Of a DNA stretch of 64,000 bases, positions 1 to 64,000 are shown in pieces; positions within the stretch are counted from its first letter, which is position 1; every line of letters begins with the position of its first letter. The position numbers and the translations under genes were made by a program. The stretch is from positions 93 to 64,092 of the forward strand of contig JAURXV010000008.1 of the NCBI GenBank assembly GCA_030654195.1. Direction: 5' to 3'. Under the pieces are notes generated by a model. It was not told the origin of the DNA. It made no database searches and saw nothing but the letters and a program-made list of their open reading frames with translations. Source of the DNA: Syntrophales bacterium (GTDB lineage Bacteria > Desulfobacterota > Syntrophia > Syntrophales > UBA5619).

Positions 1-142
1 AACCTTCATCGCTGCAGGTACGCATCCCGTGAAACAGGAAAAACGGTTCCATGATTCGTTCACGATCCAGACGCGAGACCGGCATAATCGTTAAAATGCA
101 ATAGATGCGGCAGCACATTGGACTTCAAAGGAGGGAGGGGTT

Positions 143-1333
143 ATGTCGCTTGATTTCGAATTCACACCGGAGCAGAAAATGATCGAGGAGATTGTCTGGC
201 GCTGGGCATCCAGCTGGCTGGAACCGCAGATGGAGGAACTCTACGAGCAGGACCGGATGCCTCCGGACCTGTTCCGGGAACTGGGCAAGATCGGCGTCAA
301 CGGCATCGTCTTTGAAGAAAAATACGGCGGTGCGGGTCTCGGCTACGTGGAAACCCTGCTTATCTACGAAACCATCGCACGGGTGAGCAACGCCCTGGCC
401 ATGACTGTGGGGGCCAGCCAAACCCTCTGCTTCGACAACTTCCGGCGAAACGCGACCGAAGAGCAGAAGATGGAAATCCTCCCCCGGGCTTGCAGCGGCG
501 AGTACATCGGCTGCCTGGGAATCACCGAACCCAACGCCGGCTCCGATGCGATGGGGATGACCACCCGGGCCGTGAAGGTGAATGACCGCTATGTCGTGAA
601 CGGGAGCAAGACCTTCATCACCAACGGCAACGTCGCCGATGTCATGCTCTTCTACGCGAAGACCGACCCCGCCCGCGGCGCGCACGGAATCTCCGCTTTT
701 TATTTTCTGACGAACGGGATAAAGGGGCTCTACCGCGAAAAAATCAAAAAGTGGGGCATGCGGAGCTCCCCCACGGCGCTGATCACCTTCGATGACATGG
801 AAATTCCCGAAGGAAATCTCATTGGCGGGTTGAATCGCGGCGGGGCAATTCTCACCAACGGTCTCTGCACGGAGCGGATCACCCTGAGCGGCTGCTCTCT
901 GGGCTCGCAGCGGGCCTGCCTCGAGCTGAGCCTGCGGTACGCCAGGGAAAGAATCCAATTCGGGAAGCCGATCTCTTCGTTCCAGTTCATCCAGGGGAAG
1001 CTCGCCGACATGTACACTGGCTACATGGCCTCCAGATGGATGGCCTACAGCGCTGCCGCCTACTGTGACTCCCTGGAGAAAAAGGTCGGGGGGAAGGGAA
1101 CCGACCTGGACCGCAAGGCGGCCGCCGCCCTCCTCTTCTGCGGAGAGATGGGCACAAAGGTGGCCGCGGACGCCATCCAGATTCACGGAGGCTACGGCTA
1201 CTGCCAGGAATACGCGGTCTCCCGGCACTATCTCGATCAGAAACTCTGGGATATCGGCGCCGGAACCGCGGAGGTGCGCCGGATGATCATTGCCCGGGAG
1301 CTTCTCAGGGACAACTTTCAGAGCGCCCGGTAA
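143..1333 (+). CDS. acyl-CoA dehydrogenase
   Basis: 396-aa ORF with an AAAGGAGGGAGGGG RBS just upstream. ACAD-type sequence runs throughout (GITEPNAGSD, TFITNG, FGKPISSFQFIQGKLADM, IQIHGGYGY, AEVRRMIIAREL). Confidence 0.9.
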   Translation: MSLDFEFTPEQKMIEEIVWRWASSWLEPQMEELYEQDRMPPDLFRELGKIGVNGIVFEEKYGGAGLGYVETLLIYETIARVSNALAMTVGASQTLCFDNFRRNATEEQKMEILPRACSGEYIGCLGITEPNAGSDAMGMTTRAVKVNDRYVVNGSKTFITNGNVADVMLFYAKTDPARGAHGISAFYFLTNGIKGLYREKIKKWGMRSSPTALITFDDMEIPEGNLIGGLNRGGAILTNGLCTERITLSGCSLGSQRACLELSLRYARERIQFGKPISSFQFIQGKLADMYTGYMASRWMAYSAAAYCDSLEKKVGGKGTDLDRKAAAALLFCGEMGTKVAADAIQIHGGYGYCQEYAVSRHYLDQKLWDIGAGTAEVRRMIIARELLRDNFQSAR

Positions 1334-1346
1334 CAAGGATGGAGAA

Positions 1347-3104
1347 ATGACCAGAATTTTATCGCAATCGGGAAACGCGCTCAAGCACGGAGGAACAGAA
1401 GGGCGGTGTCAAAATGGCGGGTTCCTATTTTGGAGAACGTCTGCACGAACACTGCTTCGAAGGGCCGTCATCCTTGTGGCCATGATATTCCTGCCCCTTC
1501 TCCATACCCCGCTTTCGGCCCGTGAGGACAGCGCCCGCCTCGTTCTTCAAAAGACAGCGGGGGGAGGCAACAGCAGGGTCCATGTTGTAAAAAAAGGGGA
1601 ATGGATCCACCGCATCCTCCAGAGCCATTTTGGGGAAGAACCGGTTTCTTACGCCCTGATTCGCCGGTTGAACCCCGGAATCAGGAATCTGAACCGGATA
1701 CGACCCGGCCAGAGGATCGTTCTTCCGGTCCCGGGCAGTTCAGAACATTCCGAATCGATCTCCGACATCGACAGGGAAAACTCCTCCCCGCCGGTTATTT
1801 ACCGTATCCTGGAGGGGGACTCCATCAGCCGGATCATTCTGTCCGAAATGAACGTAAACCCCGCGGAAGCCCTCCCGGCCTATCGTCTCATTCGCAAGCT
1901 GAATCCGGAGATCCCGGATCTAAATCGGCTTCCGGCCGGCCAGTCCCTCCGCCTACCCCCGGCGCCCGCTCGTTCGGCCGTCGCGCCGGCGGCGCCCCTG
2001 AAAACCGCCGCCCCTCCTACGGAAGAGTCCAACGCGGAAAAGGCGGCAATTGCGGAGTCCCTTTTCGGAATCATCCGGCCGGTCATCGGCCGGATGCGGG
2101 GAATGGTCACCGCTACGGGAAGTTACTTCATCCCCCTACAGGAGACCACACAGGTCACCATCAACTGCTCCCAGATCCCTGTCGTGGAACTGGATGATGG
2201 AACAACGGTTCTTCTGGATTACGGAGATCGTCTGTCGGAGAATCTGAAAAAACTGATCCGCCAATCCTGGAAAAACTATGCCTTTCTGACGGCGGAAGAG
2301 TTTCGTGACGGACTCGGGGGCTTACTGGGGATTATCCGCCATTCCAAAAATTACAGAATGGTTCGGACCGACAAACCCCTTGAGTTGACTGCGAAGCCGG
2401 AAATCCTCGTCTTCCCCGACTGGCTCATCATCGGCAAAGAGACGACAGGCGGCGCAACCTACCGTCAGGGGCTCTTCCTGCTCGATCGCGGCGAACGGCC
2501 CCTCCCCGCAGAGGCAAGGGCCTTCCTCGAGAAAAGCGGTGTCGCCGTGACGGAGATCGCAGAAGACCGCGCGGTCTCTTCCCCGGAAACACCGTCGGCA
2601 CTGCAACCAGCCATTGCGGATTTTCGAGCCCTGAAGGGCATCAACCTCGCGGAAAAACTTCTCTCAACCCTCGGTGTGACGCCGATCCGGAACGCTGAGG
2701 TCGTCGTCTTCGACCAGGCCCGCAACGGATTCAACCTCTCCGTCACGGCCGATCTGCTCATCCGGAAGGGAGAGAAGCGGTTCATCCTCCATACGAAGAG
2801 GCTGCCCGATCAGTTCATTCAAATCCTCAGGGAGGCGGGTACGGAGATGATCCCGATCGGAGAAAAGGATCAGGGCAGGTCCCTCGTCGAAGCCGTGCTT
2901 CAGGGGCTGGGGATCCCCGTCTCCTTCGGTTATTTCTCCTTTCGGATTCCTGAAGAGGGCAAACGCCCGCGGCTTACGGGCTCTTTTTCCACCCTTCGGG
3001 TGATGAACGAAGGGGAACCGATTTTTCTGATCGATTTCGATATGCCTCCCGCTGTCCTGCCTTTTTTCAACGGCCGCCGGGAAGGACGTGTTATCCGCTA
3101 CTGA
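1347..3104 (+). CDS. secreted/membrane-anchored protein with two LysM-like repeats and an uncharacterised C-terminal domain
   Basis: Frame of ORF 1290..3104. I prefer ATG 1347 (AAGGATGGAGAA upstream, no overlap with the upstream stop). Hydrophobic segment AVILVAMIFLPLL. Two LysM-like units: HVVKKGEWIHRIL...IRPGQRIVLP and YRILEGDSISRII...LPAGQSLRLP. Confidence 0.6.
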   Translation: MTRILSQSGNALKHGGTEGRCQNGGFLFWRTSARTLLRRAVILVAMIFLPLLHTPLSAREDSARLVLQKTAGGGNSRVHVVKKGEWIHRILQSHFGEEPVSYALIRRLNPGIRNLNRIRPGQRIVLPVPGSSEHSESISDIDRENSSPPVIYRILEGDSISRIILSEMNVNPAEALPAYRLIRKLNPEIPDLNRLPAGQSLRLPPAPARSAVAPAAPLKTAAPPTEESNAEKAAIAESLFGIIRPVIGRMRGMVTATGSYFIPLQETTQVTINCSQIPVVELDDGTTVLLDYGDRLSENLKKLIRQSWKNYAFLTAEEFRDGLGGLLGIIRHSKNYRMVRTDKPLELTAKPEILVFPDWLIIGKETTGGATYRQGLFLLDRGERPLPAEARAFLEKSGVAVTEIAEDRAVSSPETPSALQPAIADFRALKGINLAEKLLSTLGVTPIRNAEVVVFDQARNGFNLSVTADLLIRKGEKRFILHTKRLPDQFIQILREAGTEMIPIGEKDQGRSLVEAVLQGLGIPVSFGYFSFRIPEEGKRPRLTGSFSTLRVMNEGEPIFLIDFDMPPAVLPFFNGRREGRVIRY

Positions 3105-3114
3105 AAAAGGATTT

Positions 3115-4098
3115 ATGCAGTCGAAAGTAAAAGGAATAGAGCTATTTTCGGGAGGTCTGGACAGCATCCTGGCCTTCAAGGTGATCGCGGAACAGGGGAT
3201 CGAAGTTTTGGGAATCACCTTTGAGACTCCCTTTTTCAGCGCCGCGAAGGCGCGTATGACCGCAGAGAGGATCGGTCTGCCGCTCGTCATTCTCGACATC
3301 ACGACAGAACACCTGCAGATGCTGCGGGCGCCCCGCTACGGCTATGGAAGGAACATGAACCCCTGCATCGACTGCCATACGCTGATGCTCCAGGTTGCCG
3401 GGCGGCGTATGGACGCAGAAGGCGCCGATTTCGTTTTCACCGGGGAGGTTCTGGGGGAACGCCCCATGTCCCAGGGGAAACAATCCCTCTACATTGTGGC
3501 CAAAAATGCCGGTTACCCGGACCGCATCCTCCGTCCCCTCAGCGCGAAACTCCTGCCGGAGACGGAGCCGGAACGGTCGGGTAAGGTGGATCGCAGCCGC
3601 CTTTGCGATATCCAGGGGAGAGGCCGAAAACGGCAGATGGAAATGGCCATCCATTACGGCATCACATCCTATCCCCCACCCGCCGGCGGCTGCCTTCTCA
3701 CCGATCCCATCCTCTCCCGGCGACTCCGCGACCTCTTTGATCATCATCGCGACCACGAAATCCGGGATATCGAGCTTCTGAAGGTTGGAAGGCACTTTCG
3801 CCTCGATGAAAAAACGAAGGCAATCGTTGGCCGGAACGCCATGGACAATGAAACCATCGAGAGTCTGGCCAAGAGCGGTGACGCGCTGATCCGGATCGAT
3901 TCCTTTCCGGGACCGACCGTTCTTGTTCCCGGCGGCGGCGATGAAGGAACACGGCTCCTGGCTGCCGGGATCTGCGCCCGTTACTGCGACGGTCCGCGTG
4001 ACCGCGAGCTGGTCGCCGGTTGCCTCCGGGACGGGAGCGCGACATCGCTTACAGTCCTCGCCGCAATCCCGGAAGAGACCGAACGCCTGCTCATCTAA
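3115..4098 (+). CDS. PP-loop ATP-pyrophosphatase family protein (ThiI/MnmA-like, tRNA thiolation type)
   Basis: Frame of ORF 3088..4098, start moved to ATG 3115 (MQSKVKG). SGGLDS PP-loop motif at the N-terminus, CIDCH and FTGEVLGERPMSQ motifs. Exact family not resolved by eye. Confidence 0.55.
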   Translation: MQSKVKGIELFSGGLDSILAFKVIAEQGIEVLGITFETPFFSAAKARMTAERIGLPLVILDITTEHLQMLRAPRYGYGRNMNPCIDCHTLMLQVAGRRMDAEGADFVFTGEVLGERPMSQGKQSLYIVAKNAGYPDRILRPLSAKLLPETEPERSGKVDRSRLCDIQGRGRKRQMEMAIHYGITSYPPPAGGCLLTDPILSRRLRDLFDHHRDHEIRDIELLKVGRHFRLDEKTKAIVGRNAMDNETIESLAKSGDALIRIDSFPGPTVLVPGGGDEGTRLLAAGICARYCDGPRDRELVAGCLRDGSATSLTVLAAIPEETERLLI

Positions 4099-4223
4099 CA
4101 GGCTGTTGAAAAACGCCCGTCTGCTCAAGTTTCCCTCATCCTTCGCCGTTCAACGTAACAGCCAGTACGCTTCACGGCTCAGGATTTCGGGGGCCTTGCA
4201 TCCGGACATTTTTGAACAGCCTG
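4099..4223. repeat. IR-flanked ~125-bp intergenic element (copy 1 of 2 in the window)
   Basis: CAGGCTGTTGAAAAA (4099-4113) and TTTTTGAACAGCCTG (4209-4223) are inverted repeats, 14/15 matching. The right end CATCCGGACATTTTT is shared with the element at 34263-34442. Confidence 0.5.
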
Positions 4224-4233
4224 CTGAGGCGGT

Positions 4234-5784
4234 TCAGGAAGGCAGGTGCTGCGGCCGGAGGAGATCCGTGACGGTCTTGACCGGATTGAAGGTGGATAGC
4301 GGAACCTCAACGAAGACGGTGTTCCATAAGGCCATCGACCCGTTCCATAGACCGGGCCGTTCCAGCGCGAGAAGCTCCCTCCCCTTCTCCGACTTCCGGG
4401 TGATCGCCACCGCCGCAGGATCGATAAACGCCGGGAGATCGAATTTCCGCCCTTGGAAATCCCGGACGCCGCAGACCAGATCAACGGGATTGAAGTGCGT
4501 TGCGGACAACCAGACGGCACGCTGTTTCGGGTCGTTCCGGTCAATCTGCGACTCCTCGATGATCTGCAGAGAGGCCCCCCCCCTCCCATCCGCATCCTCA
4601 ACCCAGAAAGGACCGCCGCCCGGCTCCCCCTCGTTTTTCACCATCCCGCAGACCCTGAGAGGCCGGTTCAGTTTCCGGAAAAGAAACGACCGTCGCTCGG
4701 AAAGGGAAAGATCCCGGAAACCGGTCGGGAAGCCGATGTTCACCCTCTTTTCCGCAAAATCGCGGAACCGCTTCAATTCTTCCTCCGTGCCGCCCCCCCC
4801 CGCGAGAAGTCGAACGGAGGCAAAGATCTCCTCCTGAAGCCGGATTAGACAGCCGGCCAGGAGTTTCTTCCAGAGAGATGTCTCCGTCTTGAGACGATCC
4901 GGCACGGTATTGTCGATGTTCTTCAGGAAGATGATCTCTTCATCGAGGAGATTCAGGTTCCGGAGGAGCGAGCCGTGCCCTCCCGGGCGAAAGACCGGTT
5001 TTCCCAGGTCATCGCGGAACGGCCGGTTCTCCGAATCGACGGCGATGGTGTCCGTTGCCGGCTCCTGCGTGGAAATGCCGACCTCAAAAACGGTATCCAG
5101 CCGGGATTCGTAATCGCGGATCACACGCGAAAGAAGCGTTCGGACGGCGCTTTCATGTTCTCGGGAGACAGTAAAATGGACGCGGGAGACGTTTTTTGCA
5201 TCGCGGGCGTAGAGGGCCGCCTCGACGAGATGCTCTTCGAGGGCGGTCCGACTCCCTTCCGGATAGGCATGGAATTTCAGAAGCGCTTTGGGCAGGCATC
5301 CGTAATTCAGCCCCTCCTCCGTCAGGACGGATTTCAGGATGGCCGTATCTTCCGCTTTCCCGATCAGAGACTCCAGATCCTCTCCTGCTGCGGCGACGGC
5401 CGCCCGCAGATCGTGGAAAAAGGCATAGCGCTTCAGGTCGCCGGAAAAGGCCGTACGCGCTGCCCCGTCGGCGAAACTGCCAGCAGCGAGGCAGCGATAC
5501 CACTCCCGGAACATCCGGCTCGCCGCCCCGGAGGCGGGGACGAATTTCATCAGCCGGTGCCTCCGGCGGGCCTCCTCGTAGGCCGCCAGCAGGGACGGGC
5601 TCTCCGACTCGGGGATGACGACAATCCCATCGCCCGTAACGCATGGGCGATTCAGACAAACCGACGGGACCCGCCGCCGGAAGAGCGAAAGCTGCCTGCC
5701 GACCTCTTCTATCGTGAGCCCCTGCAAGGCGATGGTTTGCCTGTCCCCGTCGGACCACCACTCTTCGGCCCCGTTTTCCGTCAT
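4234..5784 (-). CDS. UGPase-like nucleotidyltransferase-fold protein (DUF4301-like), function unknown
   Basis: Frame of ORF 4234..5904. Start set at ATG 5784 (MTENGAEEW), preceded by AAAGGAGAGGAAGAA, 13 nt after the upstream stop. Motifs FRPGGHGSLL, NIDNTVPD and VKNEGEPGGGPFWV resemble UTP-sugar pyrophosphorylase folds. The DUF4301 assignment is from memory. Confidence 0.5.
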   Translation of the reverse strand: MTENGAEEWWSDGDRQTIALQGLTIEEVGRQLSLFRRRVPSVCLNRPCVTGDGIVVIPESESPSLLAAYEEARRRHRLMKFVPASGAASRMFREWYRCLAAGSFADGAARTAFSGDLKRYAFFHDLRAAVAAAGEDLESLIGKAEDTAILKSVLTEEGLNYGCLPKALLKFHAYPEGSRTALEEHLVEAALYARDAKNVSRVHFTVSREHESAVRTLLSRVIRDYESRLDTVFEVGISTQEPATDTIAVDSENRPFRDDLGKPVFRPGGHGSLLRNLNLLDEEIIFLKNIDNTVPDRLKTETSLWKKLLAGCLIRLQEEIFASVRLLAGGGGTEEELKRFRDFAEKRVNIGFPTGFRDLSLSERRSFLFRKLNRPLRVCGMVKNEGEPGGGPFWVEDADGRGGASLQIIEESQIDRNDPKQRAVWLSATHFNPVDLVCGVRDFQGRKFDLPAFIDPAAVAITRKSEKGRELLALERPGLWNGSMALWNTVFVEVPLSTFNPVKTVTDLLRPQHLPS

Positions 5785-5797
5785 TTCTTCCTCTCCT

Positions 5798-6091
5798 TTA
5801 GACGGCCAACTCCTCCATCGGCAGCAGAAAGCTCCGGACGCCGGCGCGGGGATGTTCCCGTTTGAGTTCCCGGAGCCTCGCGTCGAGACGGGCGATCTCT
5901 TCATCGGCCACGGCCATCAAAAGGACATTGTTCTTTCCGGGCCAGAAGTGTGTACCCAGCTTCGGTTCCGTTTCCGTCCCCTCTCCCCGGGCCTCCACCA
6001 TCTTCGTGTATCCCCGGACCCCGGCTTCCTTCAGGGCGGCAATCACGTCCTCATCAGCCGCTTCGCAGTAGATGATCAGAAACATTTTCAT
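5798..6091 (-). CDS. P-II-like small transporter-associated protein (PG0541-like family)
   Basis: 97 aa (MKMFLIIYCEAADEDVIAALKEAGVRGYTKMVEARGEG...), a beta-alpha-beta P-II-like pattern, immediately downstream of the RND pump gene. Confidence 0.55.
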   Translation of the reverse strand: MKMFLIIYCEAADEDVIAALKEAGVRGYTKMVEARGEGTETEPKLGTHFWPGKNNVLLMAVADEEIARLDARLRELKREHPRAGVRSFLLPMEELAV

Positions 6092-6184
6092 GGTTGTCCA
6101 CCTCCCGATTCACGGCTGAAGAATGTGACGCATCAACAGGTAAAGGAAAAGGAGTGTTTCGCCTCACTCCTCACTCCTCACGCT

Positions 6185-9100
6185 TCACACTTCTCGATGT
6201 TTACGCTTCTCTCGGCGCTTCTTGAAGATCCCCTGCCAGTCGTCGAAGAGATCATAGGCTGCCGGGACGACGACGAGCGTCAGGAAAAGCGAGGTCAGGA
6301 GTCCGCCGATGACCGCGATCCCCATCGGAGAACGGGTTTCCGATCCCTCTCCGACGCCGAATGCGACCGGCAGCATCCCGAAGACCATCGCGAAGGTCGT
6401 CATCAGGATCGGCCGGAGCCGAACCGGTCCGGCCTGGAGGATCGCCTCCCGCCGGGGAACACCCCTCCCCCGGAGGACATTCGTATAGTCGACGAGCAGA
6501 ATCGCATTTTTCTTCACAAGCCCCATCAGCAGGATGAGGCCGATGAAGCTGAAGATATTCAGTGTATTTCCGGTGATCAACAGCGCGCTGAACGCCCCGA
6601 TAAAGGAGAGCGGCATCGCCAGAAGAACCGTGAAGGGGTGGATGAAACTCTCGAACTGGGCGGCCAGGACCATATAGGCCATGATGACCCCGAGGATCAG
6701 CGCAAACATCAGGTACTTGAAAGATTCGCCCATCGTTTCCGCCATCCCCTGGTACTTGGGAAGATAGTCGGCGGGCAGGATCCGGCCGGCGATCGCGTTC
6801 AGCTCCTCTACCGCCTGCCCCAGGGGTTTCCCCTCGATGCTGGCGAAGAGGGAGATCGCCCGCTGCCGGTCGACCCGATTGATAACACTCGGCCCACCCC
6901 CCTCCTGGATGCGAACGAGGTTCCGGAGCTCGACGAGCCGGCCGTCCCGCGCCCGGACATAGAGTTTGCTCAGATCATCGGGATTTCTCCGTTCCTCCGG
7001 GTTAAGGCGGATCCGGAGATCGTACCGCTTTCCCCGGCTCTCGTCCTTGTATTTGGTCACCTCGGTCTCCCCGCTGATCAGGAGGTTGACCGCCTCGGCG
7101 ATGGTGGCGACATCTACCCCGAGGTCGGCCGCCTTGTCCCGGTCGATGAAGACCTTGAGCTCCGGCTTTCCCATCTCCAGAGAGGTGTCCACATCCACGA
7201 TTCCCGGCAGCCTCGAAAACTCGCCGGAGATCTGCTTCGCATAGGTCTGGAGCTCCGTCAGATCGCGCCCCCGGATGCTGTACTGGATCGGCACCTGCCG
7301 CTGCCCGCCGCCGATCAGCGAGATATCCTCAGCGGATACCTTGAGCCCCGGAAATTTTCTCAGTTTGGTCCGGATCTCCTTCTTGAGCTCCTCCTGGCTC
7401 TTCTTCCGTTCGGCCTTCGGAACGAGGCGCGTCATCATGACCGCCCGGTTGACGGCGCTTCCGAGGCCCAGGCGGTAGTAGACCGCGCTGATCTCTGGGA
7501 TCTCTCTCAGGATCTTTTCGGCGGGCTGAAAGAATTCGTCCGCCTTGTCGATGGAATAGTCGATCGGCGCCTCCAGGCGGACGAGGAACTGTCCCTGGTC
7601 TTCCGGCGGAATGAATTCCTTGCCGATGAATGTCGTCAGGTATAGACTTCCGACAAAAAGGATGAGCGCCCCGATGAGCATCACCCCGCGGTGGCGGAGT
7701 GAAAAGGCCAACAGGGGCCGGTAACCCTCTTCAATCTTGTTGTAACCCTGCTCAAACCAGTGCGCAAAGCGCCCTCTCGGCTTGACGGCGGCGCCCGTCC
7801 CGGAATTGCCGCGTCGGAGGGCGATCCGCTTCAGGAAGATCGAGGCCAGCATCGGCGTCAGCGTGAAGGAGACGAGGAGCGAAACCAGCACCGAAAAGAC
7901 GACGGTCAGCGCAAACTGGATGAAGAAGCGGCCGATTATCCCCTTCATGAAGGCGACGGGGAGAAAGATCGCGACAATGGCGAAGGTCGTCGCCATGACG
8001 GCCAGGCCGATCTCGGCGGTGGCAAAGGTCGACGCCTCCCGCGGCGCCATTCCCTCTTCCACGTGACGGTAGATGTTCTCGATGACGATGATCGCGTCGT
8101 CGATGAGCAATCCCACCGAAAGGGTGAGCGCAAGCATCGTCATGTTGTTGAAGGTGAAACCGAAGAAGCGGATCAGCGCGAATGTGGCGATGATCGATAC
8201 CGGCAACGCGACCGCGCTGATCAACGTCGTCCGGAAGTTTCGGAGGAATATGAATACGGCCAGAACCGCAAAGAAGCTCCCGAGGATCAGATGCTTCTGC
8301 ACCTCATCGATGGAGCGCCGGATGAAGGTGGACTGGTCCATCGCGATGTTCAGGCTCATCCCCGGCGGAAGGGTCTTTCTGATCTTCTCGATCTCCGTCT
8401 TGACGAGGTTGACGACGGCAACGGTGTTGGTCCCGGACTGCTTCTGCACCCCCATGGCGACCGCCGGGACGCCGTTGTAGCGGACCATGGTGCGCTTCTC
8501 CTCCATCCCGTCTTCGGCTTTCCCGATATCCCGGAGACGTACGGGAGCGCCCCTGTCGTAGGCAACGACCAAATCGTTGATCTCCGAAATATTGGTGAAT
8601 TCCCCCTTGACCTTCACCGTGTATTCCTTCGAGAGGCTCTCGATCCGGCCGCCCGGAAGCTCGACGTTCTGCCGCTGCAGGGCGCCCATGACATCCTTCG
8701 CCGCGATCCCGTAGGCCCTCAACTTGTCGGCATCGAGCCAGACGCGGATCTGCCGCAGACGGAGCCCCCACAACTGGACGTCGCCGACGCCGTTGATCCG
8801 CTGGAGCTGCTCTTTCAGCACCTCATCCACGTAGGTGGAGAGTTCCTTGACCGTTTTTTGTCCCGAAAGGTTCAGAAAGAGCACCGCCGCCGCATCGGGA
8901 TCGACTTTGGCAATCCTTGGTTCCTCGATGTCTGCGGGCAGTTTGTTGCGGATCAAGGCGACCTTCTCCCTTACATCCTGGACGGCGAGGTCGATGTTCC
9001 GCTCGAGGACAAACTCCACCGTCACGCGTGAATCCCCTTCCGTGCTGCTCGAGGTGATGCTCTTCACGCCGTTGATCGTGTTGACCGCCCCTTCGATCCT

Positions 9101-9295
9101 GTCTGTAATGTCGACGTCGATCACCTCGGGGCTCGCCCCATTCAAATGCGTGGTGATCGTGACGATGGGAAAATCTACCTTGGGGAAGAGATCCACGCCG
9201 ATCTCCGGATAACTGACAACACCGAGGACCACCAGGGCCATGATGGCCATGGTGGCAAAAACCGGTCTCTTGACCGAGGTATCAGCGAGCCACAT
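6185..9295 (-). CDS. RND efflux transporter permease (AcrB/HAE1-type)
   Basis: 1036 aa. The N-terminus MWLADTSVKRPVFATMAIMALVVLG and the 12-TM/large-loop organisation are typical of AcrB-family pumps. Confidence 0.95.
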   Translation of the reverse strand: MWLADTSVKRPVFATMAIMALVVLGVVSYPEIGVDLFPKVDFPIVTITTHLNGASPEVIDVDITDRIEGAVNTINGVKSITSSSTEGDSRVTVEFVLERNIDLAVQDVREKVALIRNKLPADIEEPRIAKVDPDAAAVLFLNLSGQKTVKELSTYVDEVLKEQLQRINGVGDVQLWGLRLRQIRVWLDADKLRAYGIAAKDVMGALQRQNVELPGGRIESLSKEYTVKVKGEFTNISEINDLVVAYDRGAPVRLRDIGKAEDGMEEKRTMVRYNGVPAVAMGVQKQSGTNTVAVVNLVKTEIEKIRKTLPPGMSLNIAMDQSTFIRRSIDEVQKHLILGSFFAVLAVFIFLRNFRTTLISAVALPVSIIATFALIRFFGFTFNNMTMLALTLSVGLLIDDAIIVIENIYRHVEEGMAPREASTFATAEIGLAVMATTFAIVAIFLPVAFMKGIIGRFFIQFALTVVFSVLVSLLVSFTLTPMLASIFLKRIALRRGNSGTGAAVKPRGRFAHWFEQGYNKIEEGYRPLLAFSLRHRGVMLIGALILFVGSLYLTTFIGKEFIPPEDQGQFLVRLEAPIDYSIDKADEFFQPAEKILREIPEISAVYYRLGLGSAVNRAVMMTRLVPKAERKKSQEELKKEIRTKLRKFPGLKVSAEDISLIGGGQRQVPIQYSIRGRDLTELQTYAKQISGEFSRLPGIVDVDTSLEMGKPELKVFIDRDKAADLGVDVATIAEAVNLLISGETEVTKYKDESRGKRYDLRIRLNPEERRNPDDLSKLYVRARDGRLVELRNLVRIQEGGGPSVINRVDRQRAISLFASIEGKPLGQAVEELNAIAGRILPADYLPKYQGMAETMGESFKYLMFALILGVIMAYMVLAAQFESFIHPFTVLLAMPLSFIGAFSALLITGNTLNIFSFIGLILLMGLVKKNAILLVDYTNVLRGRGVPRREAILQAGPVRLRPILMTTFAMVFGMLPVAFGVGEGSETRSPMGIAVIGGLLTSLFLTLVVVPAAYDLFDDWQGIFKKRREKRKHREV

Positions 9296-10412
9296 TGACC
9301 AGCACCCCTTCCATCAGATTGTTCTGTCCCACGGTCACCACGGTCTCCTTTGCCTTCAATCCTTCGGAGATCTCCATGAATTCACCGTACTTGCGTCCGA
9401 TCTTCACCGTCCTTTCCTTCGCCCGGTCCCCCTCGACGGCGAAGAGTTTGGTGGTGGAATTGTCGTAAAGAAGGGCGGTAATCGGCACAACGACGGTATC
9501 TTTTGCCGGCCCGGTGTAGAGCGTCACGCGGGTGAAAAACCCCGGTTTCAGGCTTCCGCCCTGATTCACGACCTGCGCCTCCACCGGAAGGGAGCGTGTT
9601 TTCTCCTCGAGGTTTGGATAGAGCGTCTTCACCTTCCCTCGAAATTCACGTCCGGGGAATGAATCTACCGTAAATACGATATCCTGCCCCTCCCGGAGTC
9701 TCCCCACATCCTTCTCGGGCACGCTGAAAGCGAGCTTCAGAAAATCGGTCCGGATGATCGAGACGAGGAACGTGCCGTTGCGGATATAGTCCCCCGCGGT
9801 GGCCTTTTTCTCCTTGATGCTGCCCGCCATGGGGGCGAAAATCTTCGTCTTGGTCAGCCGCTCCTTCGCCAGATCGAGTCCGGCCTTAGCCCGTTCCACA
9901 TCCCCAAGGGTCAGGGCAAGGCGCGCGACGATATCGTCAAACTGCTGCTTTGTGACCAACTCCTCCCGGTAGAGGGCCTCCTTGCGCTGATGCTCCAGCT
10001 TCGCATTGGCCAGGGCCGCCTCCGTCTGCTTCAGAGCGGCTGCCGCCTGCTCCACGGTGAGTCGGTAATCGGTCTCCTTGATTTCGGCAATGAGCTGGCC
10101 GCGGGTCACGGGAGAACCTTCATCGACGTAAATCGTTTTCAGAATGCCCTCCAGTTCGGAGCTGACGACCACCTCGTCGTAGGGCTTGAGGGTTCCAACC
10201 GACTCCACGAAAGGCCGGAGGGAGCGGCTCTCCGCCGTCCAGACGCGGACGTTGACCGCGCGCTCCTTCGCCGCCTTCTGTTCCTGTTTCTTGCATCCGA
10301 CATTGGCGGACACAGCGGCACACAAAAGGACCGCCATAATTACTGCGCCAGCTCTGACCCTGCACTGAGCTGACCTGCTTCCTCCGGTTAAAGACGACGT
10401 TCGTCCGAACAT
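9282..10412 (-). CDS. RND efflux periplasmic adaptor (MFP/HlyD family)
   Basis: 376 aa, lipoprotein-like N-terminus (AVSANVGCKK), a coiled-coil hairpin region and beta-barrel C-terminus. Overlaps the RND start by 14 nt. Confidence 0.9.
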   Translation of the reverse strand: MFGRTSSLTGGSRSAQCRVRAGAVIMAVLLCAAVSANVGCKKQEQKAAKERAVNVRVWTAESRSLRPFVESVGTLKPYDEVVVSSELEGILKTIYVDEGSPVTRGQLIAEIKETDYRLTVEQAAAALKQTEAALANAKLEHQRKEALYREELVTKQQFDDIVARLALTLGDVERAKAGLDLAKERLTKTKIFAPMAGSIKEKKATAGDYIRNGTFLVSIIRTDFLKLAFSVPEKDVGRLREGQDIVFTVDSFPGREFRGKVKTLYPNLEEKTRSLPVEAQVVNQGGSLKPGFFTRVTLYTGPAKDTVVVPITALLYDNSTTKLFAVEGDRAKERTVKIGRKYGEFMEISEGLKAKETVVTVGQNNLMEGVLVNVAR

Positions 10413-10443
10413 GTAACCATCTCCTTCCTGACAACAAAATATT

Positions 10444-11757
10444 CTATGGTTTGCCGGCCAAGGCCGCGAGCAGCATCCCCGTAGCTTTCTTCATCCGAAG
10501 AAGGGCGAGCTCGTAATTGTAGAGAGCCGACGACGCCTTCCTCTCCGCCGACACCAGGAGGGTGTTGGCGTCCAGCACATCCAGGCTGTTCGCCAGCCCG
10601 AAATCGAACTGCCTTGCCACGGCATGGTAGTTGTCTCGGGCGAAGGCAAGCTGATCGTTCAAGAACCGGAGTATCCCCTTCTGTGTGACGAGGTCCAGGT
10701 AGGCGGTCTGCACCTCGATCTCGATCCCTTTCTTCGTATCCTCATAGAGGAGCGCGGCCTGACGTTCACGGGCCTTTGCCTCCGAGATCTCGGCCTTCCG
10801 GAGACCGCCATCAAAGAACGGAAAGTTCAGGGCTACTCCGCCGTAGATACTCTCCCGGTTCAGGCTCGATGTGGACGGATACTGATCGGCCCCGGCATAC
10901 CCTACGGAGGCGGATAGGGTTGGCCAGAAGGCGCCCTCGGTATATTTGATCTGATCAGCGGCGATCTGCTTCTGAACCTCCATGCTTTTAAGGTCCGCCC
11001 TCACCGCGAAGGCCAGTTCCCTATACACGTTCATAGCCGGAACATCGCCCCCCGCCGCCGCTTCCTCCCGGAGGGTAAAGGCATCCTTAATGCCGACGTT
11101 GCTCGCCAGGACGGCCATCGCCAGTTCCAGACCGTTCTGTGCCTGAAGCCGGTCCGACTTCGCCCCGGATAGCTCCCCCTCCGCACGGAGGAGGGCCGTC
11201 TTGGTCACCTCGCCGACCCTGAGCCGTTTTTCAGCCGCTTCGCGGTATTTCATGAGGCGTGCCAGATTGGAATCGGCGATTTCCAGACCCTTCCGGGCCA
11301 TAAGGACGTTGTAGTAGGCGGCAGCCACATACCGGAGGAGATAGTCTTCACGGATGGCCGTGAGGTCATACTGGCTCCTCGTCACGTTCTGCCGGGAGAT
11401 CCCGAGCGCCGTCAGTTCCCGGCCGCTCAGGGAGACGGTCTCGTCCACCCGCACCCCCCAGGCGGAGGCCGACTCCGGCTGCAGGACACTCCCCGTCGCG
11501 GTAAACTTCTTTTCTGAATACTGGGTGTAACCGCCCGTCGCCGTCAGCCGGGGCAGGAGGTAGGAAAAAGCCTTATCCTTGCCCGTCTCGGCGATGGCAA
11601 GGTTTTCCTCCGCCATCTTGAGCTTTTCAGAACGGGCCAGAGCGATCCGGCAGAGATCGTCCAGAGAGTACTCCTCCGCAAAAAGGGAGGCCGACATCGC
11701 CAAGCAGAGAGAAAACGCGAGAGCGCCGGCCGCCAGTAAAAAAAACACCTTTTTCAT
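10444..11757 (-). CDS. TolC-family outer membrane efflux protein (copy 2)
   Basis: Frame of ORF 10444..11778. Start at ATG 11757 (MKKVFFLLAAGALAF signal peptide, GAGGAG RBS). Two TolC-type repeats. Confidence 0.85.
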   Translation of the reverse strand: MKKVFFLLAAGALAFSLCLAMSASLFAEEYSLDDLCRIALARSEKLKMAEENLAIAETGKDKAFSYLLPRLTATGGYTQYSEKKFTATGSVLQPESASAWGVRVDETVSLSGRELTALGISRQNVTRSQYDLTAIREDYLLRYVAAAYYNVLMARKGLEIADSNLARLMKYREAAEKRLRVGEVTKTALLRAEGELSGAKSDRLQAQNGLELAMAVLASNVGIKDAFTLREEAAAGGDVPAMNVYRELAFAVRADLKSMEVQKQIAADQIKYTEGAFWPTLSASVGYAGADQYPSTSSLNRESIYGGVALNFPFFDGGLRKAEISEAKARERQAALLYEDTKKGIEIEVQTAYLDLVTQKGILRFLNDQLAFARDNYHAVARQFDFGLANSLDVLDANTLLVSAERKASSALYNYELALLRMKKATGMLLAALAGKP

Positions 11758-11899
11758 GATCACTCCTCGTCCCGCCAAACGGAATCATGCCGGCAAATTT
11801 CACAACGGCCGTTCACTTTGCCGGCCCATGCCGCTGTCACCCCGAGCTGATCGTCGGTCTTAGGCGTTCGTCAAACGGACCTTCTCCCGATCGATCCGC

Positions 11900-13255
11900 T
11901 CACTCCACCCCACCCGGCGCGGCAGCCCCCATCGCCCGTTCCAGCTTCGCCCGGCTGATGCTGTAATCTCCGAGGGCGTTGTCGTGATCCGCTCTTGCCT
12001 TGGTCAGAAGGGTCTGGGCGTCGATCACATCGGTCGAGGTCCCAACCTGCTCCCGGTATCGCTCGGTGTTGATCCGGAAATTCTCTTCGGCCTGTTCGGT
12101 CGTCTTTTTCGCCACATGGATCTGCTTTTCCGCCTCATGAAGGAGGAGCCAGGCGTTCTTGACCTCCAAGGCGATCTGCTCCCGGATGTTGGTCAGGATG
12201 TCCGCCGCCTGGTTTTCCCGGCTGAGACCGGCATCCACACGGTTTTTGGTTTTTCCCCACTCCCAGAAATTCCAGTTTGACACCGCCATGACGTACCAGC
12301 TCTCCTGATCCCGGTAGGGGCTTCCGGCGACACCCGGCGTGTCGCCGTACCTGGCGTAATTCCCGACCAGCCCGACGTTCGGGTAATACTCGCTTCGGGC
12401 CAGTTTGACGAGGCTCTTCGCCTGCTCCAGACGGAGCGCGTATGACCGGATCTCCGGACGGTTTTCCAGGGCCGCGGTGATGCAGCCGTCGAGCGGCTTC
12501 GCAAAGGGCCGTTCATTCAGGATGTCTTCGATCTCCATGGGGGCGTTGATCTCCCGCCGGAGGAGCGTGTTGAATTTCGATTTCGCCATTTCCAGGCTGT
12601 TTTCCGCCCGTACCAGAAACTGCCGACCGTTCGCCAGTTCGACCTCGGCGTAGAGAAGATCGTTCCTGGGAATGATGCCGACGTCATAAAACCCCTGGGC
12701 CGTATCCCGGTGGGCCGTCAACCGCTCGACGGACTGCCTGGCTACAGCATGGATACGACCCGCCTTCAGGATATTGAAATAGGCGATCTTCACTTCCTGG
12801 ACAAGGTCCTGAACCGTCGCGGTCTCTTCGAGGCGGACAATCTCGGTCCCGATGCGGCTCGCCTCGTAGTTCGCGAGAATGCCTCCGCCGGCGAAGAGGG
12901 GCTGTCTGGCCTCGACCGACCACGCGTAGTTCTCCTTCGTCCCCGTTTTGATGGTGCTCGCCGGGATCAGGGGCGGAGCACCGGGAAAATTAAAGGTCGG
13001 TTCCTCGTTGAGGCGGTTGTAACTGTAGGCTGTGCTGAATTTCGGGAGGAAGCCGGTGAATGCCTCCTTCCGCTGCGCCTCAGCCCCCCGGACCCCTTCC
13101 CGTGCCGCATGGATGAGGACGCTCCGCTTCAGCGCGAGATCAATGCTCTCGTAAAGCGACAGCGGCTTGACCGTCTCCGCCGCGTGGGCGGCCGTCACCG
13201 CTGCTGCGATCAGCGTGGCGATGACTCCGCAGAGAAACCATCGTTTAGTGCGCAT
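11900..13255 (-). CDS. TolC-family outer membrane efflux protein (copy 1)
   Basis: 451 aa with a signal peptide (AAAVTAAHAAE). TolC repeat pattern (LSLYESIDLALKRS..., tandem coiled segments). Confidence 0.85.
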   Translation of the reverse strand: MRTKRWFLCGVIATLIAAAVTAAHAAETVKPLSLYESIDLALKRSVLIHAAREGVRGAEAQRKEAFTGFLPKFSTAYSYNRLNEEPTFNFPGAPPLIPASTIKTGTKENYAWSVEARQPLFAGGGILANYEASRIGTEIVRLEETATVQDLVQEVKIAYFNILKAGRIHAVARQSVERLTAHRDTAQGFYDVGIIPRNDLLYAEVELANGRQFLVRAENSLEMAKSKFNTLLRREINAPMEIEDILNERPFAKPLDGCITAALENRPEIRSYALRLEQAKSLVKLARSEYYPNVGLVGNYARYGDTPGVAGSPYRDQESWYVMAVSNWNFWEWGKTKNRVDAGLSRENQAADILTNIREQIALEVKNAWLLLHEAEKQIHVAKKTTEQAEENFRINTERYREQVGTSTDVIDAQTLLTKARADHDNALGDYSISRAKLERAMGAAAPGGVE

Positions 13256-13877
13256 TTTTCCTGACCCCCTCCAGAAAAATATCGATCACAAACGGGACGT
13301 TGCCAATCAGAGACGCCCCTTTCATCATGGCCAGCCACTTGGAGGCGCAGGAATTGATTATGCCCGTCAGGGCGGCGGCCATCATCCGCGGGTCCATCTC
13401 TTTCAGGATGCCGGCGCGGATGCCCTCGCGGATCACCTCTTCCGTGAAGGAGACGTGGACGGCGTAATCGGCCACCATCCGTATCCGAAGCGCCGCGCTT
13501 CCCTCGGATAGAGAAAGATGATCCCCCCGGATGAAGATGCTGCAGAACTCCGCATTGTTTTCGACGAACCGGAATTGTGAAGCGACCAAACATTCGATCT
13601 TTCGGATGGTATCCTCCTCCATGGCCACCGACTCCCGGACGCCGGAGTACATCATGTTCAGCTTTTCAGTGAGCATCGCGGTGTAGAGCTGCTCTTTGCT
13701 CTCGAAGAACTGGTAGAGCGTACCGACGGCGAACCCCGAGGCGCCCGCAATCTCCGCTACGGTGGTGTTGTGAAATCCCTTGGCGGCAAAGATCTTTTCC
13801 GCTTGTTCGAGGATCTCCGCACGTCTCAGTTTGAATTCCCGTTCCTTGCGCTCCGCTTTATCCATCGTTGATCTCAT
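13245..13877 (-). CDS. TetR/AcrR-family transcriptional regulator
   Basis: 210 aa with an N-terminal HTH (RRAEILEQAEKIFAAKGFHNTTVAEIAGASGFAVGTLYQFF). First gene of the efflux operon, overlapping the tolC start by 11 nt. Confidence 0.9.
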   Translation of the reverse strand: MRSTMDKAERKEREFKLRRAEILEQAEKIFAAKGFHNTTVAEIAGASGFAVGTLYQFFESKEQLYTAMLTEKLNMMYSGVRESVAMEEDTIRKIECLVASQFRFVENNAEFCSIFIRGDHLSLSEGSAALRIRMVADYAVHVSFTEEVIREGIRAGILKEMDPRMMAAALTGIINSCASKWLAMMKGASLIGNVPFVIDIFLEGVRKNAH

Positions 13878-13991
13878 ATTCAGATAATATAGGGGCTATT
13901 CATTTTATGAATGGCGGTTCACCATGCTTTCAAAAACCGATTTTGTCAAGCGGAATTTGGCAACGAAATTGAGACATAAAACCCGCACCCC

Positions 13992-14320
13992 CTATAGCCC
14001 CGACAGCGCCTCGAGCACGGTGATGATGACGCAGGAGTCCTTCTCGCCGTTTCCCCGGGAGCAGGCCGCCCGCAGCATCTCAAGCGACAGGCTGGCGGTC
14101 GGAAGAACCACGCCGCATCAGTAACCATGGCGATCACGACCTCGGAGGCCGCCGCCACTTCGACCGGAGATCCGGCCCATGCCGCACCGGCTGCGACCAC
14201 TTCAGCCGCCTTTCCCCGGGTGCGGTTCCAGACGGTCACGGGGAAACCGGCCCTCAAGAGCGCCTGGCTCATCGGACGACCCATCAAACCCATACCGATA
14301 AATCCGATCCGCTGCATCAT
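13992..14320 (-). pseudogene. internally deleted 3-hydroxyisobutyrate/6-phosphogluconate dehydrogenase-like NAD(P)-binding oxidoreductase
   Basis: The N-terminal Rossmann part is intact (MQRIGFIGMGLMGRPMSQALLRAGFPVTVWNRT...VVIAMVTD). The frame then breaks, and a +1 frame gives a typical C-terminus (LPTASLSLEMLRAACSRGNGEKDSCVIITVLEALSGL*) ending at TAG 13992-13994. About 180 central codons are missing. Confidence 0.6.
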
Positions 14321-14589
14321 TCCGTTCCAATGCTCCTTTGTTGGTCGAGAGATGGCTTTTGCTGGTAAGAAATATACTGGCGGCTTTTGCGTGTCAAGGA
14401 AAGATCAATAGTCGCATCTTCCGGTTGATGCGAACTTACATGAAAAAGGATGAGATCAAAGCCCGATCGCAAGCAACCTAACTTTCACCCATCAATAACC
14501 TCTATTGTGTTGCGATCTTACCGATTATTTATTGGAAGTCGAGATTATGGATGAAAGGTTTGTGTAGTAGATTTGGTAATGAGCAAAAG

Positions 14590-14943
14590 TGATCAAAGAA
14601 AAAATGAAATGCACCGCTTGTTGGTGCCACCTACTACCGTTGGGTGGTGAGCTTTCATCAGAACCGAGGATTACGGATCGCAAGAGAGTCTCAACGAAGC
14701 TCATCCGTCGCTTTGTAGCGCATAGGAAAAGCGGTTCCCCGCCCTGCCGATCAAGTGCCCCTATACGGCCGAAACTGTTTCGAATGGGCCAACATCAAGC
14801 AGGATCTCAAGGCCCTGCAGGAGATCACGATTGAAGACAGAGGCAAGACGCTCGCCATAAGAAGTGAATGCCTCGGGACCTGCGGGAAGATTTTCCAGGC
14901 GGTCGGCGTCGCCATCCCGTCGACAATCCGGGAAGTGGCATGA
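14590..14943 (+). mobile_element. degenerate DDE (IS4/IS1634-like) transposase C-terminal remnant
   Basis: Broken frames: ATYYRWVVSFHQNRGLRIARES... then ...NCFEWANIKQDLKALQEITIEDRGKTLAIRSECLGTCGKIFQAVGVAIPSTIREVA*. This resembles the C-terminal tail of IS4-group transposases from memory. No intact ORF or terminal repeats seen. Confidence 0.35.
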
Positions 14944-15035
14944 CGCACTTCAAAGAGCAATCTGTGGTGCCAAGAACTTTCCCAAGGCACCCATCTATCT
15001 AAAATGGCAGGACTATTATTAGACTACTGTCAAAG

Positions 15036-15170
15036 ATCAGCTTTACCTTTGGCAGGGAGCATCTTGATGCTCTTGTGCTGGACGATGGCCTCCAGCTTTT
15101 TCAGTTCCAGAGGAGGGGCCACCCGGAACATGCCGTTGCCGTAAAAGCATCCATCGGTTACGAGAAGGAC
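15036..15170 (-). mobile_element. IS91-family (Y2-type) transposase internal fragment
   Basis: Minus-strand reading gives LLVTDGCFYGNGMFRVAPPLELKKLEAIVQHKSIKMLPAKGKADL*, resembling the conserved HxH-VTDG region of IS91-like transposases (memory). About 45 codons only. Confidence 0.35.
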
Positions 15171-15174
15171 CGGG

Positions 15175-16416
15175 CTACGGATGACCGGGATATCCGAGCG
15201 CACTCAGGGTTGCCCAGGCAGCGCTGTAGATGCCTTCCAGAATACAGGTAGCCAGGGTAGTCTGGCCGTTCGATCCATCAATCATCGGCATCAACACGAC
15301 GATGGAAACGTCTGTATCGGGATTATATCTAATTGTTGAAAGATAACCGCAGATTGCGCCATTGTGACCGTAGCCGAGATTTTTCACATGATCGCAGCCG
15401 AGAGCATAACTGCCGGTTGCGTATGGGCTGATATCCGATATCATCGTGGTTACTGTTGTCGAGTTGAGGACGTTTTTGCCGGTAAACAGGGTCCTTACGA
15501 ACCTGTTCAGATCAACAAAATTTCCATACCCGTTTCCCTCTCCCACATGCGCGCTCATATTCCATGAGGTGTAAACATCCGGAACAGAACTGCCCTCCGG
15601 ATACTCATTGCCTGACACATAAGGCGTGGGAAGAGTATTGTCAGCGGCAAGATGCGGAAACTTGATCACACTCAGAGGTACCGGCGATGATCCGCCGATC
15701 ACGTGGTCGTACAGATAATCGCTGTACGTTTTCGAGGTACCGGCCCTTGCGCTGTATACACGGGCAATGATTTCACTGAGAATGGTATAGCCGGTATTGC
15801 TGTACTTGGGGGTTTTTGTGCCCGGGGCAAAATAATAGAGATTATGAAGGGTAAGCTGCCCGACAAGCTCACCTGCGCTGAACTGATGCGAGGGATCAAG
15901 GGTCAACTGTTGTCCCACGTATGACATGCCGCCCCAATCCGTCCTGGATTCGTTATCTACATCATAAACACCGGCAGCGTGCTGCAAAAGCTGCTCTATC
16001 GTGATTGAATTCTTGTAAGGGATATTCCATGCTGGAGTATCAGGAACATAGGGAATTAAGACGCCCGGAATGGTGGCGGTAATGAGCGAACTGATATCAA
16101 GCCATCCATCCTGATGCATCTTCAATATTGCCGTGGCTGTAAAGGTTTTCGTATTGCTGGCAAACCGGAAGTGTATGCCTTCCGTCAGTCGTTCTGCTGC
16201 GGAATCGGCCGAACTGACGAACCAGGCGCCGTTAGGCGTCTGGACATACACGCTGATACTGGGTACTGGTTTGCCGAGTGTTGCGGATAACTGGGAGCGA
16301 ACATTGTCGACAGCGGCCTGGATAGCCGTTCTTCCGCTGTCATTACTACCGCTGGTGCTGCAGGCGGAAATGAATGAAACGAAGAGAACAAGCAGCGTCT
16401 TCAAGAAACTGTTCAT
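15175..16416 (-). CDS. serine hydrolase, beta-lactamase class C / PBP4*-like family, lipoprotein
   Basis: 413 aa. Lipobox LFVSFISAC and an SxxK motif in FRFASNTKTFTATAILKM. Visibly lower G+C than the neighbouring operons. Confidence 0.8.
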   Translation of the reverse strand: MNSFLKTLLVLFVSFISACSTSGSNDSGRTAIQAAVDNVRSQLSATLGKPVPSISVYVQTPNGAWFVSSADSAAERLTEGIHFRFASNTKTFTATAILKMHQDGWLDISSLITATIPGVLIPYVPDTPAWNIPYKNSITIEQLLQHAAGVYDVDNESRTDWGGMSYVGQQLTLDPSHQFSAGELVGQLTLHNLYYFAPGTKTPKYSNTGYTILSEIIARVYSARAGTSKTYSDYLYDHVIGGSSPVPLSVIKFPHLAADNTLPTPYVSGNEYPEGSSVPDVYTSWNMSAHVGEGNGYGNFVDLNRFVRTLFTGKNVLNSTTVTTMISDISPYATGSYALGCDHVKNLGYGHNGAICGYLSTIRYNPDTDVSIVVLMPMIDGSNGQTTLATCILEGIYSAAWATLSALGYPGHP

Positions 16417-16836
16417 AAAATACCTCCAGAGAGATTACTAATACAAACGAAATAAATATTGTTACACTCCTACGGAATCACCCTCTACCTACCCTCTTTG
16501 ATAAGACATTTCGAAGTGAAAGGATGTATGTCTTTCAAAATTATTGGATGCTTGATAGCAGGAAGTTGTCAGCAAATCTCGGAAGCTGGCAACTCCCAGA
16601 GGGCCTGCAGTCCCTGCAGGCTTGCTTCGGCTCATGTGTAACGGTGCATCCGCTGGCGGGCTTTTATAAACGTTCAAAGATGGCTATTGCCTCACTTTCG
16701 TTTTCCGTTCCCCAGTGAATGTCTTGTACCCCTTCATATTCGGTGGTCTCATATGGAAAGGCCTCCGCCAAGAAGATCGCTTTATCTTTGTATTTTTCTG
16801 TTTCTGGTTTCAGGTAATTCTACTCCGTCACATAAT

Positions 16837-16922
16837 CCCATCCCCCTCCTACCTCCCCCTTTGAAGGGGGAGAAACCGGCATTTCCCCTCCCCTTCAGCG
16901 GGAGGGCCAGGGTGGGATGGGG
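16837..16922. repeat. composite G/C-rich palindromic repeat (PLKGE-GRARVGWG type)
   Basis: Outer inverted arms CCCATCCCCCTCC ... GGAGGGCCAGGGTGGGATGGGG. Inner hairpin CTCCCCCT-TTGA-AGGGGGAG and a second one, CCCTCCCC-TTCAGC-GGGAGGG. Confidence 0.6.
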
Positions 16923-17128
16923 TAAGAAAGTTATCTGTCGGAGTCGTAGTAATACCAGAACACAATATCGTATGTTGGGATCGAAAACATTGTCATGACT
17001 CCTTCGAGGTAAAATCTACATCAATCGCATTGACATGTCTATTGTTTCTTTCAGGAAGTTGTGCGTAATCTGAATGAACGGAAAATAAGCCATCAATCCT
17101 TTGCACCTTCAATCCGAAATCAATGAAC

Positions 17129-17314
17129 TCACCCGAAGAGTGTCACCGAAGCCTTGATAACGCTCTCGACAATCTCGCGGATACCCTTCAGCGCCGATTC
17201 CGGTGTTTGATCCAGCCAGCTCAAACTGGGGAATTCGGCACATAAGCCTACATATTCCTGATCATCTTCAGACCAGGTTACGCGGTACGTACAACGATCA
17301 TTTTTCAGTGGCAT
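17129..17314 (-). CDS. HicB-like antitoxin-family small protein
   Basis: Frame of ORF 17129..17335. ATG 17314 has a GGAGG RBS 7 nt upstream. MPLKNDRCTYRVTWSEDDQEYVGLCAEFPSLSWLDQTPESALKGIREIV matches the short HicB-like antitoxin pattern. Confidence 0.6.
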   Translation of the reverse strand: MPLKNDRCTYRVTWSEDDQEYVGLCAEFPSLSWLDQTPESALKGIREIVESVIKASVTLFG

Positions 17315-17524
17315 GTTTAACCTCCAACTTTTCAATAGCCAGCAGTACCTGTTTTACCTGATACGCCTTGGCCTTAGCCTTTCCCTTATTGATATTTATG
17401 TCAAGCAGGTTTTGTTTCGCATCATTTTTTGCTTGACAGCGGCCTCTTATTCGGTGTAGCGAAGCAAAACTTTTGGGTGCTGGTCGCCTTTTTGCGTTGA
17501 ACTTTTTTCTCGAGGTTGTGAAGC

Positions 17525-17878
17525 ATGATTGAATACATCCCCATCCTCGTCTTACTCTGTTTTGCCATTCTGATTGCCGTTCTCATCGTCGGCGCTTCGC
17601 ACCTTCTGGGTCACAGAATTTCCGGAAAAGCCAAACTTTCCACCTACGAGTGCGGGATGCAGACCATCGGTCCCACCCGGATGAAGATGAATATCCGCTA
17701 TTACATCATCGCCATGCTTTTTCTGATCTTCGATATCGAAATCATGTTTCTCTACCCGTGGGCGCTGGTGACGGGGGGGCTCCAGATGTTCGGTTTCGTG
17801 GAGATGCTGATTTTCGTCGCCGTCCTGTTTGTCGGTTATCTCTATGTGTGGAAGAAAGGGGCCCTGGAATGGGAGTAG
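17525..17878 (+). CDS. nuoA: NADH-quinone oxidoreductase subunit A
   Basis: 117 aa with 3 TM segments and YECG...FDIE..FLYPWA motifs. First gene of the nuo operon. Confidence 0.9.
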
Positions 17879-18363
17879 AAGCCGCGGCAGCCGCCTCTTT
17901 GCAGGAAGTGATCAACTGGGCAAGAAAAAATTCCGTATGGCCCGTAACCTTCGGCCTTGCCTGCTGCGCCCTGGAGATGATGGTGGCCAGTTCGTCAACC
18001 TATGACATTGCCCGCTTCGGCTCGGAGGTGTTCCGGCCCTCTCCCCGCCAGACGGACCTGATGATCGTCGCCGGAACAGTGACCAAGAAAATGGCGCCCA
18101 TGCTGAAGCGCATCTACGAGCAAATGCCCGAACCGAAATGGGTCATCGCCTATGGGGCCTGCGCATGCAGCGGCGGGATTTTCCAGACCTACAATGTCGT
18201 CCAGGGCGTCGACCAGATCATCCCCGTGGATGTCTACGTGCCCGGTTGTCCTCCCCGGCCCGAAGGTCTTCTGAAAGGGATCATCACCCTTCAGGAGAAG
18301 ATCGCCGCAGAGCCGGCGGGACAAAGAAACCTTGTCAGTTTGCCGTGGGGGAACAATGGCTAA
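17869..18363 (+). CDS. nuoB: NADH-quinone oxidoreductase subunit B
   Basis: Frame of ORF 17650..18363. Start at ATG 17869, overlapping the nuoA stop. [18 protein letters not shown] and VPGCPPRPE (cluster N2 ligands). Confidence 0.9.
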
Positions 18364-18853
18364 GTGCATGGCCGGTGATCTGCTGAAGGAAACCTTCCCG
18401 GAGGCGGTGCGGGACATCGAAGAATTCCGACGGGAAACAAGCATCACCATCGATGCGGGCAAGATCAGGGAGGTCATGACTTTCCTGAAGGAAAATGAAA
18501 AGCTTTGTTACGATCTGCTCCTGGACCTTGCCGGCGTGGACTTCGATGACCGCTCTCCCCGCTTCATGATCGCTTATCTGTTGCACAGCACGAAATTCAA
18601 CAACAAACTCCGGATCAAAACGACGGTTGCGGAAGGCGCTTCTCTGGATACGGTCAGTGATATCTGGATAGCGGCGGACTGGATGGAGCGGGAAGTGTAT
18701 GACCTGTTCGGGATAATATTCAATAATCATCCGTATTTAAGACGTATTCTTCTGCCCGAGGATTTTGTCGGCCACCCCTTGAGAAAGGATTTCCCTGTCA
18801 AAGGACCGGATTTCGGTCAACCGCTTCAGGTTTGCTTAGAGGAAGAACGATAA
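18356..18853 (+). CDS. nuoC: NADH-quinone oxidoreductase subunit C
   Basis: Frame of ORF 18332..18853. ATG 18356 overlaps the nuoB stop. [20 protein letters not shown] and LRKDFP motifs. Confidence 0.9.
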
Positions 18854-18875
18854 CGTTTTTGAGGGCTTCGAATCA

Positions 18876-20051
18876 ATGGTTGAATCCCGCTACATGACGA
18901 TCAATATGGGGCCGCAGCATCCCGCAACCCACGGCGTACTGAGGCTGCTTTTGGAACTTGACGGGGAGATCATTGTCAAGGCTGAACCGCACATCGGTTA
19001 TCTGCATCGGGGTATCGAAAAATTATCCGAATCCATGACCTATCCCCAGGCCCTCACCCTGACGGACAGGCTTGACTATACCAGCGCCCTCTCCAACAAT
19101 CTTGCCTACTGCCTTGCCGTAGAGAAACTGCTGGATATAAAAATACCGAAGAGGGCCCAATATCTGCGGGTTCTGATGGCCGAGCTCCAGCGGATCGCCG
19201 CCCACCTTCTCTGGGTGGCGACGCATGCCCTCGACCTTGGGGCGATGACGCTGCTCTTCTACGCCTTCCGGGAAAGGGAAACCATTCTGGAGATCCTGGA
19301 ATTGGCGACCGGCGCAAGGCTGACGCCGAGTTTTATCCGGATCGGCGGTCTGGCGAGCGACATTCCCGCCACCTTTCTGCCCCGCGTGAAGGCGTTTGTG
19401 GAGGATTTTCCCAGGCGGGTGGATGATTACGAAACGCTGCTGACGGAAAACATCATCTGGAAGAAAAGAACAACGAACATCGCGCCGATGTCCGCGGAAG
19501 AGTGCATTCAGTACGGCGTCACGGGGCCGGTGCTGAGGGCTTCCGGCGTCTGTTATGACGTCCGAAAGGCCTATCCCTACTCGAGCTACGAAGATTTTGA
19601 TTTTGAAATCCCGCTGGGCAGCCACGGGGATGTCTATGACCGATATCTCGTGAGAATGAAAGAAATGCGGCAGTCAAACCGGATTGTGAAGCAGGCCGCG
19701 GAGAAGCTGCCCGACGGTCCGTTCGCCGCTGTGGACGCCCCGCTGGTTGTGCCGCCGGCGAAGGAAGAGGTGGGCCGGGACATTGCGGCGCTGATACGCC
19801 ATTTCAAGATCATGCAAGAGGGGTTCCGGCCGCCGTGCGGCGAGGTTTACGCCTCCATCGAATCGTCGAAAGGGGAACTCGGTTTTTATCTCATCAGCGA
19901 CGGGACCAACAAGCCCTTCCGGATGAGGATCAGACCGCCCTCCTTCATCAATCTGGCCGCGCTGCCGAAGATGATCGAGGGACAGATGGTCGCCGATGTC
20001 GTCGCCGCCATCGGCAGTATCGACATTGTGTTGGGAGAGATCGACAGATAG
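18876..20051 (+). CDS. nuoD: NADH-quinone oxidoreductase subunit D
   Basis: 391 aa. NMGPQHPATHGVLRL, GYLHRGIEKL and a C-terminal DIVLGEIDR. Confidence 0.95.
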   Translation: MVESRYMTINMGPQHPATHGVLRLLLELDGEIIVKAEPHIGYLHRGIEKLSESMTYPQALTLTDRLDYTSALSNNLAYCLAVEKLLDIKIPKRAQYLRVLMAELQRIAAHLLWVATHALDLGAMTLLFYAFRERETILEILELATGARLTPSFIRIGGLASDIPATFLPRVKAFVEDFPRRVDDYETLLTENIIWKKRTTNIAPMSAEECIQYGVTGPVLRASGVCYDVRKAYPYSSYEDFDFEIPLGSHGDVYDRYLVRMKEMRQSNRIVKQAAEKLPDGPFAAVDAPLVVPPAKEEVGRDIAALIRHFKIMQEGFRPPCGEVYASIESSKGELGFYLISDGTNKPFRMRIRPPSFINLAALPKMIEGQMVADVVAAIGSIDIVLGEIDR

Positions 20052-20058
20052 GTTAATT

Positions 20059-22014
20059 ATGACAGACATCATTTTCAGTTCCTGGCAGAACGAACGGTTT
20101 GACGGCAGGGAGGCCGCGGCGCCGGACAACAGGCCTCCCGTGAATGTGAAGCTGGCCGCCGAGTTCGGCCCCGGTGAGCCGATCAAGGCCCTCATGGGCT
20201 GGGACGGCATCGTGCTTCGCGATGACGACGTCGATATCGTTGACATGTGCGCAAAGTATGCGGAGGCGGTGCAGCAGGAGTCCTGCGGCAAGTGTTTCCC
20301 CTGCCGCGTCGGGACAAGGATCGTCGCTGATTGGCTGAAGAAGATCGCCGCCGGAGAGGGAAAGGAGGCGTACCCGGAGAAAATCAGAGATTTGTCCCTC
20401 TCCATCCGCGACGGATCCAAGTGCTCCATCGGTCAGACGGGGATGAACCCCATCCTCCACGCGCTGCAATATTTCCCGCAGGCCTTTGCCGCAGCGATCA
20501 CGGAGCAGAAAAAGGCCAAAGAGGGCCGCTACCGTTACTCCGTCACCGCCCCCTGCATCAGCGTGTGCCCCAGCAGTCTCGACATCCCCCGCTATGTGGA
20601 AGAAATCAGCGAACAGCGATTCGCCGAATCGCTGGCGACCATCCGACAGGGCGTCTGCATGGCCGGGACACTGGGAAGGGTCTGTATCCGTCCCTGTGAA
20701 TCAAACTGCCGCCGGGCGAATATCGATGAGGCCATTTCCATCAAATGGCTGAAACGGTATGTCGCCGATTATGAAATTGAAAAGAACCGACATCCGGAGA
20801 TCCGAGGCCATCAGCATAAGGATAGCAAGAAGGTGGCGGTCATCGGCGCCGGTCCGGCGGGATTGTCCTGCGCCTACTACCTAAGTCTGATGGGTTATCG
20901 GGTAACCATCTTTGAGAAACTGCCCGAGCCCGGCGGCATGGCCGCCGTGGGCATCCCCGATTACCGCCTGCCGCGGGCGATCATCCGTAGCGAAGTGGAG
21001 ATCGTCAAGAAGGCAGGTGTGGAGATCCGCTATGGCGTCGAGATCGGGAAGGAGATAAAATTCGCCGATATCCGGAAGGATCATGACGCCGTCTTCATCG
21101 GCGTGGGCGCCCAGGGCAGTTCGCCCATGGGGGTGGAGGGTGAAGAGAAGAACTACCGCGGTTTCATCTCCGGCGTCCAGTATCTTCTGGACATCAATCT
21201 GGGAAGAGATCCATACCCGGAAGGGAAAAAAGTGGTGGTCGTCGGCGGCGGCAACGTGGCGATCGACTGCGTGCGCTCCTCCTTCCGCATCGGGAAACCG
21301 GATGTGAACCTCGTCTACCGACGGTCGAAGGCGGAGATGCCCGCCGATCCGGTGGAGATCAAGGATGCCGAGGATGAAAAAGTCAACTTCCACTACCTCT
21401 GCAATCCGACGAAAATACTCGAGAAAAACGGAAAGGTCATCGGAGTGGAATGCCTCCGCATGGAGCTGGGCGAACCGGATCAAAGCGGCAGGAGAAGGCC
21501 CGTCCCCGTGCCCGGTTCGGAATTTATCATTGAAACGGATATCCTCATCCCGGCCATCGGTCAGAAGGTGGATTATTCCTTCCTGGAAGAAACAGACGGC
21601 ATCAAGCTGTCGAAATGGAAAACGGTTGATTCCGACGGAGAAACCTTTGCCACCTCGCAGGCGGGGGTGTTCGCCTCCGGTGACTGCGTTACCGGTCCCG
21701 ATGTGCTGGTCAGGGCAACGGGCAACGGCAAGAGAGCGGCGGAAAAGATCGACCTCTTCCTGACCGGCAACAAGGTGGAAGCCTCGATCGATGAAAAATT
21801 CAGAACCCTTTTTTCCACCCTCGGGGTATACGACAAAAAGGAGCAGCTCGGCGTCATCGGCGGTCTCAAGCGGGCGCACCTGCCGATGCTCGACCCGGAA
21901 GAGCGGAAGCTGACCTTCGAGGAAGTGGAAGCAGGCTTCAGTACCCCGGTGGCGCTCGGCGAGGCCGCACGATGTCTGCGCTGCTACAGGATCGGCATGA
22001 TTGCACTGGGTTGA
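20059..22014 (+). CDS. fusion flavoprotein: NuoF C-terminal 4Fe-4S domain + GltD/NfnB-like NAD(P)H-dependent FAD oxidoreductase (SfrB-like architecture)
   Basis: Frame of ORF 19996..22014, start at ATG 20059 (MTDIIF). NuoF-type ESCGKCFPCRVGT...SKCSIGQ. Then Cys clusters (CISVCPSSLDIP, CIRPCESNC). Then VAVIGAGPAGLSCAYYL...EKLPEPGGM and VVVVGGGNVAIDC dinucleotide folds. No FMN/NADH-binding NuoF N-terminal part. Confidence 0.8.
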   Translation: MTDIIFSSWQNERFDGREAAAPDNRPPVNVKLAAEFGPGEPIKALMGWDGIVLRDDDVDIVDMCAKYAEAVQQESCGKCFPCRVGTRIVADWLKKIAAGEGKEAYPEKIRDLSLSIRDGSKCSIGQTGMNPILHALQYFPQAFAAAITEQKKAKEGRYRYSVTAPCISVCPSSLDIPRYVEEISEQRFAESLATIRQGVCMAGTLGRVCIRPCESNCRRANIDEAISIKWLKRYVADYEIEKNRHPEIRGHQHKDSKKVAVIGAGPAGLSCAYYLSLMGYRVTIFEKLPEPGGMAAVGIPDYRLPRAIIRSEVEIVKKAGVEIRYGVEIGKEIKFADIRKDHDAVFIGVGAQGSSPMGVEGEEKNYRGFISGVQYLLDINLGRDPYPEGKKVVVVGGGNVAIDCVRSSFRIGKPDVNLVYRRSKAEMPADPVEIKDAEDEKVNFHYLCNPTKILEKNGKVIGVECLRMELGEPDQSGRRRPVPVPGSEFIIETDILIPAIGQKVDYSFLEETDGIKLSKWKTVDSDGETFATSQAGVFASGDCVTGPDVLVRATGNGKRAAEKIDLFLTGNKVEASIDEKFRTLFSTLGVYDKKEQLGVIGGLKRAHLPMLDPEERKLTFEEVEAGFSTPVALGEAARCLRCYRIGMIALG

Positions 22015-22024
22015 ACGGTAAGGA

Positions 22025-24571
22025 ATGGACATGATTCGGTTAACCATCGACGGAAAAGAGATCGTCACCCAGCAGGGGAAGACCATCCTCGAGGCGGCCC
22101 GGGAGGGAGGCATCGCCATCCCGACCCTCTGTTACCATGAGCGGCTCTCCCCCATCGCCTCCTGTCGCCTCTGCATCGTGGAGGTGGAAGGCTATGAGCA
22201 GCCGATGACCTCCTGCACCACACCGGCGGTGGAGGGTATTTCCGTAATCACCCGATCGGACCGGCTCTTGAAGATGAGGCGGGAATTCCTGAACCTCATC
22301 CTCACCTCGCATCCGCTGGATTGCCCCCAGTGCGACAAGGGGGGAGAATGTCGGGTCCAGGATCTCGCCTATGAACATGGCATCGAAAAGGTTGAATACG
22401 AGGCTCTTCGAAAAGACCGAAAAGAAGAGTATGCCACGCCGCTGATCCGTTACTGGGAGCTCCGATGCGTCCTCTGCGGGAGATGCGTCCAGGGCTGCCG
22501 GGAGGTGTCGGGAAGAGCGGCCATCGACATCAAGGGCAACGGCTTTGAGGCCCGGATCGCCCCGACGGAGAACGGCGACTGCATCTCCTGCGGCGAGTGT
22601 CTTTCCCTGTGCCCGGTCGGCGCCCTCACGGAAACCCTGAGCCCGGTCAAAGGGAGGGTCTGGCAGAGTGAAAGAACCGATACCACCTGCCCCCATTGCG
22701 GTTTCGGATGCCGGCTGACGCTGAACGTGATTGACGGAAAAATCATCAGCAAGGTGATTAGTGAGACGAACCTTCCGCCCAACAACACCTCCCTGTGCAT
22801 CCGCGGGCGTTTCGGCTATGATTTTACGAACCACGAAGCGAGGTTGACCGAACCCTTTCAACGAATCGATGGTGAGAAAAAGAAACTCGAACGGGAAGAG
22901 GTCCTGAAGATAACGGCGGAGAACCTTCGGCGGCTCTCCGACGAGGGGAAGGGGATCGGGTTTATCGTTTCACCGCGGGCCACCAACGAAGAGATCTTCC
23001 TGATCTCCCGGATTGCGGCGCTCTTCGAGAATGGCCGCGTCGCCTCCTCCGCCTCCTACCATACGGGAAAAGTGGCCGCCGCCTTCCGGCAGATGGGGAT
23101 AAGCCCCGGTTACCGTTACGACACGATTCGCACCTGCAAAACGATCATCGTGGCCGGCGCCGATCTGCTGATCAACAACCACCTGCTGGCCAACAAGGTC
23201 AGGGAGGCCGTCAAATGGAACGGCGCCAGGGTCATCGTCGTTGACCCCCTCCCCAGCGCGCTGGCCGGCATCGCCGACGCCCATTTGAAGATTGCACCCG
23301 GGCAGGATGCCGAGGTTTTCAACGCCCTCTCCCGAAGGTTGCTCTTGGACGACAAGTACGACAAAGAGGCCGAAACCTTTGAGGGTTTTGTTGAATTGAG
23401 GAAGGCCCTTACGGCAGAATACGGGGACAGATTTCAAATCTGTCCCCTGTCCCCCCTGATGTCGACCGGCGTGGAAGCGGAGATGCTGGATAAGGCCTAT
23501 TGTCTGATCCGCGATGAAGGGAATACGGGGGTTATTTTTGCCTCCGGCATCACGAATAGTGGGGAGAGCCTCGCGGCGCTTCTGAATTTCTGCCTGCTGA
23601 AAGGTCTGCACAAACGGGGGCTGATCATGCCGGCCGCCCTCCAGGCCAATGCCTTGGGTGCGGTTTCCATCGTGAAGGATATGGCCCTGCCCGATGAACT
23701 TCTCTGCGATTCCCGCATCTCCGGACTTTTCATCTACGAGGAGGACCCGTTCCATTACCTGAACGGAGAGATGGTCAAAAACGCGCTCGGTCAAAAGGAG
23801 TTCATCGCGGTATGCGATCTGCTGCCGACGGCCGTCATGGATTATGCCCGTCTGGTCTTACCCTCCGCCGGTTTTGCCGAGAAGGAAGGCACCTTCATCT
23901 CCGGCGACGGCCGCGTGAGGGCCGTCAGGAAGGCCTGCCGGGGAACGGCGGCGGGATATGAATTCCTGAATGAACTTTCCGGCCGTCTGGGAGGGAAACG
24001 ATACAACAACCCGGCGGAGATCAAAAGTGAACTCCAACGGCTGGGCATCCTCCAGGAAGAGGGCGACACGGTAGAGGCGCCGGGGATCGGCAAGGCAAGG
24101 TTTGCGGCATTTGGGGACATCTTGCCGCAAGGTGTCCCCCCTAACATCATGATGCCTCATCGTGTCCCCTCCCATGATGCGGCATCGTGTCCCCCAAAGG
24201 ATGCGCATGGAGAGACCGGAAAATACCGGCTGATCCTCCGCGACCTCTTCATGAACCACCACCTCTGCGGGGGACATGATGCCGCATCGTGTCCCCCCGG
24301 GAAAGGTATCGCCCGGGTGCAGAAGGATCTGCTGTTCATGTCACCTGAAGATGCCGCGCTCCTCCATATCGCCACCGGAGAGAGTGTCTGCATCGAAAGC
24401 GCCGACGGCGCCGTGACCAGACCGGTTACGATCAAGGCGGGAATGAAAACGGGCGTTCTGGAGTGCGTTCTCGGGGACACCTTGGGGCAAGGTGTCCCCA
24501 TACGCAGCGAGATGCTTGCGCTTTCGTTGCGGCCGTCCAAGGTGATTGCGGTATCCGTGCGGAAGGTTTAA
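22025..24571 (+). CDS. nuoG: NuoG-like 75-kDa Fe-S subunit (molybdopterin-oxidoreductase fold)
   Basis: 848 aa. 2Fe-2S motif (CYHERLSPIASCRLCIVEV...C), HPLDCPQCDKGGEC, CVLCGRCVQGC, CISCGECLSLCPVGA, then the CPHCGFGC cluster and a MopB-like domain. The C-terminal part contains in-frame palindromic inserts. Confidence 0.85.
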   Translation: MDMIRLTIDGKEIVTQQGKTILEAAREGGIAIPTLCYHERLSPIASCRLCIVEVEGYEQPMTSCTTPAVEGISVITRSDRLLKMRREFLNLILTSHPLDCPQCDKGGECRVQDLAYEHGIEKVEYEALRKDRKEEYATPLIRYWELRCVLCGRCVQGCREVSGRAAIDIKGNGFEARIAPTENGDCISCGECLSLCPVGALTETLSPVKGRVWQSERTDTTCPHCGFGCRLTLNVIDGKIISKVISETNLPPNNTSLCIRGRFGYDFTNHEARLTEPFQRIDGEKKKLEREEVLKITAENLRRLSDEGKGIGFIVSPRATNEEIFLISRIAALFENGRVASSASYHTGKVAAAFRQMGISPGYRYDTIRTCKTIIVAGADLLINNHLLANKVREAVKWNGARVIVVDPLPSALAGIADAHLKIAPGQDAEVFNALSRRLLLDDKYDKEAETFEGFVELRKALTAEYGDRFQICPLSPLMSTGVEAEMLDKAYCLIRDEGNTGVIFASGITNSGESLAALLNFCLLKGLHKRGLIMPAALQANALGAVSIVKDMALPDELLCDSRISGLFIYEEDPFHYLNGEMVKNALGQKEFIAVCDLLPTAVMDYARLVLPSAGFAEKEGTFISGDGRVRAVRKACRGTAAGYEFLNELSGRLGGKRYNNPAEIKSELQRLGILQEEGDTVEAPGIGKARFAAFGDILPQGVPPNIMMPHRVPSHDAASCPPKDAHGETGKYRLILRDLFMNHHLCGGHDAASCPPGKGIARVQKDLLFMSPEDAALLHIATGESVCIESADGAVTRPVTIKAGMKTGVLECVLGDTLGQGVPIRSEMLALSLRPSKVIAVSVRKV
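24113..24139. repeat. 27-nt palindrome GGGGACA-N13-TGTCCCC (type I) inside nuoG
   Basis: GGGGACATCTTGCCGCAAGGTGTCCCC, translated in frame as GDILPQGVP. Confidence 0.8.
24148..24194. repeat. two tandem half-units CATGATGCNNCATCGTGTCCCC (type II halves) inside nuoG
   Basis: 24148-24169 CATGATGCCTCATCGTGTCCCC and 24173-24194 CATGATGCGGCATCGTGTCCCC. Confidence 0.7.
24270..24296. repeat. 27-nt palindrome GGGGACA-N13-TGTCCCC (type II) inside nuoG
   Basis: GGGGACATGATGCCGCATCGTGTCCCC, translated as GHDAASCPP. Confidence 0.8.
24473..24499. repeat. 27-nt palindrome GGGGACA-N13-TGTCCCC (type I) inside nuoG
   Basis: GGGGACACCTTGGGGCAAGGTGTCCCC, translated as GDTLGQGVP. Confidence 0.8.
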
Positions 24572-24598
24572 CTTTAACGGATCGTTTAAGGTTTTGAT

Positions 24599-25585
24599 AT
24601 GGAACTGTACTATTATATCCTGGAAGTGGTCATAAAAAATCTGGTCGTCATTTCGATTCTAATGCTCTTTGTGGCCTATCTCACCCTCGCGGAAAGGAAA
24701 TTCCTGGGCTACCTCCAGGTCCGGCTGGGACCCAACCGGGTGGGGACCTGGGGATTGCTCCAACCCATTGCGGACGGGATAAAATCCTTCGTCAAAGAAG
24801 ACATCATTCCGATCAACGCCGACAAGCCCGTTTATGTGATCGCCCCGATGATCTCCTTTGTCGCCGCCCTTTCCATGTTTGCCGTCATTCCCTTTGGAGA
24901 CAGCGTTACCCTCTTCGGGCGGGAGATCAAACTGGTCATCGCGGATGTGGATATCGGGATCCTCTATATCTTCGCCATGGGAACCTTGGGGGAATACGGC
25001 ATCGTCCTGGGAGGCTGGTCATCGGGCAACAAATACGCCATCCTGGGGGCGCTCCGGGCGGCGGCGCAGATGATAAGTTACGAAGTCGCGCTGGGGCTCA
25101 TCGTGATCGGAACGATTATTCTTTCCGGTTCCCTGCGCCTGACCGAAATCGTGGAAGCCCAGAGAGATGTCTGGTTTATCGTCTATCAACCCTTTGCCTT
25201 TCTTTTGTACATTGTGGCGGCGCTGGCCGAGATCAACCGAACGCCCTTCGACATGCCGGAATCGGAAAGCGAGTTAGCCTGCGGATTCAACATCGAGTAC
25301 AGCAGCATGAAGTTCGCCCTTTTCATGATTGCCGAGTATGCCCATCTGGTCACGGTGGCCGCCCTGACCACGACGTTGTTCCTGGGCGGCTGGCTGGGGC
25401 CGGTTTTACCCGGACCGGTGTGGTTTATCTTGAAAACGTTATTGATCATTTTCATCTTCATCTGGATCAGGGGCACCTACCCGCGGATGCGTTACGACCA
25501 CATCATGAAATTCGGATGGAAGTTCCTCTTTCCGGCGGCGTTAGCCAACGTGGTGATCACCGCCTTTATTGTGGCGCTGAGATAG
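24599..25585 (+). CDS. nuoH: NADH-quinone oxidoreductase subunit H
   Basis: 328 aa polytopic membrane protein. LTLAERKFLGYLQVRLGPNRVG and ALAEINRTPFDMPESESEL motifs. Confidence 0.95.
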   Translation: MELYYYILEVVIKNLVVISILMLFVAYLTLAERKFLGYLQVRLGPNRVGTWGLLQPIADGIKSFVKEDIIPINADKPVYVIAPMISFVAALSMFAVIPFGDSVTLFGREIKLVIADVDIGILYIFAMGTLGEYGIVLGGWSSGNKYAILGALRAAAQMISYEVALGLIVIGTIILSGSLRLTEIVEAQRDVWFIVYQPFAFLLYIVAALAEINRTPFDMPESESELACGFNIEYSSMKFALFMIAEYAHLVTVAALTTTLFLGGWLGPVLPGPVWFILKTLLIIFIFIWIRGTYPRMRYDHIMKFGWKFLFPAALANVVITAFIVALR

Positions 25586-25592
25586 TGAGGCA

Positions 25593-26000
25593 ATGATGAT
25601 ACTCCCTCTGCTGAAAGGGCTTCGACTGACCTTAAAGATGTTTTTTTCCAAACCGGTCACCATACGGTATCCGGAGGAAAAAAGGGCGCTATCGCCCCGC
25701 TGGCGGGGAATGCATTACTTTGAAAAAAATGAGACGGGCGAGACCGCCTGTGTGGCCTGCGGGTTATGCGTTGCCGTGTGTCCTTCGCACTGCATCACGC
25801 TGGAAATCCGGGAGCGTGAAGACGGTTCCCGTTATCCCGGAAGATACGAAATCGAAGCCCTGAGATGCATATTCTGCGGCTTCTGCCAGGAGGCCTGTCC
25901 GGTCAATGCGATCAAATTGGGGCAGAACTACGAGTATGTTCATTACGCAAGGAAAGAGTTCCTGCTGACGAAGGAAAGCCTGCTTTCCGCCAAAGGATGA
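25593..26000 (+). CDS. nuoI: NADH-quinone oxidoreductase subunit I
   Basis: 135 aa with two 4Fe-4S motifs, CVACGLCVAVCP and CIFCGFCQEACP. Confidence 0.95.
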   Translation: MMILPLLKGLRLTLKMFFSKPVTIRYPEEKRALSPRWRGMHYFEKNETGETACVACGLCVAVCPSHCITLEIREREDGSRYPGRYEIEALRCIFCGFCQEACPVNAIKLGQNYEYVHYARKEFLLTKESLLSAKG

Positions 26001-26004
26001 AAAG

Positions 26005-26541
26005 ATGGATGCCATAGGATTCAAGTTCATACTGTTCATGATTACGGCGCTCGTGGTCATCGTCTCTTCCGTACTGATGGCAACCCGGAAAAATCCCATT
26101 CACAGCGCGCTGTGGATGATCGTCACCTTCTTTGCGATGGCCGTTATTTATCTGCTGCTCAATGCCCAGTTCATCGCGGTGGCCCAGGTCATGGTCTATG
26201 CCGGCGCGATCATGATGCTGATCCTCTTTGTCATCATGATGGTCAACATGGACAAGGGGGATGAGAAGAAAACAACCAAAGCACCCTGGTCATTCGGAAA
26301 AAAGATGGCCGCGGCGCTGCTCATGGTCATCCTGCTCGTCGAGTTGCTCTTCGGCGCGCTGTTTTACCGGATGACGGCCAGGGTCGGCGATTATCCGGCC
26401 GATGCGGTCGCCGCCGTGGGGAATGCAAAAACGGTGGGGGCCCTGCTGTACGGCCAGTATCTCTTTCCGTTCGAGGTTGCGTCGATCCTGCTTTTGATCG
26501 GTATTGTGGGGGCCGTCGTCATTGCCAAAAGGAACAAATGA
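26005..26541 (+). CDS. nuoJ: NADH-quinone oxidoreductase subunit J
   Basis: 178 aa hydrophobic protein in the operon position between nuoI and nuoK. AQVMVYAGAIMMLILFVIMM. Confidence 0.85.
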   Translation: MDAIGFKFILFMITALVVIVSSVLMATRKNPIHSALWMIVTFFAMAVIYLLLNAQFIAVAQVMVYAGAIMMLILFVIMMVNMDKGDEKKTTKAPWSFGKKMAAALLMVILLVELLFGALFYRMTARVGDYPADAVAAVGNAKTVGALLYGQYLFPFEVASILLLIGIVGAVVIAKRNK

Positions 26542-26571
26542 CGGCGTGGTCATCATCAACAGGAGAAAGAA

Positions 26572-26883
26572 ATGTTTCAGGAAATCCCTTCCGGTTTGTG
26601 TTTGGTTTTGAGCGGCATCATTTTTTCGATCGGGGCGATCGGTGCGATCACCCGAAGAAATGTGATCGTCATCTTCATGTGCATCGAACTCATGTTAAAC
26701 GCGGTTAATCTGGCATTTATCGCCTCCGGCAACGCATTTTCCTCCATGGACGGAGCGGTGTTCGTTTTTTTCATCATGACCGTCGCCGCCGTGGAGGCCG
26801 CCGTGGGTCTGGCCATCTTTGTGATGGTCTTCCGTCTTCAGGGAACGGTCAACGCCGATGAAGTCAACCTGTTGAAAGGCTGA
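26572..26883 (+). CDS. nuoK: NADH-quinone oxidoreductase subunit K
   Basis: 103 aa with 3 TM segments. CIELMLNAVNLAF...AAVEAAVGLAI. Confidence 0.9.
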   Translation: MFQEIPSGLCLVLSGIIFSIGAIGAITRRNVIVIFMCIELMLNAVNLAFIASGNAFSSMDGAVFVFFIMTVAAVEAAVGLAIFVMVFRLQGTVNADEVNLLKG

Positions 26884-26938
26884 AAAAACAGAATCCAATA
26901 TTCATCGCTTTGTAACGCTTTTTTAAGGAAGTACATTT

Positions 26939-28927
26939 ATGGCTGATTATATCTGGCTGATACCCTGTTTCCCGGCATTGGGATTCATCATCAACGCTTT
27001 CCTCGGAAGTCGAATCTCCCGGACCTCTGTTTCCTGGGTCGCCTGCCTTGCGATCTTTTTCTCCTTTCTGGCATCCCTCGCCGTTTTTTTCCAGTTTCTG
27101 GAGATGCCGGCGGCGGCCAGGGTCTTCGAGTCGGACCTCTACAACTGGATCGCCTCGGGCGAATTTCGTGTGCCGATCGGTTTCAGAATCGACGCCCTTT
27201 CGGTGATCATGTGCCTTGTGGTCACGGGGGTGGGGTTTCTGATTCACGTCTATTCCATCGGGTATATGCACGATGATCCCGGATTCAAGCGATTTTTCAT
27301 TTACCTGAACCTCTTCGTCTTCATGATGCTTCTTCTGGTGACGGGGAACAACCTGCTGCTGATGTTCGTGGGTTGGGAAGGCGTCGGGCTCTGTTCCTAT
27401 CTGTTGATCGGTTTCTGGTATGAAAAAGATTCAGCGGTAACCGCCGGCAAAAAAGCATTTATTGTCAATCGGATCGGTGACTTCGGTTTTCTGTTGGGCA
27501 TCTTTCTTTTATTTGTCAGTCTGGGGGAGCAGGGGGTATGGACGCTGAATTTCGGGGAGATACAGAAGAGCGCCCATCTGCTGAACGGCGACGTCGTTAC
27601 GCTGATCACCCTGCTGTTTTTTGTGGGGGCCATCGGAAAATCGGCACAGATCCCCCTTTACGTCTGGCTGCCCGACGCGATGGAAGGGCCGACGCCGGTG
27701 AGTTCGCTTATCCATGCGGCGACGATGGTCACGGCAGGCGTCTACATGATCGCCCGTCTTAATTTCCTCTACAGCATGGCGCCCGAGACCATGATCATTG
27801 TCGCGCTGATCGGCGTATTGACGGCGTTTTTCGCCGCCTCCATCGGTTTCGCCCAGTATGACATCAAGAAGATCCTCGCCTATTCCACCATCAGCCAGTT
27901 GGGCTTCATGTTCGTGGCCATGGGTGTGGGCGCCTATGCGGCGGGCATTTTCCATCTGATGACCCACGCCTTTTTCAAGGGACTCCTCTTCCTGGCGGCG
28001 GGAAGCGTGATGCACGCGATGAGCGGTGAGTTGGACCTGAGGAACATGGGGGGATTGAGAAAGAAAATCCCGGTCACCTACTGGACCTTTTTTATCGCCT
28101 GCCTGGCCATTTCCGGGATACCCGGATTTTCAGGATACTTCAGCAAGGACGAGATCCTCTGGAAGGCCTTCAGCTCTTCTCAAGGCCATACGCTGATCTG
28201 GCTGCTGGCCGCCGTGACGGCCGGGATGACCGCCTTCTACATGTTTCGGCTTTTCTTCACCGTCTTTCACGGGGAAAGTCGCGCCTCCGCGGAGACCAAA
28301 CATCATATCCACGAATCCCCCAAGGTGATGACCATCCCGTTGTCGATCCTGGCCTTTTTATCCCTTGTCGGCGGTTACGCGGGCATTCCTTCCCTGCTGG
28401 GAGGGAATAACGCGATCGAACACTTTCTGGCGCCGATTTTCGGTTCGGCAACGCCTGCGCCATCCACAGCGGGCGGTTTTGATCTGATCGGTGCGGCCTG
28501 GGCGTCCACGACGGCAACGGCGGGGCACGACGGCTCACTGGAAATGACCCTGATGGTTGCCTCCGTGATGATCGCCCTTTTCGGAATAACCCTGGCCTAC
28601 ATCCTCTACGTCAAGAGGCCTGAGCTGCCGGGACGGTTTACGGCAACCTTCTCTCGACTCTATCGCGCCGTCAATAATAAGTATTTCGTAGATGAGTTTT
28701 ATGAGCTGCTCTTTGTCCGAGGCACCCTGAAGGCGGGCGCCCTGCTCCTCAAGGTGGTGGACAACGGCATGATCGAAGGCGCCGTCAACGGTATGGCCGT
28801 TGTCGTGGAACGGGCGGGCGGACGATTAAGACGGCTTGAGACCGGTTACGTTCAGGAATATGCGCTCGCCATCATCCTCGGCGCCGTGATCGTGATCGGT
28901 TATCTCGTTGTAATACCGATGTTTTAG
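26939..28927 (+). CDS. nuoL: NADH-quinone oxidoreductase subunit L
   Basis: 662 aa antiporter-like subunit. WEGVGLCSYLLIGFW, GKSAQIPLYVWLPDAMEGPTPVSSLIHAATMVTAGVY. Confidence 0.95.
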   Translation: MADYIWLIPCFPALGFIINAFLGSRISRTSVSWVACLAIFFSFLASLAVFFQFLEMPAAARVFESDLYNWIASGEFRVPIGFRIDALSVIMCLVVTGVGFLIHVYSIGYMHDDPGFKRFFIYLNLFVFMMLLLVTGNNLLLMFVGWEGVGLCSYLLIGFWYEKDSAVTAGKKAFIVNRIGDFGFLLGIFLLFVSLGEQGVWTLNFGEIQKSAHLLNGDVVTLITLLFFVGAIGKSAQIPLYVWLPDAMEGPTPVSSLIHAATMVTAGVYMIARLNFLYSMAPETMIIVALIGVLTAFFAASIGFAQYDIKKILAYSTISQLGFMFVAMGVGAYAAGIFHLMTHAFFKGLLFLAAGSVMHAMSGELDLRNMGGLRKKIPVTYWTFFIACLAISGIPGFSGYFSKDEILWKAFSSSQGHTLIWLLAAVTAGMTAFYMFRLFFTVFHGESRASAETKHHIHESPKVMTIPLSILAFLSLVGGYAGIPSLLGGNNAIEHFLAPIFGSATPAPSTAGGFDLIGAAWASTTATAGHDGSLEMTLMVASVMIALFGITLAYILYVKRPELPGRFTATFSRLYRAVNNKYFVDEFYELLFVRGTLKAGALLLKVVDNGMIEGAVNGMAVVVERAGGRLRRLETGYVQEYALAIILGAVIVIGYLVVIPMF

Positions 28928-28953
28928 ATAAAGTAATGGATCGGTGAATAGAC

Positions 28954-30477
28954 ATGGTATTCCCTCTGTTGAGCACAATTATTTTTTTACCCCTGGGCGT
29001 TGCGCTTGTTTTGATACTGCTGCCGCGGAAAAACCCCCTTCTGATAAAGGTTTTTACCCTCATCTGGACGATTCTGGAATTTGGTCTCTCCCTCCCGCTG
29101 TTCTTCAATTTTAATGAAAAAACGGCGGGGATGCAGTTCATGGAAAACCTGGATTGGTTTCCCGAATTCGGCATCGGCTACATCCTCGGCGTGGACGGCA
29201 TCAGCATGCTCCTGGTGCTTTTGACAACCTTCCTCACCGTGCTGTGCGTGCTCTGTTCCTGGAACTCGATCACGGATAAAGTGAAGGAATACTATGCGTC
29301 GTTCCTGCTGTTGGAAACGGCCATGTTAGGCGCCCTCTGCGCACTGGATCTCGTCCTCTTTTACATCTTCTGGGAGCTGATGCTGGTGCCCATGTACCTC
29401 CTCATCGGGGTCTGGGGCGGCCCGCGCCGGATCTATGCGGCCATCAAGTTTTTTCTCTTTACCATGGTGGGCAGCGTGCTGATGCTCCTGGCGATCATGG
29501 CCCTCTATTTCCACTACGGCCGCGATACGGGGCTCTATACCTTCAACCTCCTGGATCTCTACAAGGCAAACATCCCGGTCATGAAGCAATACTGGCTCTT
29601 TGCCGCCTTTGCGCTCTCCTTCGCCATCAAGGTGCCGATGTTCCCCTTTCATACGTGGTTGCCCGACGCCCACACAGAGGCGCCCACGGCAGGCAGCGTC
29701 ATTCTGGCCGGCGTCCTGCTGAAAATGGGGACTTATGGATTCCTGAGGTTTGCCATTCCCCTCTTCCCGCAGGCCGCCTTCGCCGCGGCGCCGATCATCT
29801 CCATTCTCGCGCTGATCGGGATCATCTACGGCGCCATCATGTGCATCATGCAGACCGACCTGAAAAGGCTGATCGCCTACTCATCGGTCAGCCACCTGGG
29901 GTATGTGATGCTCGGCATCTTTGCCTTCAACATGCAGGGGCTGGAAGGGGGCATCTACCAGATGCTCAATCACGGCGTCAGCACCGGGGGGCTCTTCCTC
30001 ATCGTCGGCATGATCTATGAGAGACGGCATACGCGGATGATCGCCGACTTCGGCGGGCTTTCCAAAGTCATGCCGAGGCTGGCCGTTTTTTTCATGATCA
30101 TCACGCTCTCCTCGATCGCGCTGCCCGGCACGAACGGCTTCGTGGGCGAATTTCTGATCCTGCTTGGCGTTTTCAGAAGCAATATAAGCTATGGGGTGCT
30201 GGCCGCCTCCGGCGTCATTTTAGGCGCCGTGTACATGCTGTGGATGTTCCAGCGCGTCATGTTCGGACAGATTACGAAGGAGGAGAATAGAGGTTTAAAA
30301 GACATTTCGAAAAGGGAAACGGTCATCCTTTGCGCGATTGTCTTTTTCATATTTTTCATGGGACTCTATTCCCAGGCTTTCTTCAGGAAGATGGACGCAA
30401 CGGCCGCAGGCTATCTCCAGAACATGCAGACGAAAATTGCGAGTTACAATCCGGCGGGCCCGGTTCCATGGAGATGA
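28954..30477 (+). CDS. nuoM: NADH-quinone oxidoreductase subunit M
   Basis: 507 aa. FAIKVPMFPFHTWLPDAHTEAPTAGSVILAGVLLKMGTYG. Confidence 0.95.
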   Translation: MVFPLLSTIIFLPLGVALVLILLPRKNPLLIKVFTLIWTILEFGLSLPLFFNFNEKTAGMQFMENLDWFPEFGIGYILGVDGISMLLVLLTTFLTVLCVLCSWNSITDKVKEYYASFLLLETAMLGALCALDLVLFYIFWELMLVPMYLLIGVWGGPRRIYAAIKFFLFTMVGSVLMLLAIMALYFHYGRDTGLYTFNLLDLYKANIPVMKQYWLFAAFALSFAIKVPMFPFHTWLPDAHTEAPTAGSVILAGVLLKMGTYGFLRFAIPLFPQAAFAAAPIISILALIGIIYGAIMCIMQTDLKRLIAYSSVSHLGYVMLGIFAFNMQGLEGGIYQMLNHGVSTGGLFLIVGMIYERRHTRMIADFGGLSKVMPRLAVFFMIITLSSIALPGTNGFVGEFLILLGVFRSNISYGVLAASGVILGAVYMLWMFQRVMFGQITKEENRGLKDISKRETVILCAIVFFIFFMGLYSQAFFRKMDATAAGYLQNMQTKIASYNPAGPVPWR

Positions 30478-30490
30478 AAGGTAGGAAAAT

Positions 30491-31948
30491 ATGGTTGTCA
30501 TGAAACCGGAACTTGCCTTCGGTTGGATCATGCCGGAGATTGTGATTACGCTCTCCGCTGTTTTCATTTTACTGTTGTCCGCCTTTCGCCGGAAGAGCGA
30601 TATCGGGCGCCTTGCGGGCGGCGTATCGCTGATCGGCGCAGGTCTCGCGTTTTTCCTGACCTGCCGGTTATGGAACAGCGACGTCGACATCTATAACGGA
30701 CTTTACACGATCGACAACTTCGGCCTTTTTTTCAAGGCGCTGGTGCTGGTGATTTCGCTTCTCGTGACGCTGTTGTCGCTCCGGTACGTTGAACGGGAAG
30801 AGATGATCAAAGGTGAATATTACGCGCTGCTGCTGTTCGGCATCCTGGGCATGATGATCATGGTTTCCTCCAACCATTTCGTCACCATCTTCATCGGCCT
30901 GGAGGTCATGTCCATCGCAATCTATGTCCTTTGCGGCCTCCTGATCGGCAATCCCCGATCGGCGGAGGCCTCTCTCAAGTACTTTTTACTGGGGGCCTTT
31001 GCCACCGCCTTTCTGCTGTACGGCATCGCGCTGATCTACGGCACGACCGGCATACTGGATGTCCGCGAAATTGCGCGTTATGTGACCTCAGGAAACTTCC
31101 TGATTACACCCGCCTTCATGGCGGGGATGGCCCTGCTCATCGTGGGGTTCGGTTTCAAGACGGCCTCCGTCCCCTTTCATATGTGGACGCCCGATGTCTA
31201 TGAGGGCGCCCCGACCTCCATCACCGCGTATATGGCGACAGGCGTGAAGGCCGCGGCCTTCGGCGCATTTCTCCGGGTCTTCTACACGGCCCTCTACCCC
31301 TTTCTTACGGAATGGTCCGGCATGTTATGGATCATCGCCGTCCTGACGATGACCCTGGGAAACATCACCGCCCTGATGCAGAACGATATCAAAAGGATGC
31401 TCGCCTATTCCAGCATCGCCCATGCCGGATACATTCTGATCGCCTTCGCCGTCGGCGACCGGATTTTTTCCGCGAGTATTCTCTTTTATCTGCTGGTTTA
31501 CACTTTCATGAATATCGGGGCCTTTGCGGTCGTCATCCTTCTGGGTCGGAAAGAGGCGCCCAATACCGGCATCGAATCCTATGCGGGCCTCGCGACAAGG
31601 CACCCGATGATCGCGTTGGCGATGAGCGTTTTTCTGCTCTCGCTGGCGGGCGTCCCGCCCCTTGCCGGCTTTATGGGCAAGTTTTATGTCCTCAGCGACG
31701 CCATCAAAGCCGGATATTACTGGCTGGCGATCATCGGCGTACTCAACAGCGTGGTGGCCGTTTACTATTACCTCCGGGTCATCATGTACATGTATTTCAA
31801 GGAACCGGAAGGCGAGATCGGCAGAATGGATCTCTCTCCGGCCTACGCGGTCGTGATTGTAGTCAGCATCTGGGCGTTGATCCACATGGGCGTCTTCCCG
31901 CGCTCTTTCCTGCTGATCGCGAGGGAATCGGTCAACATTTTCATGTAG
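30491..31948 (+). CDS. nuoN: NADH-quinone oxidoreductase subunit N
   Basis: 485 aa (an alternative start at 30500 is possible). FKTASVPFHMWTPDVYEGAPTSITAYMATG. Confidence 0.95.
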   Translation: MVVMKPELAFGWIMPEIVITLSAVFILLLSAFRRKSDIGRLAGGVSLIGAGLAFFLTCRLWNSDVDIYNGLYTIDNFGLFFKALVLVISLLVTLLSLRYVEREEMIKGEYYALLLFGILGMMIMVSSNHFVTIFIGLEVMSIAIYVLCGLLIGNPRSAEASLKYFLLGAFATAFLLYGIALIYGTTGILDVREIARYVTSGNFLITPAFMAGMALLIVGFGFKTASVPFHMWTPDVYEGAPTSITAYMATGVKAAAFGAFLRVFYTALYPFLTEWSGMLWIIAVLTMTLGNITALMQNDIKRMLAYSSIAHAGYILIAFAVGDRIFSASILFYLLVYTFMNIGAFAVVILLGRKEAPNTGIESYAGLATRHPMIALAMSVFLLSLAGVPPLAGFMGKFYVLSDAIKAGYYWLAIIGVLNSVVAVYYYLRVIMYMYFKEPEGEIGRMDLSPAYAVVIVVSIWALIHMGVFPRSFLLIARESVNIFM

Positions 31949-32185
31949 GAAAAGATGGTCGGTTTCGCAAACAGCCACCTTACCCTCACCCCGGCGTTAA
32001 CCGATGTCCGGGCCATTCCGGGGATATCATATCGATCATCGGGAATTTCCCCCCCCCCCTTCACTTCCTTCGTTTTGCTGCATAAGCCTGCTCCGTTCCA
32101 AATTCTGCAATGCGGAGATGATGGCGGATCTGGAATACACGAAATTCATGGAAGAAAGTTATGGGATTCTTGAAGAGGGTGTTTT

Positions 32186-33088
32186 CTAATCGGCACGAAT
32201 GCCATAGAGATTGTTCGGTGGCGTGACGCCTCTTTTCTCCAAGGATACACTGCATTCCGTGAAATGCGGCTTTCCCTTGCGGTTATGGGCTACCAGCGCC
32301 TGAACCACCTCCCAGCTCACTTCATTTCTTTCTGCCATCATGGTGATCTCCTCAAGAGCAGTGCGATTGTCGAAAGATACGGGCCGATATGGCCTCGTGG
32401 AAGTCAAGGCGTCATAGATATCGCAGACAGCCACGATCTCGACCATGCGGTCATTCAGACTGATGCCCCTGGGATATCCCGAGCCGTTTCTTTTCTCATG
32501 GTGATCTCTGGCGACACGGGCGGCAAGATTCCCGATCTCCTGCGAGTAATAGCAGAGGAGAATATACCCTGCCATGGTATGATGTTCCAGGTTTTTTCTC
32601 TCGTCCCGCGTGAGAGGCGTCGTCTTCCTCAAGATTTCGACAGGAACACATACCTTGCCGAAGTCGTGCAGAGGACCGGTTGCCGCCTCTCTGATCCTGA
32701 CTCGATAATCGGGTACAAGCTCCTTGGAGAGAAGGATTGAAAAGGCAAATACCATCAGGATATGGCGGTAGGTGTACGGATCATTCTTTATAAAGTATTC
32801 CACGGAATCCAAAATAGGCCGGGCAAACTGTACCTTCTCCATTAATTCAATAACTTCAGCAAGATCATTCTCATTACTGAAGAGCGCATTACCGGGAGGC
32901 TGTCTAACAAAATGCAGGATGTCTTCCCTTACCGTTCCGAATTGCAGGAAGGGGGTTTTTTGTTGATCATCAGCTCTGCCGGAAGAGATGAGGGCATGCA
33001 AATCCTCTTCTGACAAGGTGGTTCCGGCAGGGAGCAGCATCTGTCTGTCCAATGAATAAACCGGGTAGCCGAGCGTCCATTTGGACAT
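32186..33088 (-). CDS. HD-GYP domain protein (putative c-di-GMP phosphodiesterase)
   Basis: 300 aa with a GGAGGA RBS. HDFGKVCVP...HHTMAGYILL...HHEKRNGSGYPRG, i.e. HD plus a GYP signature. Confidence 0.85.
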   Translation of the reverse strand: MSKWTLGYPVYSLDRQMLLPAGTTLSEEDLHALISSGRADDQQKTPFLQFGTVREDILHFVRQPPGNALFSNENDLAEVIELMEKVQFARPILDSVEYFIKNDPYTYRHILMVFAFSILLSKELVPDYRVRIREAATGPLHDFGKVCVPVEILRKTTPLTRDERKNLEHHTMAGYILLCYYSQEIGNLAARVARDHHEKRNGSGYPRGISLNDRMVEIVAVCDIYDALTSTRPYRPVSFDNRTALEEITMMAERNEVSWEVVQALVAHNRKGKPHFTECSVSLEKRGVTPPNNLYGIRAD

Positions 33089-33383
33089 CGAGATCCTCCG
33101 TTTATGAGATGAAACAATAGATACCCCTCTCGGGGGGCAGTGAAAGTACCGGAGTCCGGAAAGAGGCTATCCCCTTTTTCTTTGTGAAGTCAATACCTTT
33201 TTTGTCCAATTTCCCGCTGATGGCCCATTTCTCCGGAACAACGAGGGGGCCTGCGCCTGTTCCAGCCGGAAGCTTCTTTTGAGACACGGAATCCGGAATG
33301 CCGGTGATTAAAGGTTGAAAATCCGACCGTATCGAAGTATGTTCACTAAAAAAAAGGTATCTACGGTATCTATGGAGGAGAGC

Positions 33384-34250
33384 ATGTTTCACAAAACCCC
33401 CGGTCTGGCGGTCGTGGTTGTTGCGTTTCTTATCCTTGGCGCGGGCGGCTGCGTCGCCAAGAGCGACTATCTCCGGAAACAGGCCGAGGCCGATGCCCTG
33501 AACCGCGATCTGGCGGCCCAGACGGCGCAAAACGCCGACTTCAATGCGCAAATTGAAAAGTTGACTGCCGCGACGGAGGGGCTGATTGCCGATAAGAACA
33601 GACTGATTGTCGACACGGAGAGGCTTGAGAAGGAACGGACCGAGAGAGACGCCCGCCTGAACAGAATCACAGAGGAGACAAGCCGGACCATCGAGGAGCT
33701 GCGGAACCGGAACATCGAACTGGAAGGCGACAAGCAGATGCTCGCGGAAAGCATCTCCCTGTTGAAGAAAACGAAAGAGGTGGAGGTCCGGACGGTCAGC
33801 AAGACCTACGAGGATCTCCTCTCCGAGATGAAGAGCGAAATCGCGCAGGGGCAGATCGCAATTACCGAGCTTAAAGGGAAACTGACCGTGGATGTTGTGG
33901 ACAAGATCCTCTTCGACTCCGGTCAGACGGAAATCCGACCGGAGGGTCTGGGCGTGCTGAAGCGCGTCGTCGAGATTCTGATGACCGTGACGGACAAGGT
34001 GATTCGCGTCGAGGGACACACGGACAGCATCCCGATCGGAGGGGCCCTCGCAAAAAGGTATCCCACAAACTGGGAGCTTTCCGCGGCGCGGGCGCTCAAC
34101 GTCACCCGGTTCCTGGAAAAGGAGGGAATCGATCCCGCCCTGCTCTCGGCGGTTGCCTTTGGGGAACACCAGCCGATTGCCGAAAACGACACCCCCGAAG
34201 GGCGGGCGAGGAACCGCCGGATCGCGATCATCCTTCTGCCGAAAGAATAA
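33384..34250 (+). CDS. OmpA/MotB-family lipoprotein with coiled-coil region
   Basis: Frame of ORF 33315..34250. I prefer ATG 33384 (GGAGGAG 5 nt upstream). Lipobox LILGAGGC, a long coiled coil, and a C-terminal OmpA domain (VEGHTDSIPIG...NWELSAARALNV...GRARNRRIAIIL). Confidence 0.85.
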   Translation: MFHKTPGLAVVVVAFLILGAGGCVAKSDYLRKQAEADALNRDLAAQTAQNADFNAQIEKLTAATEGLIADKNRLIVDTERLEKERTERDARLNRITEETSRTIEELRNRNIELEGDKQMLAESISLLKKTKEVEVRTVSKTYEDLLSEMKSEIAQGQIAITELKGKLTVDVVDKILFDSGQTEIRPEGLGVLKRVVEILMTVTDKVIRVEGHTDSIPIGGALAKRYPTNWELSAARALNVTRFLEKEGIDPALLSAVAFGEHQPIAENDTPEGRARNRRIAIILLPKE

Positions 34251-34262
34251 TGAAAATGGGAC

Positions 34263-34442
34263 GGCTTCGTAAAAAGGTAGCAGGCAAGGCGTGCGAATCC
34301 TGAGGAATGAGGCGTCGGGGACATGTGGGGACACCTTGCCGCAAGGTGTCCCCAAGCCCAAAGGGATCGGAACGTGTCCCCGGAACACGCCGCAATGACG
34401 AAGGATGAAGCGCAACGCAACATCCGGACTTTTTACGAAGCC
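34263..34442. repeat. IR-flanked ~180-bp intergenic element (copy 2), carrying a nested GGGGACA palindrome
   Basis: Perfect 14-nt inverted repeat GGCTTCGTAAAAAG (34263-34276) / CTTTTTACGAAGCC (34429-34442). The right end CATCCGGACTTTTT matches copy 1. The internal 27-nt palindrome is at 34327-34353. Confidence 0.55.
34327..34353. repeat. 27-nt palindrome GGGGACA-N13-TGTCCCC (type I), intergenic copy
   Basis: GGGGACACCTTGCCGCAAGGTGTCCCC. Extra half-sites GGGGACA at 34317-34323 and TGTCCCC at 34375-34381. Confidence 0.8.
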
Positions 34443-34471
34443 GTTATAATGAATCGGAATCGGGCGCAAAC

Positions 34472-35542
34472 ATGACGGTCCTACCCAACATCCGTGACCT
34501 CTCCCTGGAGGAGATCGAGGTTTTAATCGCCAGCCTCGGCAAGGAGAAGTACCGCGCACGGCAGATCATGAAATGGCTTTACATCGGCGGTGCGACCTCC
34601 TTCGCGGAGATGACAACCCTAGCCCGGGAGTTCCGCACCCGGATGGAGGGGATCACCCGAATCGCCGAACCCGCAATCGACCGGATACAGACCGCGTCAG
34701 ACGGGACGAAAAAGGTCCTCTTCCGCATCGAGGAGGGTCTCTTCATCGAAAGCGTCCTGATCCCCGGACGGAACCACTGGACCGCCTGCATCTCAACCCA
34801 AGCGGGCTGCGCGATGGGCTGCCGCTTCTGCCTGACCGCACGGCAGGGGCTCAGGCGAAACCTCCTCCCCTCCGAGATCACCGGCCAGATGACGATGCTC
34901 CGGCGCCACACGCCCGAGGGGCCGGAGATCAAGAACATCGTTCTGATGGGAATGGGGGAACCGCTTGCGAACTTCGACCACACCCTGAAGGCGATCCGGA
35001 TCCTCACCTCCGATCACGGTCTCGGTTTCTCCAACCGGAAAATCACCGTCTCCACCTGCGGCATCGCCCCACTGATCGTGAAACTTGGAAAAGAGCTCTG
35101 CGTCAACCTCGCCATCTCGCTCAACGCCCCGGACGACCGGCGACGGGATGAGCTGATGCCCGTGAACCGGAAATACCCGCTGAGGGAGCTGCTGGCCGCC
35201 TGCCGGGACTACCCGATGCCGGGGCGGCGAATGCTGACCTTCGAGTACATCCTCATGGCCGGCGTCAACGACTCTCCGGCGGATGCGGAAAAACTGGCCC
35301 GCCTGCTCCGCGGCGTCCGCTGCAAGTTGAACCTCATCGCCTTTAATGAGTTTCCCGGTGCACCCTACCGGACCCCAACCCCGGAGGCGGTCTCGGCCTT
35401 TCAACAGGTCCTGCTCGACCGCCATTACACCGCCATCCTCCGCGCGAGTCGCGGCCGGGACATCCTCGCCGCCTGCGGCCAGTTGAGCGGTCAGACAGCC
35501 GCCGACAATGGATTCCCCGCGGTGGAATTCGGCAATATATGA
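34472..35542 (+). CDS. rlmN: 23S rRNA (adenine2503-C2)/tRNA methyltransferase, radical SAM
   Basis: 356 aa. RARQIMKWLY, the radical-SAM motif GCAMGCRFCLT, MGMGEPLAN, and C-terminal GRDILAACGQL. Confidence 0.9.
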   Translation: MTVLPNIRDLSLEEIEVLIASLGKEKYRARQIMKWLYIGGATSFAEMTTLAREFRTRMEGITRIAEPAIDRIQTASDGTKKVLFRIEEGLFIESVLIPGRNHWTACISTQAGCAMGCRFCLTARQGLRRNLLPSEITGQMTMLRRHTPEGPEIKNIVLMGMGEPLANFDHTLKAIRILTSDHGLGFSNRKITVSTCGIAPLIVKLGKELCVNLAISLNAPDDRRRDELMPVNRKYPLRELLAACRDYPMPGRRMLTFEYILMAGVNDSPADAEKLARLLRGVRCKLNLIAFNEFPGAPYRTPTPEAVSAFQQVLLDRHYTAILRASRGRDILAACGQLSGQTAADNGFPAVEFGNI

Positions 35543-35663
35543 ACAGATCCGCTTTACAACTTATCAAACATGAAGTATGTGATCATCGCTATCCTCTATT
35601 TTTCCCAAGTGCTTGATCGGATCCTGGTAGATGCATTTTCCAATCTTTTTCAAGGAGAAAAAA

Positions 35664-36230
35664 ATGAAGGTCGTTGCGTTTAACGGTAGCCCAAGAAAGG
35701 ACGGCAATACATCGATCCTGATCCATCATGTTTTCAGCGAACTTGAAAAACAGGGGATTGAAACCGATCTGGTGCAGCTCTCAGCAAAGGAAATTCATGG
35801 CTGCATCGCCTGTTACAGGTGCAGTCAAAACCCGGACCGGCATTGCGCTGTAAAAAGTGACGCAGCAAACGAATATATCGATAAGATGCTCGGTGCAGAC
35901 GGGATTATCCTTGGCTCGCCCGTCTACTTTCAGGATGTTACGCCTGAAATGAAGGCCCTGATTGATCGTACCGGTTATGTTGCGAGATCCAACGGCAGAA
36001 TGTTCAAGGACAAGGTTGGGGCATCCTTGGTTGCGTTGCGACGGTCAGGAGGGATTAGCACTCTTGACACCATGAACCATTTTTTTCTGAGTGGACAGAT
36101 GATCATTGTGGGTCGGGGAATCGCTTTCGGCCGGGAAATAGGTGAAGTAGAAAAGGACGATGAAGGGATCGGGCTCGTGAAATTACTCGGGCAAAAGATG
36201 GCCTGGCTACTTAAAAAAATATATGGGTAA
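35664..36230 (+). CDS. flavodoxin-fold NADPH-dependent FMN reductase / iron-sulfur flavoprotein (Isf)-like
   Basis: Frame of ORF 35631..36230, start at ATG 35664 (AAGGAGAAAAAA upstream). MKVVAFNGSPRKDGNTS and a compact Cys motif CIACYRCSQNPDRHC (CX2CX2CX7C). Confidence 0.75.
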   Translation: MKVVAFNGSPRKDGNTSILIHHVFSELEKQGIETDLVQLSAKEIHGCIACYRCSQNPDRHCAVKSDAANEYIDKMLGADGIILGSPVYFQDVTPEMKALIDRTGYVARSNGRMFKDKVGASLVALRRSGGISTLDTMNHFFLSGQMIIVGRGIAFGREIGEVEKDDEGIGLVKLLGQKMAWLLKKIYG

Positions 36231-36302
36231 ACGGGCTCATCAAACATTTATTGAAATGGCAGAGCGTCGAAAGTGGAGGGTATTTTGAGAAAGGAGAACG
36301 AT

Positions 36303-36554
36303 ATGGGTGAGCAAAAGGTTAAGATCTATTCAAGACCTGCTTGAGCATGGTGCATACAAGCAAAAGAGTTTCTTTTGCAAAAAGGTGTAGAAATTGAAGA
36401 GCATGACCTCTTGAAAAATCCATTGAGCAACGAGGAGATCCTTACATTGTTGACAACCAAAGACGGGCAGATGAGAGCGCCAATTATCACCCGGGGAGAT
36501 GAAGTTATTGTCTTTGGTTATAACCGGGACAAGTTGGGAAAATTGTTCCCGTAA
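36303..36554 (+). CDS. glutaredoxin-like (YruB-type) thiol-disulfide oxidoreductase with in-frame TGA at the first CxxC position: candidate selenoprotein (UxxC)
   Basis: Not in the ORF track. AGGAG RBS 6 nt upstream of ATG 36303. Reads MGEQKVKIYSRPA-[TGA 36342-36344]-AWCIQAKEFLLQKGVEIEEHD...GDEVIVFGYNRDKLGKLFP*. The only in-frame stop is the TGA, at the position of the first redox Cys. Confidence 0.7.
36360..36378 (+). promoter_or_regulatory. candidate SECIS-like hairpin for the Grx-like gene
   Basis: GCAAAAG-AGTTT-CTTTTGC, a perfect 7-bp stem starting 16 nt 3' of TGA 36342-36344, with GU in the loop. Confidence 0.35.
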
Positions 36555-36720
36555 GGACGATGTCATTGGACAGATAATGTGTTACCCCAAAACTGAAATA
36601 TTTTTCGGATTTTGCTTGCACAAAGACAAGGATGATGATAGCGAGGAACCACGACTCCGAGAGTTTAAATTTGTTTGAGTAATTCAACTTAACTTGGGTA
36701 GCGAAAAGGAGGAAGTGTCT

Positions 36721-39700
36721 ATGAATGTGACAAGGAGAAAGTTTATTCAGATCACCGGCGCGGTTGCCGCCGGGATCGCCGTTAGCGGCATGGGATTTGA
36801 CCTGTCTCCGGTCAGGGCCTACGCACTGACGTTAAAAACCAAGGATGCCAAGGAGACGACCACAATCTGCTGTTATTGTGCCGTCGGATGCGGAGCCATT
36901 GTGCATACCAGCAAAGATAAGGGCCGCGTCATAAACATTGAAGGAGACCCGGATCACGTTATAAACCGCGGTGCCCTGTGCTCAAAGGGTTCCGCCCTTT
37001 CTCAGCTTGCTGAAAACAAGAACAGGCTTACCGAGCCGATGTACAGGGCGCCCAATTCCAAGGAATGGAAGAAGGTGTCCTGGGGATGGGCTCTTGCCGA
37101 AATCACAAAAAAAATCAAGGCAACAAGGGAAGCTACATTCACCCTGAAAAATGCAAAGGGAGAAACGGTAAACAGGACAACCGCCATAGCCTCTGTCGGA
37201 AGCGCCGCACTGGACAACGAGGAATGCTGGATTTACCAGGCGCTCCTGAGATCCCTCGGGATTGTCTATATTGAACACCAGGCGCGTGTCTGACACAGCG
37301 CGACTGTCGCGGCTCTGGCAGAGTCGTTCGGACGCGGTGCGATGACGAACCACTGGATCGATTTAAAGAACAGCGACTGCATACTTATCATGGGAAGCAA
37401 CCCGGCTGAAAACCATCCCATCTCCTTCAAGTATGTCACTATGGCGCAGCAAAGCGGCGGAAAAGTCATTAGCGTAGACCCGAGATTCACAAGAACATCT
37501 TCAAAAGCCGACATTTATGCGCCTCTCCGTTCAGGCACCGACATCGCCTTTTTAGGAGGCATGATCAAATACATCCTGGACAACAAACTGTATAATGAAG
37601 AATACGTTTTAAATTACACGAACGCATCCTTCCTGGTGCACAATGATTACGGATTCAAAGACGGACTCTTTACCGGTTATGATCCCCAGGCGAAAAAATA
37701 TGACAAGAAAACATGGGGCTTCCAGGTAGATGAAAAAGGAGTCCCGAAAAGAGATCTGACACTAAAAGATCCGCGCTGTGTTTTCAATATTTTAAAGGAC
37801 CATTACAACAGGTATGATCTTGCTCTCGTTTCCAAAATAACCGGCACTCCGGAAGCAAATCTTCTGGAAGTTTACAAAACATATGCTGCAACCGGGGAAA
37901 AAGGAAAAGCAGGCACAAGTATGTACGCTATGGGCTGGACCCAACATACAGTAGGCGTCCAGAATATCAGGGCAATGTCTATTATACAGTCTCTGCTCGC
38001 AAATATGGGTATTGCCGGAGGCGGCATTAATGCCCTTCGCGGCGAATCAAACGTGCAGGGCTCAACAGACCAGGCCCTTTTATGGCATATCTGGCCGGGA
38101 TACACCGGAATTCCGACATCATCCGTAGCTTCGCTTGATGCGTTCCTCGCAAAAATCAAACCAACAACAAACGATCCGCTTTCCCTAAACTGGAAGCAGA
38201 ACTACCCTAAATATGCCGTAAGCATGCTCAAATCGTTCTTCGGCGAAAATGCCACAAAGGAAAACGAGTTTGGATACCAGTTGCTGCCGAAACCGGATGA
38301 CGGGAAGTCCTATTCTTGGCTTGATCTCTTTGATGAAATGTACAAGGGCAGTATCAAAGGATTCTTTGCATGGGGCATGAACCCCGCCTGCAGCAGTTCC
38401 AATGCCGGAAAAGTAAGGAAAGCCATGGCAAATCTCGACTGGATGGTCAATGTCAACCTGTTTGACAATGAAACAGGCTCGTTCTGGAAAGGCCCGGGAA
38501 TGAACCCTTCCAAAATAAAGACAGCGGTCTTTATGCTTCCGGCGGCAGTTTCCGTTGAAAAAGAAGGGAGCATCACAAACAGCGGCCGCTGGATGCAGTG
38601 GCGTTACCAGGGGCCAAAACCGCTTGGAAACAGCAAACCCGACGGCGATATCATCATGGAACTCGGGAATATGCTGAGGGAAGCGTATAAAAAAGGCGGC
38701 GGCAAGTTCCCGGATGCAGTTCTTAAACTCAAATGGGACTACATGACAGACGGCAAGTTTGATGCTCACAAGGTTGCAAAGGAAATTAACGGATACTTCC
38801 TTGAAGATGCGACGGTCAACAACCAGCAGTTCAAGAAGGGAGACCTTGTACCCAGCTTTGTATTCCTGCAGGCCGACGGCAAAACCTCTTCCGGCAACTG
38901 GATTTATTCCGGCAGCTATACAAATAAAGGGAATATGGCTGCAAGGCGAAGCCAGAAGGATGCCCCGAATAATATCGGGCTCTTCCCCGAATTTGCCTGG
39001 GCTTGGCCGGTAAACAGAAGGATTATCTACAATCGCGCCTCGGTTGATTTAAAAGGCCGGCCCAATGACGAAAAGAGATGGGTAGTTAAATACACTTTCG
39101 AACAAAAGGAAGGTAAATATGTTCCGGGTAAATGGGAAGGAGATGTTCCCGACGGACCCGCACCTCCGCTCCAGAACCCGGACGGAACGGCCAGAACAGA
39201 CGGCAAATACCCGTTTATCATGCAGAAAGACGGGTTTGCCGCTATTTTCGGCCCAGGCCTTACCGACGGTCCGCTGCCCGAGCATTATGAACCGCTCGAG
39301 TGCCCTGTCGAAAAGAACTTCATGAGCGCCCAGCGCGTTAACCCTACTGCGCCTGTTTACGGCACCGATGCAGACGCGTTTGCATCATGCGATCCGAGAT
39401 TCCCTTATGTCGGCACAACTTACCGGGTTTCGGAGCACTGGCAGACCGGTCTCATGACGCGCCCGCAGGCATGGCTTCTCGAGCTTCAACCGCAGGTATT
39501 TGTTGAAATGAGTGAAGAACTTGCCAAGCTCAGAGGCATAAAGAACGGTGAGCGTGTCAAAGTCTCTTCCGTGCGCGGCGCATTGGAATGCACTGCAGTC
39601 GTCACCAAGCGCTTCAAGCCCATGGAGATCGGAGACACCATAGTTCATCAGGTCGGAATGCCTTATAACTACGGATGGCGCTGGCCCGTAAGCGGCAAGG

Positions 39701-39804
39701 AGGAAAGCGCAAACCTGCTTACACCGTCAACAGGCGATCCCAATACCAGAATTCCTGAAACCAAGGCATTTATGGTCAATATATCAAAGATAAAAAGGGG
39801 GTGA
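36721..39804 (+). CDS. fdhA: periplasmic formate dehydrogenase catalytic subunit, Tat-exported, selenocysteine-containing
   Basis: Joins ORFs 36694..37293 and 37342..39804 through TGA 37291-37293. Context YIEHQARV-U-HSATVAALAESFGRGAMTNHW is the classic FdnG/FdhA Sec site. AGGAGG RBS before ATG 36721. Twin-arginine signal TRRKFIQITGAVAAG...VRA. Confidence 0.92.
37291..37293 (+). other. UGA selenocysteine codon of fdhA
   Basis: In-frame TGA between EHQARV and HSATV. The reading frame is continuous on both sides. Confidence 0.9.
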
Positions 39805-39809
39805 TATAG

Positions 39810-40529
39810 ATGGATAAGTCGATTTTTATTGATACTACGGTTTGTACGGCATGCCGGGGTTGTCAGGTAGCCTGTAAACAATGGAAAAACCTTCCTGCTG
39901 AAAAGACCGTCAACCGGGGCACTAATGAAAATCCCGCTGATCTCTCTTTCAACACGTATAAAGTTGTCAGAATGCGGGAAGAGATAGTTGACGGGAAACT
40001 AAAATGGCTCTTTTTCCCGGAACAATGCCGGCATTGTGTTGAACCCCCTTGCGTTGGCATGGCGGACAATCCTGCTGCCATATTTAAAGATGAGGCAACC
40101 GGAGCCGTCATATATACTGCAAAAACAAAGGGCCTCAATGCAAAAGAAATAATCGAGTCCTGTCCTTATAATATTCCCCGCAAAGGGAAGGATGGAACGC
40201 TGGCAAAATGCGACATGTGCTTGGACAGGGTTCAGAACGGATTGCCTCCGGCATGCGTAAAAACATGCCCGACCGGCGCCATGAACTTTGGAGAACGCAA
40301 AGAAATGCTTGCACTTGCAAACAAACGCCTCGGTGAAGTCAAGAATGTAAGCCCAAGCGCTACACTTCTTAATGCCGATGACATCAGGGTAATTTATCTC
40401 GTTGCATATAAACCGGAGCTTTACTCCAAATATGCTGTCGCCTCGAATTCAGCGTTCGGCATAACGAGACAAATGGCTCTTGCAAGGATGTTCCGGCCAA
40501 TCAGGAACATTCCTTTGCGCCTTGTATAA
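39810..40529 (+). CDS. fdhB: formate dehydrogenase iron-sulfur (beta) subunit
   Basis: 239 aa. 4Fe-4S motifs CTACRGCQVACK, CRHCVEPPC, CPYNIP and CDMC...CVKTCPTGA. No C-terminal TM anchor visible. Confidence 0.88.
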   Translation: MDKSIFIDTTVCTACRGCQVACKQWKNLPAEKTVNRGTNENPADLSFNTYKVVRMREEIVDGKLKWLFFPEQCRHCVEPPCVGMADNPAAIFKDEATGAVIYTAKTKGLNAKEIIESCPYNIPRKGKDGTLAKCDMCLDRVQNGLPPACVKTCPTGAMNFGERKEMLALANKRLGEVKNVSPSATLLNADDIRVIYLVAYKPELYSKYAVASNSAFGITRQMALARMFRPIRNIPLRLV

Positions 40530-40545
40530 GCAAAGCAATTAAACA

Positions 40546-40585
40546 AAAGGGGGAGAAGTATCATATCTTCTCCCCCTTTATGTTT
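40546..40585 (+). terminator. rho-independent terminator after fdhB
   Basis: AAAGGGGGAGAAG-loop-CTTCTCCCCCTTT followed by ATGTTT, 17 nt after the fdhB stop. Confidence 0.7.
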
Positions 40586-40599
40586 CAAAGAAAGATGAG

Positions 40600-41484
40600 A
40601 TGACGGAAATGCCAACTGAAGTTCCCGATGAGATCAAAAAAACCGCTAATGCCTTAAAAAAACTTAGGCCCGCATATTCAACAATCATCGGGTTTTATGA
40701 AAAGATATTTGAAGCCCAGGAAAAATCAGCCGCCGAAACAAAAGTCAATCCTCCACAGATTTCGAACGATATTCTTTCTATCAAGGCAAAAGAAAAATTC
40801 CCGCTGATAAGCCTGTCCGAATTCTTTGTTGACATCAATGCATCCCGGAAGCTTTTAAAAAAAATCTGCAAAATAATCAATAAATCCGGAAACTACATGT
40901 CCTCTGCGGCAGAAACTATATTTTCCGCAACCGAGAACAACAAACTGGATTTTAATGAACTTTATACTGCCCTGCTGAATGATGATGACGCGTCTTTCAG
41001 CAATATCGCATCAAAACTTAAAACCCGCAAAGATGTTCTTGCTTTCATCACATACAACAGCATAAAGCCGTCTGTATCGCTATATGCCCAATCTGTTTCA
41101 AAATACCTTGACAAAGACAATCCGTGGGAAAAGGGATACTGCCCGGTCTGCGGAAACCTGCCTATCATTTCAACATTTGAATCCGACGGGGAACGCTTTC
41201 TTGTCTGTAGTTTCTGCTGGCATAAGTGGACTGTTACAAGGCTCTTCTGCCCTTTTTGCGAAAACAAAGAGAGCGACACCCTCCATTATCTCTTTTCAGA
41301 AGAAGAGAAAGAATACCGGGTGGATGTCTGCGATAAGTGCAGTAAGTACATAAAGAATGTGGATACCAGAATCATCGACCGTTTTGTTTACCCGCCGCTT
41401 GAGCAGATTGCCACATTGCATCTTGACATTATGGCAAAAGAGAAAGGGTTTGAAAGCGGGGCGCCTCTGGAATTTCAGGTGTAG
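40600..41484 (+). CDS. fdhE: formate dehydrogenase accessory protein FdhE
   Basis: 294 aa. Four CxxC pairs in the FdhE arrangement: CPVCGN, CSFCWHKW, CPFCEN and CDKCSKYIK. Confidence 0.85.
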   Translation: MTEMPTEVPDEIKKTANALKKLRPAYSTIIGFYEKIFEAQEKSAAETKVNPPQISNDILSIKAKEKFPLISLSEFFVDINASRKLLKKICKIINKSGNYMSSAAETIFSATENNKLDFNELYTALLNDDDASFSNIASKLKTRKDVLAFITYNSIKPSVSLYAQSVSKYLDKDNPWEKGYCPVCGNLPIISTFESDGERFLVCSFCWHKWTVTRLFCPFCENKESDTLHYLFSEEEKEYRVDVCDKCSKYIKNVDTRIIDRFVYPPLEQIATLHLDIMAKEKGFESGAPLEFQV

Positions 41485-41486
41485 TA

Positions 41487-42089
41487 TTATTTCTTTTTTA
41501 TTTTTTTCATCTCCATCACCAAAGCCCCGAGTTCAGGCCTTTTATTTATATCAGCCACATAGGCATATCTTATTATTCCTTCCTTATCTATTACAAACAG
41601 TGCTCTTTCGGTTACGCCACTTGTCCGGAGAACGCCATAAATATCTGCGACCGCTCCGTGGGGCCAGAAATCGGAAAGAACGGGAAACCACAATTTTCCC
41701 ATCTGGTTTGTCCATGCATAGAGGGTCGGAATATTGTCAACGGTGATTCCAAACAGGATTACGTCATTTTCATCAAAAAAGCTCCTGGCAAGATTGTATC
41801 CCGGCCACTGGTCCGAACAGACAGGAGTCCATGCAGCAGGGACAAAAGAAAGAACCACATTCTTTTTCCCCTTATACTGGCTGAGGGAAATTCTCTCTCC
41901 AGATATGGCTGGAAGCGTAAAGTCCGGAGCAGGATCACCCACTTTTACCTTAAGAATGCTGTCAAAGGGTTTTAATTCCCCCGGGTTATAAATGTTGTTC
42001 TTATATGCATCGGACAGTCCGAAAGCCGGGCCGCTAATTACGGCAAACGCTATAACCACAGTAATACCTTGTATAATATGCTTAAACAT
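41487..42089 (-). CDS. exported peroxiredoxin (AhpC/TSA / redoxin family)
   Basis: 200 aa with a signal peptide (VIAFAVISGPAFG). KKNVVLSFVPAAWTPVCSDQWP holds the peroxidatic Cys motif. Confidence 0.85.
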   Translation of the reverse strand: MFKHIIQGITVVIAFAVISGPAFGLSDAYKNNIYNPGELKPFDSILKVKVGDPAPDFTLPAISGERISLSQYKGKKNVVLSFVPAAWTPVCSDQWPGYNLARSFFDENDVILFGITVDNIPTLYAWTNQMGKLWFPVLSDFWPHGAVADIYGVLRTSGVTERALFVIDKEGIIRYAYVADINKRPELGALVMEMKKIKKK

Positions 42090-42103
42090 GGCCTATAACC
42101 CCC

Positions 42104-42676
42104 TTAATTATTTAAACCGGCATGATCTTTAATCATCTTTAAGAATTCATCAGGATTGCTCACACCGCCTAACTTGGAATAAACAACTTTGTGAGTGCCA
42201 TTTGGACTTACCTTTATGGCGATAAAATACGGAGTCCTTACTTCCCCAAGAATCTTGTGAATCGAAAATTCGGCATCAGAAAATGCAGGGAATTTTATAT
42301 TATAGGTCTTTCGGAAAAACTCCACTTCAAAATCTGAGTTTCCCACGCCGATTCCAATCAATTTTATCACATCTTTAAGAGTGCCGTCACCGACAATCTT
42401 GCTAAAAAGATCATTAACAACAGGGGCATCTTTCTGGCAATGAGGACAATACATGCTGAATATTTCTATGAGTACCACCTTTGCTTTTATCTGCGGGACA
42501 AGAAATGTACCCTCTCCTTTTAAACCGAGGTATTTTTTATGGCCCTGATCTTCAGGAATAGGAAGGATGATTTTCGGAAGTATTCCGCCTTCAACAGGCG
42601 GCGCGCCATATCCAAAGGAAGGAAACGCCAAAATAACAAAGCTGAGAGCAACGGTAAGATTTATTAATTTTTTCAT
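42104..42676 (-). CDS. exported TlpA/ResA-like thioredoxin-fold thiol-disulfide oxidoreductase
   Basis: 190 aa with a signal peptide (LSFVILAFPSFGYG). IEIFSMYCPHCQKDAP contains the CxxC motif. Confidence 0.8.
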   Translation of the reverse strand: MKKLINLTVALSFVILAFPSFGYGAPPVEGGILPKIILPIPEDQGHKKYLGLKGEGTFLVPQIKAKVVLIEIFSMYCPHCQKDAPVVNDLFSKIVGDGTLKDVIKLIGIGVGNSDFEVEFFRKTYNIKFPAFSDAEFSIHKILGEVRTPYFIAIKVSPNGTHKVVYSKLGGVSNPDEFLKMIKDHAGLNN

Positions 42677-42739
42677 GATTCAAACCTCCCATCCAAGCAA
42701 TCCTAATCCCTTCAGGCCATTCTATTGAGGGATGAAGAA

Positions 42740-42944
42740 TAGGGGTGGTCAGCCCGGGGGAAAGGATGATCTTTCCTTCTCCATCAACAATGAGGCAATC
42801 GACCCCCTCGATTTTCCGGCAGATGGCGAATCCCTTTTCCGGCCCTAAGACAAAAACAGCGGTGGCAAGAGCATCTGCCGTCATTCCATCTTTCGTGTAG
42901 GCAGCCCCTTTTACAGGGAGACTACCTGCCTCTTCCTTGACCCC
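42740..42944 (-). pseudogene. ApbE (FAD:protein FMN transferase) C-terminal fragment
   Basis: Reads ...GSLPVKGAAYTKDGMTADALATAVFVLGPEKGFAICRKIEGVDCLIVDGEGKIILSPGL. Only the last ~65 residues of an ApbE-like protein are present, and the N-terminal ~250 aa are absent. ORF 42591..42884 is a read-through of it. Confidence 0.55.
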
Positions 42945-43105
42945 TTAGATGTTCTGTTCTTCATTCTTGTGTTCTTTTACTGAGATGCCCAGCTTTTTTA
43001 GAAGGGCGTGGAAGTTCGGCGCATACCCTTTCTGATTACGGCTTCATCATCAACGATAATGAGCTTGTGCCTGTTCTGACGTTTTTCAAGCCCGCCTGTT
43101 TCCAT
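42945..43105 (-). pseudogene. response-regulator receiver-domain N-terminal fragment (frameshifted, truncated)
   Basis: METGGLEKRQNRHKLIIVDDEAVIRKG, then a frameshift to YAPNFHALLKKLGISVKEHKNEEQNI*. The IVDDE acidic pocket is present but only ~50 codons remain. Confidence 0.35.
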
Positions 43106-43228
43106 AATTTGATCCTATGAAAAATTTTACTTTTTCCGCTTGAAGCCATGTTAAGCCCATCTCATGAAAAACCTCCCCGGTTTTAAGCTGCGAGGAGGCC
43201 TGGGTTGTCATATACCAAAGCGGCCGGT

Positions 43229-43939
43229 CTATTGTTGCTTCTTCTCCACCGGCCCCCTTTTCGCCTCCGTCTCGGCGATGCGTCTCTTCGTTTCACCGAT
43301 GAAGCGGCTCACCTTGTCATCGAGACCGACGTTCGCATACTCGCGCGCGATCTTTTCAAACCGCCTCAGGGCCGCCCGGTATTGCTTGATTTTGAAATAG
43401 AATTCCCCCACATAGAATTCCTGCTCACCCATGGCCTTTTTGCAATCTTGAACCATTTTCTCGGCCATGACGGAGAATTTGCTGCCTGGGAAACGGGCGA
43501 TCAGCCGTTCGAACTCCTTGAGCGCCTTGAACGCCTCCGACTGATCGCGGTCGATCGTCGTGATCTGGTTGTAGTAGCACATCCCGATCTGATACATTAC
43601 GTATGGGAGATTCTCGTTCGTCGGATGAAGATTCAAAAATTCGCCGTAGGCAAGCCCGGCCTCGGGATACTCCTTGCCGCTGAAAAAAGAATCGGCGATC
43701 CCAATCTCCGCCATGATGGCAAACGGACTCAGCGGATACTCCTCCTTGACCCGCTGGAAAAGCTCCACGGACCTCTTGTAGCTCCCGGCCTTATACTCTT
43801 CCAGGCCCTGCTGGTAGAGGCCGTCCGGGGTCGCTCGGGCCATCTCCGCCTTCTTCCCCCAGGGCAGCCACATCTTGCAACCGCCAAGCAGGAAAACGAC
43901 CGTCAGGAGAAGCAGCAGAATTCTTTTGTTGCGCACCAT
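43229..43939 (-). CDS. bamD: outer membrane protein assembly factor BamD (TPR lipoprotein)
   Basis: Frame of ORF 43229..43981, start at ATG 43939 (MVRNKRILLLLLTVVFLLGGC lipobox). TPR-like YQQGLEEYKAGSYKRSVELFQRVKEEYP... and MYQIGMCYYNQ. Confidence 0.8.
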   Translation of the reverse strand: MVRNKRILLLLLTVVFLLGGCKMWLPWGKKAEMARATPDGLYQQGLEEYKAGSYKRSVELFQRVKEEYPLSPFAIMAEIGIADSFFSGKEYPEAGLAYGEFLNLHPTNENLPYVMYQIGMCYYNQITTIDRDQSEAFKALKEFERLIARFPGSKFSVMAEKMVQDCKKAMGEQEFYVGEFYFKIKQYRAALRRFEKIAREYANVGLDDKVSRFIGETKRRIAETEAKRGPVEKKQQ

Positions 43940-43955
43940 GTTCACCTTCCGTCGT

Positions 43956-44285
43956 TTACAGCGCCTTGCGGATGAACGCATCCAGGCGATCCTTCGGGAC
44001 CAGGCCGATCAGGGTGTCGAGGATCTTCCCTTCCTTGAAAAGGATCAGGGTCGGGATGCTCATCACACCGTAGGTCTGGGCTGTTTTCGGATTGCTGTCG
44101 ATGTTGACCTTCGCCACCTTGAGCTGATCGCGGTACTGTTCCGCCAACGCCTCCACCGTGGGGCCGATGGCCTTGCAGGGGCCGCACCAGGGCGCCCAGA
44201 AGTCGACCAGGGCGGGCTTGTCCGCCTTGAGGATCTCCTCTTCAAAGTTGCCGTCGCCGACGTGGACCAACGCCTCTTCCCCCAT
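43956..44285 (-). CDS. trxA: thioredoxin
   Basis: 109 aa. VDFWAPWCGPCKAIGP active site and canonical length. Confidence 0.95.
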   Translation of the reverse strand: MGEEALVHVGDGNFEEEILKADKPALVDFWAPWCGPCKAIGPTVEALAEQYRDQLKVAKVNIDSNPKTAQTYGVMSIPTLILFKEGKILDTLIGLVPKDRLDAFIRKAL

Positions 44286-44318
44286 ATGCCTTCCTCCTTC
44301 CGGTGCTTATTTTCGGGC

Positions 44319-44348
44319 ACTATGACACAGACCCGCAAACAATGTCAA
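44319..44348 (-). promoter_or_regulatory. possible sigma70-type promoter for trxA
   Basis: Minus strand reads TTGACA (44348-44343), 17 nt, TCATAGT (44325-44319). By-eye match only. Confidence 0.25.
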
Positions 44349-44476
44349 TTCAAAACGGCAACCGGACTGCCCGTCCGTTCACGGGGATGCTCCGTTTCAT
44401 ATTTCCTGGAAGAGCATTATAATATAGGTGTCCATCTTTGTCCCTGTAATGGTACCGGTTATAAAATGCAGCCAGG

Positions 44477-45277
44477 TCAGCCCCGCGATCCAAGTCTCAA
44501 CCCCCCGTGGATAAAGAATACTTCGCCCGCGATCGCCTCATTCCGGAAAAGCTCGCATACCAGCGAGGCAATTTCTTCCGGTTCTATCAGGCGGCCGATG
44601 GGGACATCGTCGAGAATTTTGTTCAGGGCCTTGCGGTCCATCCCCTTGACCATGGAGGTGGCCACGTAGCCGGGTGCAACCGCAACACAGCGGATGCGGC
44701 CCGTCAGGTTTCTCCGGAAAAACTCGGCGGTAATAACCTTCGGAATCACGGACATAGCCGCCTTGGAGGAAGAATAGTTGATTTGACCTGCCGTACCCAA
44801 TGATCCGGTCGACGACATGAGACAGAGCAGTCCTTTTGAGCCGGAATTGATCATCTGTTCCGCACACTCCCGGATCGTTAAAAAGACACCGGTCAGGTTG
44901 ATATCCAGAACGGACTGAAATTGCCCCAGCGACATTTTCTTATTCACTTTTCCGGTCTCTCTGTCCGTTGAAAGCAGCAGTCCGTCCTTGATGATGCCTG
45001 CACAGGGAAGCACGAGATTGATGGTTCCGAATGTCTCTATGGCAAGGGCGGCCAGCCGACGGTTATCCTCCTCCTTCGTCACATCGCAAAAGATAGACCT
45101 GACCTCCCCGCCCAGCTTGATGATTTCCTTTTCCACCCGCGAAAGATTCTCCGGGATGACGTCGGCAATGACGACCTTGCCGCCCCTCTGCACCCAGTAT
45201 TTCGCAAAGACCTCCCCGATGCCGCTTCCGGCGCCCGTGATCACCGCAACCGCATCCTTGATTTCCAGCATCGACAA
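44477..45277 (-). CDS. SDR-family oxidoreductase
   Basis: 266 aa. ITGAGSGIG cofactor motif and YSSSKAA catalytic YxxxK. Confidence 0.85.
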   Translation of the reverse strand: MSMLEIKDAVAVITGAGSGIGEVFAKYWVQRGGKVVIADVIPENLSRVEKEIIKLGGEVRSIFCDVTKEEDNRRLAALAIETFGTINLVLPCAGIIKDGLLLSTDRETGKVNKKMSLGQFQSVLDINLTGVFLTIRECAEQMINSGSKGLLCLMSSTGSLGTAGQINYSSSKAAMSVIPKVITAEFFRRNLTGRIRCVAVAPGYVATSMVKGMDRKALNKILDDVPIGRLIEPEEIASLVCELFRNEAIAGEVFFIHGGLRLGSRG

Positions 45278-45383
45278 TCCCCCTCAATCGTTCTGCAATA
45301 TCATTCTCGTTAAAGTGCATGGCCAGGGCGCGCATAATGGCTTCGGCGGCCGGCATGATTATTTTGCTCCAGAGAGATTATAT

Positions 45384-46169
45384 TTATTTACTCACAAACC
45401 CCTTCAGCAGGGTGCAGAAGGTATCGATTTTCTCCAGAAAGGCCGCATGACCGGCATCAGGTATACAAACGATCTGTGAGTTGACTATCGCCCGGCTCAT
45501 CTCCAGCATCTGTGAATAGGGCGTAATGATATCTTCCTGGGAGGCTATGAGCAGGGTCTGGTTTTTTATCTGGGAGAGATCCCCTCTCACATCATACATC
45601 TCATTGGAGGATGCCAGCCGGATAAAGCCGTCAAACCACTCTTTGGTAAGAAAATTCTTGAAAAGCTGTCTTCCTTTCGCCAGCCAGTCATAATGACTGT
45701 TGTAAAAGGACCTGGAATAGATCGAGATCAGCGCCAGGTCAAAAAAGGCCTCCCCATCATATAACTGGGCAGCCCTCTTCCACATCTGTCCCATGGAAAG
45801 GAGATAGCGATCCACATGGGCAGAGGTGTTGGCAAGGACCAGCTTTTCTACCAGCTCAGGATATTTCAGCGAGAAAATCAACGCCACCTGGCCGCCGTAG
45901 GAAAGACCGCAGATATTGGCTTTTTTTATGTTGAGATGGTCAAGAAGTCTTTTCAGGTCTTCGGCATGAATGCTGATATGGTAACCCGGCTCCAGCCGGC
46001 CGGATTGGCCCTGGTCCCGCATGTCATATACAATGAGCTGATAGTCGTCCTGCAACCTGCCGACGTGTTCCACCCAGCTCAGGGTATTCATCATGATACC
46101 GTTCAAGAGCACAAGGGACGTTCCCTTGCCGTGTACCTCATAATAGATGCCGGGATCTTGTAAAAACAT
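45384..46169 (-). CDS. alpha/beta-fold hydrolase
   Basis: 261 aa. LVLLNGIMMN, nucleophile elbow CGLSYGG, and C-terminal IPDAGHAAFLE. Confidence 0.85.
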   Translation of the reverse strand: MFLQDPGIYYEVHGKGTSLVLLNGIMMNTLSWVEHVGRLQDDYQLIVYDMRDQGQSGRLEPGYHISIHAEDLKRLLDHLNIKKANICGLSYGGQVALIFSLKYPELVEKLVLANTSAHVDRYLLSMGQMWKRAAQLYDGEAFFDLALISIYSRSFYNSHYDWLAKGRQLFKNFLTKEWFDGFIRLASSNEMYDVRGDLSQIKNQTLLIASQEDIITPYSQMLEMSRAIVNSQIVCIPDAGHAAFLEKIDTFCTLLKGFVSK

Positions 46170-46202
46170 CTTCTACCTCCGGTATAACTACTCAGGTGTT
46201 TA

Positions 46203-46244
46203 GGCTGAAGGCTGAAGTGTCCTACCAGCCTTCAGCCTTCAGCC
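46203..46244. repeat. perfect 15-bp-stem hairpin built from GGCTGAA units
   Basis: GGCTGAAGGCTGAAG (46203-46217) / CTTCAGCCTTCAGCC (46230-46244) with a 12-nt loop. Lies between the KASIII-like gene and the hydrolase gene. A partial copy CTTCAGCCTTCAG is at 49864-49876. Confidence 0.7.
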
Positions 46245-46256
46245 CGTAGCCTTTGC

Positions 46257-47270
46257 TCATGCCGCTCCCCATCGGATCAGCGCCGCGGCATAGGTGAAGC
46301 CGATCCCTCCGGTAACCAACACCACATGAAATCCGTCCTTGATGGCGCCGCATTTAAGGCCCAGGTCCAGAGAAAGTATGACGTCATTGGTGCCGTGGCA
46401 GCCCCAGTTCTCCAGTGCTGCTGATTGATCCGAACTGACGCCTAGCAGGTCGAGCACGGCGGCGCGCTGTAAAGGAGACAGGTGCCGCAGGGCCACATAA
46501 TCGGGTGAAAAGCCGGACAGGGCCCTCACGGCAGTTTCAGACAAGGCCTCGGTCCAGCATCGATCCAGGTAGTTTCTTACCATCTCGGGGTGTTGCACCT
46601 GGTAAAACATGATATCCGAATTTAAATTGTCCTCGGAAAACGGTATTTCCGTTCCGCCACCGGGCACATAGACCTCATTGGACATGTCCCAGTCAACCCT
46701 GAAGGCCGTAGCGATGAGCTGGTTGCGGTTGTGACCGCGTTTCAGCAGCAGAGCGCCACCGGAGGCTGAAGAGGCCAGAAGAAAATGCGTATCCGAATTG
46801 GCATAATCAACAAGGTCCCCGTTGCGGGTGCCTCCGGCCAGAAGTACCGTATTGATGGTCTCATCACCCGCGATGAGATCCCGGGCCACCCTTATCCCTT
46901 GAATAGAGGTAACATTTTGGCCGACCAGATCAAAGGCCCAGGCGCGGGAGCAACCGACCTCCTCCTGCAGGCGGATTGATGGTGTCTGGGCGATATAATC
47001 CTTGTATTCCTCACCGGTCCAGATAACCACATCCACATCTTCGGGACGTACGTCTTCAGTTCCTGCGAAGGCCTGTTTCGCCGCCTTAACCGCCATGGCC
47101 ACCGGCTGGTCATCCTTTGCGGGGCGACACTTGCATTCAATTCCCAGTTTCCGCACTTCCTCGGAGGTAAGCCCCGCCCTGAGAGACATGTCCTCCGCTG
47201 TTTCAACGGTGCCAGGGGTGTACAAACCGTAGCTTACGATCCCTATGTGCATCTGATCTTCTTCCATCAT
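46257..47270 (-). CDS. KASIII (FabH)-like thiolase-fold protein lacking the nucleophile Cys (Asn by my alignment)
   Basis: 337 aa with an ATGA overlap with the upstream ligase gene. AWAFDLVGQNVTSIQGI aligns by eye to FabH AFDLSAACAGF with N in place of C. C-terminal HGTNDVILSL...GGIGFTYAAALIRW. Confidence 0.7.
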   Translation of the reverse strand: MMEEDQMHIGIVSYGLYTPGTVETAEDMSLRAGLTSEEVRKLGIECKCRPAKDDQPVAMAVKAAKQAFAGTEDVRPEDVDVVIWTGEEYKDYIAQTPSIRLQEEVGCSRAWAFDLVGQNVTSIQGIRVARDLIAGDETINTVLLAGGTRNGDLVDYANSDTHFLLASSASGGALLLKRGHNRNQLIATAFRVDWDMSNEVYVPGGGTEIPFSEDNLNSDIMFYQVQHPEMVRNYLDRCWTEALSETAVRALSGFSPDYVALRHLSPLQRAAVLDLLGVSSDQSAALENWGCHGTNDVILSLDLGLKCGAIKDGFHVVLVTGGIGFTYAAALIRWGAA

Positions 47271-48790
47271 CCGTTTTCCGGGGAGCCGTGCTTTTTCTTG
47301 AGAATAAACTTCTGAATCTTCTCAGAAGCCGGTGTGCGTGGCATCTTGTCAACAACGGCCATATATTTGGGCATTTTGAATTTTCCCAGGCGATCTTGTA
47401 AAAACATCACCAGTTCATCCAGGGCCAGAGAAGCGCCGGGAACGAGTTCCACGATGGCTTTTCCCACCTCGCCCCATTTCGGATCAGGTACGCCGATGAC
47501 GGCCGAGGCCGCTACTGCCGGGTGGGTATCAATGGCCCGTTCGATTTCTGCGGGATATATGTTGGCGCCTCCCGAGATAATCATATCCTTAAGACGACCC
47601 ACAATGGAGAGGTGGCCGTCACAATCCAGCTTGCCGAGATCGCCCGTATGAAACCAGCCATCTACAATCGTTTCAGCGGTAGCCTGGGGATTATTCAGGT
47701 AACCTCCACAAACATGGGGGCCTTTCAGCAATATCTCTCCCTCCCCACCCACCGGTATTTCATGACCGTTCACACCCAGCAGTTTTAAATCCACATGAGG
47801 CATTGTATGGCCGACGGTTCCCAGCTTGCCGTTTGCCATAAAGCAGTTCGGTCCCACCTCGGTTAGACCATACCCTTCCCAGATGCGGGCAGACTTTTCT
47901 TCCTTGTATTTCTCATATACAGACCGCTCCAGAGCGGCGCCTCCCGAAACTAAAAACCGCACCCGGGAAAAATCGGTGGCAGCGAACTTGGGCGACAGGG
48001 CAAGCATCTGAAACATAGTGGGCACGCCGAAAAAGACCGTCACCCCCTCCGCGGCGATCAAGTCCAGGATAAGGTCCGGATCAAAGCGTCGAACCAGAAT
48101 ATTTACACCTCGGCTGTAGAAAATAGGAAGCGTTAAAACATTCCAACCGGCCGTATAAAACATGGCAGAGTGCAGGATGGTCCTGTCATCGGGACCCAGG
48201 TTCCATCCCAGAGTGCTGTTGATGGCGTTCCAGGTCAACATGCCGTGCGTCAATAACACGCCTTTCGGCATCCCGGTCGTACCCGAGGTGTAGATGATCA
48301 ACTGCGTATCACCGGCATTGATCTCTATCTCCGGTGGAGAGTCAGGAGAAAGTGACTGCCATATATCGGGCAGGGACAGCCCCACGGAATCATCATGATC
48401 AAAACAAACATAGTGGGGTAGGCGGAATTCCGTCTTCAGCGCATCCACTACGTTTTGGTGTTCCCGGTCAAAGAAGAAGGCCTTAGGAGCGGAATCCTTG
48501 AGCATATAGATATACTCGCCGGTGGCCAGTCGGAAGTTCAAGGGAACCATGATCGCTCCCAAGCGGCTCAGCGCCATAAACAGCCAAATATACTCTATGC
48601 GGTTAAAGGCGAGGCATGCGACCCGGTCACCTTTTACAATCCCCAAATCCCGGTGCAGAAACTCGGCCATCCGGTTCATGTCGCAAGCGAGTTGCCCATA
48701 AGTGTAACGCCTGCCTTCAATGGCATCCACCAAAGCTTCTTTGTCCGGATACCCACGTGCCCAGCGGCCAATCCAGTCCCCATAGATCAT
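47267..48790 (-). CDS. AMP-dependent acyl-CoA synthetase/ligase
   Basis: 507 aa. IYTSGTTGMPKGV, GYGLTE, TGDLG...DMIISGGANIYPAEIE. Confidence 0.9.
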   Translation of the reverse strand: MIYGDWIGRWARGYPDKEALVDAIEGRRYTYGQLACDMNRMAEFLHRDLGIVKGDRVACLAFNRIEYIWLFMALSRLGAIMVPLNFRLATGEYIYMLKDSAPKAFFFDREHQNVVDALKTEFRLPHYVCFDHDDSVGLSLPDIWQSLSPDSPPEIEINAGDTQLIIYTSGTTGMPKGVLLTHGMLTWNAINSTLGWNLGPDDRTILHSAMFYTAGWNVLTLPIFYSRGVNILVRRFDPDLILDLIAAEGVTVFFGVPTMFQMLALSPKFAATDFSRVRFLVSGGAALERSVYEKYKEEKSARIWEGYGLTEVGPNCFMANGKLGTVGHTMPHVDLKLLGVNGHEIPVGGEGEILLKGPHVCGGYLNNPQATAETIVDGWFHTGDLGKLDCDGHLSIVGRLKDMIISGGANIYPAEIERAIDTHPAVAASAVIGVPDPKWGEVGKAIVELVPGASLALDELVMFLQDRLGKFKMPKYMAVVDKMPRTPASEKIQKFILKKKHGSPENG

Positions 48791-49845
48791 GCTTCCCTTT
48801 TCCTCCCCTCAGCATGCCCCCAGCGAACCAATACGGCATTCCATGAATAGCCGATGCCTGCCGAGATCATGAGCACCAGGTCGCCATCTTTGAGCCGGCC
48901 TTCTTCTACGGCCAGTTCCAGGGAAAGTATCTGGTCGTTCTGGCCGTGGTGACCGAACTCTTCCAGATATCGGCTCTGTTGTTGTCGAAGCCCCAGCTCT
49001 TTCATCAGATAGTTATGGGCGCTTCTCTTCACCAGCAGCGTTGCCAGATAGTCGACATCTGCCCGGGTATAACCGCATTTGGCGAGGGCCTTGTCGATGC
49101 AGATCAGCCAGTTGGTCAGACTAAGCCTTTCAAGCCGCTCTTTCATGCCTTCCGGATCCATGACATCCAGGTACTGCCTCCCCTCCTTCAGACCGGATAA
49201 GGTCATGGGTTCGGCTGAGCCTCCCTGGGGAACATAGACATCCCAGGCGAATGAGCCGTCGCTCATAAAATGGCTTCCCAATATCTCGTTGCGAGGGCAG
49301 TCCCTCTGAACCACGCAGGCAGCTCCGCCGGCAGCCAAATAGTACATCCAGCGCACCCGCGGGTTGGGATAATGGATATAATCAGAATTCCGGTAGCCCG
49401 ATACGATCAGGGTGTTGTTCAATTCCGTATTTGCCCGGATCATGTCCCTGGCCAATTTTATCGCCACCAGTGTGGTGCCGCACCGTTGCTGCATATCGAA
49501 GGACCATGCCTTCGTCAACCCCAGTTCCTTCTGGATCTTTGGGCCCACCGGCCAGTTGCGGTATTCCTTGATCTCTTCTCCACTGTAAATGACCAGGTCG
49601 ATCTGCCTGGGTTCCAATTCTGAATACAAGAGCGCCTTTCTGGCCGCCTTTAGCGCCATGGCCACTGTCCCGTCACCCGGACCCGGCACATTCTTCTGGC
49701 GCCATCCCAGCTTATTCCGAATAATTTCCGCCGGCGTATCACACTGAGACGCGATGAAGTCAGCGTCATGATAGGACCGCGTCACGTAGGCGGCAAAGCT
49801 CCGGATGCCGGCGGTGGGATTCGTCTTATTCCGTTCCATTATCAT
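48787..49845 (-). CDS. KASIII (FabH)-like thiolase-fold protein, nucleophile Cys retained
   Basis: 352 aa with an ATGA overlap with the ligase start. AWSFDMQQRCGTTLVAIKLA (Cys at the FabH position). C-terminal GHHGQNDQILSL...AGIGYSWNAVLVRW. Confidence 0.7.
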   Translation of the reverse strand: MIMERNKTNPTAGIRSFAAYVTRSYHDADFIASQCDTPAEIIRNKLGWRQKNVPGPGDGTVAMALKAARKALLYSELEPRQIDLVIYSGEEIKEYRNWPVGPKIQKELGLTKAWSFDMQQRCGTTLVAIKLARDMIRANTELNNTLIVSGYRNSDYIHYPNPRVRWMYYLAAGGAACVVQRDCPRNEILGSHFMSDGSFAWDVYVPQGGSAEPMTLSGLKEGRQYLDVMDPEGMKERLERLSLTNWLICIDKALAKCGYTRADVDYLATLLVKRSAHNYLMKELGLRQQQSRYLEEFGHHGQNDQILSLELAVEEGRLKDGDLVLMISAGIGYSWNAVLVRWGHAEGRKREA

Positions 49846-49902
49846 AATAAGGGCTTAGAAAATCTTCAGCCTTCAGTCTATCTGCCTCCGGTAGTTACGA
49901 AA

Positions 49903-50604
49903 TCAGATTCCCAAGTAGGATTTTCTAATGTGATCATTGCCCGCCAGATTGGCGGCTGTATCGGCCATGGCTATTCGGCCGTTTTCTAAAATATAGCCTC
50001 TGTCAATAGCTTTAAGGCACTGGCGGACATTTTGTTCCGTTACCAGAATGGAAACGTCGTTTTTAATCTCTTTTAACCGGTGAAATACTTCCGTTACAAT
50101 GGACGGCTGCAGGCCTCCCGAAGGCTCATCAAGAATTAAGACCTTGGGATCGGCCATTAATGCTCTTCCTATAGCCACCATCCTCTGTTGACCGCCACTC
50201 ATACTTCCAGCGGGTTGATCCAGTCTTTCTTTTAAAATTGGAAACATTGTTAATACATATTCTAATCTTTCCTTATATTTCTTCCTTGCTCTCGGTATAT
50301 AGGCGTTACCGGTACGCAAATTTTCTGCTACGGTCATAAAAGGAAATAATTCTCTGTCTTGCGGGACGATGGAAATCCCTTGCTTGATTATATGATCCGT
50401 TTCCATCGCAAGGAGTGATTCGCCTTCCAAAATGATTTCACCAGTAGCCGGTTTGACGAGTCCGAGAATAGCATGAATGAGTGTAGTTTTGCCTGCGCCG
50501 TTCGGCCCGAATATACCCACTGATTCATTTCCAACCTGCATTGATAAATCCCAAAGTATCTGCAATTTGCCGTAAAATACATTTAATTTTTTTACTTCTA
50601 ACAT
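49903..50604 (-). CDS. livF: branched-chain amino acid-type ABC transporter ATPase (LivF family)
   Basis: 233 aa. GPNGAGKTT Walker A, LSGGQQ signature, ILDEPS Walker B. Confidence 0.85.
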   Translation of the reverse strand: MLEVKKLNVFYGKLQILWDLSMQVGNESVGIFGPNGAGKTTLIHAILGLVKPATGEIILEGESLLAMETDHIIKQGISIVPQDRELFPFMTVAENLRTGNAYIPRARKKYKERLEYVLTMFPILKERLDQPAGSMSGGQQRMVAIGRALMADPKVLILDEPSGGLQPSIVTEVFHRLKEIKNDVSILVTEQNVRQCLKAIDRGYILENGRIAMADTAANLAGNDHIRKSYLGI

Positions 50605-51320
50605 TCTGCTTCCTCACCAAGATATGCGGTAATAACTCGCGGATTACAAGACACTTTATCATAAGTACCCTCGCACAATACTTTGCCCCATTCCAAAACA
50701 ATAACACGATGAGTAAGTTCCCTTATAACTCTCATTACGTGTTCAATAATTACAATTGTCATTCCCTGAGAATGAATCTTGCGAACAGTATCAATCATGT
50801 CCATAGTTTCATCCTTGTTGAGACCTGCCATAACTTCATCAAGAAAAAGCAATTTGGGTTCTGTTGCCAAAGCACGTGCAATTTCCATTTTTTTAATCTC
50901 CAGCGCAGTCATTGCCGAAACTGGACGCTCTATATTTTTAAGATCCAGAAATCTGCAAAACTCCATCGATTCTCTGCGGGCATCTTTCATAGGATGATTC
51001 TTGCCGAACATTGCCCCAAGCATAACATTTTCAATCAAGTTTAAACCCACCAGAGGACGCGTAAGCTGGAATGTCCGGCTAATACCGGCATGGCATTTTT
51101 CGTGAGCTGCATTGAGTGTTATATCCTGGCCGCAAAACTCAATCTTCCCGGATGTCGGTAAATATACTCCTGCGATAACATTTGTAAAAGTTGATTTACC
51201 CGCACCGTTTGGCCCGATAATGCCCACAATTTCATTTTCCATTACTTCGACACTAACATCGCTCAGTGCCACCAATCCGCCGAATTGCCTGGACACTCTG
51301 GTTGTTTTTAATATTGCCAT
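50598..51320 (-). CDS. livG: branched-chain amino acid-type ABC transporter ATPase (LivG family)
   Basis: 240 aa. FGGLVALSDVS, GPNGAGKST, LFLDEVMAGL. Confidence 0.85.
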   Translation of the reverse strand: MAILKTTRVSRQFGGLVALSDVSVEVMENEIVGIIGPNGAGKSTFTNVIAGVYLPTSGKIEFCGQDITLNAAHEKCHAGISRTFQLTRPLVGLNLIENVMLGAMFGKNHPMKDARRESMEFCRFLDLKNIERPVSAMTALEIKKMEIARALATEPKLLFLDEVMAGLNKDETMDMIDTVRKIHSQGMTIVIIEHVMRVIRELTHRVIVLEWGKVLCEGTYDKVSCNPRVITAYLGEEAEC

Positions 51321-51341
51321 GGAATCATCCTTGCTTCACAA

Positions 51342-52262
51342 TTAAGTATTAAATTTTGCCGTAAATTGTTTAAATACACCCATGATTCCACTGGGAAACC
51401 ACAAGATTGCAGCAACCATAATAAAGCCATAAACCAGTAAATGACCATGTGGAAACTGCAATTTCAAATATTCGGCAGTTACGCTTAATATTGCAGAACC
51501 TATAACCGGCCCCCAGGTTGTACCTACGCCGCCAAAAAGCGCCATGGTAATCGGTAAAAGAGCAAAGCCTAAATTAAATGCTCCTTCGGGAGTTACAGAT
51601 GCATATATCTGCCAGTAAGCTGCACCTGCCATGCCTTGTATTGCCGAGGTAACCACAAAAATAATAACGAGATATTTAAAAATATTTACGCCGCTGGAAG
51701 CCGCAACAATTTCATCGTTGGAGATCGATGTTAACGCGTAGTAAATTCTAGTTTTTTGGAATAGAATAGAAATAATAATTGTAAAGGTTGCTATGGCGAA
51801 CATTAGCCAATAAGTTTTGGTAGCATTGCCCATAAAAATTGCATTAGGAAGTAGTATTCCTTCGGCCGCACCAGTGACTTCAAGATTTCTAACAATTACA
51901 CGAAAAATTTCACCAATAGCCAATGTTACAATTGAGAAATACAAACCTCTTAATTTTAATACCTGAGATCCCACAAATAATGCAACGATCCCGGCAACAG
52001 CTGACCCTATGAGAATACATAAAATCGGGCTTAATGCAAAGTTATACCCGCACAATACGGATGTATAGCCGCCGATACCGGCAAATCCGGCTATGCCAAA
52101 CGATAATTGACCCGATCTCAGCAGCATATCCCAGCTCAGCGCAAACGCAATGTATACAAAGACGAAATTCATAATTTGTAATTGATACAATCCCAAATAG
52201 TTGGGCAGAGCAGCCGCTACAATGAATAGTACTAATACAGCTAAATATTTCGAGTACTTCAT
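51342..52262 (-). CDS. livM: ABC transporter permease (LivM family)
   Basis: Frame of ORF 51342..52334. ATG 52262 (MKYSKYLAVLVLF) gives an ATGA overlap with the livH stop. Polytopic membrane protein. Confidence 0.8.
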   Translation of the reverse strand: MKYSKYLAVLVLFIVAAALPNYLGLYQLQIMNFVFVYIAFALSWDMLLRSGQLSFGIAGFAGIGGYTSVLCGYNFALSPILCILIGSAVAGIVALFVGSQVLKLRGLYFSIVTLAIGEIFRVIVRNLEVTGAAEGILLPNAIFMGNATKTYWLMFAIATFTIIISILFQKTRIYYALTSISNDEIVAASSGVNIFKYLVIIFVVTSAIQGMAGAAYWQIYASVTPEGAFNLGFALLPITMALFGGVGTTWGPVIGSAILSVTAEYLKLQFPHGHLLVYGFIMVAAILWFPSGIMGVFKQFTAKFNT

Positions 52263-53203
52263 TTTACCTGCCTTTGATGTGATCTGTACATTATAACGCC
52301 AATAATCAGAGCAAAATAAATAATCTCCGCCCATTTGCCATATTTTAACGAGGAAAGAACCAGAGTTTCACCCATACCTAAAATTAGCGCCGCATAAACG
52401 ACGCCGGTTATTGAACCCATGCCACCCACTGCAACCAGAGAAAAAGATTTAAGAGTAAAAGAAGAGCCCATTTGAGGGAACAATGTATATCTGGTCATAA
52501 ACAAAGGGCCGATTGCGCTGATTAATGCAATAGAAACACAAAAAATCAGCAAATAAATATTATTTACATTAATACCGACAACTCTTGCCCCGCGGGGATT
52601 CTGGCCAACGGCGACAGCTGCCTGCCCGGTTGCCGTCTTTTTCAAAAGCAATTGCATGCCAAGTAAAACGATCAAAGCCCCGGCAACATATACGAATTCG
52701 AAAGTTCCAAAGGTAACGCCTCCAATCGACGCGGAGGAGGAAACATAATCCAAACTGAGCTTACGGGGAGCGTTGGTCGCGATAGCGGTCATTCCTTCGG
52801 ACAGGATCAGGCTGATCCCGAATCCCAAAAGAAGCTGGTTTAATGGCGGCTTGCCGATAATATGCTTGAAAGTCAAATAATAGACAATCAAACCGAAGAT
52901 GAAGAAGATCAGCAGCGCCGGTAGCACCGATACAATAGGATCCATTCCGAATTGCGCAGACATAAAATAAGCAAAATATGCTCCCACCATCATGAACTCG
53001 CCATGGGCCAGATTGATGATATCCACTATACCTAAAAGTAAAGCCATGGGTAGGGCAATTAATGCATATAATGCCGACCGCTGCAGACCTTCAACGAGGA
53101 CCGCCGGCTTGTAAATACCAATAAGGATGATGGCCGCCAGAATAAGAATGAAGCCGAAAAGAAAATTTCTCTGTTTAAACTGATTTACGATTGAATTTAT
53201 CAT
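52259..53203 (-). CDS. livH: ABC transporter permease (LivH family)
   Basis: 314 aa polytopic membrane protein. INLAHGEFMMVGAY motif. Confidence 0.85.
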   Translation of the reverse strand: MINSIVNQFKQRNFLFGFILILAAIILIGIYKPAVLVEGLQRSALYALIALPMALLLGIVDIINLAHGEFMMVGAYFAYFMSAQFGMDPIVSVLPALLIFFIFGLIVYYLTFKHIIGKPPLNQLLLGFGISLILSEGMTAIATNAPRKLSLDYVSSSASIGGVTFGTFEFVYVAGALIVLLGMQLLLKKTATGQAAVAVGQNPRGARVVGINVNNIYLLIFCVSIALISAIGPLFMTRYTLFPQMGSSFTLKSFSLVAVGGMGSITGVVYAALILGMGETLVLSSLKYGKWAEIIYFALIIGVIMYRSHQRQVK

Positions 53204-53274
53204 GACAATTTAATCCCAACTTAAATATAGGTTCCTTGCGGGTAATACCGCAAGGAACCTATATTTTAATCTGC

Positions 53275-54537
53275 TTATTTCTTTTCACCTTTAGCTTTTT
53301 TGGCCGGAACAGCGGCCTTGTCGCGCTTATCCCATGCGGGGAAAGGATAAATCAGCTTCGCCGTTGCAACTTCCCAAGGCCAAACAACTTGCGCTTTTCC
53401 ATTTTGCCACTGCATAATCTTGGGCGATGCAAAAGCCTGGTGATCTATGATTTTGCTCTTTTTAAAGACAAATGTATCTCCCATCGGGGATGCATAACTT
53501 GTTGCTTCCAAGGCCTTAATCAAGGCGGCGTTATCCAACGTGCCCGCTCTTTTGATAGCTTCAGCGACAATCATAATGTTGGTATAGGCAAGAGGCCCAA
53601 AATAAGTTACAGGGTCATCTTTAAACTCTTTACGGAAGGCATCAGAATACATCTTGCTGTTCTTGTTTTTAACTCCCTGTGCTTCCGACCAATAGCTGTA
53701 AAACATAACCGCTTGATTGAGGGGAGTATTTTTGAAATCTACTGGCCAGCCCGGAGGGGAACCTACGAAAAGACCAGGAGCAAAGCCGATTTCTTTGGCT
53801 TGTTCCATAATGGGCAAGGCATCTTTATCATAACCAGTCCAGATGAATGACTCTGCACCGAATTCTTTGGCATGTCTTAATACGGAGCGATAATCGCCCC
53901 CGCCCAATGCGGCGCTTTTGAAAGCTTCGCCCTGCAGTTCATTGCCTGCTGCTTCATAAATTGGCTTGCCTGCCTTAAAGGAACCGGACCCGAAAGCACC
54001 TTCTTCATAAGCCATGAAGGTTTTCTTTCTCTTGATGCCGTATTTCTGTTCCATTTCCAGATATCCTGTTTCCCATAGTGCACCTTGCTGATAATCCCAG
54101 GCATGGAGATGGAAGAACCAATCCTGACCTGCCATGGCTTCTTCGATCTTTCCGGAAGCTCCTCCGATCCAGACTACGACCTTACCGTACTTTTTCATGC
54201 CGGGAATCGCACCCATTGTTGCGCCGCTGCCAACGCCGCCGACAATGATGTCAACATTGTCCACGGTAACCAGTTTATCCAGCGCTGCCGCCGCCTTATC
54301 GCCTTTCATTTCGTCATCCATCATTATCAGTTTTACCTGACGTCCCAGCAAACCGCCTTTTTCGTTGATCTGCTTTACGGCAAGCTCCATTGATCTTGAT
54401 CCATCTTTACCTGTGGAATCAGCCAAAGGTAAAATAGCACCCATTTTGATGGGCTCTGCCGCAAGTGCGCCCGTGGTCAACGCGCCCCATATCAAGGAAA
54501 CTGCTACCATAACTCTCACTATTTTTCTTACATTCAT
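53275..54537 (-). CDS. periplasmic substrate-binding protein, LivK/type-I PBP family
   Basis: 420 aa with a signal peptide (ALTTGALAAEP). IKMGAILPLADSTGKDG and VDIIVGGVGSGATMG. Confidence 0.85.
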   Translation of the reverse strand: MNVRKIVRVMVAVSLIWGALTTGALAAEPIKMGAILPLADSTGKDGSRSMELAVKQINEKGGLLGRQVKLIMMDDEMKGDKAAAALDKLVTVDNVDIIVGGVGSGATMGAIPGMKKYGKVVVWIGGASGKIEEAMAGQDWFFHLHAWDYQQGALWETGYLEMEQKYGIKRKKTFMAYEEGAFGSGSFKAGKPIYEAAGNELQGEAFKSAALGGGDYRSVLRHAKEFGAESFIWTGYDKDALPIMEQAKEIGFAPGLFVGSPPGWPVDFKNTPLNQAVMFYSYWSEAQGVKNKNSKMYSDAFRKEFKDDPVTYFGPLAYTNIMIVAEAIKRAGTLDNAALIKALEATSYASPMGDTFVFKKSKIIDHQAFASPKIMQWQNGKAQVVWPWEVATAKLIYPFPAWDKRDKAAVPAKKAKGEKK

Positions 54538-54640
54538 TGTCCGCTCCTCCTTCTTCCTTTCTTATTTCGGTTCATTATGATCACCCTTTGACGCTCCATT
54601 GCCCGAAGCAATGGTACGGGAAACAGAATCCGAGGCACAC

Positions 54641-56158
54641 TTAATTACCCTTGAGTATATTTTTCATGACCTTGCCGGCGGCATTTCGAGGAAGCTTATC
54701 CATCATAACAACGATCTTCGGCACCTTGAATCGCGCCAGTCGATCCTTCAAACAATTCAGGATCTCTTCCTCGCTTATCCCTTTGCCAGGCTTCGGAACC
54801 ACAAATGCCTTACCTACCTCACCCCACTTGGGATCACTGATACCAATCACGGCGGCCTCTGAAACATCAGGAAGCTCGTAAATGGCATTTTCCACCTCTG
54901 CGGGATAAACGTTCTCTCCTCCGGATATAAACATATCCTTTTTGCGGTCAACAATGTAAACATCCCCATCCTCGTCCATACGGGCCAGATCACCGGTGTG
55001 GAACCATCCGCCGCTGAAGGCCTCGGCGGTGGCTTCAGGCCTTTCCCAGTAACCTTGCATCACGTTTGGTCCCCTGATTATCAGCTCACCCACGTGGCCG
55101 ACAGGCAGATCCTGCATGTTTTCATCGACAACCCGCACCTCCATGTGAAAGACAGCCCTTCCAATGGAACCGGCTTTTTTGAGAGCCAGGTCCTTCTTTA
55201 AGGTGCAGATGCTGGGAGCTGCCTCGCTCATGCCGAAACCCTGCTGAAGGACCACACCTATGTCATGGTATTGCTTCACCAGGCTAACCGGCAGTGGCGC
55301 ACCCCCACTCATCACAAGGCGGACCTTTCCAAAGGCATGGGGATTGAATCCGGGATGCTGTATCAAAAACAGGAAAATTGCGGGTACCCCGAAAAAAAGC
55401 GTTATCCTTTCCTCTGCAAGCAGGTTCAAGGTCTCAGTGGGATCAAATGTTCGCTGAATGACAACGGTTCCTCCCGCATAGAGAATGGGGAGGGTAAACA
55501 GACCGATTCCTCCGATGTGAAACAAGGGCAGCGTCAGGAGGTCGCGATCATCCTGGGTGAAGCAGATATCCTGATTCAGATTGATTGCGTTCCAGAAGCT
55601 GGCGCCTTGGCTGAGTACGGCGCCTTTGGGTCGCCCCGTGGTTCCTGCCGTATACATAATGATATGCGGGGTATCCAATCCGACTGGTTTATCTGAAATG
55701 GGTTCGTCATCGGGCTGGGCGGCCACTGCCTCTTCATAAGCATTGGTGCCGGGAACATCCCTGTTGCCGAGTACAAGCAGCCGTTTTATCACCGTATGAC
55801 CTTGAAGGGTCGCCACTGTTTCGGTAAATCCAGGTTCGAAAACCAGTGTATCCGTTTCACTGTCCGAAAGGTTGAAGGCCAATTCCGCCGGCGAGAGTCT
55901 CCAGTTCAGGGGGACGAGTATCAACCCCAGCTTTGCCGCAGCAAAGATGACCTCAACATACTCCAGACAGTTATAGGCGAGCATGGCGCACCTGTCGCCC
56001 GGCTTCATGCCTATGGATTGAAAATAGTTGGACAGTCTGTTGACGCGGCTGTTCAGCTCACGATAGGTCAGGCGGCGCAGACCGTCCACGAGTGCTTCCC
56101 GGTCGCCGCTTAAAAACGCCCGTTTTGTGAGCCAGAAACCTATTCCCTGAGCATCCAT
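54641..56158 (-). CDS. AMP-dependent acyl-CoA synthetase/ligase
   Basis: 505 aa. MYTAGTTGRPKGA, GFGMSE, TGDLARMDEDGDVYIVDRKKDMFISGGENVYPAEVE. Confidence 0.9.
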   Translation of the reverse strand: MDAQGIGFWLTKRAFLSGDREALVDGLRRLTYRELNSRVNRLSNYFQSIGMKPGDRCAMLAYNCLEYVEVIFAAAKLGLILVPLNWRLSPAELAFNLSDSETDTLVFEPGFTETVATLQGHTVIKRLLVLGNRDVPGTNAYEEAVAAQPDDEPISDKPVGLDTPHIIMYTAGTTGRPKGAVLSQGASFWNAINLNQDICFTQDDRDLLTLPLFHIGGIGLFTLPILYAGGTVVIQRTFDPTETLNLLAEERITLFFGVPAIFLFLIQHPGFNPHAFGKVRLVMSGGAPLPVSLVKQYHDIGVVLQQGFGMSEAAPSICTLKKDLALKKAGSIGRAVFHMEVRVVDENMQDLPVGHVGELIIRGPNVMQGYWERPEATAEAFSGGWFHTGDLARMDEDGDVYIVDRKKDMFISGGENVYPAEVENAIYELPDVSEAAVIGISDPKWGEVGKAFVVPKPGKGISEEEILNCLKDRLARFKVPKIVVMMDKLPRNAAGKVMKNILKGN

Positions 56159-56190
56159 GATGTTTCCTTCCCCCCTTCGGTATTTCTCTA

Positions 56191-56766
56191 TCAGAGAAAA
56201 ATCTTCTTCATGAGCTTGGCCATGTTTTTGGCAAACTCTGTGACTGTCTGTATCCCCTCGGTATCATCCGCCGCGTCCCGCGCACCCTTCGCGCCGGCAA
56301 CGCCGACGTTCCAATAGGTCGAGCCGGGGACAATCAACCCGTTTATGAAGAACCAGAGCAGAAGCTGTGAGAAGGCAAGATTGTGTCCCGCCCTCCGGGC
56401 CACAGTGATCGGTCCGCCTACCTTGCCCGTTAAGAATTTATCGTTCCAATAGGCAACGAAGGTGGCCCTGGCTAAAAGCGACATCATCTGCGGCACCACG
56501 GAACTGAGATAAACGGGTGATCCCAGGATAATCCCTTCAGCGGTCCTCATCTTTTCCAGGATACCGGCAAAATCGTCACCTTTTATCGTACAGTATCCCT
56601 TCTCCACGCATTCATAGCATCCGGTACAGGGCTTGATTTCCTTATTCATCAGGGAAATCAGTTCGGTCTCAATACCCTCCTGTTCGATGACCTCCAGCCC
56701 AGTGGTGACGTAATGGAGCGTATTGCTTCTTGGCCTCAAGCTTCCCGCTATTCCGATAACCTTCAT
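56191..56766 (-). CDS. flavodoxin-fold FMN reductase / iron-sulfur flavoprotein (Isf)-like
   Basis: 191 aa. MKVIGIAGSLRPRSNT and a compact Cys motif CTGCYECVEKGYC (CX2CX2CX5C). Paralogue of 35664..36230. Confidence 0.75.
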   Translation of the reverse strand: MKVIGIAGSLRPRSNTLHYVTTGLEVIEQEGIETELISLMNKEIKPCTGCYECVEKGYCTIKGDDFAGILEKMRTAEGIILGSPVYLSSVVPQMMSLLARATFVAYWNDKFLTGKVGGPITVARRAGHNLAFSQLLLWFFINGLIVPGSTYWNVGVAGAKGARDAADDTEGIQTVTEFAKNMAKLMKKIFL

Positions 56767-56773
56767 ACAGCCA

Positions 56774-57586
56774 TCACCTTTCGTTATAGACCCATTCCGG
56801 GAGTTTGCTGGTGGTCTTTAAAACACCTGACCTGATCTGTTGGCACATCAAACTTACAAAGAAGTCGGAAGAAAAACACCCTTTGAACTCCTGGCTTTCA
56901 TTTTGAAGTCCATCAGAAAAGGGCAACCATTGAGAGGCGCGCAAGGCCCTCTTCGCATGGGTGAGGGCATGCCGAGGGTTGGCAAGCACCGGTTTTAAAA
57001 ACTCCTGCGTTTCAGCAATGAGTTTTTCTCCCGGAACGGTGCGGTGGATCAGGCCGAGATCCCGGGCATCTTTCGCCTGGTAGAGCTTCCCGCTTAGGAT
57101 CATCTCCATGGCCCGGCCCATACCGACTACCCGGGGCAGACGTTGGGTCCCGCCCCCTCCCGGGATAATGCCGACCTTTACCTCCGGAAGGCCGATACGG
57201 GCGGAGTCGCTGGCGATGCGGAAATCACAGGCCAGGGAAAACTCCAAGCCCCCACCGAAACAAAGCCCGTTGATGGCGGCCACCAGGATGAGCGGACTCT
57301 CCTCCATGCGGTTGAAGAGTTCCTGAATCCGTACGGAAAAGGCCAAGGCCCCTTCAGGATCGCACTGCATCATCTCGATGCCGTCTGCGCCGCCGATAAA
57401 GTGGGTTTCTCCGCTCCCGGTAAAGACCATCGCCCTGATGGCAGTCTGCTCCACCTCCTCAAGTACCTGAGTAATCTCTCCCATCAGGGCTGTATTGATG
57501 GAGTTCCGGTCGTGGGGACGATTGATGGCAACCCAGCAGACATCATCCTGGCTTTCCGCAAGAATCAGGGAATATTCTTTTTTCAT
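56774..57586 (-). CDS. enoyl-CoA hydratase/isomerase (crotonase) family protein
   Basis: 270 aa. [23 protein letters not shown] and [20 protein letters not shown]. Confidence 0.9.
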
Positions 57587-57600
57587 GCTATCTCTCTCAT

Positions 57601-58347
57601 TTAAATTACCCAGCCGCCATTGGGGCTAATAATCTGACCCGTAAAAAAGTCCGCCTCGCGAGAGGCCAGAAACGAGACCACCCCGGCGATTTCGCTGGCC
57701 TCTCCCAAACGCTTCAAGGGAGTTCTCTTGAGAACATAATCCGTAAAGCCTTCCGGGAGGTGATCCAGCATGGCGGTATCTATATAACCGGGGGCCACTA
57801 CATTGACTCTGATGTTGTATTTGGCCACTTCCTGAGCCAAGGTCTTTCCCAACATGTTGACCCCGCCTTTGGAGGCGCTATAATGAAGCGATCCCGGTGT
57901 TGGTGTCAGCGAGGCGACGGAACTGAATAAGATAATGCGTCCTGTCCGGTGTTTCTTCATCCACCGGACCGCCTCCCGACAGCAGTAAAACATGCCGTCA
58001 AGGTTTACGGCGATCACCTTTCGCCATTCTTCATCGTCCATATCCTCGATGAACATGGTTCTGCCCAGGATACCTGCCGTGTGGACCATGAGATCCAGTC
58101 GATCAACACGCTCCTGAAGCTTGCAGAAGAGTTCGGCAACGGACGCACTCCTGGAAATGTCCACATGAAATGCTTCGGCCACACCGTCCATTTTCTCAAT
58201 AGTGCCCACGGCATCTTTTGCAGCATCCATGTTGCTGTCGGCTACAAAGACCCGGATTCCCGATCGGCCCAGAACCTCGGCAGACGCGCGCCCCATTCCC
58301 GAAGCGCCGCCGACAACAAGGGCTGTTGATACATCCATTGTTTTCAT
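57601..58347 (-). CDS. SDR-family oxidoreductase (FabG-like)
   Basis: 248 aa. VVGGASGMGRA, YSASKGG, PGYIDT. Confidence 0.85.
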   Translation of the reverse strand: MKTMDVSTALVVGGASGMGRASAEVLGRSGIRVFVADSNMDAAKDAVGTIEKMDGVAEAFHVDISRSASVAELFCKLQERVDRLDLMVHTAGILGRTMFIEDMDDEEWRKVIAVNLDGMFYCCREAVRWMKKHRTGRIILFSSVASLTPTPGSLHYSASKGGVNMLGKTLAQEVAKYNIRVNVVAPGYIDTAMLDHLPEGFTDYVLKRTPLKRLGEASEIAGVVSFLASREADFFTGQIISPNGGWVI

Positions 58348-59109
58348 CTAAATATCCCGTTGTTTCTCATAAACCCGGGCAGGTTTTTTTGTCGGAAATA
58401 CCACAAGGCGTTCTGAGTCAAGTTGTGCAATGATGCCTGCGGCGACCTCATCGGCCGTGTCCATAACACTGCGGTATTTTTCTATCTCAGGCGCCATGTC
58501 GTCGGCGCCGACGGAAACGCCGAAAAAATCGGTTGACGTGATATGAGGACATATGGCCAATACACGGATACCGGTACCTGCGAGATCTTTTGCCAAACCG
58601 CGGGAAAAGCCGACCAGGGCATGCTTGCTGGCCACATAGGGAGTTACCTTGGTGGAGTGAGCGATAAGCCCGCCAATGGAAGCGATATTTATAATGATAC
58701 CCTGCCTCTGAGGCAGCATGATGCCCAGTGCATCTTTGGTGAGCAATACGGCGGAAAAGAAGTTTATTTCAAAAAGACGCCGCCATTCTTCTTCGGTGGT
58801 GTCGGAGAATTTGCCGTAGAGCCCGGCTCCGGCGTTGTTGACCAGGATATCAAGACGCCGCCATCGGTCCAGGGTTCGTTCAATGATGGATCGACGGCCA
58901 TTGGGGTCGGTCACATCCGCCGCCACGATGAGGTTTTCACTGGGACAATCGGCTGCTATCTGTTTTAGCCTGTCTTCTCTGCGGGCCGCAAGCGCCACCC
59001 GGGCGCCGACTTTGGAAAAGGCCTTTGCCAAAGCGGCGCCAATCCCGGAACTGGCTCCGGTAATTACCACAATTTTTCCCTGAAGATTGGCCAAAGTCAT
59101 ATCCCCCAC
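58348..59109 (-). CDS. SDR-family oxidoreductase
   Basis: 253 aa. ITGASSGIGAALA, NNAG, YVASKHA. The stop abuts the next SDR start. Confidence 0.85.
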   Translation of the reverse strand: MGDMTLANLQGKIVVITGASSGIGAALAKAFSKVGARVALAARREDRLKQIAADCPSENLIVAADVTDPNGRRSIIERTLDRWRRLDILVNNAGAGLYGKFSDTTEEEWRRLFEINFFSAVLLTKDALGIMLPQRQGIIINIASIGGLIAHSTKVTPYVASKHALVGFSRGLAKDLAGTGIRVLAICPHITSTDFFGVSVGADDMAPEIEKYRSVMDTADEVAAGIIAQLDSERLVVFPTKKPARVYEKQRDI

Positions 59110-59194
59110 CTAAATTATAGCAAACGACAATAATTAGTAGACAAACACTTTGTTCTTTGATATACTGCCTTCCAAAAATATCGGGAGGTGCCAT

Positions 59195-60236
59195 ATGAAA
59201 GCGCTGACGTTAAGTCACCCCTCTTTAACCAGAGAGATTCTGCTGCGCAAAGCGGATGAGACGCCGGGGGCATGGATCGGTATCCGCATTGCGGGTTTGC
59301 TGTTGATTCTTTCGGGCTGGAAATCAACTCAGGTCGCAGAATTGTTCGGTTTGACCCGTTGGGCGGTGGTAAAGTGGATCCGGAAAGCGAATTCTGACGG
59401 CGTAGAGACGGTAACGGATCGTGCTCGTTCCGGGCGCCCCCCTCGCCTTGATGAGGATGTGCTGGATAAGCTGGATGAGGCTTTATCGAAATCCCCCCAG
59501 GATTTCGGAATTCCCAGGGCGAAATGGGACGGTGTGGTTTTTGTGGAATATCTAAAGAAGGCATATCATGTCGAGATTCATGTTCGTCATGCCCAGAGAC
59601 TGATAAAGAAATTGGGATATTCGCTAAGACGGCCGATGTACCGTTTTGTTCAGGCCAAAGAAGAAGGGGTGGAAGAATTTCGGGAGACATTAAAAAAAAC
59701 TCCGGACGGCTCTGAAAAGCAAGAGTAATCGAGTGGTTCTTTTTGAGGATGAAACGGGGTTTTCTCTGCATCCGAAACTGGGGAGAATATGGGCGAAGAG
59801 GGGGAGTCGACCTTTTGTATATACCCGGAGTCAGCATCAGAAGCGGCTGAATATCTTTGGATGGGTGGATCTCATCCAGGGATCGCATGGAATCACGAAG
59901 TGGATCAGCGGAAATACCGATGGGTTCATTCAGGTTCTGCGGAAGATTATTCATCGCTTCAAAGGAAAGACCATCGATCTTTGGGTGGACAATGCGCGAT
60001 GGCATAAATGTGCAAGAGTGGAGGAGTTTATTATTGAGCATTCTTTCTTGCATATCCATTATTTGCCGCCCTATCATCCTGAACTGAATTATCAGGAGCG
60101 CCTATGGCACGCCATGAGATACGAGGAAACGACCAATGTCTATTTCGAAACGATCTCCGACCTCGATCATGCCGTTTTCAAAAGATCGCAACGCTGGAAA
60201 CCAAAAAAGATAAAAGAACTATGTCAAATTATTTAG
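59195..60236 (+). CDS. IS630-family transposase (orfA 59195..59728 plus orfB frame 59694..60236, joined by a +1 shift at the A8 run)
   Basis: GGGAGG RBS before ATG 59195. orfA carries HTH regions. orfB reads VVLFEDETGF...DLWVDNARWH...YHPELNYQERLW (DDE). The orfB frame is open from 59694, i.e. from within the A8 run. Confidence 0.8.
59692..59699 (+). promoter_or_regulatory. A8 slippery run: candidate programmed frameshift / transcriptional slippage site
   Basis: TTAAAAAAAAC. Loss of one A in the mRNA, or a +1 shift, fuses ...ETLKK to LRTALKSKSNRVVLFEDE. Confidence 0.5.
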
Positions 60237-60368
60237 GTCGTTTGCTATACCTTATTTCAGCCCAATAAGACCCTGATTGTGAGAGTCAGGAACGGAAGAC
60301 AAGCCTTTCGTTGAACGCCTTGCGTTTGATTTGGACCTCTTTTTCTTACCCTCGGCATGGACAGATTC

Positions 60369-61142
60369 TTATGCCTTTCGAACCTCCGCGAGGAGGCGAC
60401 CCACCCGGTCGAAGTCCTTCCGGAAACGGACAGGCCGCCCCCGGTTGTCGCGGGCGTTGGTCTGCGTGCAACTGTCGATTCCCGCGGGCCGGACCCGGCC
60501 GACGGCGTCGCGGACGTTCTCCGGGGAAATCCCCCCGGCCAGGATCACGGGGACGCGGCTCGCCTCGACAAGCTGGGCGGCCAGATCCCAGTCGCAGACC
60601 TCTCCGGTAATGCCGACGTAACCGGCCACGGGCTGGACGGCGCCCTCTCCTCCATATCCCCGGAGGGTGTCCGTCATGAAGCCGTCGGTGTACGGCTCCA
60701 GTGTGCGGGCGATCTCCAGGATCGCCTCGCGAACGGGGGCGGAATCGGTTAGCCCCGGCTCGGGAATGGGGATGGAGCGGGTGATTCCGAGCAGCGGGAA
60801 CTCCTTTTTCACGCGTTTCTGGACGCGGATCGCCTCTGCGCAGATGGCGTCCCGCTGCGCACTTTTTACCGGATCGAGCGGGATCCACTCGCAGAAATGG
60901 ACGAAATCGGGTTGATGGTAGTCCAGCGCGCGGAGGATGTCGTCTTCCCGCGCGAGGATAGGGATCAGGCTGCTTTTCGCCCCTGAGCCGCGGACCAGGC
61001 GGACGACCTCCCGCACGGAGGGGGCCTTCAACATATCCGGCGAGAGGATCACGCTCCCGATGCGATCCACCCCCATCTCGATCAGCCGCTCCGCCACCCG
61101 CGGCTCCTGGATTTCGTAAATCTGCACGATGATCCGTTTCAT
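60369..61142 (-). CDS. TIM-barrel protein, phosphoribosylanthranilate isomerase (TrpF)-like family
   Basis: Frame of ORF 60369..61172, start at ATG 61142 (MKRIIVQIYEIQ). C-terminal VILAGGISPENV...GIDSCTQTN resembles the TrpF phosphate-binding end. Assignment is tentative. Confidence 0.45.
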   Translation of the reverse strand: MKRIIVQIYEIQEPRVAERLIEMGVDRIGSVILSPDMLKAPSVREVVRLVRGSGAKSSLIPILAREDDILRALDYHQPDFVHFCEWIPLDPVKSAQRDAICAEAIRVQKRVKKEFPLLGITRSIPIPEPGLTDSAPVREAILEIARTLEPYTDGFMTDTLRGYGGEGAVQPVAGYVGITGEVCDWDLAAQLVEASRVPVILAGGISPENVRDAVGRVRPAGIDSCTQTNARDNRGRPVRFRKDFDRVGRLLAEVRKA

Positions 61143-61366
61143 GACAGGTTCCCTTAATCCGTTTGAGGTCATTGCGGTCCACCATAGGGAAGCCCCCTCG
61201 GAATGTCAATCGGAATCACTTTTACGCCCTCCTTCCCCCTTTCTTTCCCTTGCATTTCCGGCGGTCTGTGTTACATAACCGGCAGCCCCGCCGGGTCAGA
61301 ACCCGTGGACGGCGGAAAGCAGAATCGCACTTTTTTTTGGAAAAAATCCGCGAGTGAAATGAATCC

Positions 61367-62638
61367 ATGAAGAACTGGATGCGGCAAAGCAAGATCCTGA
61401 TCACCTGCCCCAAGGGTATTCCCCCCTGGCTTGCCGGGGAGCTCCGCGCCCTCGGCTTTCCCGTCCTCGCGGAGGGGGAGGCGGCCGTCGAGACGGAGGG
61501 GATGCTCGCCGACACGATGCGGCTGAACCTCCATCTCCGGACGGGCCACCGGATCCTTTTCCATATCGCGGCCTTCCCGGCGGAGAATCCGGACGGCCTC
61601 TACCGCGGCCTGCGGGAACTCCCGTGGGAGGAGATTCTCCACGCAAGGGGAGAGCACGCCTACCTCTGTCTCACCTCGACGGCGGACACCCCGACGATCA
61701 ACGACGCCCGGTTCGTCAACCTAAAAGCGAAGGACGCGATCGTCGACCGGATGCAAGAAAAATGCGGCCTGCGGCCCGACTCCGGTCCCGACCGGGACCG
61801 GGCGGTCGTCCACGTCTATTGGAAGGGAAGCGAGGTCGCGGTCTACCTCGACACCTCCGGTGAGCCCCTCTCCCGGCGGGGTTATCGGAAGATCCCGCTT
61901 GCGGCGCCGATGCAGGAGACCCTCGCCGCGGCAGTGATCCTTGCGACCGGCTGGAACGGCAGGGGAGGCTTCGTCAATCCGATGTGCGGGAGCGGGACGC
62001 TCGCGATCGAGGCCGCACTCTTCGCCAAGGGCAAGGCGCCGGGCCTCCTCCGGAGCAACTACGGCTTCATCCATTTGCAGGGTTTCGACCCGGCCGCCTG
62101 GCGTGCGCTCCGGGCGGCGGCGCACGAGGCGGGAAAGGAGACGGCGGCAAGGATCATCGCCACGGATATCAACCCGGAGGCGGTCGCCGCGGCGAGACAG
62201 AACGCCCGGACCGCCGGCGTGGAACGGCGAATCGAATTTTCCGTCTGCCCCTTCAACGAGACGCCAATCCCGGAGCGGGGCGGCATCGTCGTCCTCAACC
62301 CCCCCTACGGCGAACGGACCGGCGATCTCCCAAGTTTGATCGGCCTCTACCGGGAGATCGGAGATTTCTTCAAGCAGCGGTGCGGCGGATACCGCGGCTA
62401 CATCTTCACCGGGAACGCCGCCCTGGGAAAATCGGTCGGCCTCCGGACGAAAAGGCGAATCCCTTTTTTCAACAGCGCGATCGAGTGCCGGCTTCTGGAG
62501 TACGAGCTCTACGAGGGCAGCCGCCGGAAAGAAAAAGAAGCCGGCGGGGCAAAGATGCAGGCGCTTTCGGAGGCGGCGAAAATCATTCCGGATGTTGATG
62601 AAAGAATGGGACGGGTTTTGTCCGATTCGATAAAGTAA
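61367..62638 (+). CDS. THUMP-domain class I SAM-dependent RNA methyltransferase (RlmL/RlmK N-terminal-like)
   Basis: 423 aa. PMCGSGTLAIEAA and VLNPPYGER (N-methyltransferase NPPY motif), with a THUMP-like N-terminal half. Confidence 0.8.
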   Translation: MKNWMRQSKILITCPKGIPPWLAGELRALGFPVLAEGEAAVETEGMLADTMRLNLHLRTGHRILFHIAAFPAENPDGLYRGLRELPWEEILHARGEHAYLCLTSTADTPTINDARFVNLKAKDAIVDRMQEKCGLRPDSGPDRDRAVVHVYWKGSEVAVYLDTSGEPLSRRGYRKIPLAAPMQETLAAAVILATGWNGRGGFVNPMCGSGTLAIEAALFAKGKAPGLLRSNYGFIHLQGFDPAAWRALRAAAHEAGKETAARIIATDINPEAVAAARQNARTAGVERRIEFSVCPFNETPIPERGGIVVLNPPYGERTGDLPSLIGLYREIGDFFKQRCGGYRGYIFTGNAALGKSVGLRTKRRIPFFNSAIECRLLEYELYEGSRRKEKEAGGAKMQALSEAAKIIPDVDERMGRVLSDSIK

Positions 62639-62661
62639 TACCCGGACGGGAGGGATGGGAA

Positions 62662-64000
62662 ATGATCACAGAAGAGATCAAACAGGAAATCCGCGCCATC
62701 GTGGGACCGGACCACGTCCTCGATTCCGAGCTGACCCGCTTCGGCTATTCCTACGACGCCTCCTTTGTGCCGCTTCTGCCGGCCAGCAAACCCGACCTGG
62801 TCGTCCGGCCGTTGACCACCGATGAGGTGTCTCGGGTCATGGCCGTAGCCTGCGAGCATGAAATCCCCGTCACACCAAGGGGCGCCGCGAGCGGCCGCAC
62901 CGGCGGCAGCATTCCGCTTAAGGGCGGCATCTCCCTCGCCCTCGACCGCATGACGCGGATCATCGAGCTCGACGAGCGGAACATGATGGTGACGGCGGAG
63001 GCCGGGGTCCGCACGATTGACCTCTACAACCACTGCGCCGAAAAGGGGCTCTTCTTTCCACCCGACCCGGCGAGCTGGAAATTCTCCACCATCGGCGGCA
63101 ACGTGGCGGAAAACGCCGGCGGAATGAGGGCCGTCAAATACGGCGTGACGAAGAACTACGTCATGGGGCTGGAGGTGGTTCTGGCCGACGGCGCGATCCT
63201 CCGGACCGGCGGCAAGGCGATCAAGAACGTGACCGGCTATGATCTGACGAGCCTCTTCACCGGTTCCGAGGGCACCCTCGGCGTCATCACCCGGGCCCTC
63301 TTCCGGCTGATCCCGATGCCGAAGCGGCGCGGCACACTGCAGGTGATGTTCCGCACCCTCGACGACGGCTGCCGGACCATCCACACGGTGCTTCAGTCAG
63401 GCGCCGTACCGGCCGCGGCCGAGATCATGGACAGGACCTGCCTGGAGGTCGTGTCGCGCCACCGCAAGACGGAACTCGATCCGGAGGTCGGCGCCTGCAT
63501 CATCATCGAAATCGATGGCGACGACGACGCGGCCCTCGAAACCCAGACGAAACGGATCGGGGAAGCGGCGAAGGCGTGCGGCGCCGTCGCGTTCCGCGCG
63601 GCCCGGTCGGAGCAAGAGGCGGACGACATCTGGGCCGTCCGGCGGGGGCTCAGTTCCGCTGTGGCCGCCCTCGCGCCGAACCGTATCGGCGAAGACATCT
63701 CGGTCCCCCGCGACGCCTTCCCGGAGGTGGTGCGCCGCATCGCAGAGATCTCCGAAAAACATCGGCTCCCGATCGCCGTGTACGGCCACGCCGGCGACGG
63801 CAACATCCATCCCTCCATCCTGTGCGACCTGGGCAAACCGGGCGAGGCGGAGCTGGTCCATCAGGCGGTCGACGACATCTTTGCCGCGGCCCTGGACGTC
63901 GGCGGAACACTCTCCGGCGAGCACGGCATCGGCATCACCAAGCGGCCTTACATCGCCAACGCCTTGGGCGACGTGGGCGTCCGGACCCTCAAGGCCGTCA
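62662..64000 (+). CDS. FAD-binding oxidoreductase, GlcD / D-lactate dehydrogenase family (3' partial, runs off the window)
   Basis: Open frame from ATG 62662 (GGGAGGG RBS) to the window end, so it is not in the ORF track. PRGAASGRTGGS, TIGGNVAENAGGMRAVKYG, GYDLTSLFTGSEGTLGVIT, HAGDGNIHP, GGTLSGEHGIG. Confidence 0.85.
   Translation, partial: MITEEIKQEIRAIVGPDHVLDSELTRFGYSYDASFVPLLPASKPDLVVRPLTTDEVSRVMAVACEHEIPVTPRGAASGRTGGSIPLKGGISLALDRMTRIIELDERNMMVTAEAGVRTIDLYNHCAEKGLFFPPDPASWKFSTIGGNVAENAGGMRAVKYGVTKNYVMGLEVVLADGAILRTGGKAIKNVTGYDLTSLFTGSEGTLGVITRALFRLIPMPKRRGTLQVMFRTLDDGCRTIHTVLQSGAVPAAAEIMDRTCLEVVSRHRKTELDPEVGACIIIEIDGDDDAALETQTKRIGEAAKACGAVAFRAARSEQEADDIWAVRRGLSSAVAALAPNRIGEDISVPRDAFPEVVRRIAEISEKHRLPIAVYGHAGDGNIHPSILCDLGKPGEAELVHQAVDDIFAAALDVGGTLSGEHGIGITKRPYIANALGDVGVRTLKAV

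Follow-up and report, generated by a model that had tools for sequence, protein, structure and literature searches.

The nuo operon in the window (the whole 64,000-nucleotide stretch of DNA analyzed here) seems likely to encode a 13-subunit variant of complex I in which an input module from an FdhAB/SfrAB pair replaces NuoEFG. The product would be a complex-I-type proton-translocating quinone oxidoreductase whose NuoEFG head has been swapped for a module of two subunits, here called X and G, and this module would descend from a heterodimer of the NADP-dependent formate dehydrogenase or SfrAB type. Gene order, domain content, complete sets of cofactor ligands, loss of formate dehydrogenase catalytic residues and conserved synteny support this interpretation. 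A preliminary description of this DNA had read the operon as a complex I with an NAD(P)H flavoprotein in the electron-input slot, and at the level of sequence the domains, ligands and synteny support that reading. We refine it: the module is most aptly called a derivative of FdhAB or SfrAB, and the gene in the nuoG slot a degenerate fdhA.

The operon runs nuoA-B-C-D-X-G-H-I-J-K-L-M-N from 17525 to 31948 on the + strand, and X (651 aa) and G (848 aa) occupy exactly the nuoE-F-G slot. The gaps are 7 nt between the end of nuoD at 20051 and X and 10 nt between X and G, and nuoH starts at 24599. These ORF coordinates bear out the gene order and the tight junctions given in the preliminary description. 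The genes are:

17525-17878, + strand: nuoA (Pfam Oxidored_q4, E 8e-37)
17869-18363, + strand: nuoB (Oxidored_q6; NCBIfam NuoB 244 bits vs cut-off 116)
18332-18853, + strand: nuoC (Complex1_30kDa, E 3e-42; TIGR01961 139 bits vs cut-off 122)
18876-20051, + strand: nuoD (Complex1_49kDa, E 2e-117; TIGR01962 576 bits vs cut-off 459)
20059-22014, + strand: X, SfrB/FdhB-type flavo-iron-sulfur protein in the nuoE/F slot, 651 aa
22025-24571, + strand: G, NuoG-like degenerate FdhA/SfrA-type alpha subunit, 848 aa
24599-25585, + strand: nuoH (NADHdh, E 8e-124)
25593-26000, + strand: nuoI, two [4Fe-4S] clusters (Fer4 dicluster matches; position and orthology)
26005-26541, + strand: nuoJ (Oxidored_q3)
26572-26883, + strand: nuoK (Oxidored_q2)
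26939-28927, + strand: nuoL (Proton_antipo_N and Proton_antipo_M)
28954-30477, + strand: nuoM (Proton_antipo_M)
30491-31948, + strand: nuoN (Proton_antipo_M)

For nuoB, we followed orthologous loci in taking the ATG that overlaps the end of nuoA as the start; the mechanical ORF opens farther upstream, at 17650. Upstream of X there is a further ATG in frame, at 19996, but 20/20 aligned homologues start at the Met at 20059. All 11 Q- and P-module subunits (NuoA, B, C, D and H-N) were found by Pfam/NCBIfam, NuoB, NuoC and NuoD scoring above the curated cut-offs, and both modules look canonical. A promoter and terminator scan of the operon gave promoter-like sites no more often than expected by chance, and around X or G it showed no convincing terminator within the operon on the + strand.

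A Pfam scan of 56 window proteins, including all selected ORFs of at least 100 aa, detected no NuoE- or NuoF-type domain, and a six-frame motif scan of the 64-kb window recovered no NuoF FMN or NADH motif. Both NuoE and a NuoF with an FMN/NADH domain are thus missing from the window, in agreement with the preliminary description. The NuoF FMN motif was also not found in 80 related loci with 10-kb flanks, including 524 kb of nuo-context DNA.

To place X, we compared it with domain families and with its homologues. Pfam assigns NADH_4Fe-4S to aa 62-145 (E 6e-23), Fer4_20 to aa 156-243 (E 2e-20) and Pyr_redox_2 to aa 257-557 (E 2e-28), with no match to Complex1_51K or SLBB. The NCBIfam NuoF model covers X only at model positions 305-410 of 410, with 58 bits against a cut-off of 559. 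As proposed before, X keeps only the C-terminal (N3) [4Fe-4S] part of NuoF without the FMN/NADH part, and the domain scans turned up no intact FMN-binding domain that had been overlooked. They also agree, together with ligand conservation, with the earlier claim that this remnant is fused to extra Cys clusters and a GltD-type FAD/NAD(P)H module. The features of X are:

20242-20493, + strand: aa 62-145, NuoF C-terminal (N3-type) [4Fe-4S] domain with ligands Cys76/79/82/122 (NADH_4Fe-4S)
20524-20787, + strand: aa 156-243, Fer4_20 two-cluster domain with Cys166/170/209/213/217 and Lys232 (Pfam)
20827-21729, + strand: aa 257-557, FAD and NAD(P)H Rossmann module with GAGPAG (263-268), GGGNVA (396-401) and VYRR (419-422) (Pyr_redox_2)
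21970-21984, + strand: aa 638-642, C-terminal RCLRC, invariant in 77/77 X proteins

The N3-type ligands lie in ESCGKCFPC (aa 74-82) and SKCSIGQ (aa 120-126) and are conserved in 28/28 aligned X proteins from nuo operons (the window and 27 loci). The sequence motifs cited in the preliminary description were all located in X. Cys166/170/209/213/217 and Lys232 are invariant in all 77 of the 77 aligned X proteins. In our reading of the alignment, Lys232 would sit at the position of the Lys ligand of NfnA cluster A7 (PMC12018979). The RCLRC motif aligns with the RCLEC that ends the NfnL-like module of 9bov_A and 8oh5_C, and it probably provides two more ligands of the distal GltD-type cluster. X has what defines a GltD/NfnL-type module, namely an FAD GxGxxG, an NADPH GxGxxA with Arg-Arg and two [4Fe-4S] clusters. 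All of its cofactor sites are intact (the N3 Cys, the seven Cys and Lys232 of the GltD clusters, GxGxxG, and GxGxxA with YRR). Across the nuo-context X proteins, the cluster ligands and NADPH-site residues are invariant (28/28) and the three GxGxxG glycines are kept in 27/28. An AlphaFold2 model of X, built from a 20-sequence alignment, had a mean pLDDT of 64.8, with the Fe-S domain and the C-terminus below 50.

Arg-Arg after the second strand binds the 2'-phosphate of NADPH. The predicted NAD(P)H site of X bears this NADPH-type signature, GxGxxA with YRR, and the substrate is probably NADPH rather than NADH.

It is quite improbable that a canonical NuoE-NuoF pair encoded elsewhere supplies an NADH site on G, with X acting as a second, accessory entry for NADPH or in a regulatory role. 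In syntrophs, NuoEF-like subunits are usually encoded as components of hydrogenases and formate dehydrogenases, which counts for this idea, and the sequence covered is 64 kb of the genome. Other bacteria also have a separate nuoEFG in split nuo clusters (PMC5736913, PMC4453560). However, NuoF contacts NuoG through the N3-type domain, which X already provides, so a second NuoF would be expected to compete with it, and none of the related operons has a NuoF motif in its 10-kb surroundings. In addition, an alpha subunit with an SfrB-type beta subunit alone makes an active NADPH-dependent enzyme in characterized relatives (PMC13040438, PMC7483475).

By sequence homology, X is a member of the SfrB/NADP-formate-dehydrogenase beta family. 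It is homologous over its full length, with 41-48% identity, to the beta genes of X-G pairs in Geobacteraceae and Desulfuromonadales; full-length homology extends to 77 X proteins in all, and its homologues carry the JGI family name 'formate dehydrogenase (NADP+) beta subunit'. Together these results uphold the likeness to SfrB/SfrA proposed in the preliminary description. X also has the architecture of this family, a NuoF-C-terminal [4Fe-4S] domain followed by Fer4_20 and a GltD-type FAD/NADPH module in about 650-675 aa, and the NuoG/FdhA-like alpha gene expected of a family partner, G, is adjacent to it, as in most loci. Among characterized members, the beta subunit of the Moorella NADPH-formate dehydrogenase is the sfrB2 product (PMC13040438) and SfrAB is an NADPH:Fe(III) oxidoreductase (PMC7483475).

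The best solved matches to X aa 158-643 are the NfnL-like modules of Stn/NfnABC, 9bov_A (E 8e-112), 9n5u_A and 8oh5_C, and the module aligns also to 4ylf_B, 5jca_L and 6s6s_G. X matches the NfnA module of Stn/NfnABC with E 1e-112 to 1e-109, versus 1e-92 to 1e-89 for NfnL. In Stn/NfnABC, the FAD of this module takes up electrons from NADPH without bifurcating them and passes them to a cluster chain like that of NuoG (PMC12018979). These comparisons bear on whether the FAD of X could be a bifurcating flavin of the NfnL type, passing electrons from NADPH both to menaquinone (via G and NuoI) and to ferredoxin, or confurcating in reverse. GltD/NfnL-type flavins do bifurcate in NfnSL (PMC12018979), the extra N3-type cluster in X could be a second electron branch, and the complete dicluster and N7-type cluster of G could lead to another exit. 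But X is closer to the NfnA module than to NfnL and has Lys, not Glu, as a cluster ligand; the NfnA FAD has one exit path and does not bifurcate (PMC12018979), and no ferredoxin-binding element was identified. We regard bifurcation at X as highly improbable.

G scored 341 bits against TIGR01973 NuoG (cut-off 470) and 203 bits against Fdh-alpha (cut-off 666). Because the TIGR01973 score is below the cut-off, we call G NuoG-like and not an equivalog. Its best PDB match is FdsA (6tg9_A). The features of G are:

22130-22807, + strand: Fe-S motifs (motif scan, Pfam, alignment to orthologues)
23048-23071, + strand: aa 342-349, SASYHTGK, a degenerate FdhA CARxUH motif without Sec/Cys (alignment to FdsA and orthologues)
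23630-23662, + strand: aa 536-546, PAALQANALGA, the counterpart of NPLRGQNNVQGACD with Arg replaced by Ala

The Fe-S region contains [2Fe-2S] ligands (C36/47/50/64), a His-ligated [4Fe-4S] site (H96/C100/103/109), a complete dicluster (C148/151/154/158 and C186/189/192/196) and an N7/FdhA-type cluster (C222/225/229/258). The N1b, N5 (His-ligated) and N4 motifs of NuoG are therefore all present, and they are conserved. The FdhA counterpart of PAALQANALGA is, we presume, the FdhH Arg333 motif. FdhA has Sec or Cys followed by His in CARxU/CH and an Arg in RGQNNVQG; the window G lacks these active-site features, and the G proteins of some relatives have them (for instance at loci L018 and L041). 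Since Sec/Cys and the catalytic Arg are gone, we describe G as a degenerate FdhA. From this loss of residues, its molybdopterin domain would be catalytically dead and would serve as a scaffold like that of NuoG.

In nine related nuo operons, G has an in-frame TGA at the selenocysteine site of FdhA, and the G proteins of these Sec-type relatives reach 848-873 bits on Fdh-alpha and are scored as true FdhA. The degenerate G proteins group together in a neighbor-joining tree, possibly via long-branch attraction. The window also has a separate fdhA at 36694-39804 that uses selenocysteine. It could be argued from the nine selenocysteine orthologues, and from the use of selenocysteine by the window organism itself, that the window G is still an active formate dehydrogenase and that the complex is formate-linked here too. 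We rejected this because the catalytic residues are missing: SASY-HTGK has neither Sec nor Cys, and Arg is changed to Ala. Deletions adjoin the active-site motif, palindromic insertions break up the C-terminal domain, and the Fdh-alpha score is less than the cut-off by a wide margin, leaving this idea with next to no chance of being right.

We surveyed the synteny of nuoD-X-G operons across relatives. Of the best 80 genomic loci, 28 have X within a nuo operon, and one truncated contig carries nuoD-X-G, so that the arrangement recurs in at least 29 of these 80 loci and is not due to chance. The nuo-linked loci are mostly from Syntrophales, Syntrophorhabdales and other Thermodesulfobacteriota; carriers include Syntrophaceae, Syntrophus, Syntrophorhabdus, ORM2a and Deferrisomatales, and their X proteins are 47-76% identical to the window X. 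There are three gene orders, with X and G accompanying nuo in all of them: ABCD-X-G-H.., G-ABCD-X-H.. (loci L012 and L054) and X-G-ABCD-H.. (L037, with an overlap between the stop of G and the start of nuoA). Stand-alone X-G pairs also occur outside nuo operons, and some close X homologues are orphan genes amid housekeeping genes (L016). In a neighbor-joining tree of X, the nuo-operon proteins fall mostly, though not solely, in one clade. An alignment revealed no obvious nuo-specific signature in X, either at the N-terminus or in the ligands, relative to stand-alone X-G pairs.

The strongest competing explanation for these loci may lie in solubility. X-G could be a soluble SfrAB-like oxidoreductase, transferring electrons from NADPH to ferredoxin or another acceptor, that is merely co-transcribed with an 11-subunit 'headless' complex; the latter would take electrons from reduced ferredoxin at NuoI, like cyanobacterial NDH-1. 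The characterized family members SfrAB (PMC7483475) and Moorella FdhAB (PMC13040438) are soluble enzymes, and 11-subunit complexes of unknown donor are common in anaerobes (PMC11238625, PMC3144371). The X-G pairs and orphan X genes outside nuo operons, and the lack of a nuo-specific signature, are in line with this explanation. By contrast, the pair sits in the exact nuoEFG slot with tight or overlapping junctions, and X and G stay within or abutting the operon through three gene orders and several bacterial orders. G retains the whole NuoG-type chain that joins N3 to NuoI in canonical complex I, and a ferredoxin gene was not seen in the operon. On balance, we think it unlikely that X-G is a separate soluble enzyme.

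In the 13-subunit complex that we favor, X-G would dock on the Q-module. A hydride from NADPH would enter at the FAD in the GltD/NfnL-type module of X, and single electrons would then move through the two [4Fe-4S] clusters of the module to the N3 cluster of X or directly into the chain of G. Because electrons in Stn/NfnABC go straight from the GltD module to the NuoG-like chain, it is uncertain what the N3-type cluster contributes in X. From G (the [2Fe-2S] cluster, the His-ligated cluster and the dicluster), electrons would pass to NuoI, NuoB and finally menaquinone, the presumed acceptor, and NuoH with NuoJ-N would couple this transfer to proton translocation. The reaction may be reversible; in a syntrophic degrader of fatty acids or aromatics, menaquinol and the proton-motive force could drive the formation of NADPH.

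A broader and more tentative idea, which we consider possible but doubtful, is that this operon family connects the menaquinone pool of syntrophic Thermodesulfobacteriota with their low-potential pools of NADP(H) and formate through a reversible, proton-coupled reaction. The relatives with a Sec-FdhA would then have a complex-I-type formate (and NADPH):menaquinone oxidoreductase. Running backwards, it would be a menaquinol:CO2/NADP+ reductase driven by the proton-motive force, providing the reverse electron transport needed by syntrophic acyl-CoA oxidation. The window enzyme would be an NADPH-only derivative, and the G proteins of these nuo operons, which range from Sec-FdhA to a NuoG-like protein with a recently inactivated form in between, would replay the origin of NuoG from formate dehydrogenase.

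We found no published description of a nuoABCD-sfrB/fdhB-like-G-nuoH..N operon in the full-text literature searched, and one may exist outside that literature. The electron donor of 'headless' 11-subunit complex I in anaerobes is an acknowledged open question (PMC11238625, PMC3144371), and the X-G arrangement suggests how such complexes are fed. Here the input module is encoded in the operon itself and is kept across many uncultured syntroph-type lineages, which makes the hypothesis testable. If it is true, complex I gains an FdhAB/SfrAB-derived head for NADPH, and for formate in some relatives, beside those for NADH, F420H2, ferredoxin and flavodoxin. It would also be relevant to the way in which syntrophs keep menaquinone, NADPH and formate in balance close to the thermodynamic limit. 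NuoG has long been assumed to descend from formate dehydrogenase, and the G proteins would be intermediates of that descent found in nature.

The window operon agrees with canonical complex I (NuoA-N) in its 11 Q- and P-module subunits and in their gene order. Its NuoG-like subunit has the [2Fe-2S], His-ligated and [4Fe-4S] motifs, and X contributes an N3-type [4Fe-4S] domain that corresponds by homology to NuoF residues ~305-410. The operon differs in having neither NuoE nor the Complex1_51K FMN/NADH domain, and hydride would instead enter at a GltD-type FAD/NAD(P)H module that brings two additional [4Fe-4S] clusters. In G the dicluster is complete, a feature of FdsA and HoxU-type proteins; to our knowledge, canonical NuoG keeps only one of the two dicluster clusters.

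X-G resembles FdhAB of Moorella thermoacetica in being a two-subunit module that pairs an alpha subunit with a beta subunit of the SfrB type (PMC13040438), and the G of related nuo operons shares the Sec active site. However, the window G is without Sec/Cys and Arg, and the pair is within a membrane complex I operon and not a stand-alone soluble enzyme. SfrAB of Geobacter sulfurreducens likewise combines an NADPH-binding GltD-like beta subunit with a NuoG/FdhA-like alpha subunit without a formate dehydrogenase active site (PMC7483475). The G proteins of the Geobacteraceae and Desulfuromonadales X-G pairs also lack the active-site Cys and His; judged from taxonomy and protein size, the Geobacteraceae loci appear to be SfrAB orthologues. 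SfrAB differs in being soluble and not linked to nuo genes. Stn/NfnABC (Bfu-type; PDB 8oh5, 9bov, 9n5u) is the best structural-sequence match of the flavin module, and there too an NADPH/FAD module with a Lys cluster ligand is wired to a NuoG-like cluster chain (PMC12018979). In Stn/NfnABC, however, the GltD module is inserted in the NuoG-like polypeptide, and NuoF-like (FMN) and NuoE-like subunits, which were found in neither the operon nor the window, carry out bifurcation. In the window, the GltD module is fused to the NuoF C-terminal remnant. A conserved 11-subunit core with a swapped input device is also seen in Fpo (FpoF, F420H2), in Campylobacter/Helicobacter Nuo, where two unrelated genes replace nuoE/F and flavodoxin is the donor, and in cyanobacterial NDH-1 (ferredoxin) (PMC3144371, PMC4453560, PMC11238625). 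Unlike in these systems, the input here would be an FdhB/SfrB-type flavoprotein with an FdhA-derived NuoG-like subunit.

The nuo genes of the window form one contiguous operon on the + strand, nuoA-B-C-D-X-G-H-I-J-K-L-M-N, as judged from ORF calls, Pfam, and NCBIfam. Its gene order and cofactor sites are shown by the sequence. X is an SfrB/FdhB-type flavo-iron-sulfur protein in the nuoE/F slot and G is a NuoG-like protein of degenerate FdhA/SfrA type.

Genes of the nuo operon
17525-17878, +, nuoA
ends 18363, +, nuoB
ends 18853, +, nuoC
18876-20051, +, nuoD
20059-22014, +, X, 651 aa
22025-24571, +, G, 848 aa
24599-25585, +, nuoH
25593-26000, +, nuoI
26005-26541, +, nuoJ
26572-26883, +, nuoK
26939-28927, +, nuoL
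28954-30477, +, nuoM
30491-31948, +, nuoN

The tight junctions noted in the preliminary description fall at the same positions here, with gaps of 7 nt (nuoD/X) and 10 nt (X/G), and each motif it quoted was found in X. The mechanical ORF of X begins at 19996; the start is the Met at 20059 in 20/20 aligned homologues.

X had been described as lacking the FMN/NADH part of NuoF, and Pfam bears this out: the matches are NADH_4Fe-4S (aa 62-145), Fer4_20 (aa 156-243), and Pyr_redox_2 (aa 257-557), with none to Complex1_51K or SLBB. The NCBIfam NuoF model matches X only over its last ~105 positions (305-410 of 410; 58 bits, cut-off 559), and the best whole-length models are of the 'putative NADPH-dependent glutamate synthase small subunit' type, under their cut-offs. 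The partial NuoF match and the missing Complex1_51K and SLBB domains argue that X retains the four-helix part of NuoF carrying the N3 [4Fe-4S] cluster and is missing the FMN/NADH site. The last strands of the preceding NuoF domain also appear to be retained in the alignment, and residues 43-153 align with the C-termini of NuoF, HoxF, and HydB in solved structures. Among 56 predicted window proteins scanned against Pfam, including every selected ORF of at least 100 aa, none has a NuoE or NuoF domain, as anticipated earlier for NuoE, and a six-frame motif scan of the window found no NuoF FMN or NADH signature. The NuoF FMN motif was likewise found in none of the 80 related loci within the fetched flanks. 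A nuoEF pair hidden elsewhere in the genome, beyond these regions, is a less likely explanation.

The closest solved structures to aa 158-643 of X are NfnL-like modules of the bifurcating Stn/NfnABC transhydrogenases (9bov_A, E value 8e-112; 9n5u_A, 2e-109; 8oh5_C, 9e-97), followed by NfnL, GltD, and DPD. In NfnABC, the FAD of this module is the non-bifurcating entry for NADPH and feeds a NuoG-like cluster chain, and the flavin-proximal cluster is held by three Cys and one Lys (PMC12018979). Lys232 of X appears from the alignment to be the counterpart of this Lys, and RCLRC (aa 638-642), which aligns with the motif closing the module in Stn, probably completes the distal cluster. A bifurcating flavin in X is the less likely reading. 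Across X proteins, Cys76, Cys79, and Cys122 of the N3 site, Cys166, 170, 209, 213, 217, 639, and 642, Lys232, and the GxGxxA and YRR residues are invariant (77/77). The GxGxxG glycines are each retained in 76/77, and Cys82 is Cys in 63/77 and in 28/28 X proteins in nuo context. Arg-Arg past the second strand is the customary site for a 2'-phosphate. GxGxxA has been proposed as an NADP(H)-binding mark for this family, to which the NADPH:Fe(III) oxidoreductase SfrAB belongs (PMC7483475). The likeness to SfrB suggested earlier is upheld: close X proteins, where named at source, are 'formate dehydrogenase (NADP+) beta subunit' or 'FAD-dependent oxidoreductase', and the beta subunit gene of the Moorella NADPH-dependent FDH is sfrB2 (PMC13040438). 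NADPH is the cofactor of characterised members.

G has a [2Fe-2S] motif (C36/47/50/64), a His-ligated cluster (H96/C100/103/109), a complete dicluster (C148/151/154/158 and C186/189/192/196), and, ahead of a molybdopterin-oxidoreductase fold, an N7/FdhA-type cluster (C222/225/229/258). Its scores are 341 bits with the NuoG model, against a cut-off of 470, and 203 with Fdh-alpha (cut-off 666), and its best solved relative is FdsA from the Rhodobacter NAD-FDH. Where FdsA has the FDH active-site motif CARVCH, G reads SASY-HTGK, with no Cys or Sec, and it has IMPAALQANALGA instead of NPLRGQNNVQGACD, with adjoining deletions. These replacements argue that G is a catalytically dead FdhA, as NuoG and SfrA are likewise thought to be, and make an active FDH in window G less likely.

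The 3' part of the G gene also carries three to five in-frame insertions of a 27-29 nt palindrome, GGGGACAnnnTGnnGCAnnGTGTCCCC (24113-24141, 24148-24195, 24270-24298, 24473-24501), encoding GDILPQGVPP, HDAASCPP (twice), and GDTLGQGVP. They are absent from the G orthologues of two related loci, L001 and L002. A perfect copy lies at 34327-34353 within an unannotated 485-aa ORF (33102-34559, -). Matches on both strands number 8 with 0 expected by chance, and the palindrome looks like a small REP/MITE-like element tolerated in coding sequence.

Scanning one genome per species gave 587 relatives; we retained the best 80 loci and compared 13 window proteins with them by tblastn. The nuoD-X-nuoG arrangement described earlier recurs: X lies within a nuo operon in 28 of the best 80 loci, plus a truncated nuoD-X-G contig (L015). 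The order is (A)BCD-X-G-H.. in 23 loci, G-ABCD-X-H.. in L012 and L054, X-G-ABCD-H.. in L037, where the stop of G overlaps the nuoA start, and X-H in L009, which is truncated upstream. Labels on the carriers name Syntrophaceae, Syntrophus, Syntrophobacterales, Syntrophorhabdus, Thermodesulfobacteriota (among them the complete ORM2a genome), and Deferrisomatales; a single carrier labelled 'Bacteroidales' may be mis-binned. The nearest X proteins (64-98% identity) belong to metagenome-assembled genomes of Syntrophaceae, Syntrophales, and Syntrophorhabdales. Remoter ones (41-48%), from Geobacteraceae, Desulfuromonadales, Desulfobacteraceae, and some Bacillota, are either paired with G in the absence of nuo genes or stand alone. 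A lone homologue (L016, 10001-11953, 53% identity) sits amid the housekeeping genes purH, hisD, mraW, and mraZ with no G or nuo neighbour, as in L017, L022, L024, and L030.

In nine nuo-embedded loci, G is interrupted by an in-frame TGA that coincides exactly with the selenocysteine of FdhA (NVDHCARL-U-HSSTVAGL), and it retains RGQNNVQGACD. In locus coordinates, the TGA is at 5473 (L012), 6671 (L018), 13068 (L019), 13182 (L021), 6472 (L025), 7066 (L028), 13098 (L041), 13115 (L047), and 5471 (L054). L031 has Cys there. The TGA-bearing genes put a selenocysteine formate dehydrogenase within an operon for complex I. When U is entered as C, Fdh-alpha scores (cut-off 666 bits) fall from 873 (L018) and 848 bits (L041) for Sec types, values of a true FdhA, to 660.5 for non-Sec L005, 260 for the SfrA-like G of Trichlorobacter (L067), and 203 for the window. 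The NuoG-slot protein thus spans, in one operon family, bona fide Sec formate dehydrogenase to NuoG-like remnant. L006 has a second selenocysteine FdhA (4333-7218) directly upstream of nuoA, without the NuoG-type N-terminus and preceded by a Cys-rich Fe-S ORF, besides a degenerate G within the operon.

For the proposed complex we infer docking, substrate, route, acceptor, and direction. NADPH would reduce the FAD of X, and electrons would pass through its two GltD-type clusters to G, either via the N3-type cluster or directly, then to NuoI, NuoB, and menaquinone while the membrane arm pumps protons. The main rival is that X-G is a soluble SfrAB-like enzyme merely co-transcribed with a ferredoxin-dependent 11-subunit complex. 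For the NADPH-fed complex, a reverse mode in which menaquinol and proton-motive force yield NADPH is plausible, if speculative, because the window has beta-oxidation genes.

The neighbours include an RND efflux system, a TetR regulator, beta-oxidation-type enzymes, CoA ligases, a branched-chain amino-acid ABC transporter, and a periplasmic-type formate dehydrogenase, among others. Acyl-CoA dehydrogenase, enoyl-CoA hydratase, several short-chain dehydrogenases, two AMP-forming CoA ligases, and KAS-III-like genes lie in 143-1333, 44477-49845, and 54641-59109, a gene set consistent with a syntroph that degrades fatty or aromatic acids. An fdh alpha gene (36694-39804, +) lies downstream of the nuo operon, at a distance of about 5 kb, and is followed by a Fer4_11 beta subunit (39810-40529) and an FdhE-like gene (40600-41484). 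The ORF finder splits the alpha gene into 199-aa and 820-aa pieces in one reading frame at TGA 37291-37293, within ARV-U-HSATV, which probably encodes selenocysteine. A 124-aa ORF (13946-14320, -) matches only positions 1-66 of 161 of NAD_binding_2 (6-phosphogluconate-dehydrogenase-type) and may be a truncated gene. ORFs 33102-34559, 42104-42676, 59115-60077, and 60346-61209 (all -, 190-485 aa) are without a Pfam match at a threshold of E <= 1e-6. G+C falls to 0.41-0.44 near 40-42 kb and 50-54 kb.

Published overviews of how complex I varies describe 12-subunit forms that have NuoG-like subunits but lack NuoE/F, as well as Mbx-like operons with GltD-like subunits, and do not mention a nuo operon with an X-G head (PMC3144371, PMC4758237, PMC4453560); a full-text literature search found no description of one. 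NuoE and the FMN site of NuoF, both of which define canonical complex I, are missing here, and the window operon also differs from Stn/NfnABC and from an active FDH in their defining features. Its head belongs to the SfrB/FdhB plus SfrA/FdhA family. Its product would operate as a complex I whose head has been exchanged, a principle it has in common with FpoF, the Campylobacter nuoE/F replacements, and NDH-1.

Follow-up and report, generated by a model that had tools for sequence, protein, structure and literature searches.

Does the TGA codon at positions 36342-36344 of the DNA analysed here end a reading frame, or does it encode an amino acid within one? The window, by which we mean the whole 64-kb stretch under study, had been predicted from its letters to contain, on the + strand at 36303-36554, a candidate UxxC selenoprotein gene with TGA in place of the first redox cysteine. 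We conclude that this segment is very probably a single gene, which would encode an 83-residue glutaredoxin-like oxidoreductase of the thioredoxin fold, with a U-x-x-C active site and selenocysteine (Sec) inserted at residue 14 by means of a SECIS element lying inside the reading frame. The in-frame TGA almost certainly encodes Sec, the insertion itself being what we infer from comparisons of sequence. The original prediction is upheld by a TGA found in 22 of 22 orthologues, by Cys at the same column in homologues and by the frozen codons of a hairpin that follows.

A reading frame with one internal TGA

The segment 36303-36554 reads MGEQKVKIYSRPA-TGA-AWCIQAKEFLLQKGVEIEEHDLLKNPLSNEEILTLLTTKDGQMRAPIITRGDEVIVFGYNRDKLGKLFP-TAA, with a single in-frame TGA. 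A Shine-Dalgarno sequence, AGGAG (36292-36296), can be read directly and is separated from the ATG at 36303 by a 6-nt spacer; GGAG-type sites also precede the ATG in five orthologous loci (L001, L002, L004, L009 and L011). The TGA (36342-36344) stands for residue 14, the first position of a U-A-W-C motif whose last residue, Cys17, is encoded by TGC at 36351-36353 and would be the resolving Cys. The protein ends in KLFP, followed by the TAA stop at 36552-36554. Assignment of this segment as a coding sequence draws on the translation, a match to PF00462, the use of the same frame in 22 distinct orthologues and the predicted fold. The positions given originally for the ATG, TGA, ribosome-binding site and hairpin, like the translation, all match the sequence.

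A list of open reading frames of at least 40 codons shows this region quite differently. It contains a 59-aa ORF on the + strand (36375-36554) starting with TTG at 36375, together with two antisense ORFs, one of 78 aa (36330-36566) and one of 54 aa (36326-36490). It had been anticipated that gene callers would miss the gene, and in databases we indeed find the closest forms as truncations of 58-59 aa only.

The TGA column in orthologues and homologues

We searched 5.8 billion proteins with a word index and obtained ten matches. Seven are 58-59 aa long and begin at Gln26 or Lys27, just past the TGA, and two more (67-68 aa) likewise begin past it; NCBI labels one of the 59-aa forms 'hypothetical protein'. 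The tenth, P0002, has 83 aa and carries W at the Sec column. We then assembled a DNA set from the loci of the protein matches, two full-length genome loci (L012 and L013) and 21 metagenome loci, which yielded 26 loci. Without duplicates these make 22 distinct nucleotide sequences, each 81-83 codons long and, by tblastn, 51-95% identical in protein sequence to the window protein.

All 22 distinct orthologues start with ATG, carry TGA at column 14 and encode Cys, by TGC or TGT, at column 17. Retention of the same TGA column throughout is more than would be expected by chance. Upstream of the TGA, residues K7, I8, Y9 and P12 are invariant and are nevertheless written with two to four codons each, which indicates that the upstream segment is translated in the frame of the downstream part. 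This pattern shows selection on the protein to act ahead of the TGA in one frame with the rest of the gene; the part past the TGA is likewise conserved with synonymous variation.

Neither the search of 5.8 billion proteins nor a HMMER scan of 1.84 billion cluster representatives produced an orthologue with Cys at the TGA column. In the HMMER scan, matches with E < 1e-10 were all either truncated 59-aa forms or Cys-containing glutaredoxin-like proteins at 35% identity. At greater distances the column is occupied by Cys: full-length YruB-like homologues at 30-43% identity show xPTC-x-x-C there, and Cys is aligned to it in PDB glutaredoxins (7c10) and in Spx. A profile comparison of the family with 20 Cys-containing YruB-like proteins (hhalign, E = 1.6e-29) runs over the full length with both Cys columns aligned. 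Alignment with Cys homologues and inspection of orthologous loci had both been proposed as checks; the first places Cys at the TGA column in YruB-like proteins, PDB glutaredoxins and Spx, and the second finds TGA and stem-loop retained together.

Genomic context and Sec decoding in the host

The gene is followed, 166 nt downstream and on the same strand, by a Sec-containing formate dehydrogenase alpha subunit gene, fdhA (36721-39804), in the order fdhA(Sec)-fdhB-fdhE. A gene for an AhpC/TSA peroxiredoxin lies not far off, at 41487-42089. The fdhA gene has its own TGA (37291-37293), in HQARV-U-HSATV, and a SECIS at about 37309-37327. The HQARV-U-HSAT context is canonical, and from fdhA the host can be taken to decode UGA as Sec, in agreement with the earlier argument that it must do so. 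A tRNA search of the 64-kb window found no tRNA, hence no tRNA-Sec, and none of the 20 ORFs scanned within the window is selA, selB or selD. A crude screen of the window for other genes with an in-frame TGA was too noisy for use.

We may ask whether the protein serves the adjacent Sec formate dehydrogenase specifically, as an accessory or maturation factor, that is, whether the pairing noted originally is functional. The two genes lie close together in the same orientation, with no terminator-like site found in the interval. The comparison with L012, a locus from the MAG 'Proteobacteria bacterium KR13_N2.mb.84', is telling in this respect. Window positions 30001-36692 match it at 88-95% nucleotide identity, over a syntenic block comprising Mrp/Nuo-type antiporter subunits, RlmN, an NADPH-dependent FMN reductase (35631-36230 in the window) and then the glutaredoxin-like gene. 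Synteny stops just past that gene: L012 lacks the fdh operon and has a NiFeSe hydrogenase in its place. Of fdhA, L012 retains only a 40-bp remnant covering the ribosome-binding site and the start. Elsewhere the orthologues lie beside genes for an MFS transporter, ferritin, an EamA transporter, an amino-acid permease, an epimerase, a MutY-like protein or cytochrome P460, and among the orthologous loci compared no neighbour is conserved beyond close relatives. The break in synteny and these unrelated neighbours make a functional partnership with formate dehydrogenase very unlikely, and the claim of a meaningful pairing is not sustained. The adjacency is incidental, and its value is to indicate a host that decodes Sec.

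A hairpin constrained within the coding sequence

In bacteria, Sec insertion depends on the binding of SelB to a hairpin located just 3' of the UGA. The perfect 7-bp hairpin that had been noticed past the TGA, at 36360-36378, is present: its core pairs GCAAAAG (36360-36366) with CTTTTGC (36372-36378) around AGTTT, and in ViennaRNA one further A-U pair gives an 8-bp stem, GCAAAAGA/UCUUUUGC, closed by a 3-nt GUU apical loop. The element encodes AKEFLLQ. It begins at the 16th nucleotide after the TGA, with 15 nt between, or 18 nt from the U of UGA. Located 950 nt downstream, the fdhA SECIS folds with the same geometry, namely an 8-bp stem, a 3-nt loop (GGC) and a start 18 nt from the U of its UGA, so that offset, stem length and loop size are identical and both loops begin with G; in orthologue L002 the loop is GGU. 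A small apical loop containing G is a common feature of bacterial SECIS elements (PMC1088965). The candidate hairpin thus presents the stem-loop shortly past UGA and the small G-containing loop by which such elements are recognized.

Codon usage provides the most direct indication that this segment is maintained as RNA. Codons 20-25 (GCA AAA GAG TTT CTT TTG) show almost no synonymous change among the 22 orthologues: Leu24 is CTT and Leu25 is TTG in every one of them, whereas four to six codons are in use at each of the remaining invariant Leu columns (41, 47 and 78). The sole variants within the hairpin are GCA to GCG and AAA to AAG, each turning an A-U pair into G-U. We extended the comparison to 46 distinct sequences drawn from several related families. 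In 45 of these segments TGA occurred with an intact hairpin, in which A to G, giving G-U, was again the sole kind of change. In the remaining segment, L015, the TGA is replaced by TGT (Cys); the AKEFLLQK peptide is kept, but CTG CTG codons break two central pairs. This case of a Cys form with a broken hairpin is a single sequence, which belongs to a related long family. Since the patterns used for retrieval were degenerate back-translations, the search itself did not favour particular codons. Furthermore, the hairpin motif occurs 68 times in 442 kb of fetched DNA, each time with a TGA exactly 18 nt upstream, a pairing beyond chance.

Other measures bear less on the question. The free energy of this AU-rich hairpin is ordinary relative to shuffled sequences (z = -0.95), so that its stability by itself is no evidence. 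Pair counts over the 46 sequences contain no two-sided compensatory change, so covariation speaks neither for nor against the structure. A scan of the whole window at Rfam gathering thresholds gave nothing; a permissive scan of 36250-37450 produced no match on the glutaredoxin-gene hairpin even at E <= 10, and a weak, sub-threshold SECIS_3 match on the fdhA SECIS (35.6 bits, E = 5e-6). The hairpin codons encode a conserved peptide, and their conservation is in part a protein constraint. Judging from the frozen synonymous sites and the Cys form L015, on which the argument rests, the hairpin is constrained as RNA.

Other readings of the TGA codon

Could the UGA instead specify one of the standard amino acids (Trp, Cys or Gly), through near-cognate suppression or an alternative code, with no Sec involved? 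The W at this column in P0002 and in several remote matches suggests as much. However, the DNA of P0002 has TGA at the W position, and the locus does not translate to P0002 under table 11; the W is an artefact of the code table (table 4) applied by the gene caller. By extension from this case, the remote matches showing W at this position probably also have TGA in their DNA, translated under table 4. An alternative code in which TGA is a sense codon was considered and rejected: TGA is the commonest stop codon in the window, where it ends 18 of 44 long non-overlapping ORFs, and orthologue L002 itself terminates with TGA. Decoding as an ordinary residue would also leave unexplained a conserved SECIS-like hairpin at the offset seen in fdhA, and the CxxC chemistry preserved in the Cys homologues would be lost if Trp replaced the nucleophile. 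We regard this reading as highly unlikely.

A second possibility is that the TGA is a true stop, the product being the 59-residue ORF that starts with TTG at 36375 and the 13 upstream codons a leader peptide or non-coding sequence. Gene callers report precisely such proteins of 58-59 aa (P0001, P0003, P0004, P0006, P0007 and P0009, starting at Gln26 or Lys27). Against this, a product of 59 aa would be missing strand 1, the UxxC motif in its entirety and the greater part of helix 1; its internal 'start' lies inside the hairpin with no ribosome-binding site before it, while the 13 upstream codons, their ATG and their ribosome-binding site are kept in frame in all 22 orthologues. Termination at this codon therefore seems most improbable.

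It is barely credible that the gene is a recent pseudogene, in which a nonsense mutation changed TGC to TGA in an ordinary glutaredoxin-like gene. A single base change does suffice to turn TGC or TGT into TGA, and one relative, L031, looks degraded, with frameshifts and an extra stop; but every one of the 22 orthologues, the most distant at about 51% identity, has the TGA, neither protein search gave a Cys orthologue, and both halves of the gene are under purifying selection. A TGC/TGA polymorphism, which had been named as grounds for abandoning the selenoprotein interpretation, is not seen in the orthologues, nor is a truncation pattern of the kind left by a recent nonsense mutation. That the antisense 78-aa ORF, the longest conventional ORF over this stretch, is a real gene can be dismissed with near certainty, as its frame contains one to six stops in orthologues, only one of which has any stop-free antisense frame (in another register), and third-position variation fits the + frame.

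Protein family and predicted fold

With U replaced by C, the window protein scores 43.0 bits against PF00462 (Glutaredoxin; gathering threshold 22.9), with residues 6-69 covering the whole 60-position profile. NCBIfam gives many glutaredoxin-like and ArsC/Spx-like matches and no score at a curated cut-off. The top match is YruB TIGR02196 (53.4 bits versus a cut-off of 88.55), followed by Uxx_star NF041212 (44.7 versus 66), arsC_related TIGR01617 (41.2 versus 75), ArsC_rel_Se_1 NF041106 (34.1 versus 85) and NrdH TIGR02194 (31.1 versus 85.75); Pfam ArsC PF03960 scores 22.9 versus 24. Two other members of the family behave similarly, with 54.4 and 44.6 bits for TIGR02196 and no NCBIfam cut-off reached. 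No ribonucleotide-reductase family was matched among the adjoining ORFs and the ORFs scanned elsewhere in the window, which amount to partial coverage.

An AlphaFold2 model of P0002, based on a 49-sequence alignment and of moderate confidence (mean pLDDT 73.9), shows the glutaredoxin topology beta-alpha-beta-alpha-beta-beta-alpha (E6-10, H15-26, E31-35, H42-52, E61-64, E67-71, H75-81). Residue 14 directly precedes the first helix (15-26), and the nearly invariant Pro60 precedes strand 3. Among PDB structures, Foldseek ranks 7c10, 'Dithiol cGrx1', first (TM 0.74-0.81, 30% identity), ahead of Spx, NrdH and other glutaredoxins; for the Grx and NrdH structures TM is about 0.7. In a PDB search by sequence the best match is Spx (3l78), aligned in two pieces. 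Both the Pfam gathering score and the modelled fold therefore accord with the glutaredoxin-like identity initially assigned. The HD-x-x-K-x-P-L-S-x-E-E-I motif and R-x-P loop are more like ArsC/Spx than like classical glutathione-binding glutaredoxins, and it is on the strength of these features that we consider glutathione dependence of the window protein doubtful.

An active-site module common to several families

Scans of genomes and metagenomes revealed three other groups with the same U-x-x-C-x-x-AKEFLLQK peptide and the same hairpin. One is an ArsC/Spx-like family of about 115 aa, with the motif F-[YF]-C-W-x-x-U-x-[TA]-C, present in Dehalococcoidia, Smithella and other deltaproteobacterial MAGs. 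The other two are represented by a YruB-like fragment (L056) and by a glutaredoxin-like protein with an insertion (L068). Host MAG labels for the module comprise delta-/Proteobacteria and Smithella on one side and Dehalococcoidia on the other. None of the four architectures reaches a curated NCBIfam cut-off.

With no Cys orthologue in the sequence collections searched, the family of the window protein appears to be an obligate Sec family. We may further hypothesize that the 81-83 aa proteins form an obligately Sec subfamily whose active site, with its almost invariant 19-nt hairpin, is a portable module spread over at least four thioredoxin-fold architectures; we hold this wider reading to be possible, though on balance doubtful. 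If it is true, several selenoprotein families may derive from one Sec-bearing ancestor by gain or loss of sub-domains, or the module may have spread laterally.

Proposed mechanism

Under the selenoprotein reading, translation would start at the ATG at 36303 and would not terminate at the UGA at 36342. The hairpin at 36360-36378 would act as a bacterial SECIS, recruiting SelB with Sec-tRNA(Sec), and Sec would be inserted at residue 14. Sec14 is predicted to lie at the N-terminus of helix 1, facing the conserved Pro60 loop. Its selenolate would be the nucleophile attacking a disulfide, sulfenate or selenenylsulfide of the substrate; Cys17 would then convert the intermediate to an intramolecular selenenylsulfide, which an upstream reductase would then re-reduce. 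Both SelB-dependent insertion and this catalytic cycle are extrapolated from the established chemistry of Sec insertion and of CxxC thioredoxin-fold proteins.

Significance

Public databases store this family as 'hypothetical proteins' or fragments of 58-59 aa, or with W at the active site. A Sec-aware family model would recover both the window family and the ArsC/Spx-like family of about 115 aa, which NCBIfam cut-offs miss. The gene adds a UxxC redox selenoprotein to the selenoproteomes of anaerobic organisms of deltaproteobacterial type. It is also an unusually clean natural case of RNA-level constraint within an ORF, two Leu codons being fixed at one of six options in every Sec form and both being altered in the sole Cys form. 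Our knowledge of Sec decoding or glutaredoxin chemistry is not changed by these results.

Comparison with known selenoproteins

Sec-containing UxxC glutaredoxins have been on record since 2005-2006 (PMC1088965, PMC1794560), and the original prediction was correct to treat Sec-containing proteins of the glutaredoxin/thioredoxin fold as a known class, as the same literature attests. Reviews of prokaryotic selenoproteomes list the glutaredoxin (Grx, PF00462) UxxC selenoprotein family as experimentally verified (PMC13188914). The window protein falls within the Pfam Glutaredoxin definition and within none of the narrower curated families; it is thus a new member, arguably a new subfamily, of the known Sec-glutaredoxin class.

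The closest characterized protein is cGrx1 of Clostridium oremlandii, a native selenoprotein with a U-P-x-C motif that was crystallised as its Cys form (PMC7642778). The two proteins have in common a small glutaredoxin fold of about 75-85 aa (PDB 7c10/7c12) and a Sec that is the first residue of U-x-x-C at the N-terminus of helix 1, a position that is predicted for the window protein. Entry 7c10 is also the window protein's best match in the PDB when sequence and structure are taken together. Their identity is only about 30%, however, and several features set the window family apart: a U-[AKTGV]-[WSGA]-C motif instead of U-P-x-C, an M-R-x-P-I/V loop instead of the usual T/V-P loop, and a C-terminal G-Y-N-R-[DE]-[KR]-L motif. 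In addition, its hosts are MAGs of deltaproteobacterial type and there is no MsrA partner close to its genes.

The Cys forms of YruB (TIGR02196) provide the closest profile, with the hhalign match given above extending over the full length at 35% identity and without any large gap. The window family differs from them in containing Sec, with no Cys member found, and in scoring below the TIGR02196 cut-off. With the ArsC/Spx (seleno)proteins (NF041106, TIGR01617 and the U-x-T-C family of about 115 aa), the window family has in common the U-x-x-C-x-x-AKEFLLQK peptide and an identical hairpin, and the window protein also has the HD/RD-x-x-K-x-P-[LF]-[ST]-x-x-E-I motif and the R-x-P-[IV] loop. Unlike proteins of the ArsC/Spx fold, it has no 34-residue helical sub-domain (hhalign E = 3.9e-20, with a 34-aa gap). 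We do not favour descent from an ArsC/Spx-like Sec family by deletion of this sub-domain, as the YruB profile gives the better E-value (1.6e-29 against 3.9e-20); with the SECIS module in common, such descent may nonetheless have taken place.

Finally, the UXX-star families (NF041212, NF041114 and NF041211) are likewise small glutaredoxin-like (seleno)proteins, and their profiles match the window protein weakly, below cut-offs. Their Sec, as the family name implies, is located three residues from the C-terminus, whereas the only in-frame TGA for the window protein is codon 14, and its C-terminus reads KLFP.

Genomic context of the selenoprotein gene

Window 30001-36692 aligns at 88-95% identity with L012, a contig of the MAG 'Proteobacteria bacterium KR13_N2.mb.84', and the two sequences diverge beyond 36692. 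L012 lacks the region of the HD-domain gene (32135-33299 in the window); in this contig a NiFeSe hydrogenase operon replaces fdhA-fdhB-fdhE and fdhA is reduced to a 40-bp relic of its ribosome-binding site and start (window 36689-36728, L012:6642-6681). This relative retains the linkage of the selenoprotein gene with an NADPH-dependent FMN reductase gene, which in the window (35631-36230, + strand) ends 72 nt upstream of it on the same strand. About 5 kb downstream of the selenoprotein gene lies an AhpC/TSA peroxiredoxin gene (41487-42089, - strand). The reductase and the peroxiredoxin may be considered candidate redox partners of the selenoprotein.

Within the fdhA coding region, a weak match to the Rfam family CRISPR-DR35 is observed at 36962-36997 (- strand). 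It scores 24 bits (E = 0.049), short of the gathering score of 35, and most likely arises by chance.

Related genes and probable misread selenocysteines

A copy of the selenoprotein gene with 80% identity (L031:92-339) carries an additional in-frame TGA at the W16 column and frameshifts past codon 27: it is either a pseudogene in decay or the result of poor assembly at low coverage.

In the remote glutaredoxin-like proteins P0020, P0022, P0026, P0039, P0045 and P0046, the first active-site position is W (for example, TPTWPHC). Since a W of this kind was shown to correspond to TGA in the DNA of the orthologue P0002 (locus L001), these proteins are probably products of further Sec genes translated by code table 4.

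The U-x-x-C/SECIS module in other families

An ArsC/Spx-like family of about 115 aa (loci L014, L016-L024, L046-L055, L057-L067 and L069; for example, L017:5959-6306) displays the motif F-[YF]-C-W-x-x-U-x-[TA]-C-R-[KQ]-AKEFLLQK in Dehalococcoidia, Smithella and further deltaproteobacterial MAGs. The family falls below all NCBIfam cut-offs, scoring 72.6 against TIGR01617 (cut-off 75.05) and 37 against NF041106 (cut-off 85). In L015, the one member found with Cys, the hairpin is disrupted. The U-x-x-C-x-x-AKEFLLQK/SECIS module is also present in two more glutaredoxin-like architectures, one YruB-like (KIYTTPT-U-PYC, L056:1825-1929) and one with an inserted segment (FGHKA-U-PIC, L068:3390-3650). 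Compared with the window gene, the ArsC/Spx-like family has the TGA in common and an identical SECIS hairpin.
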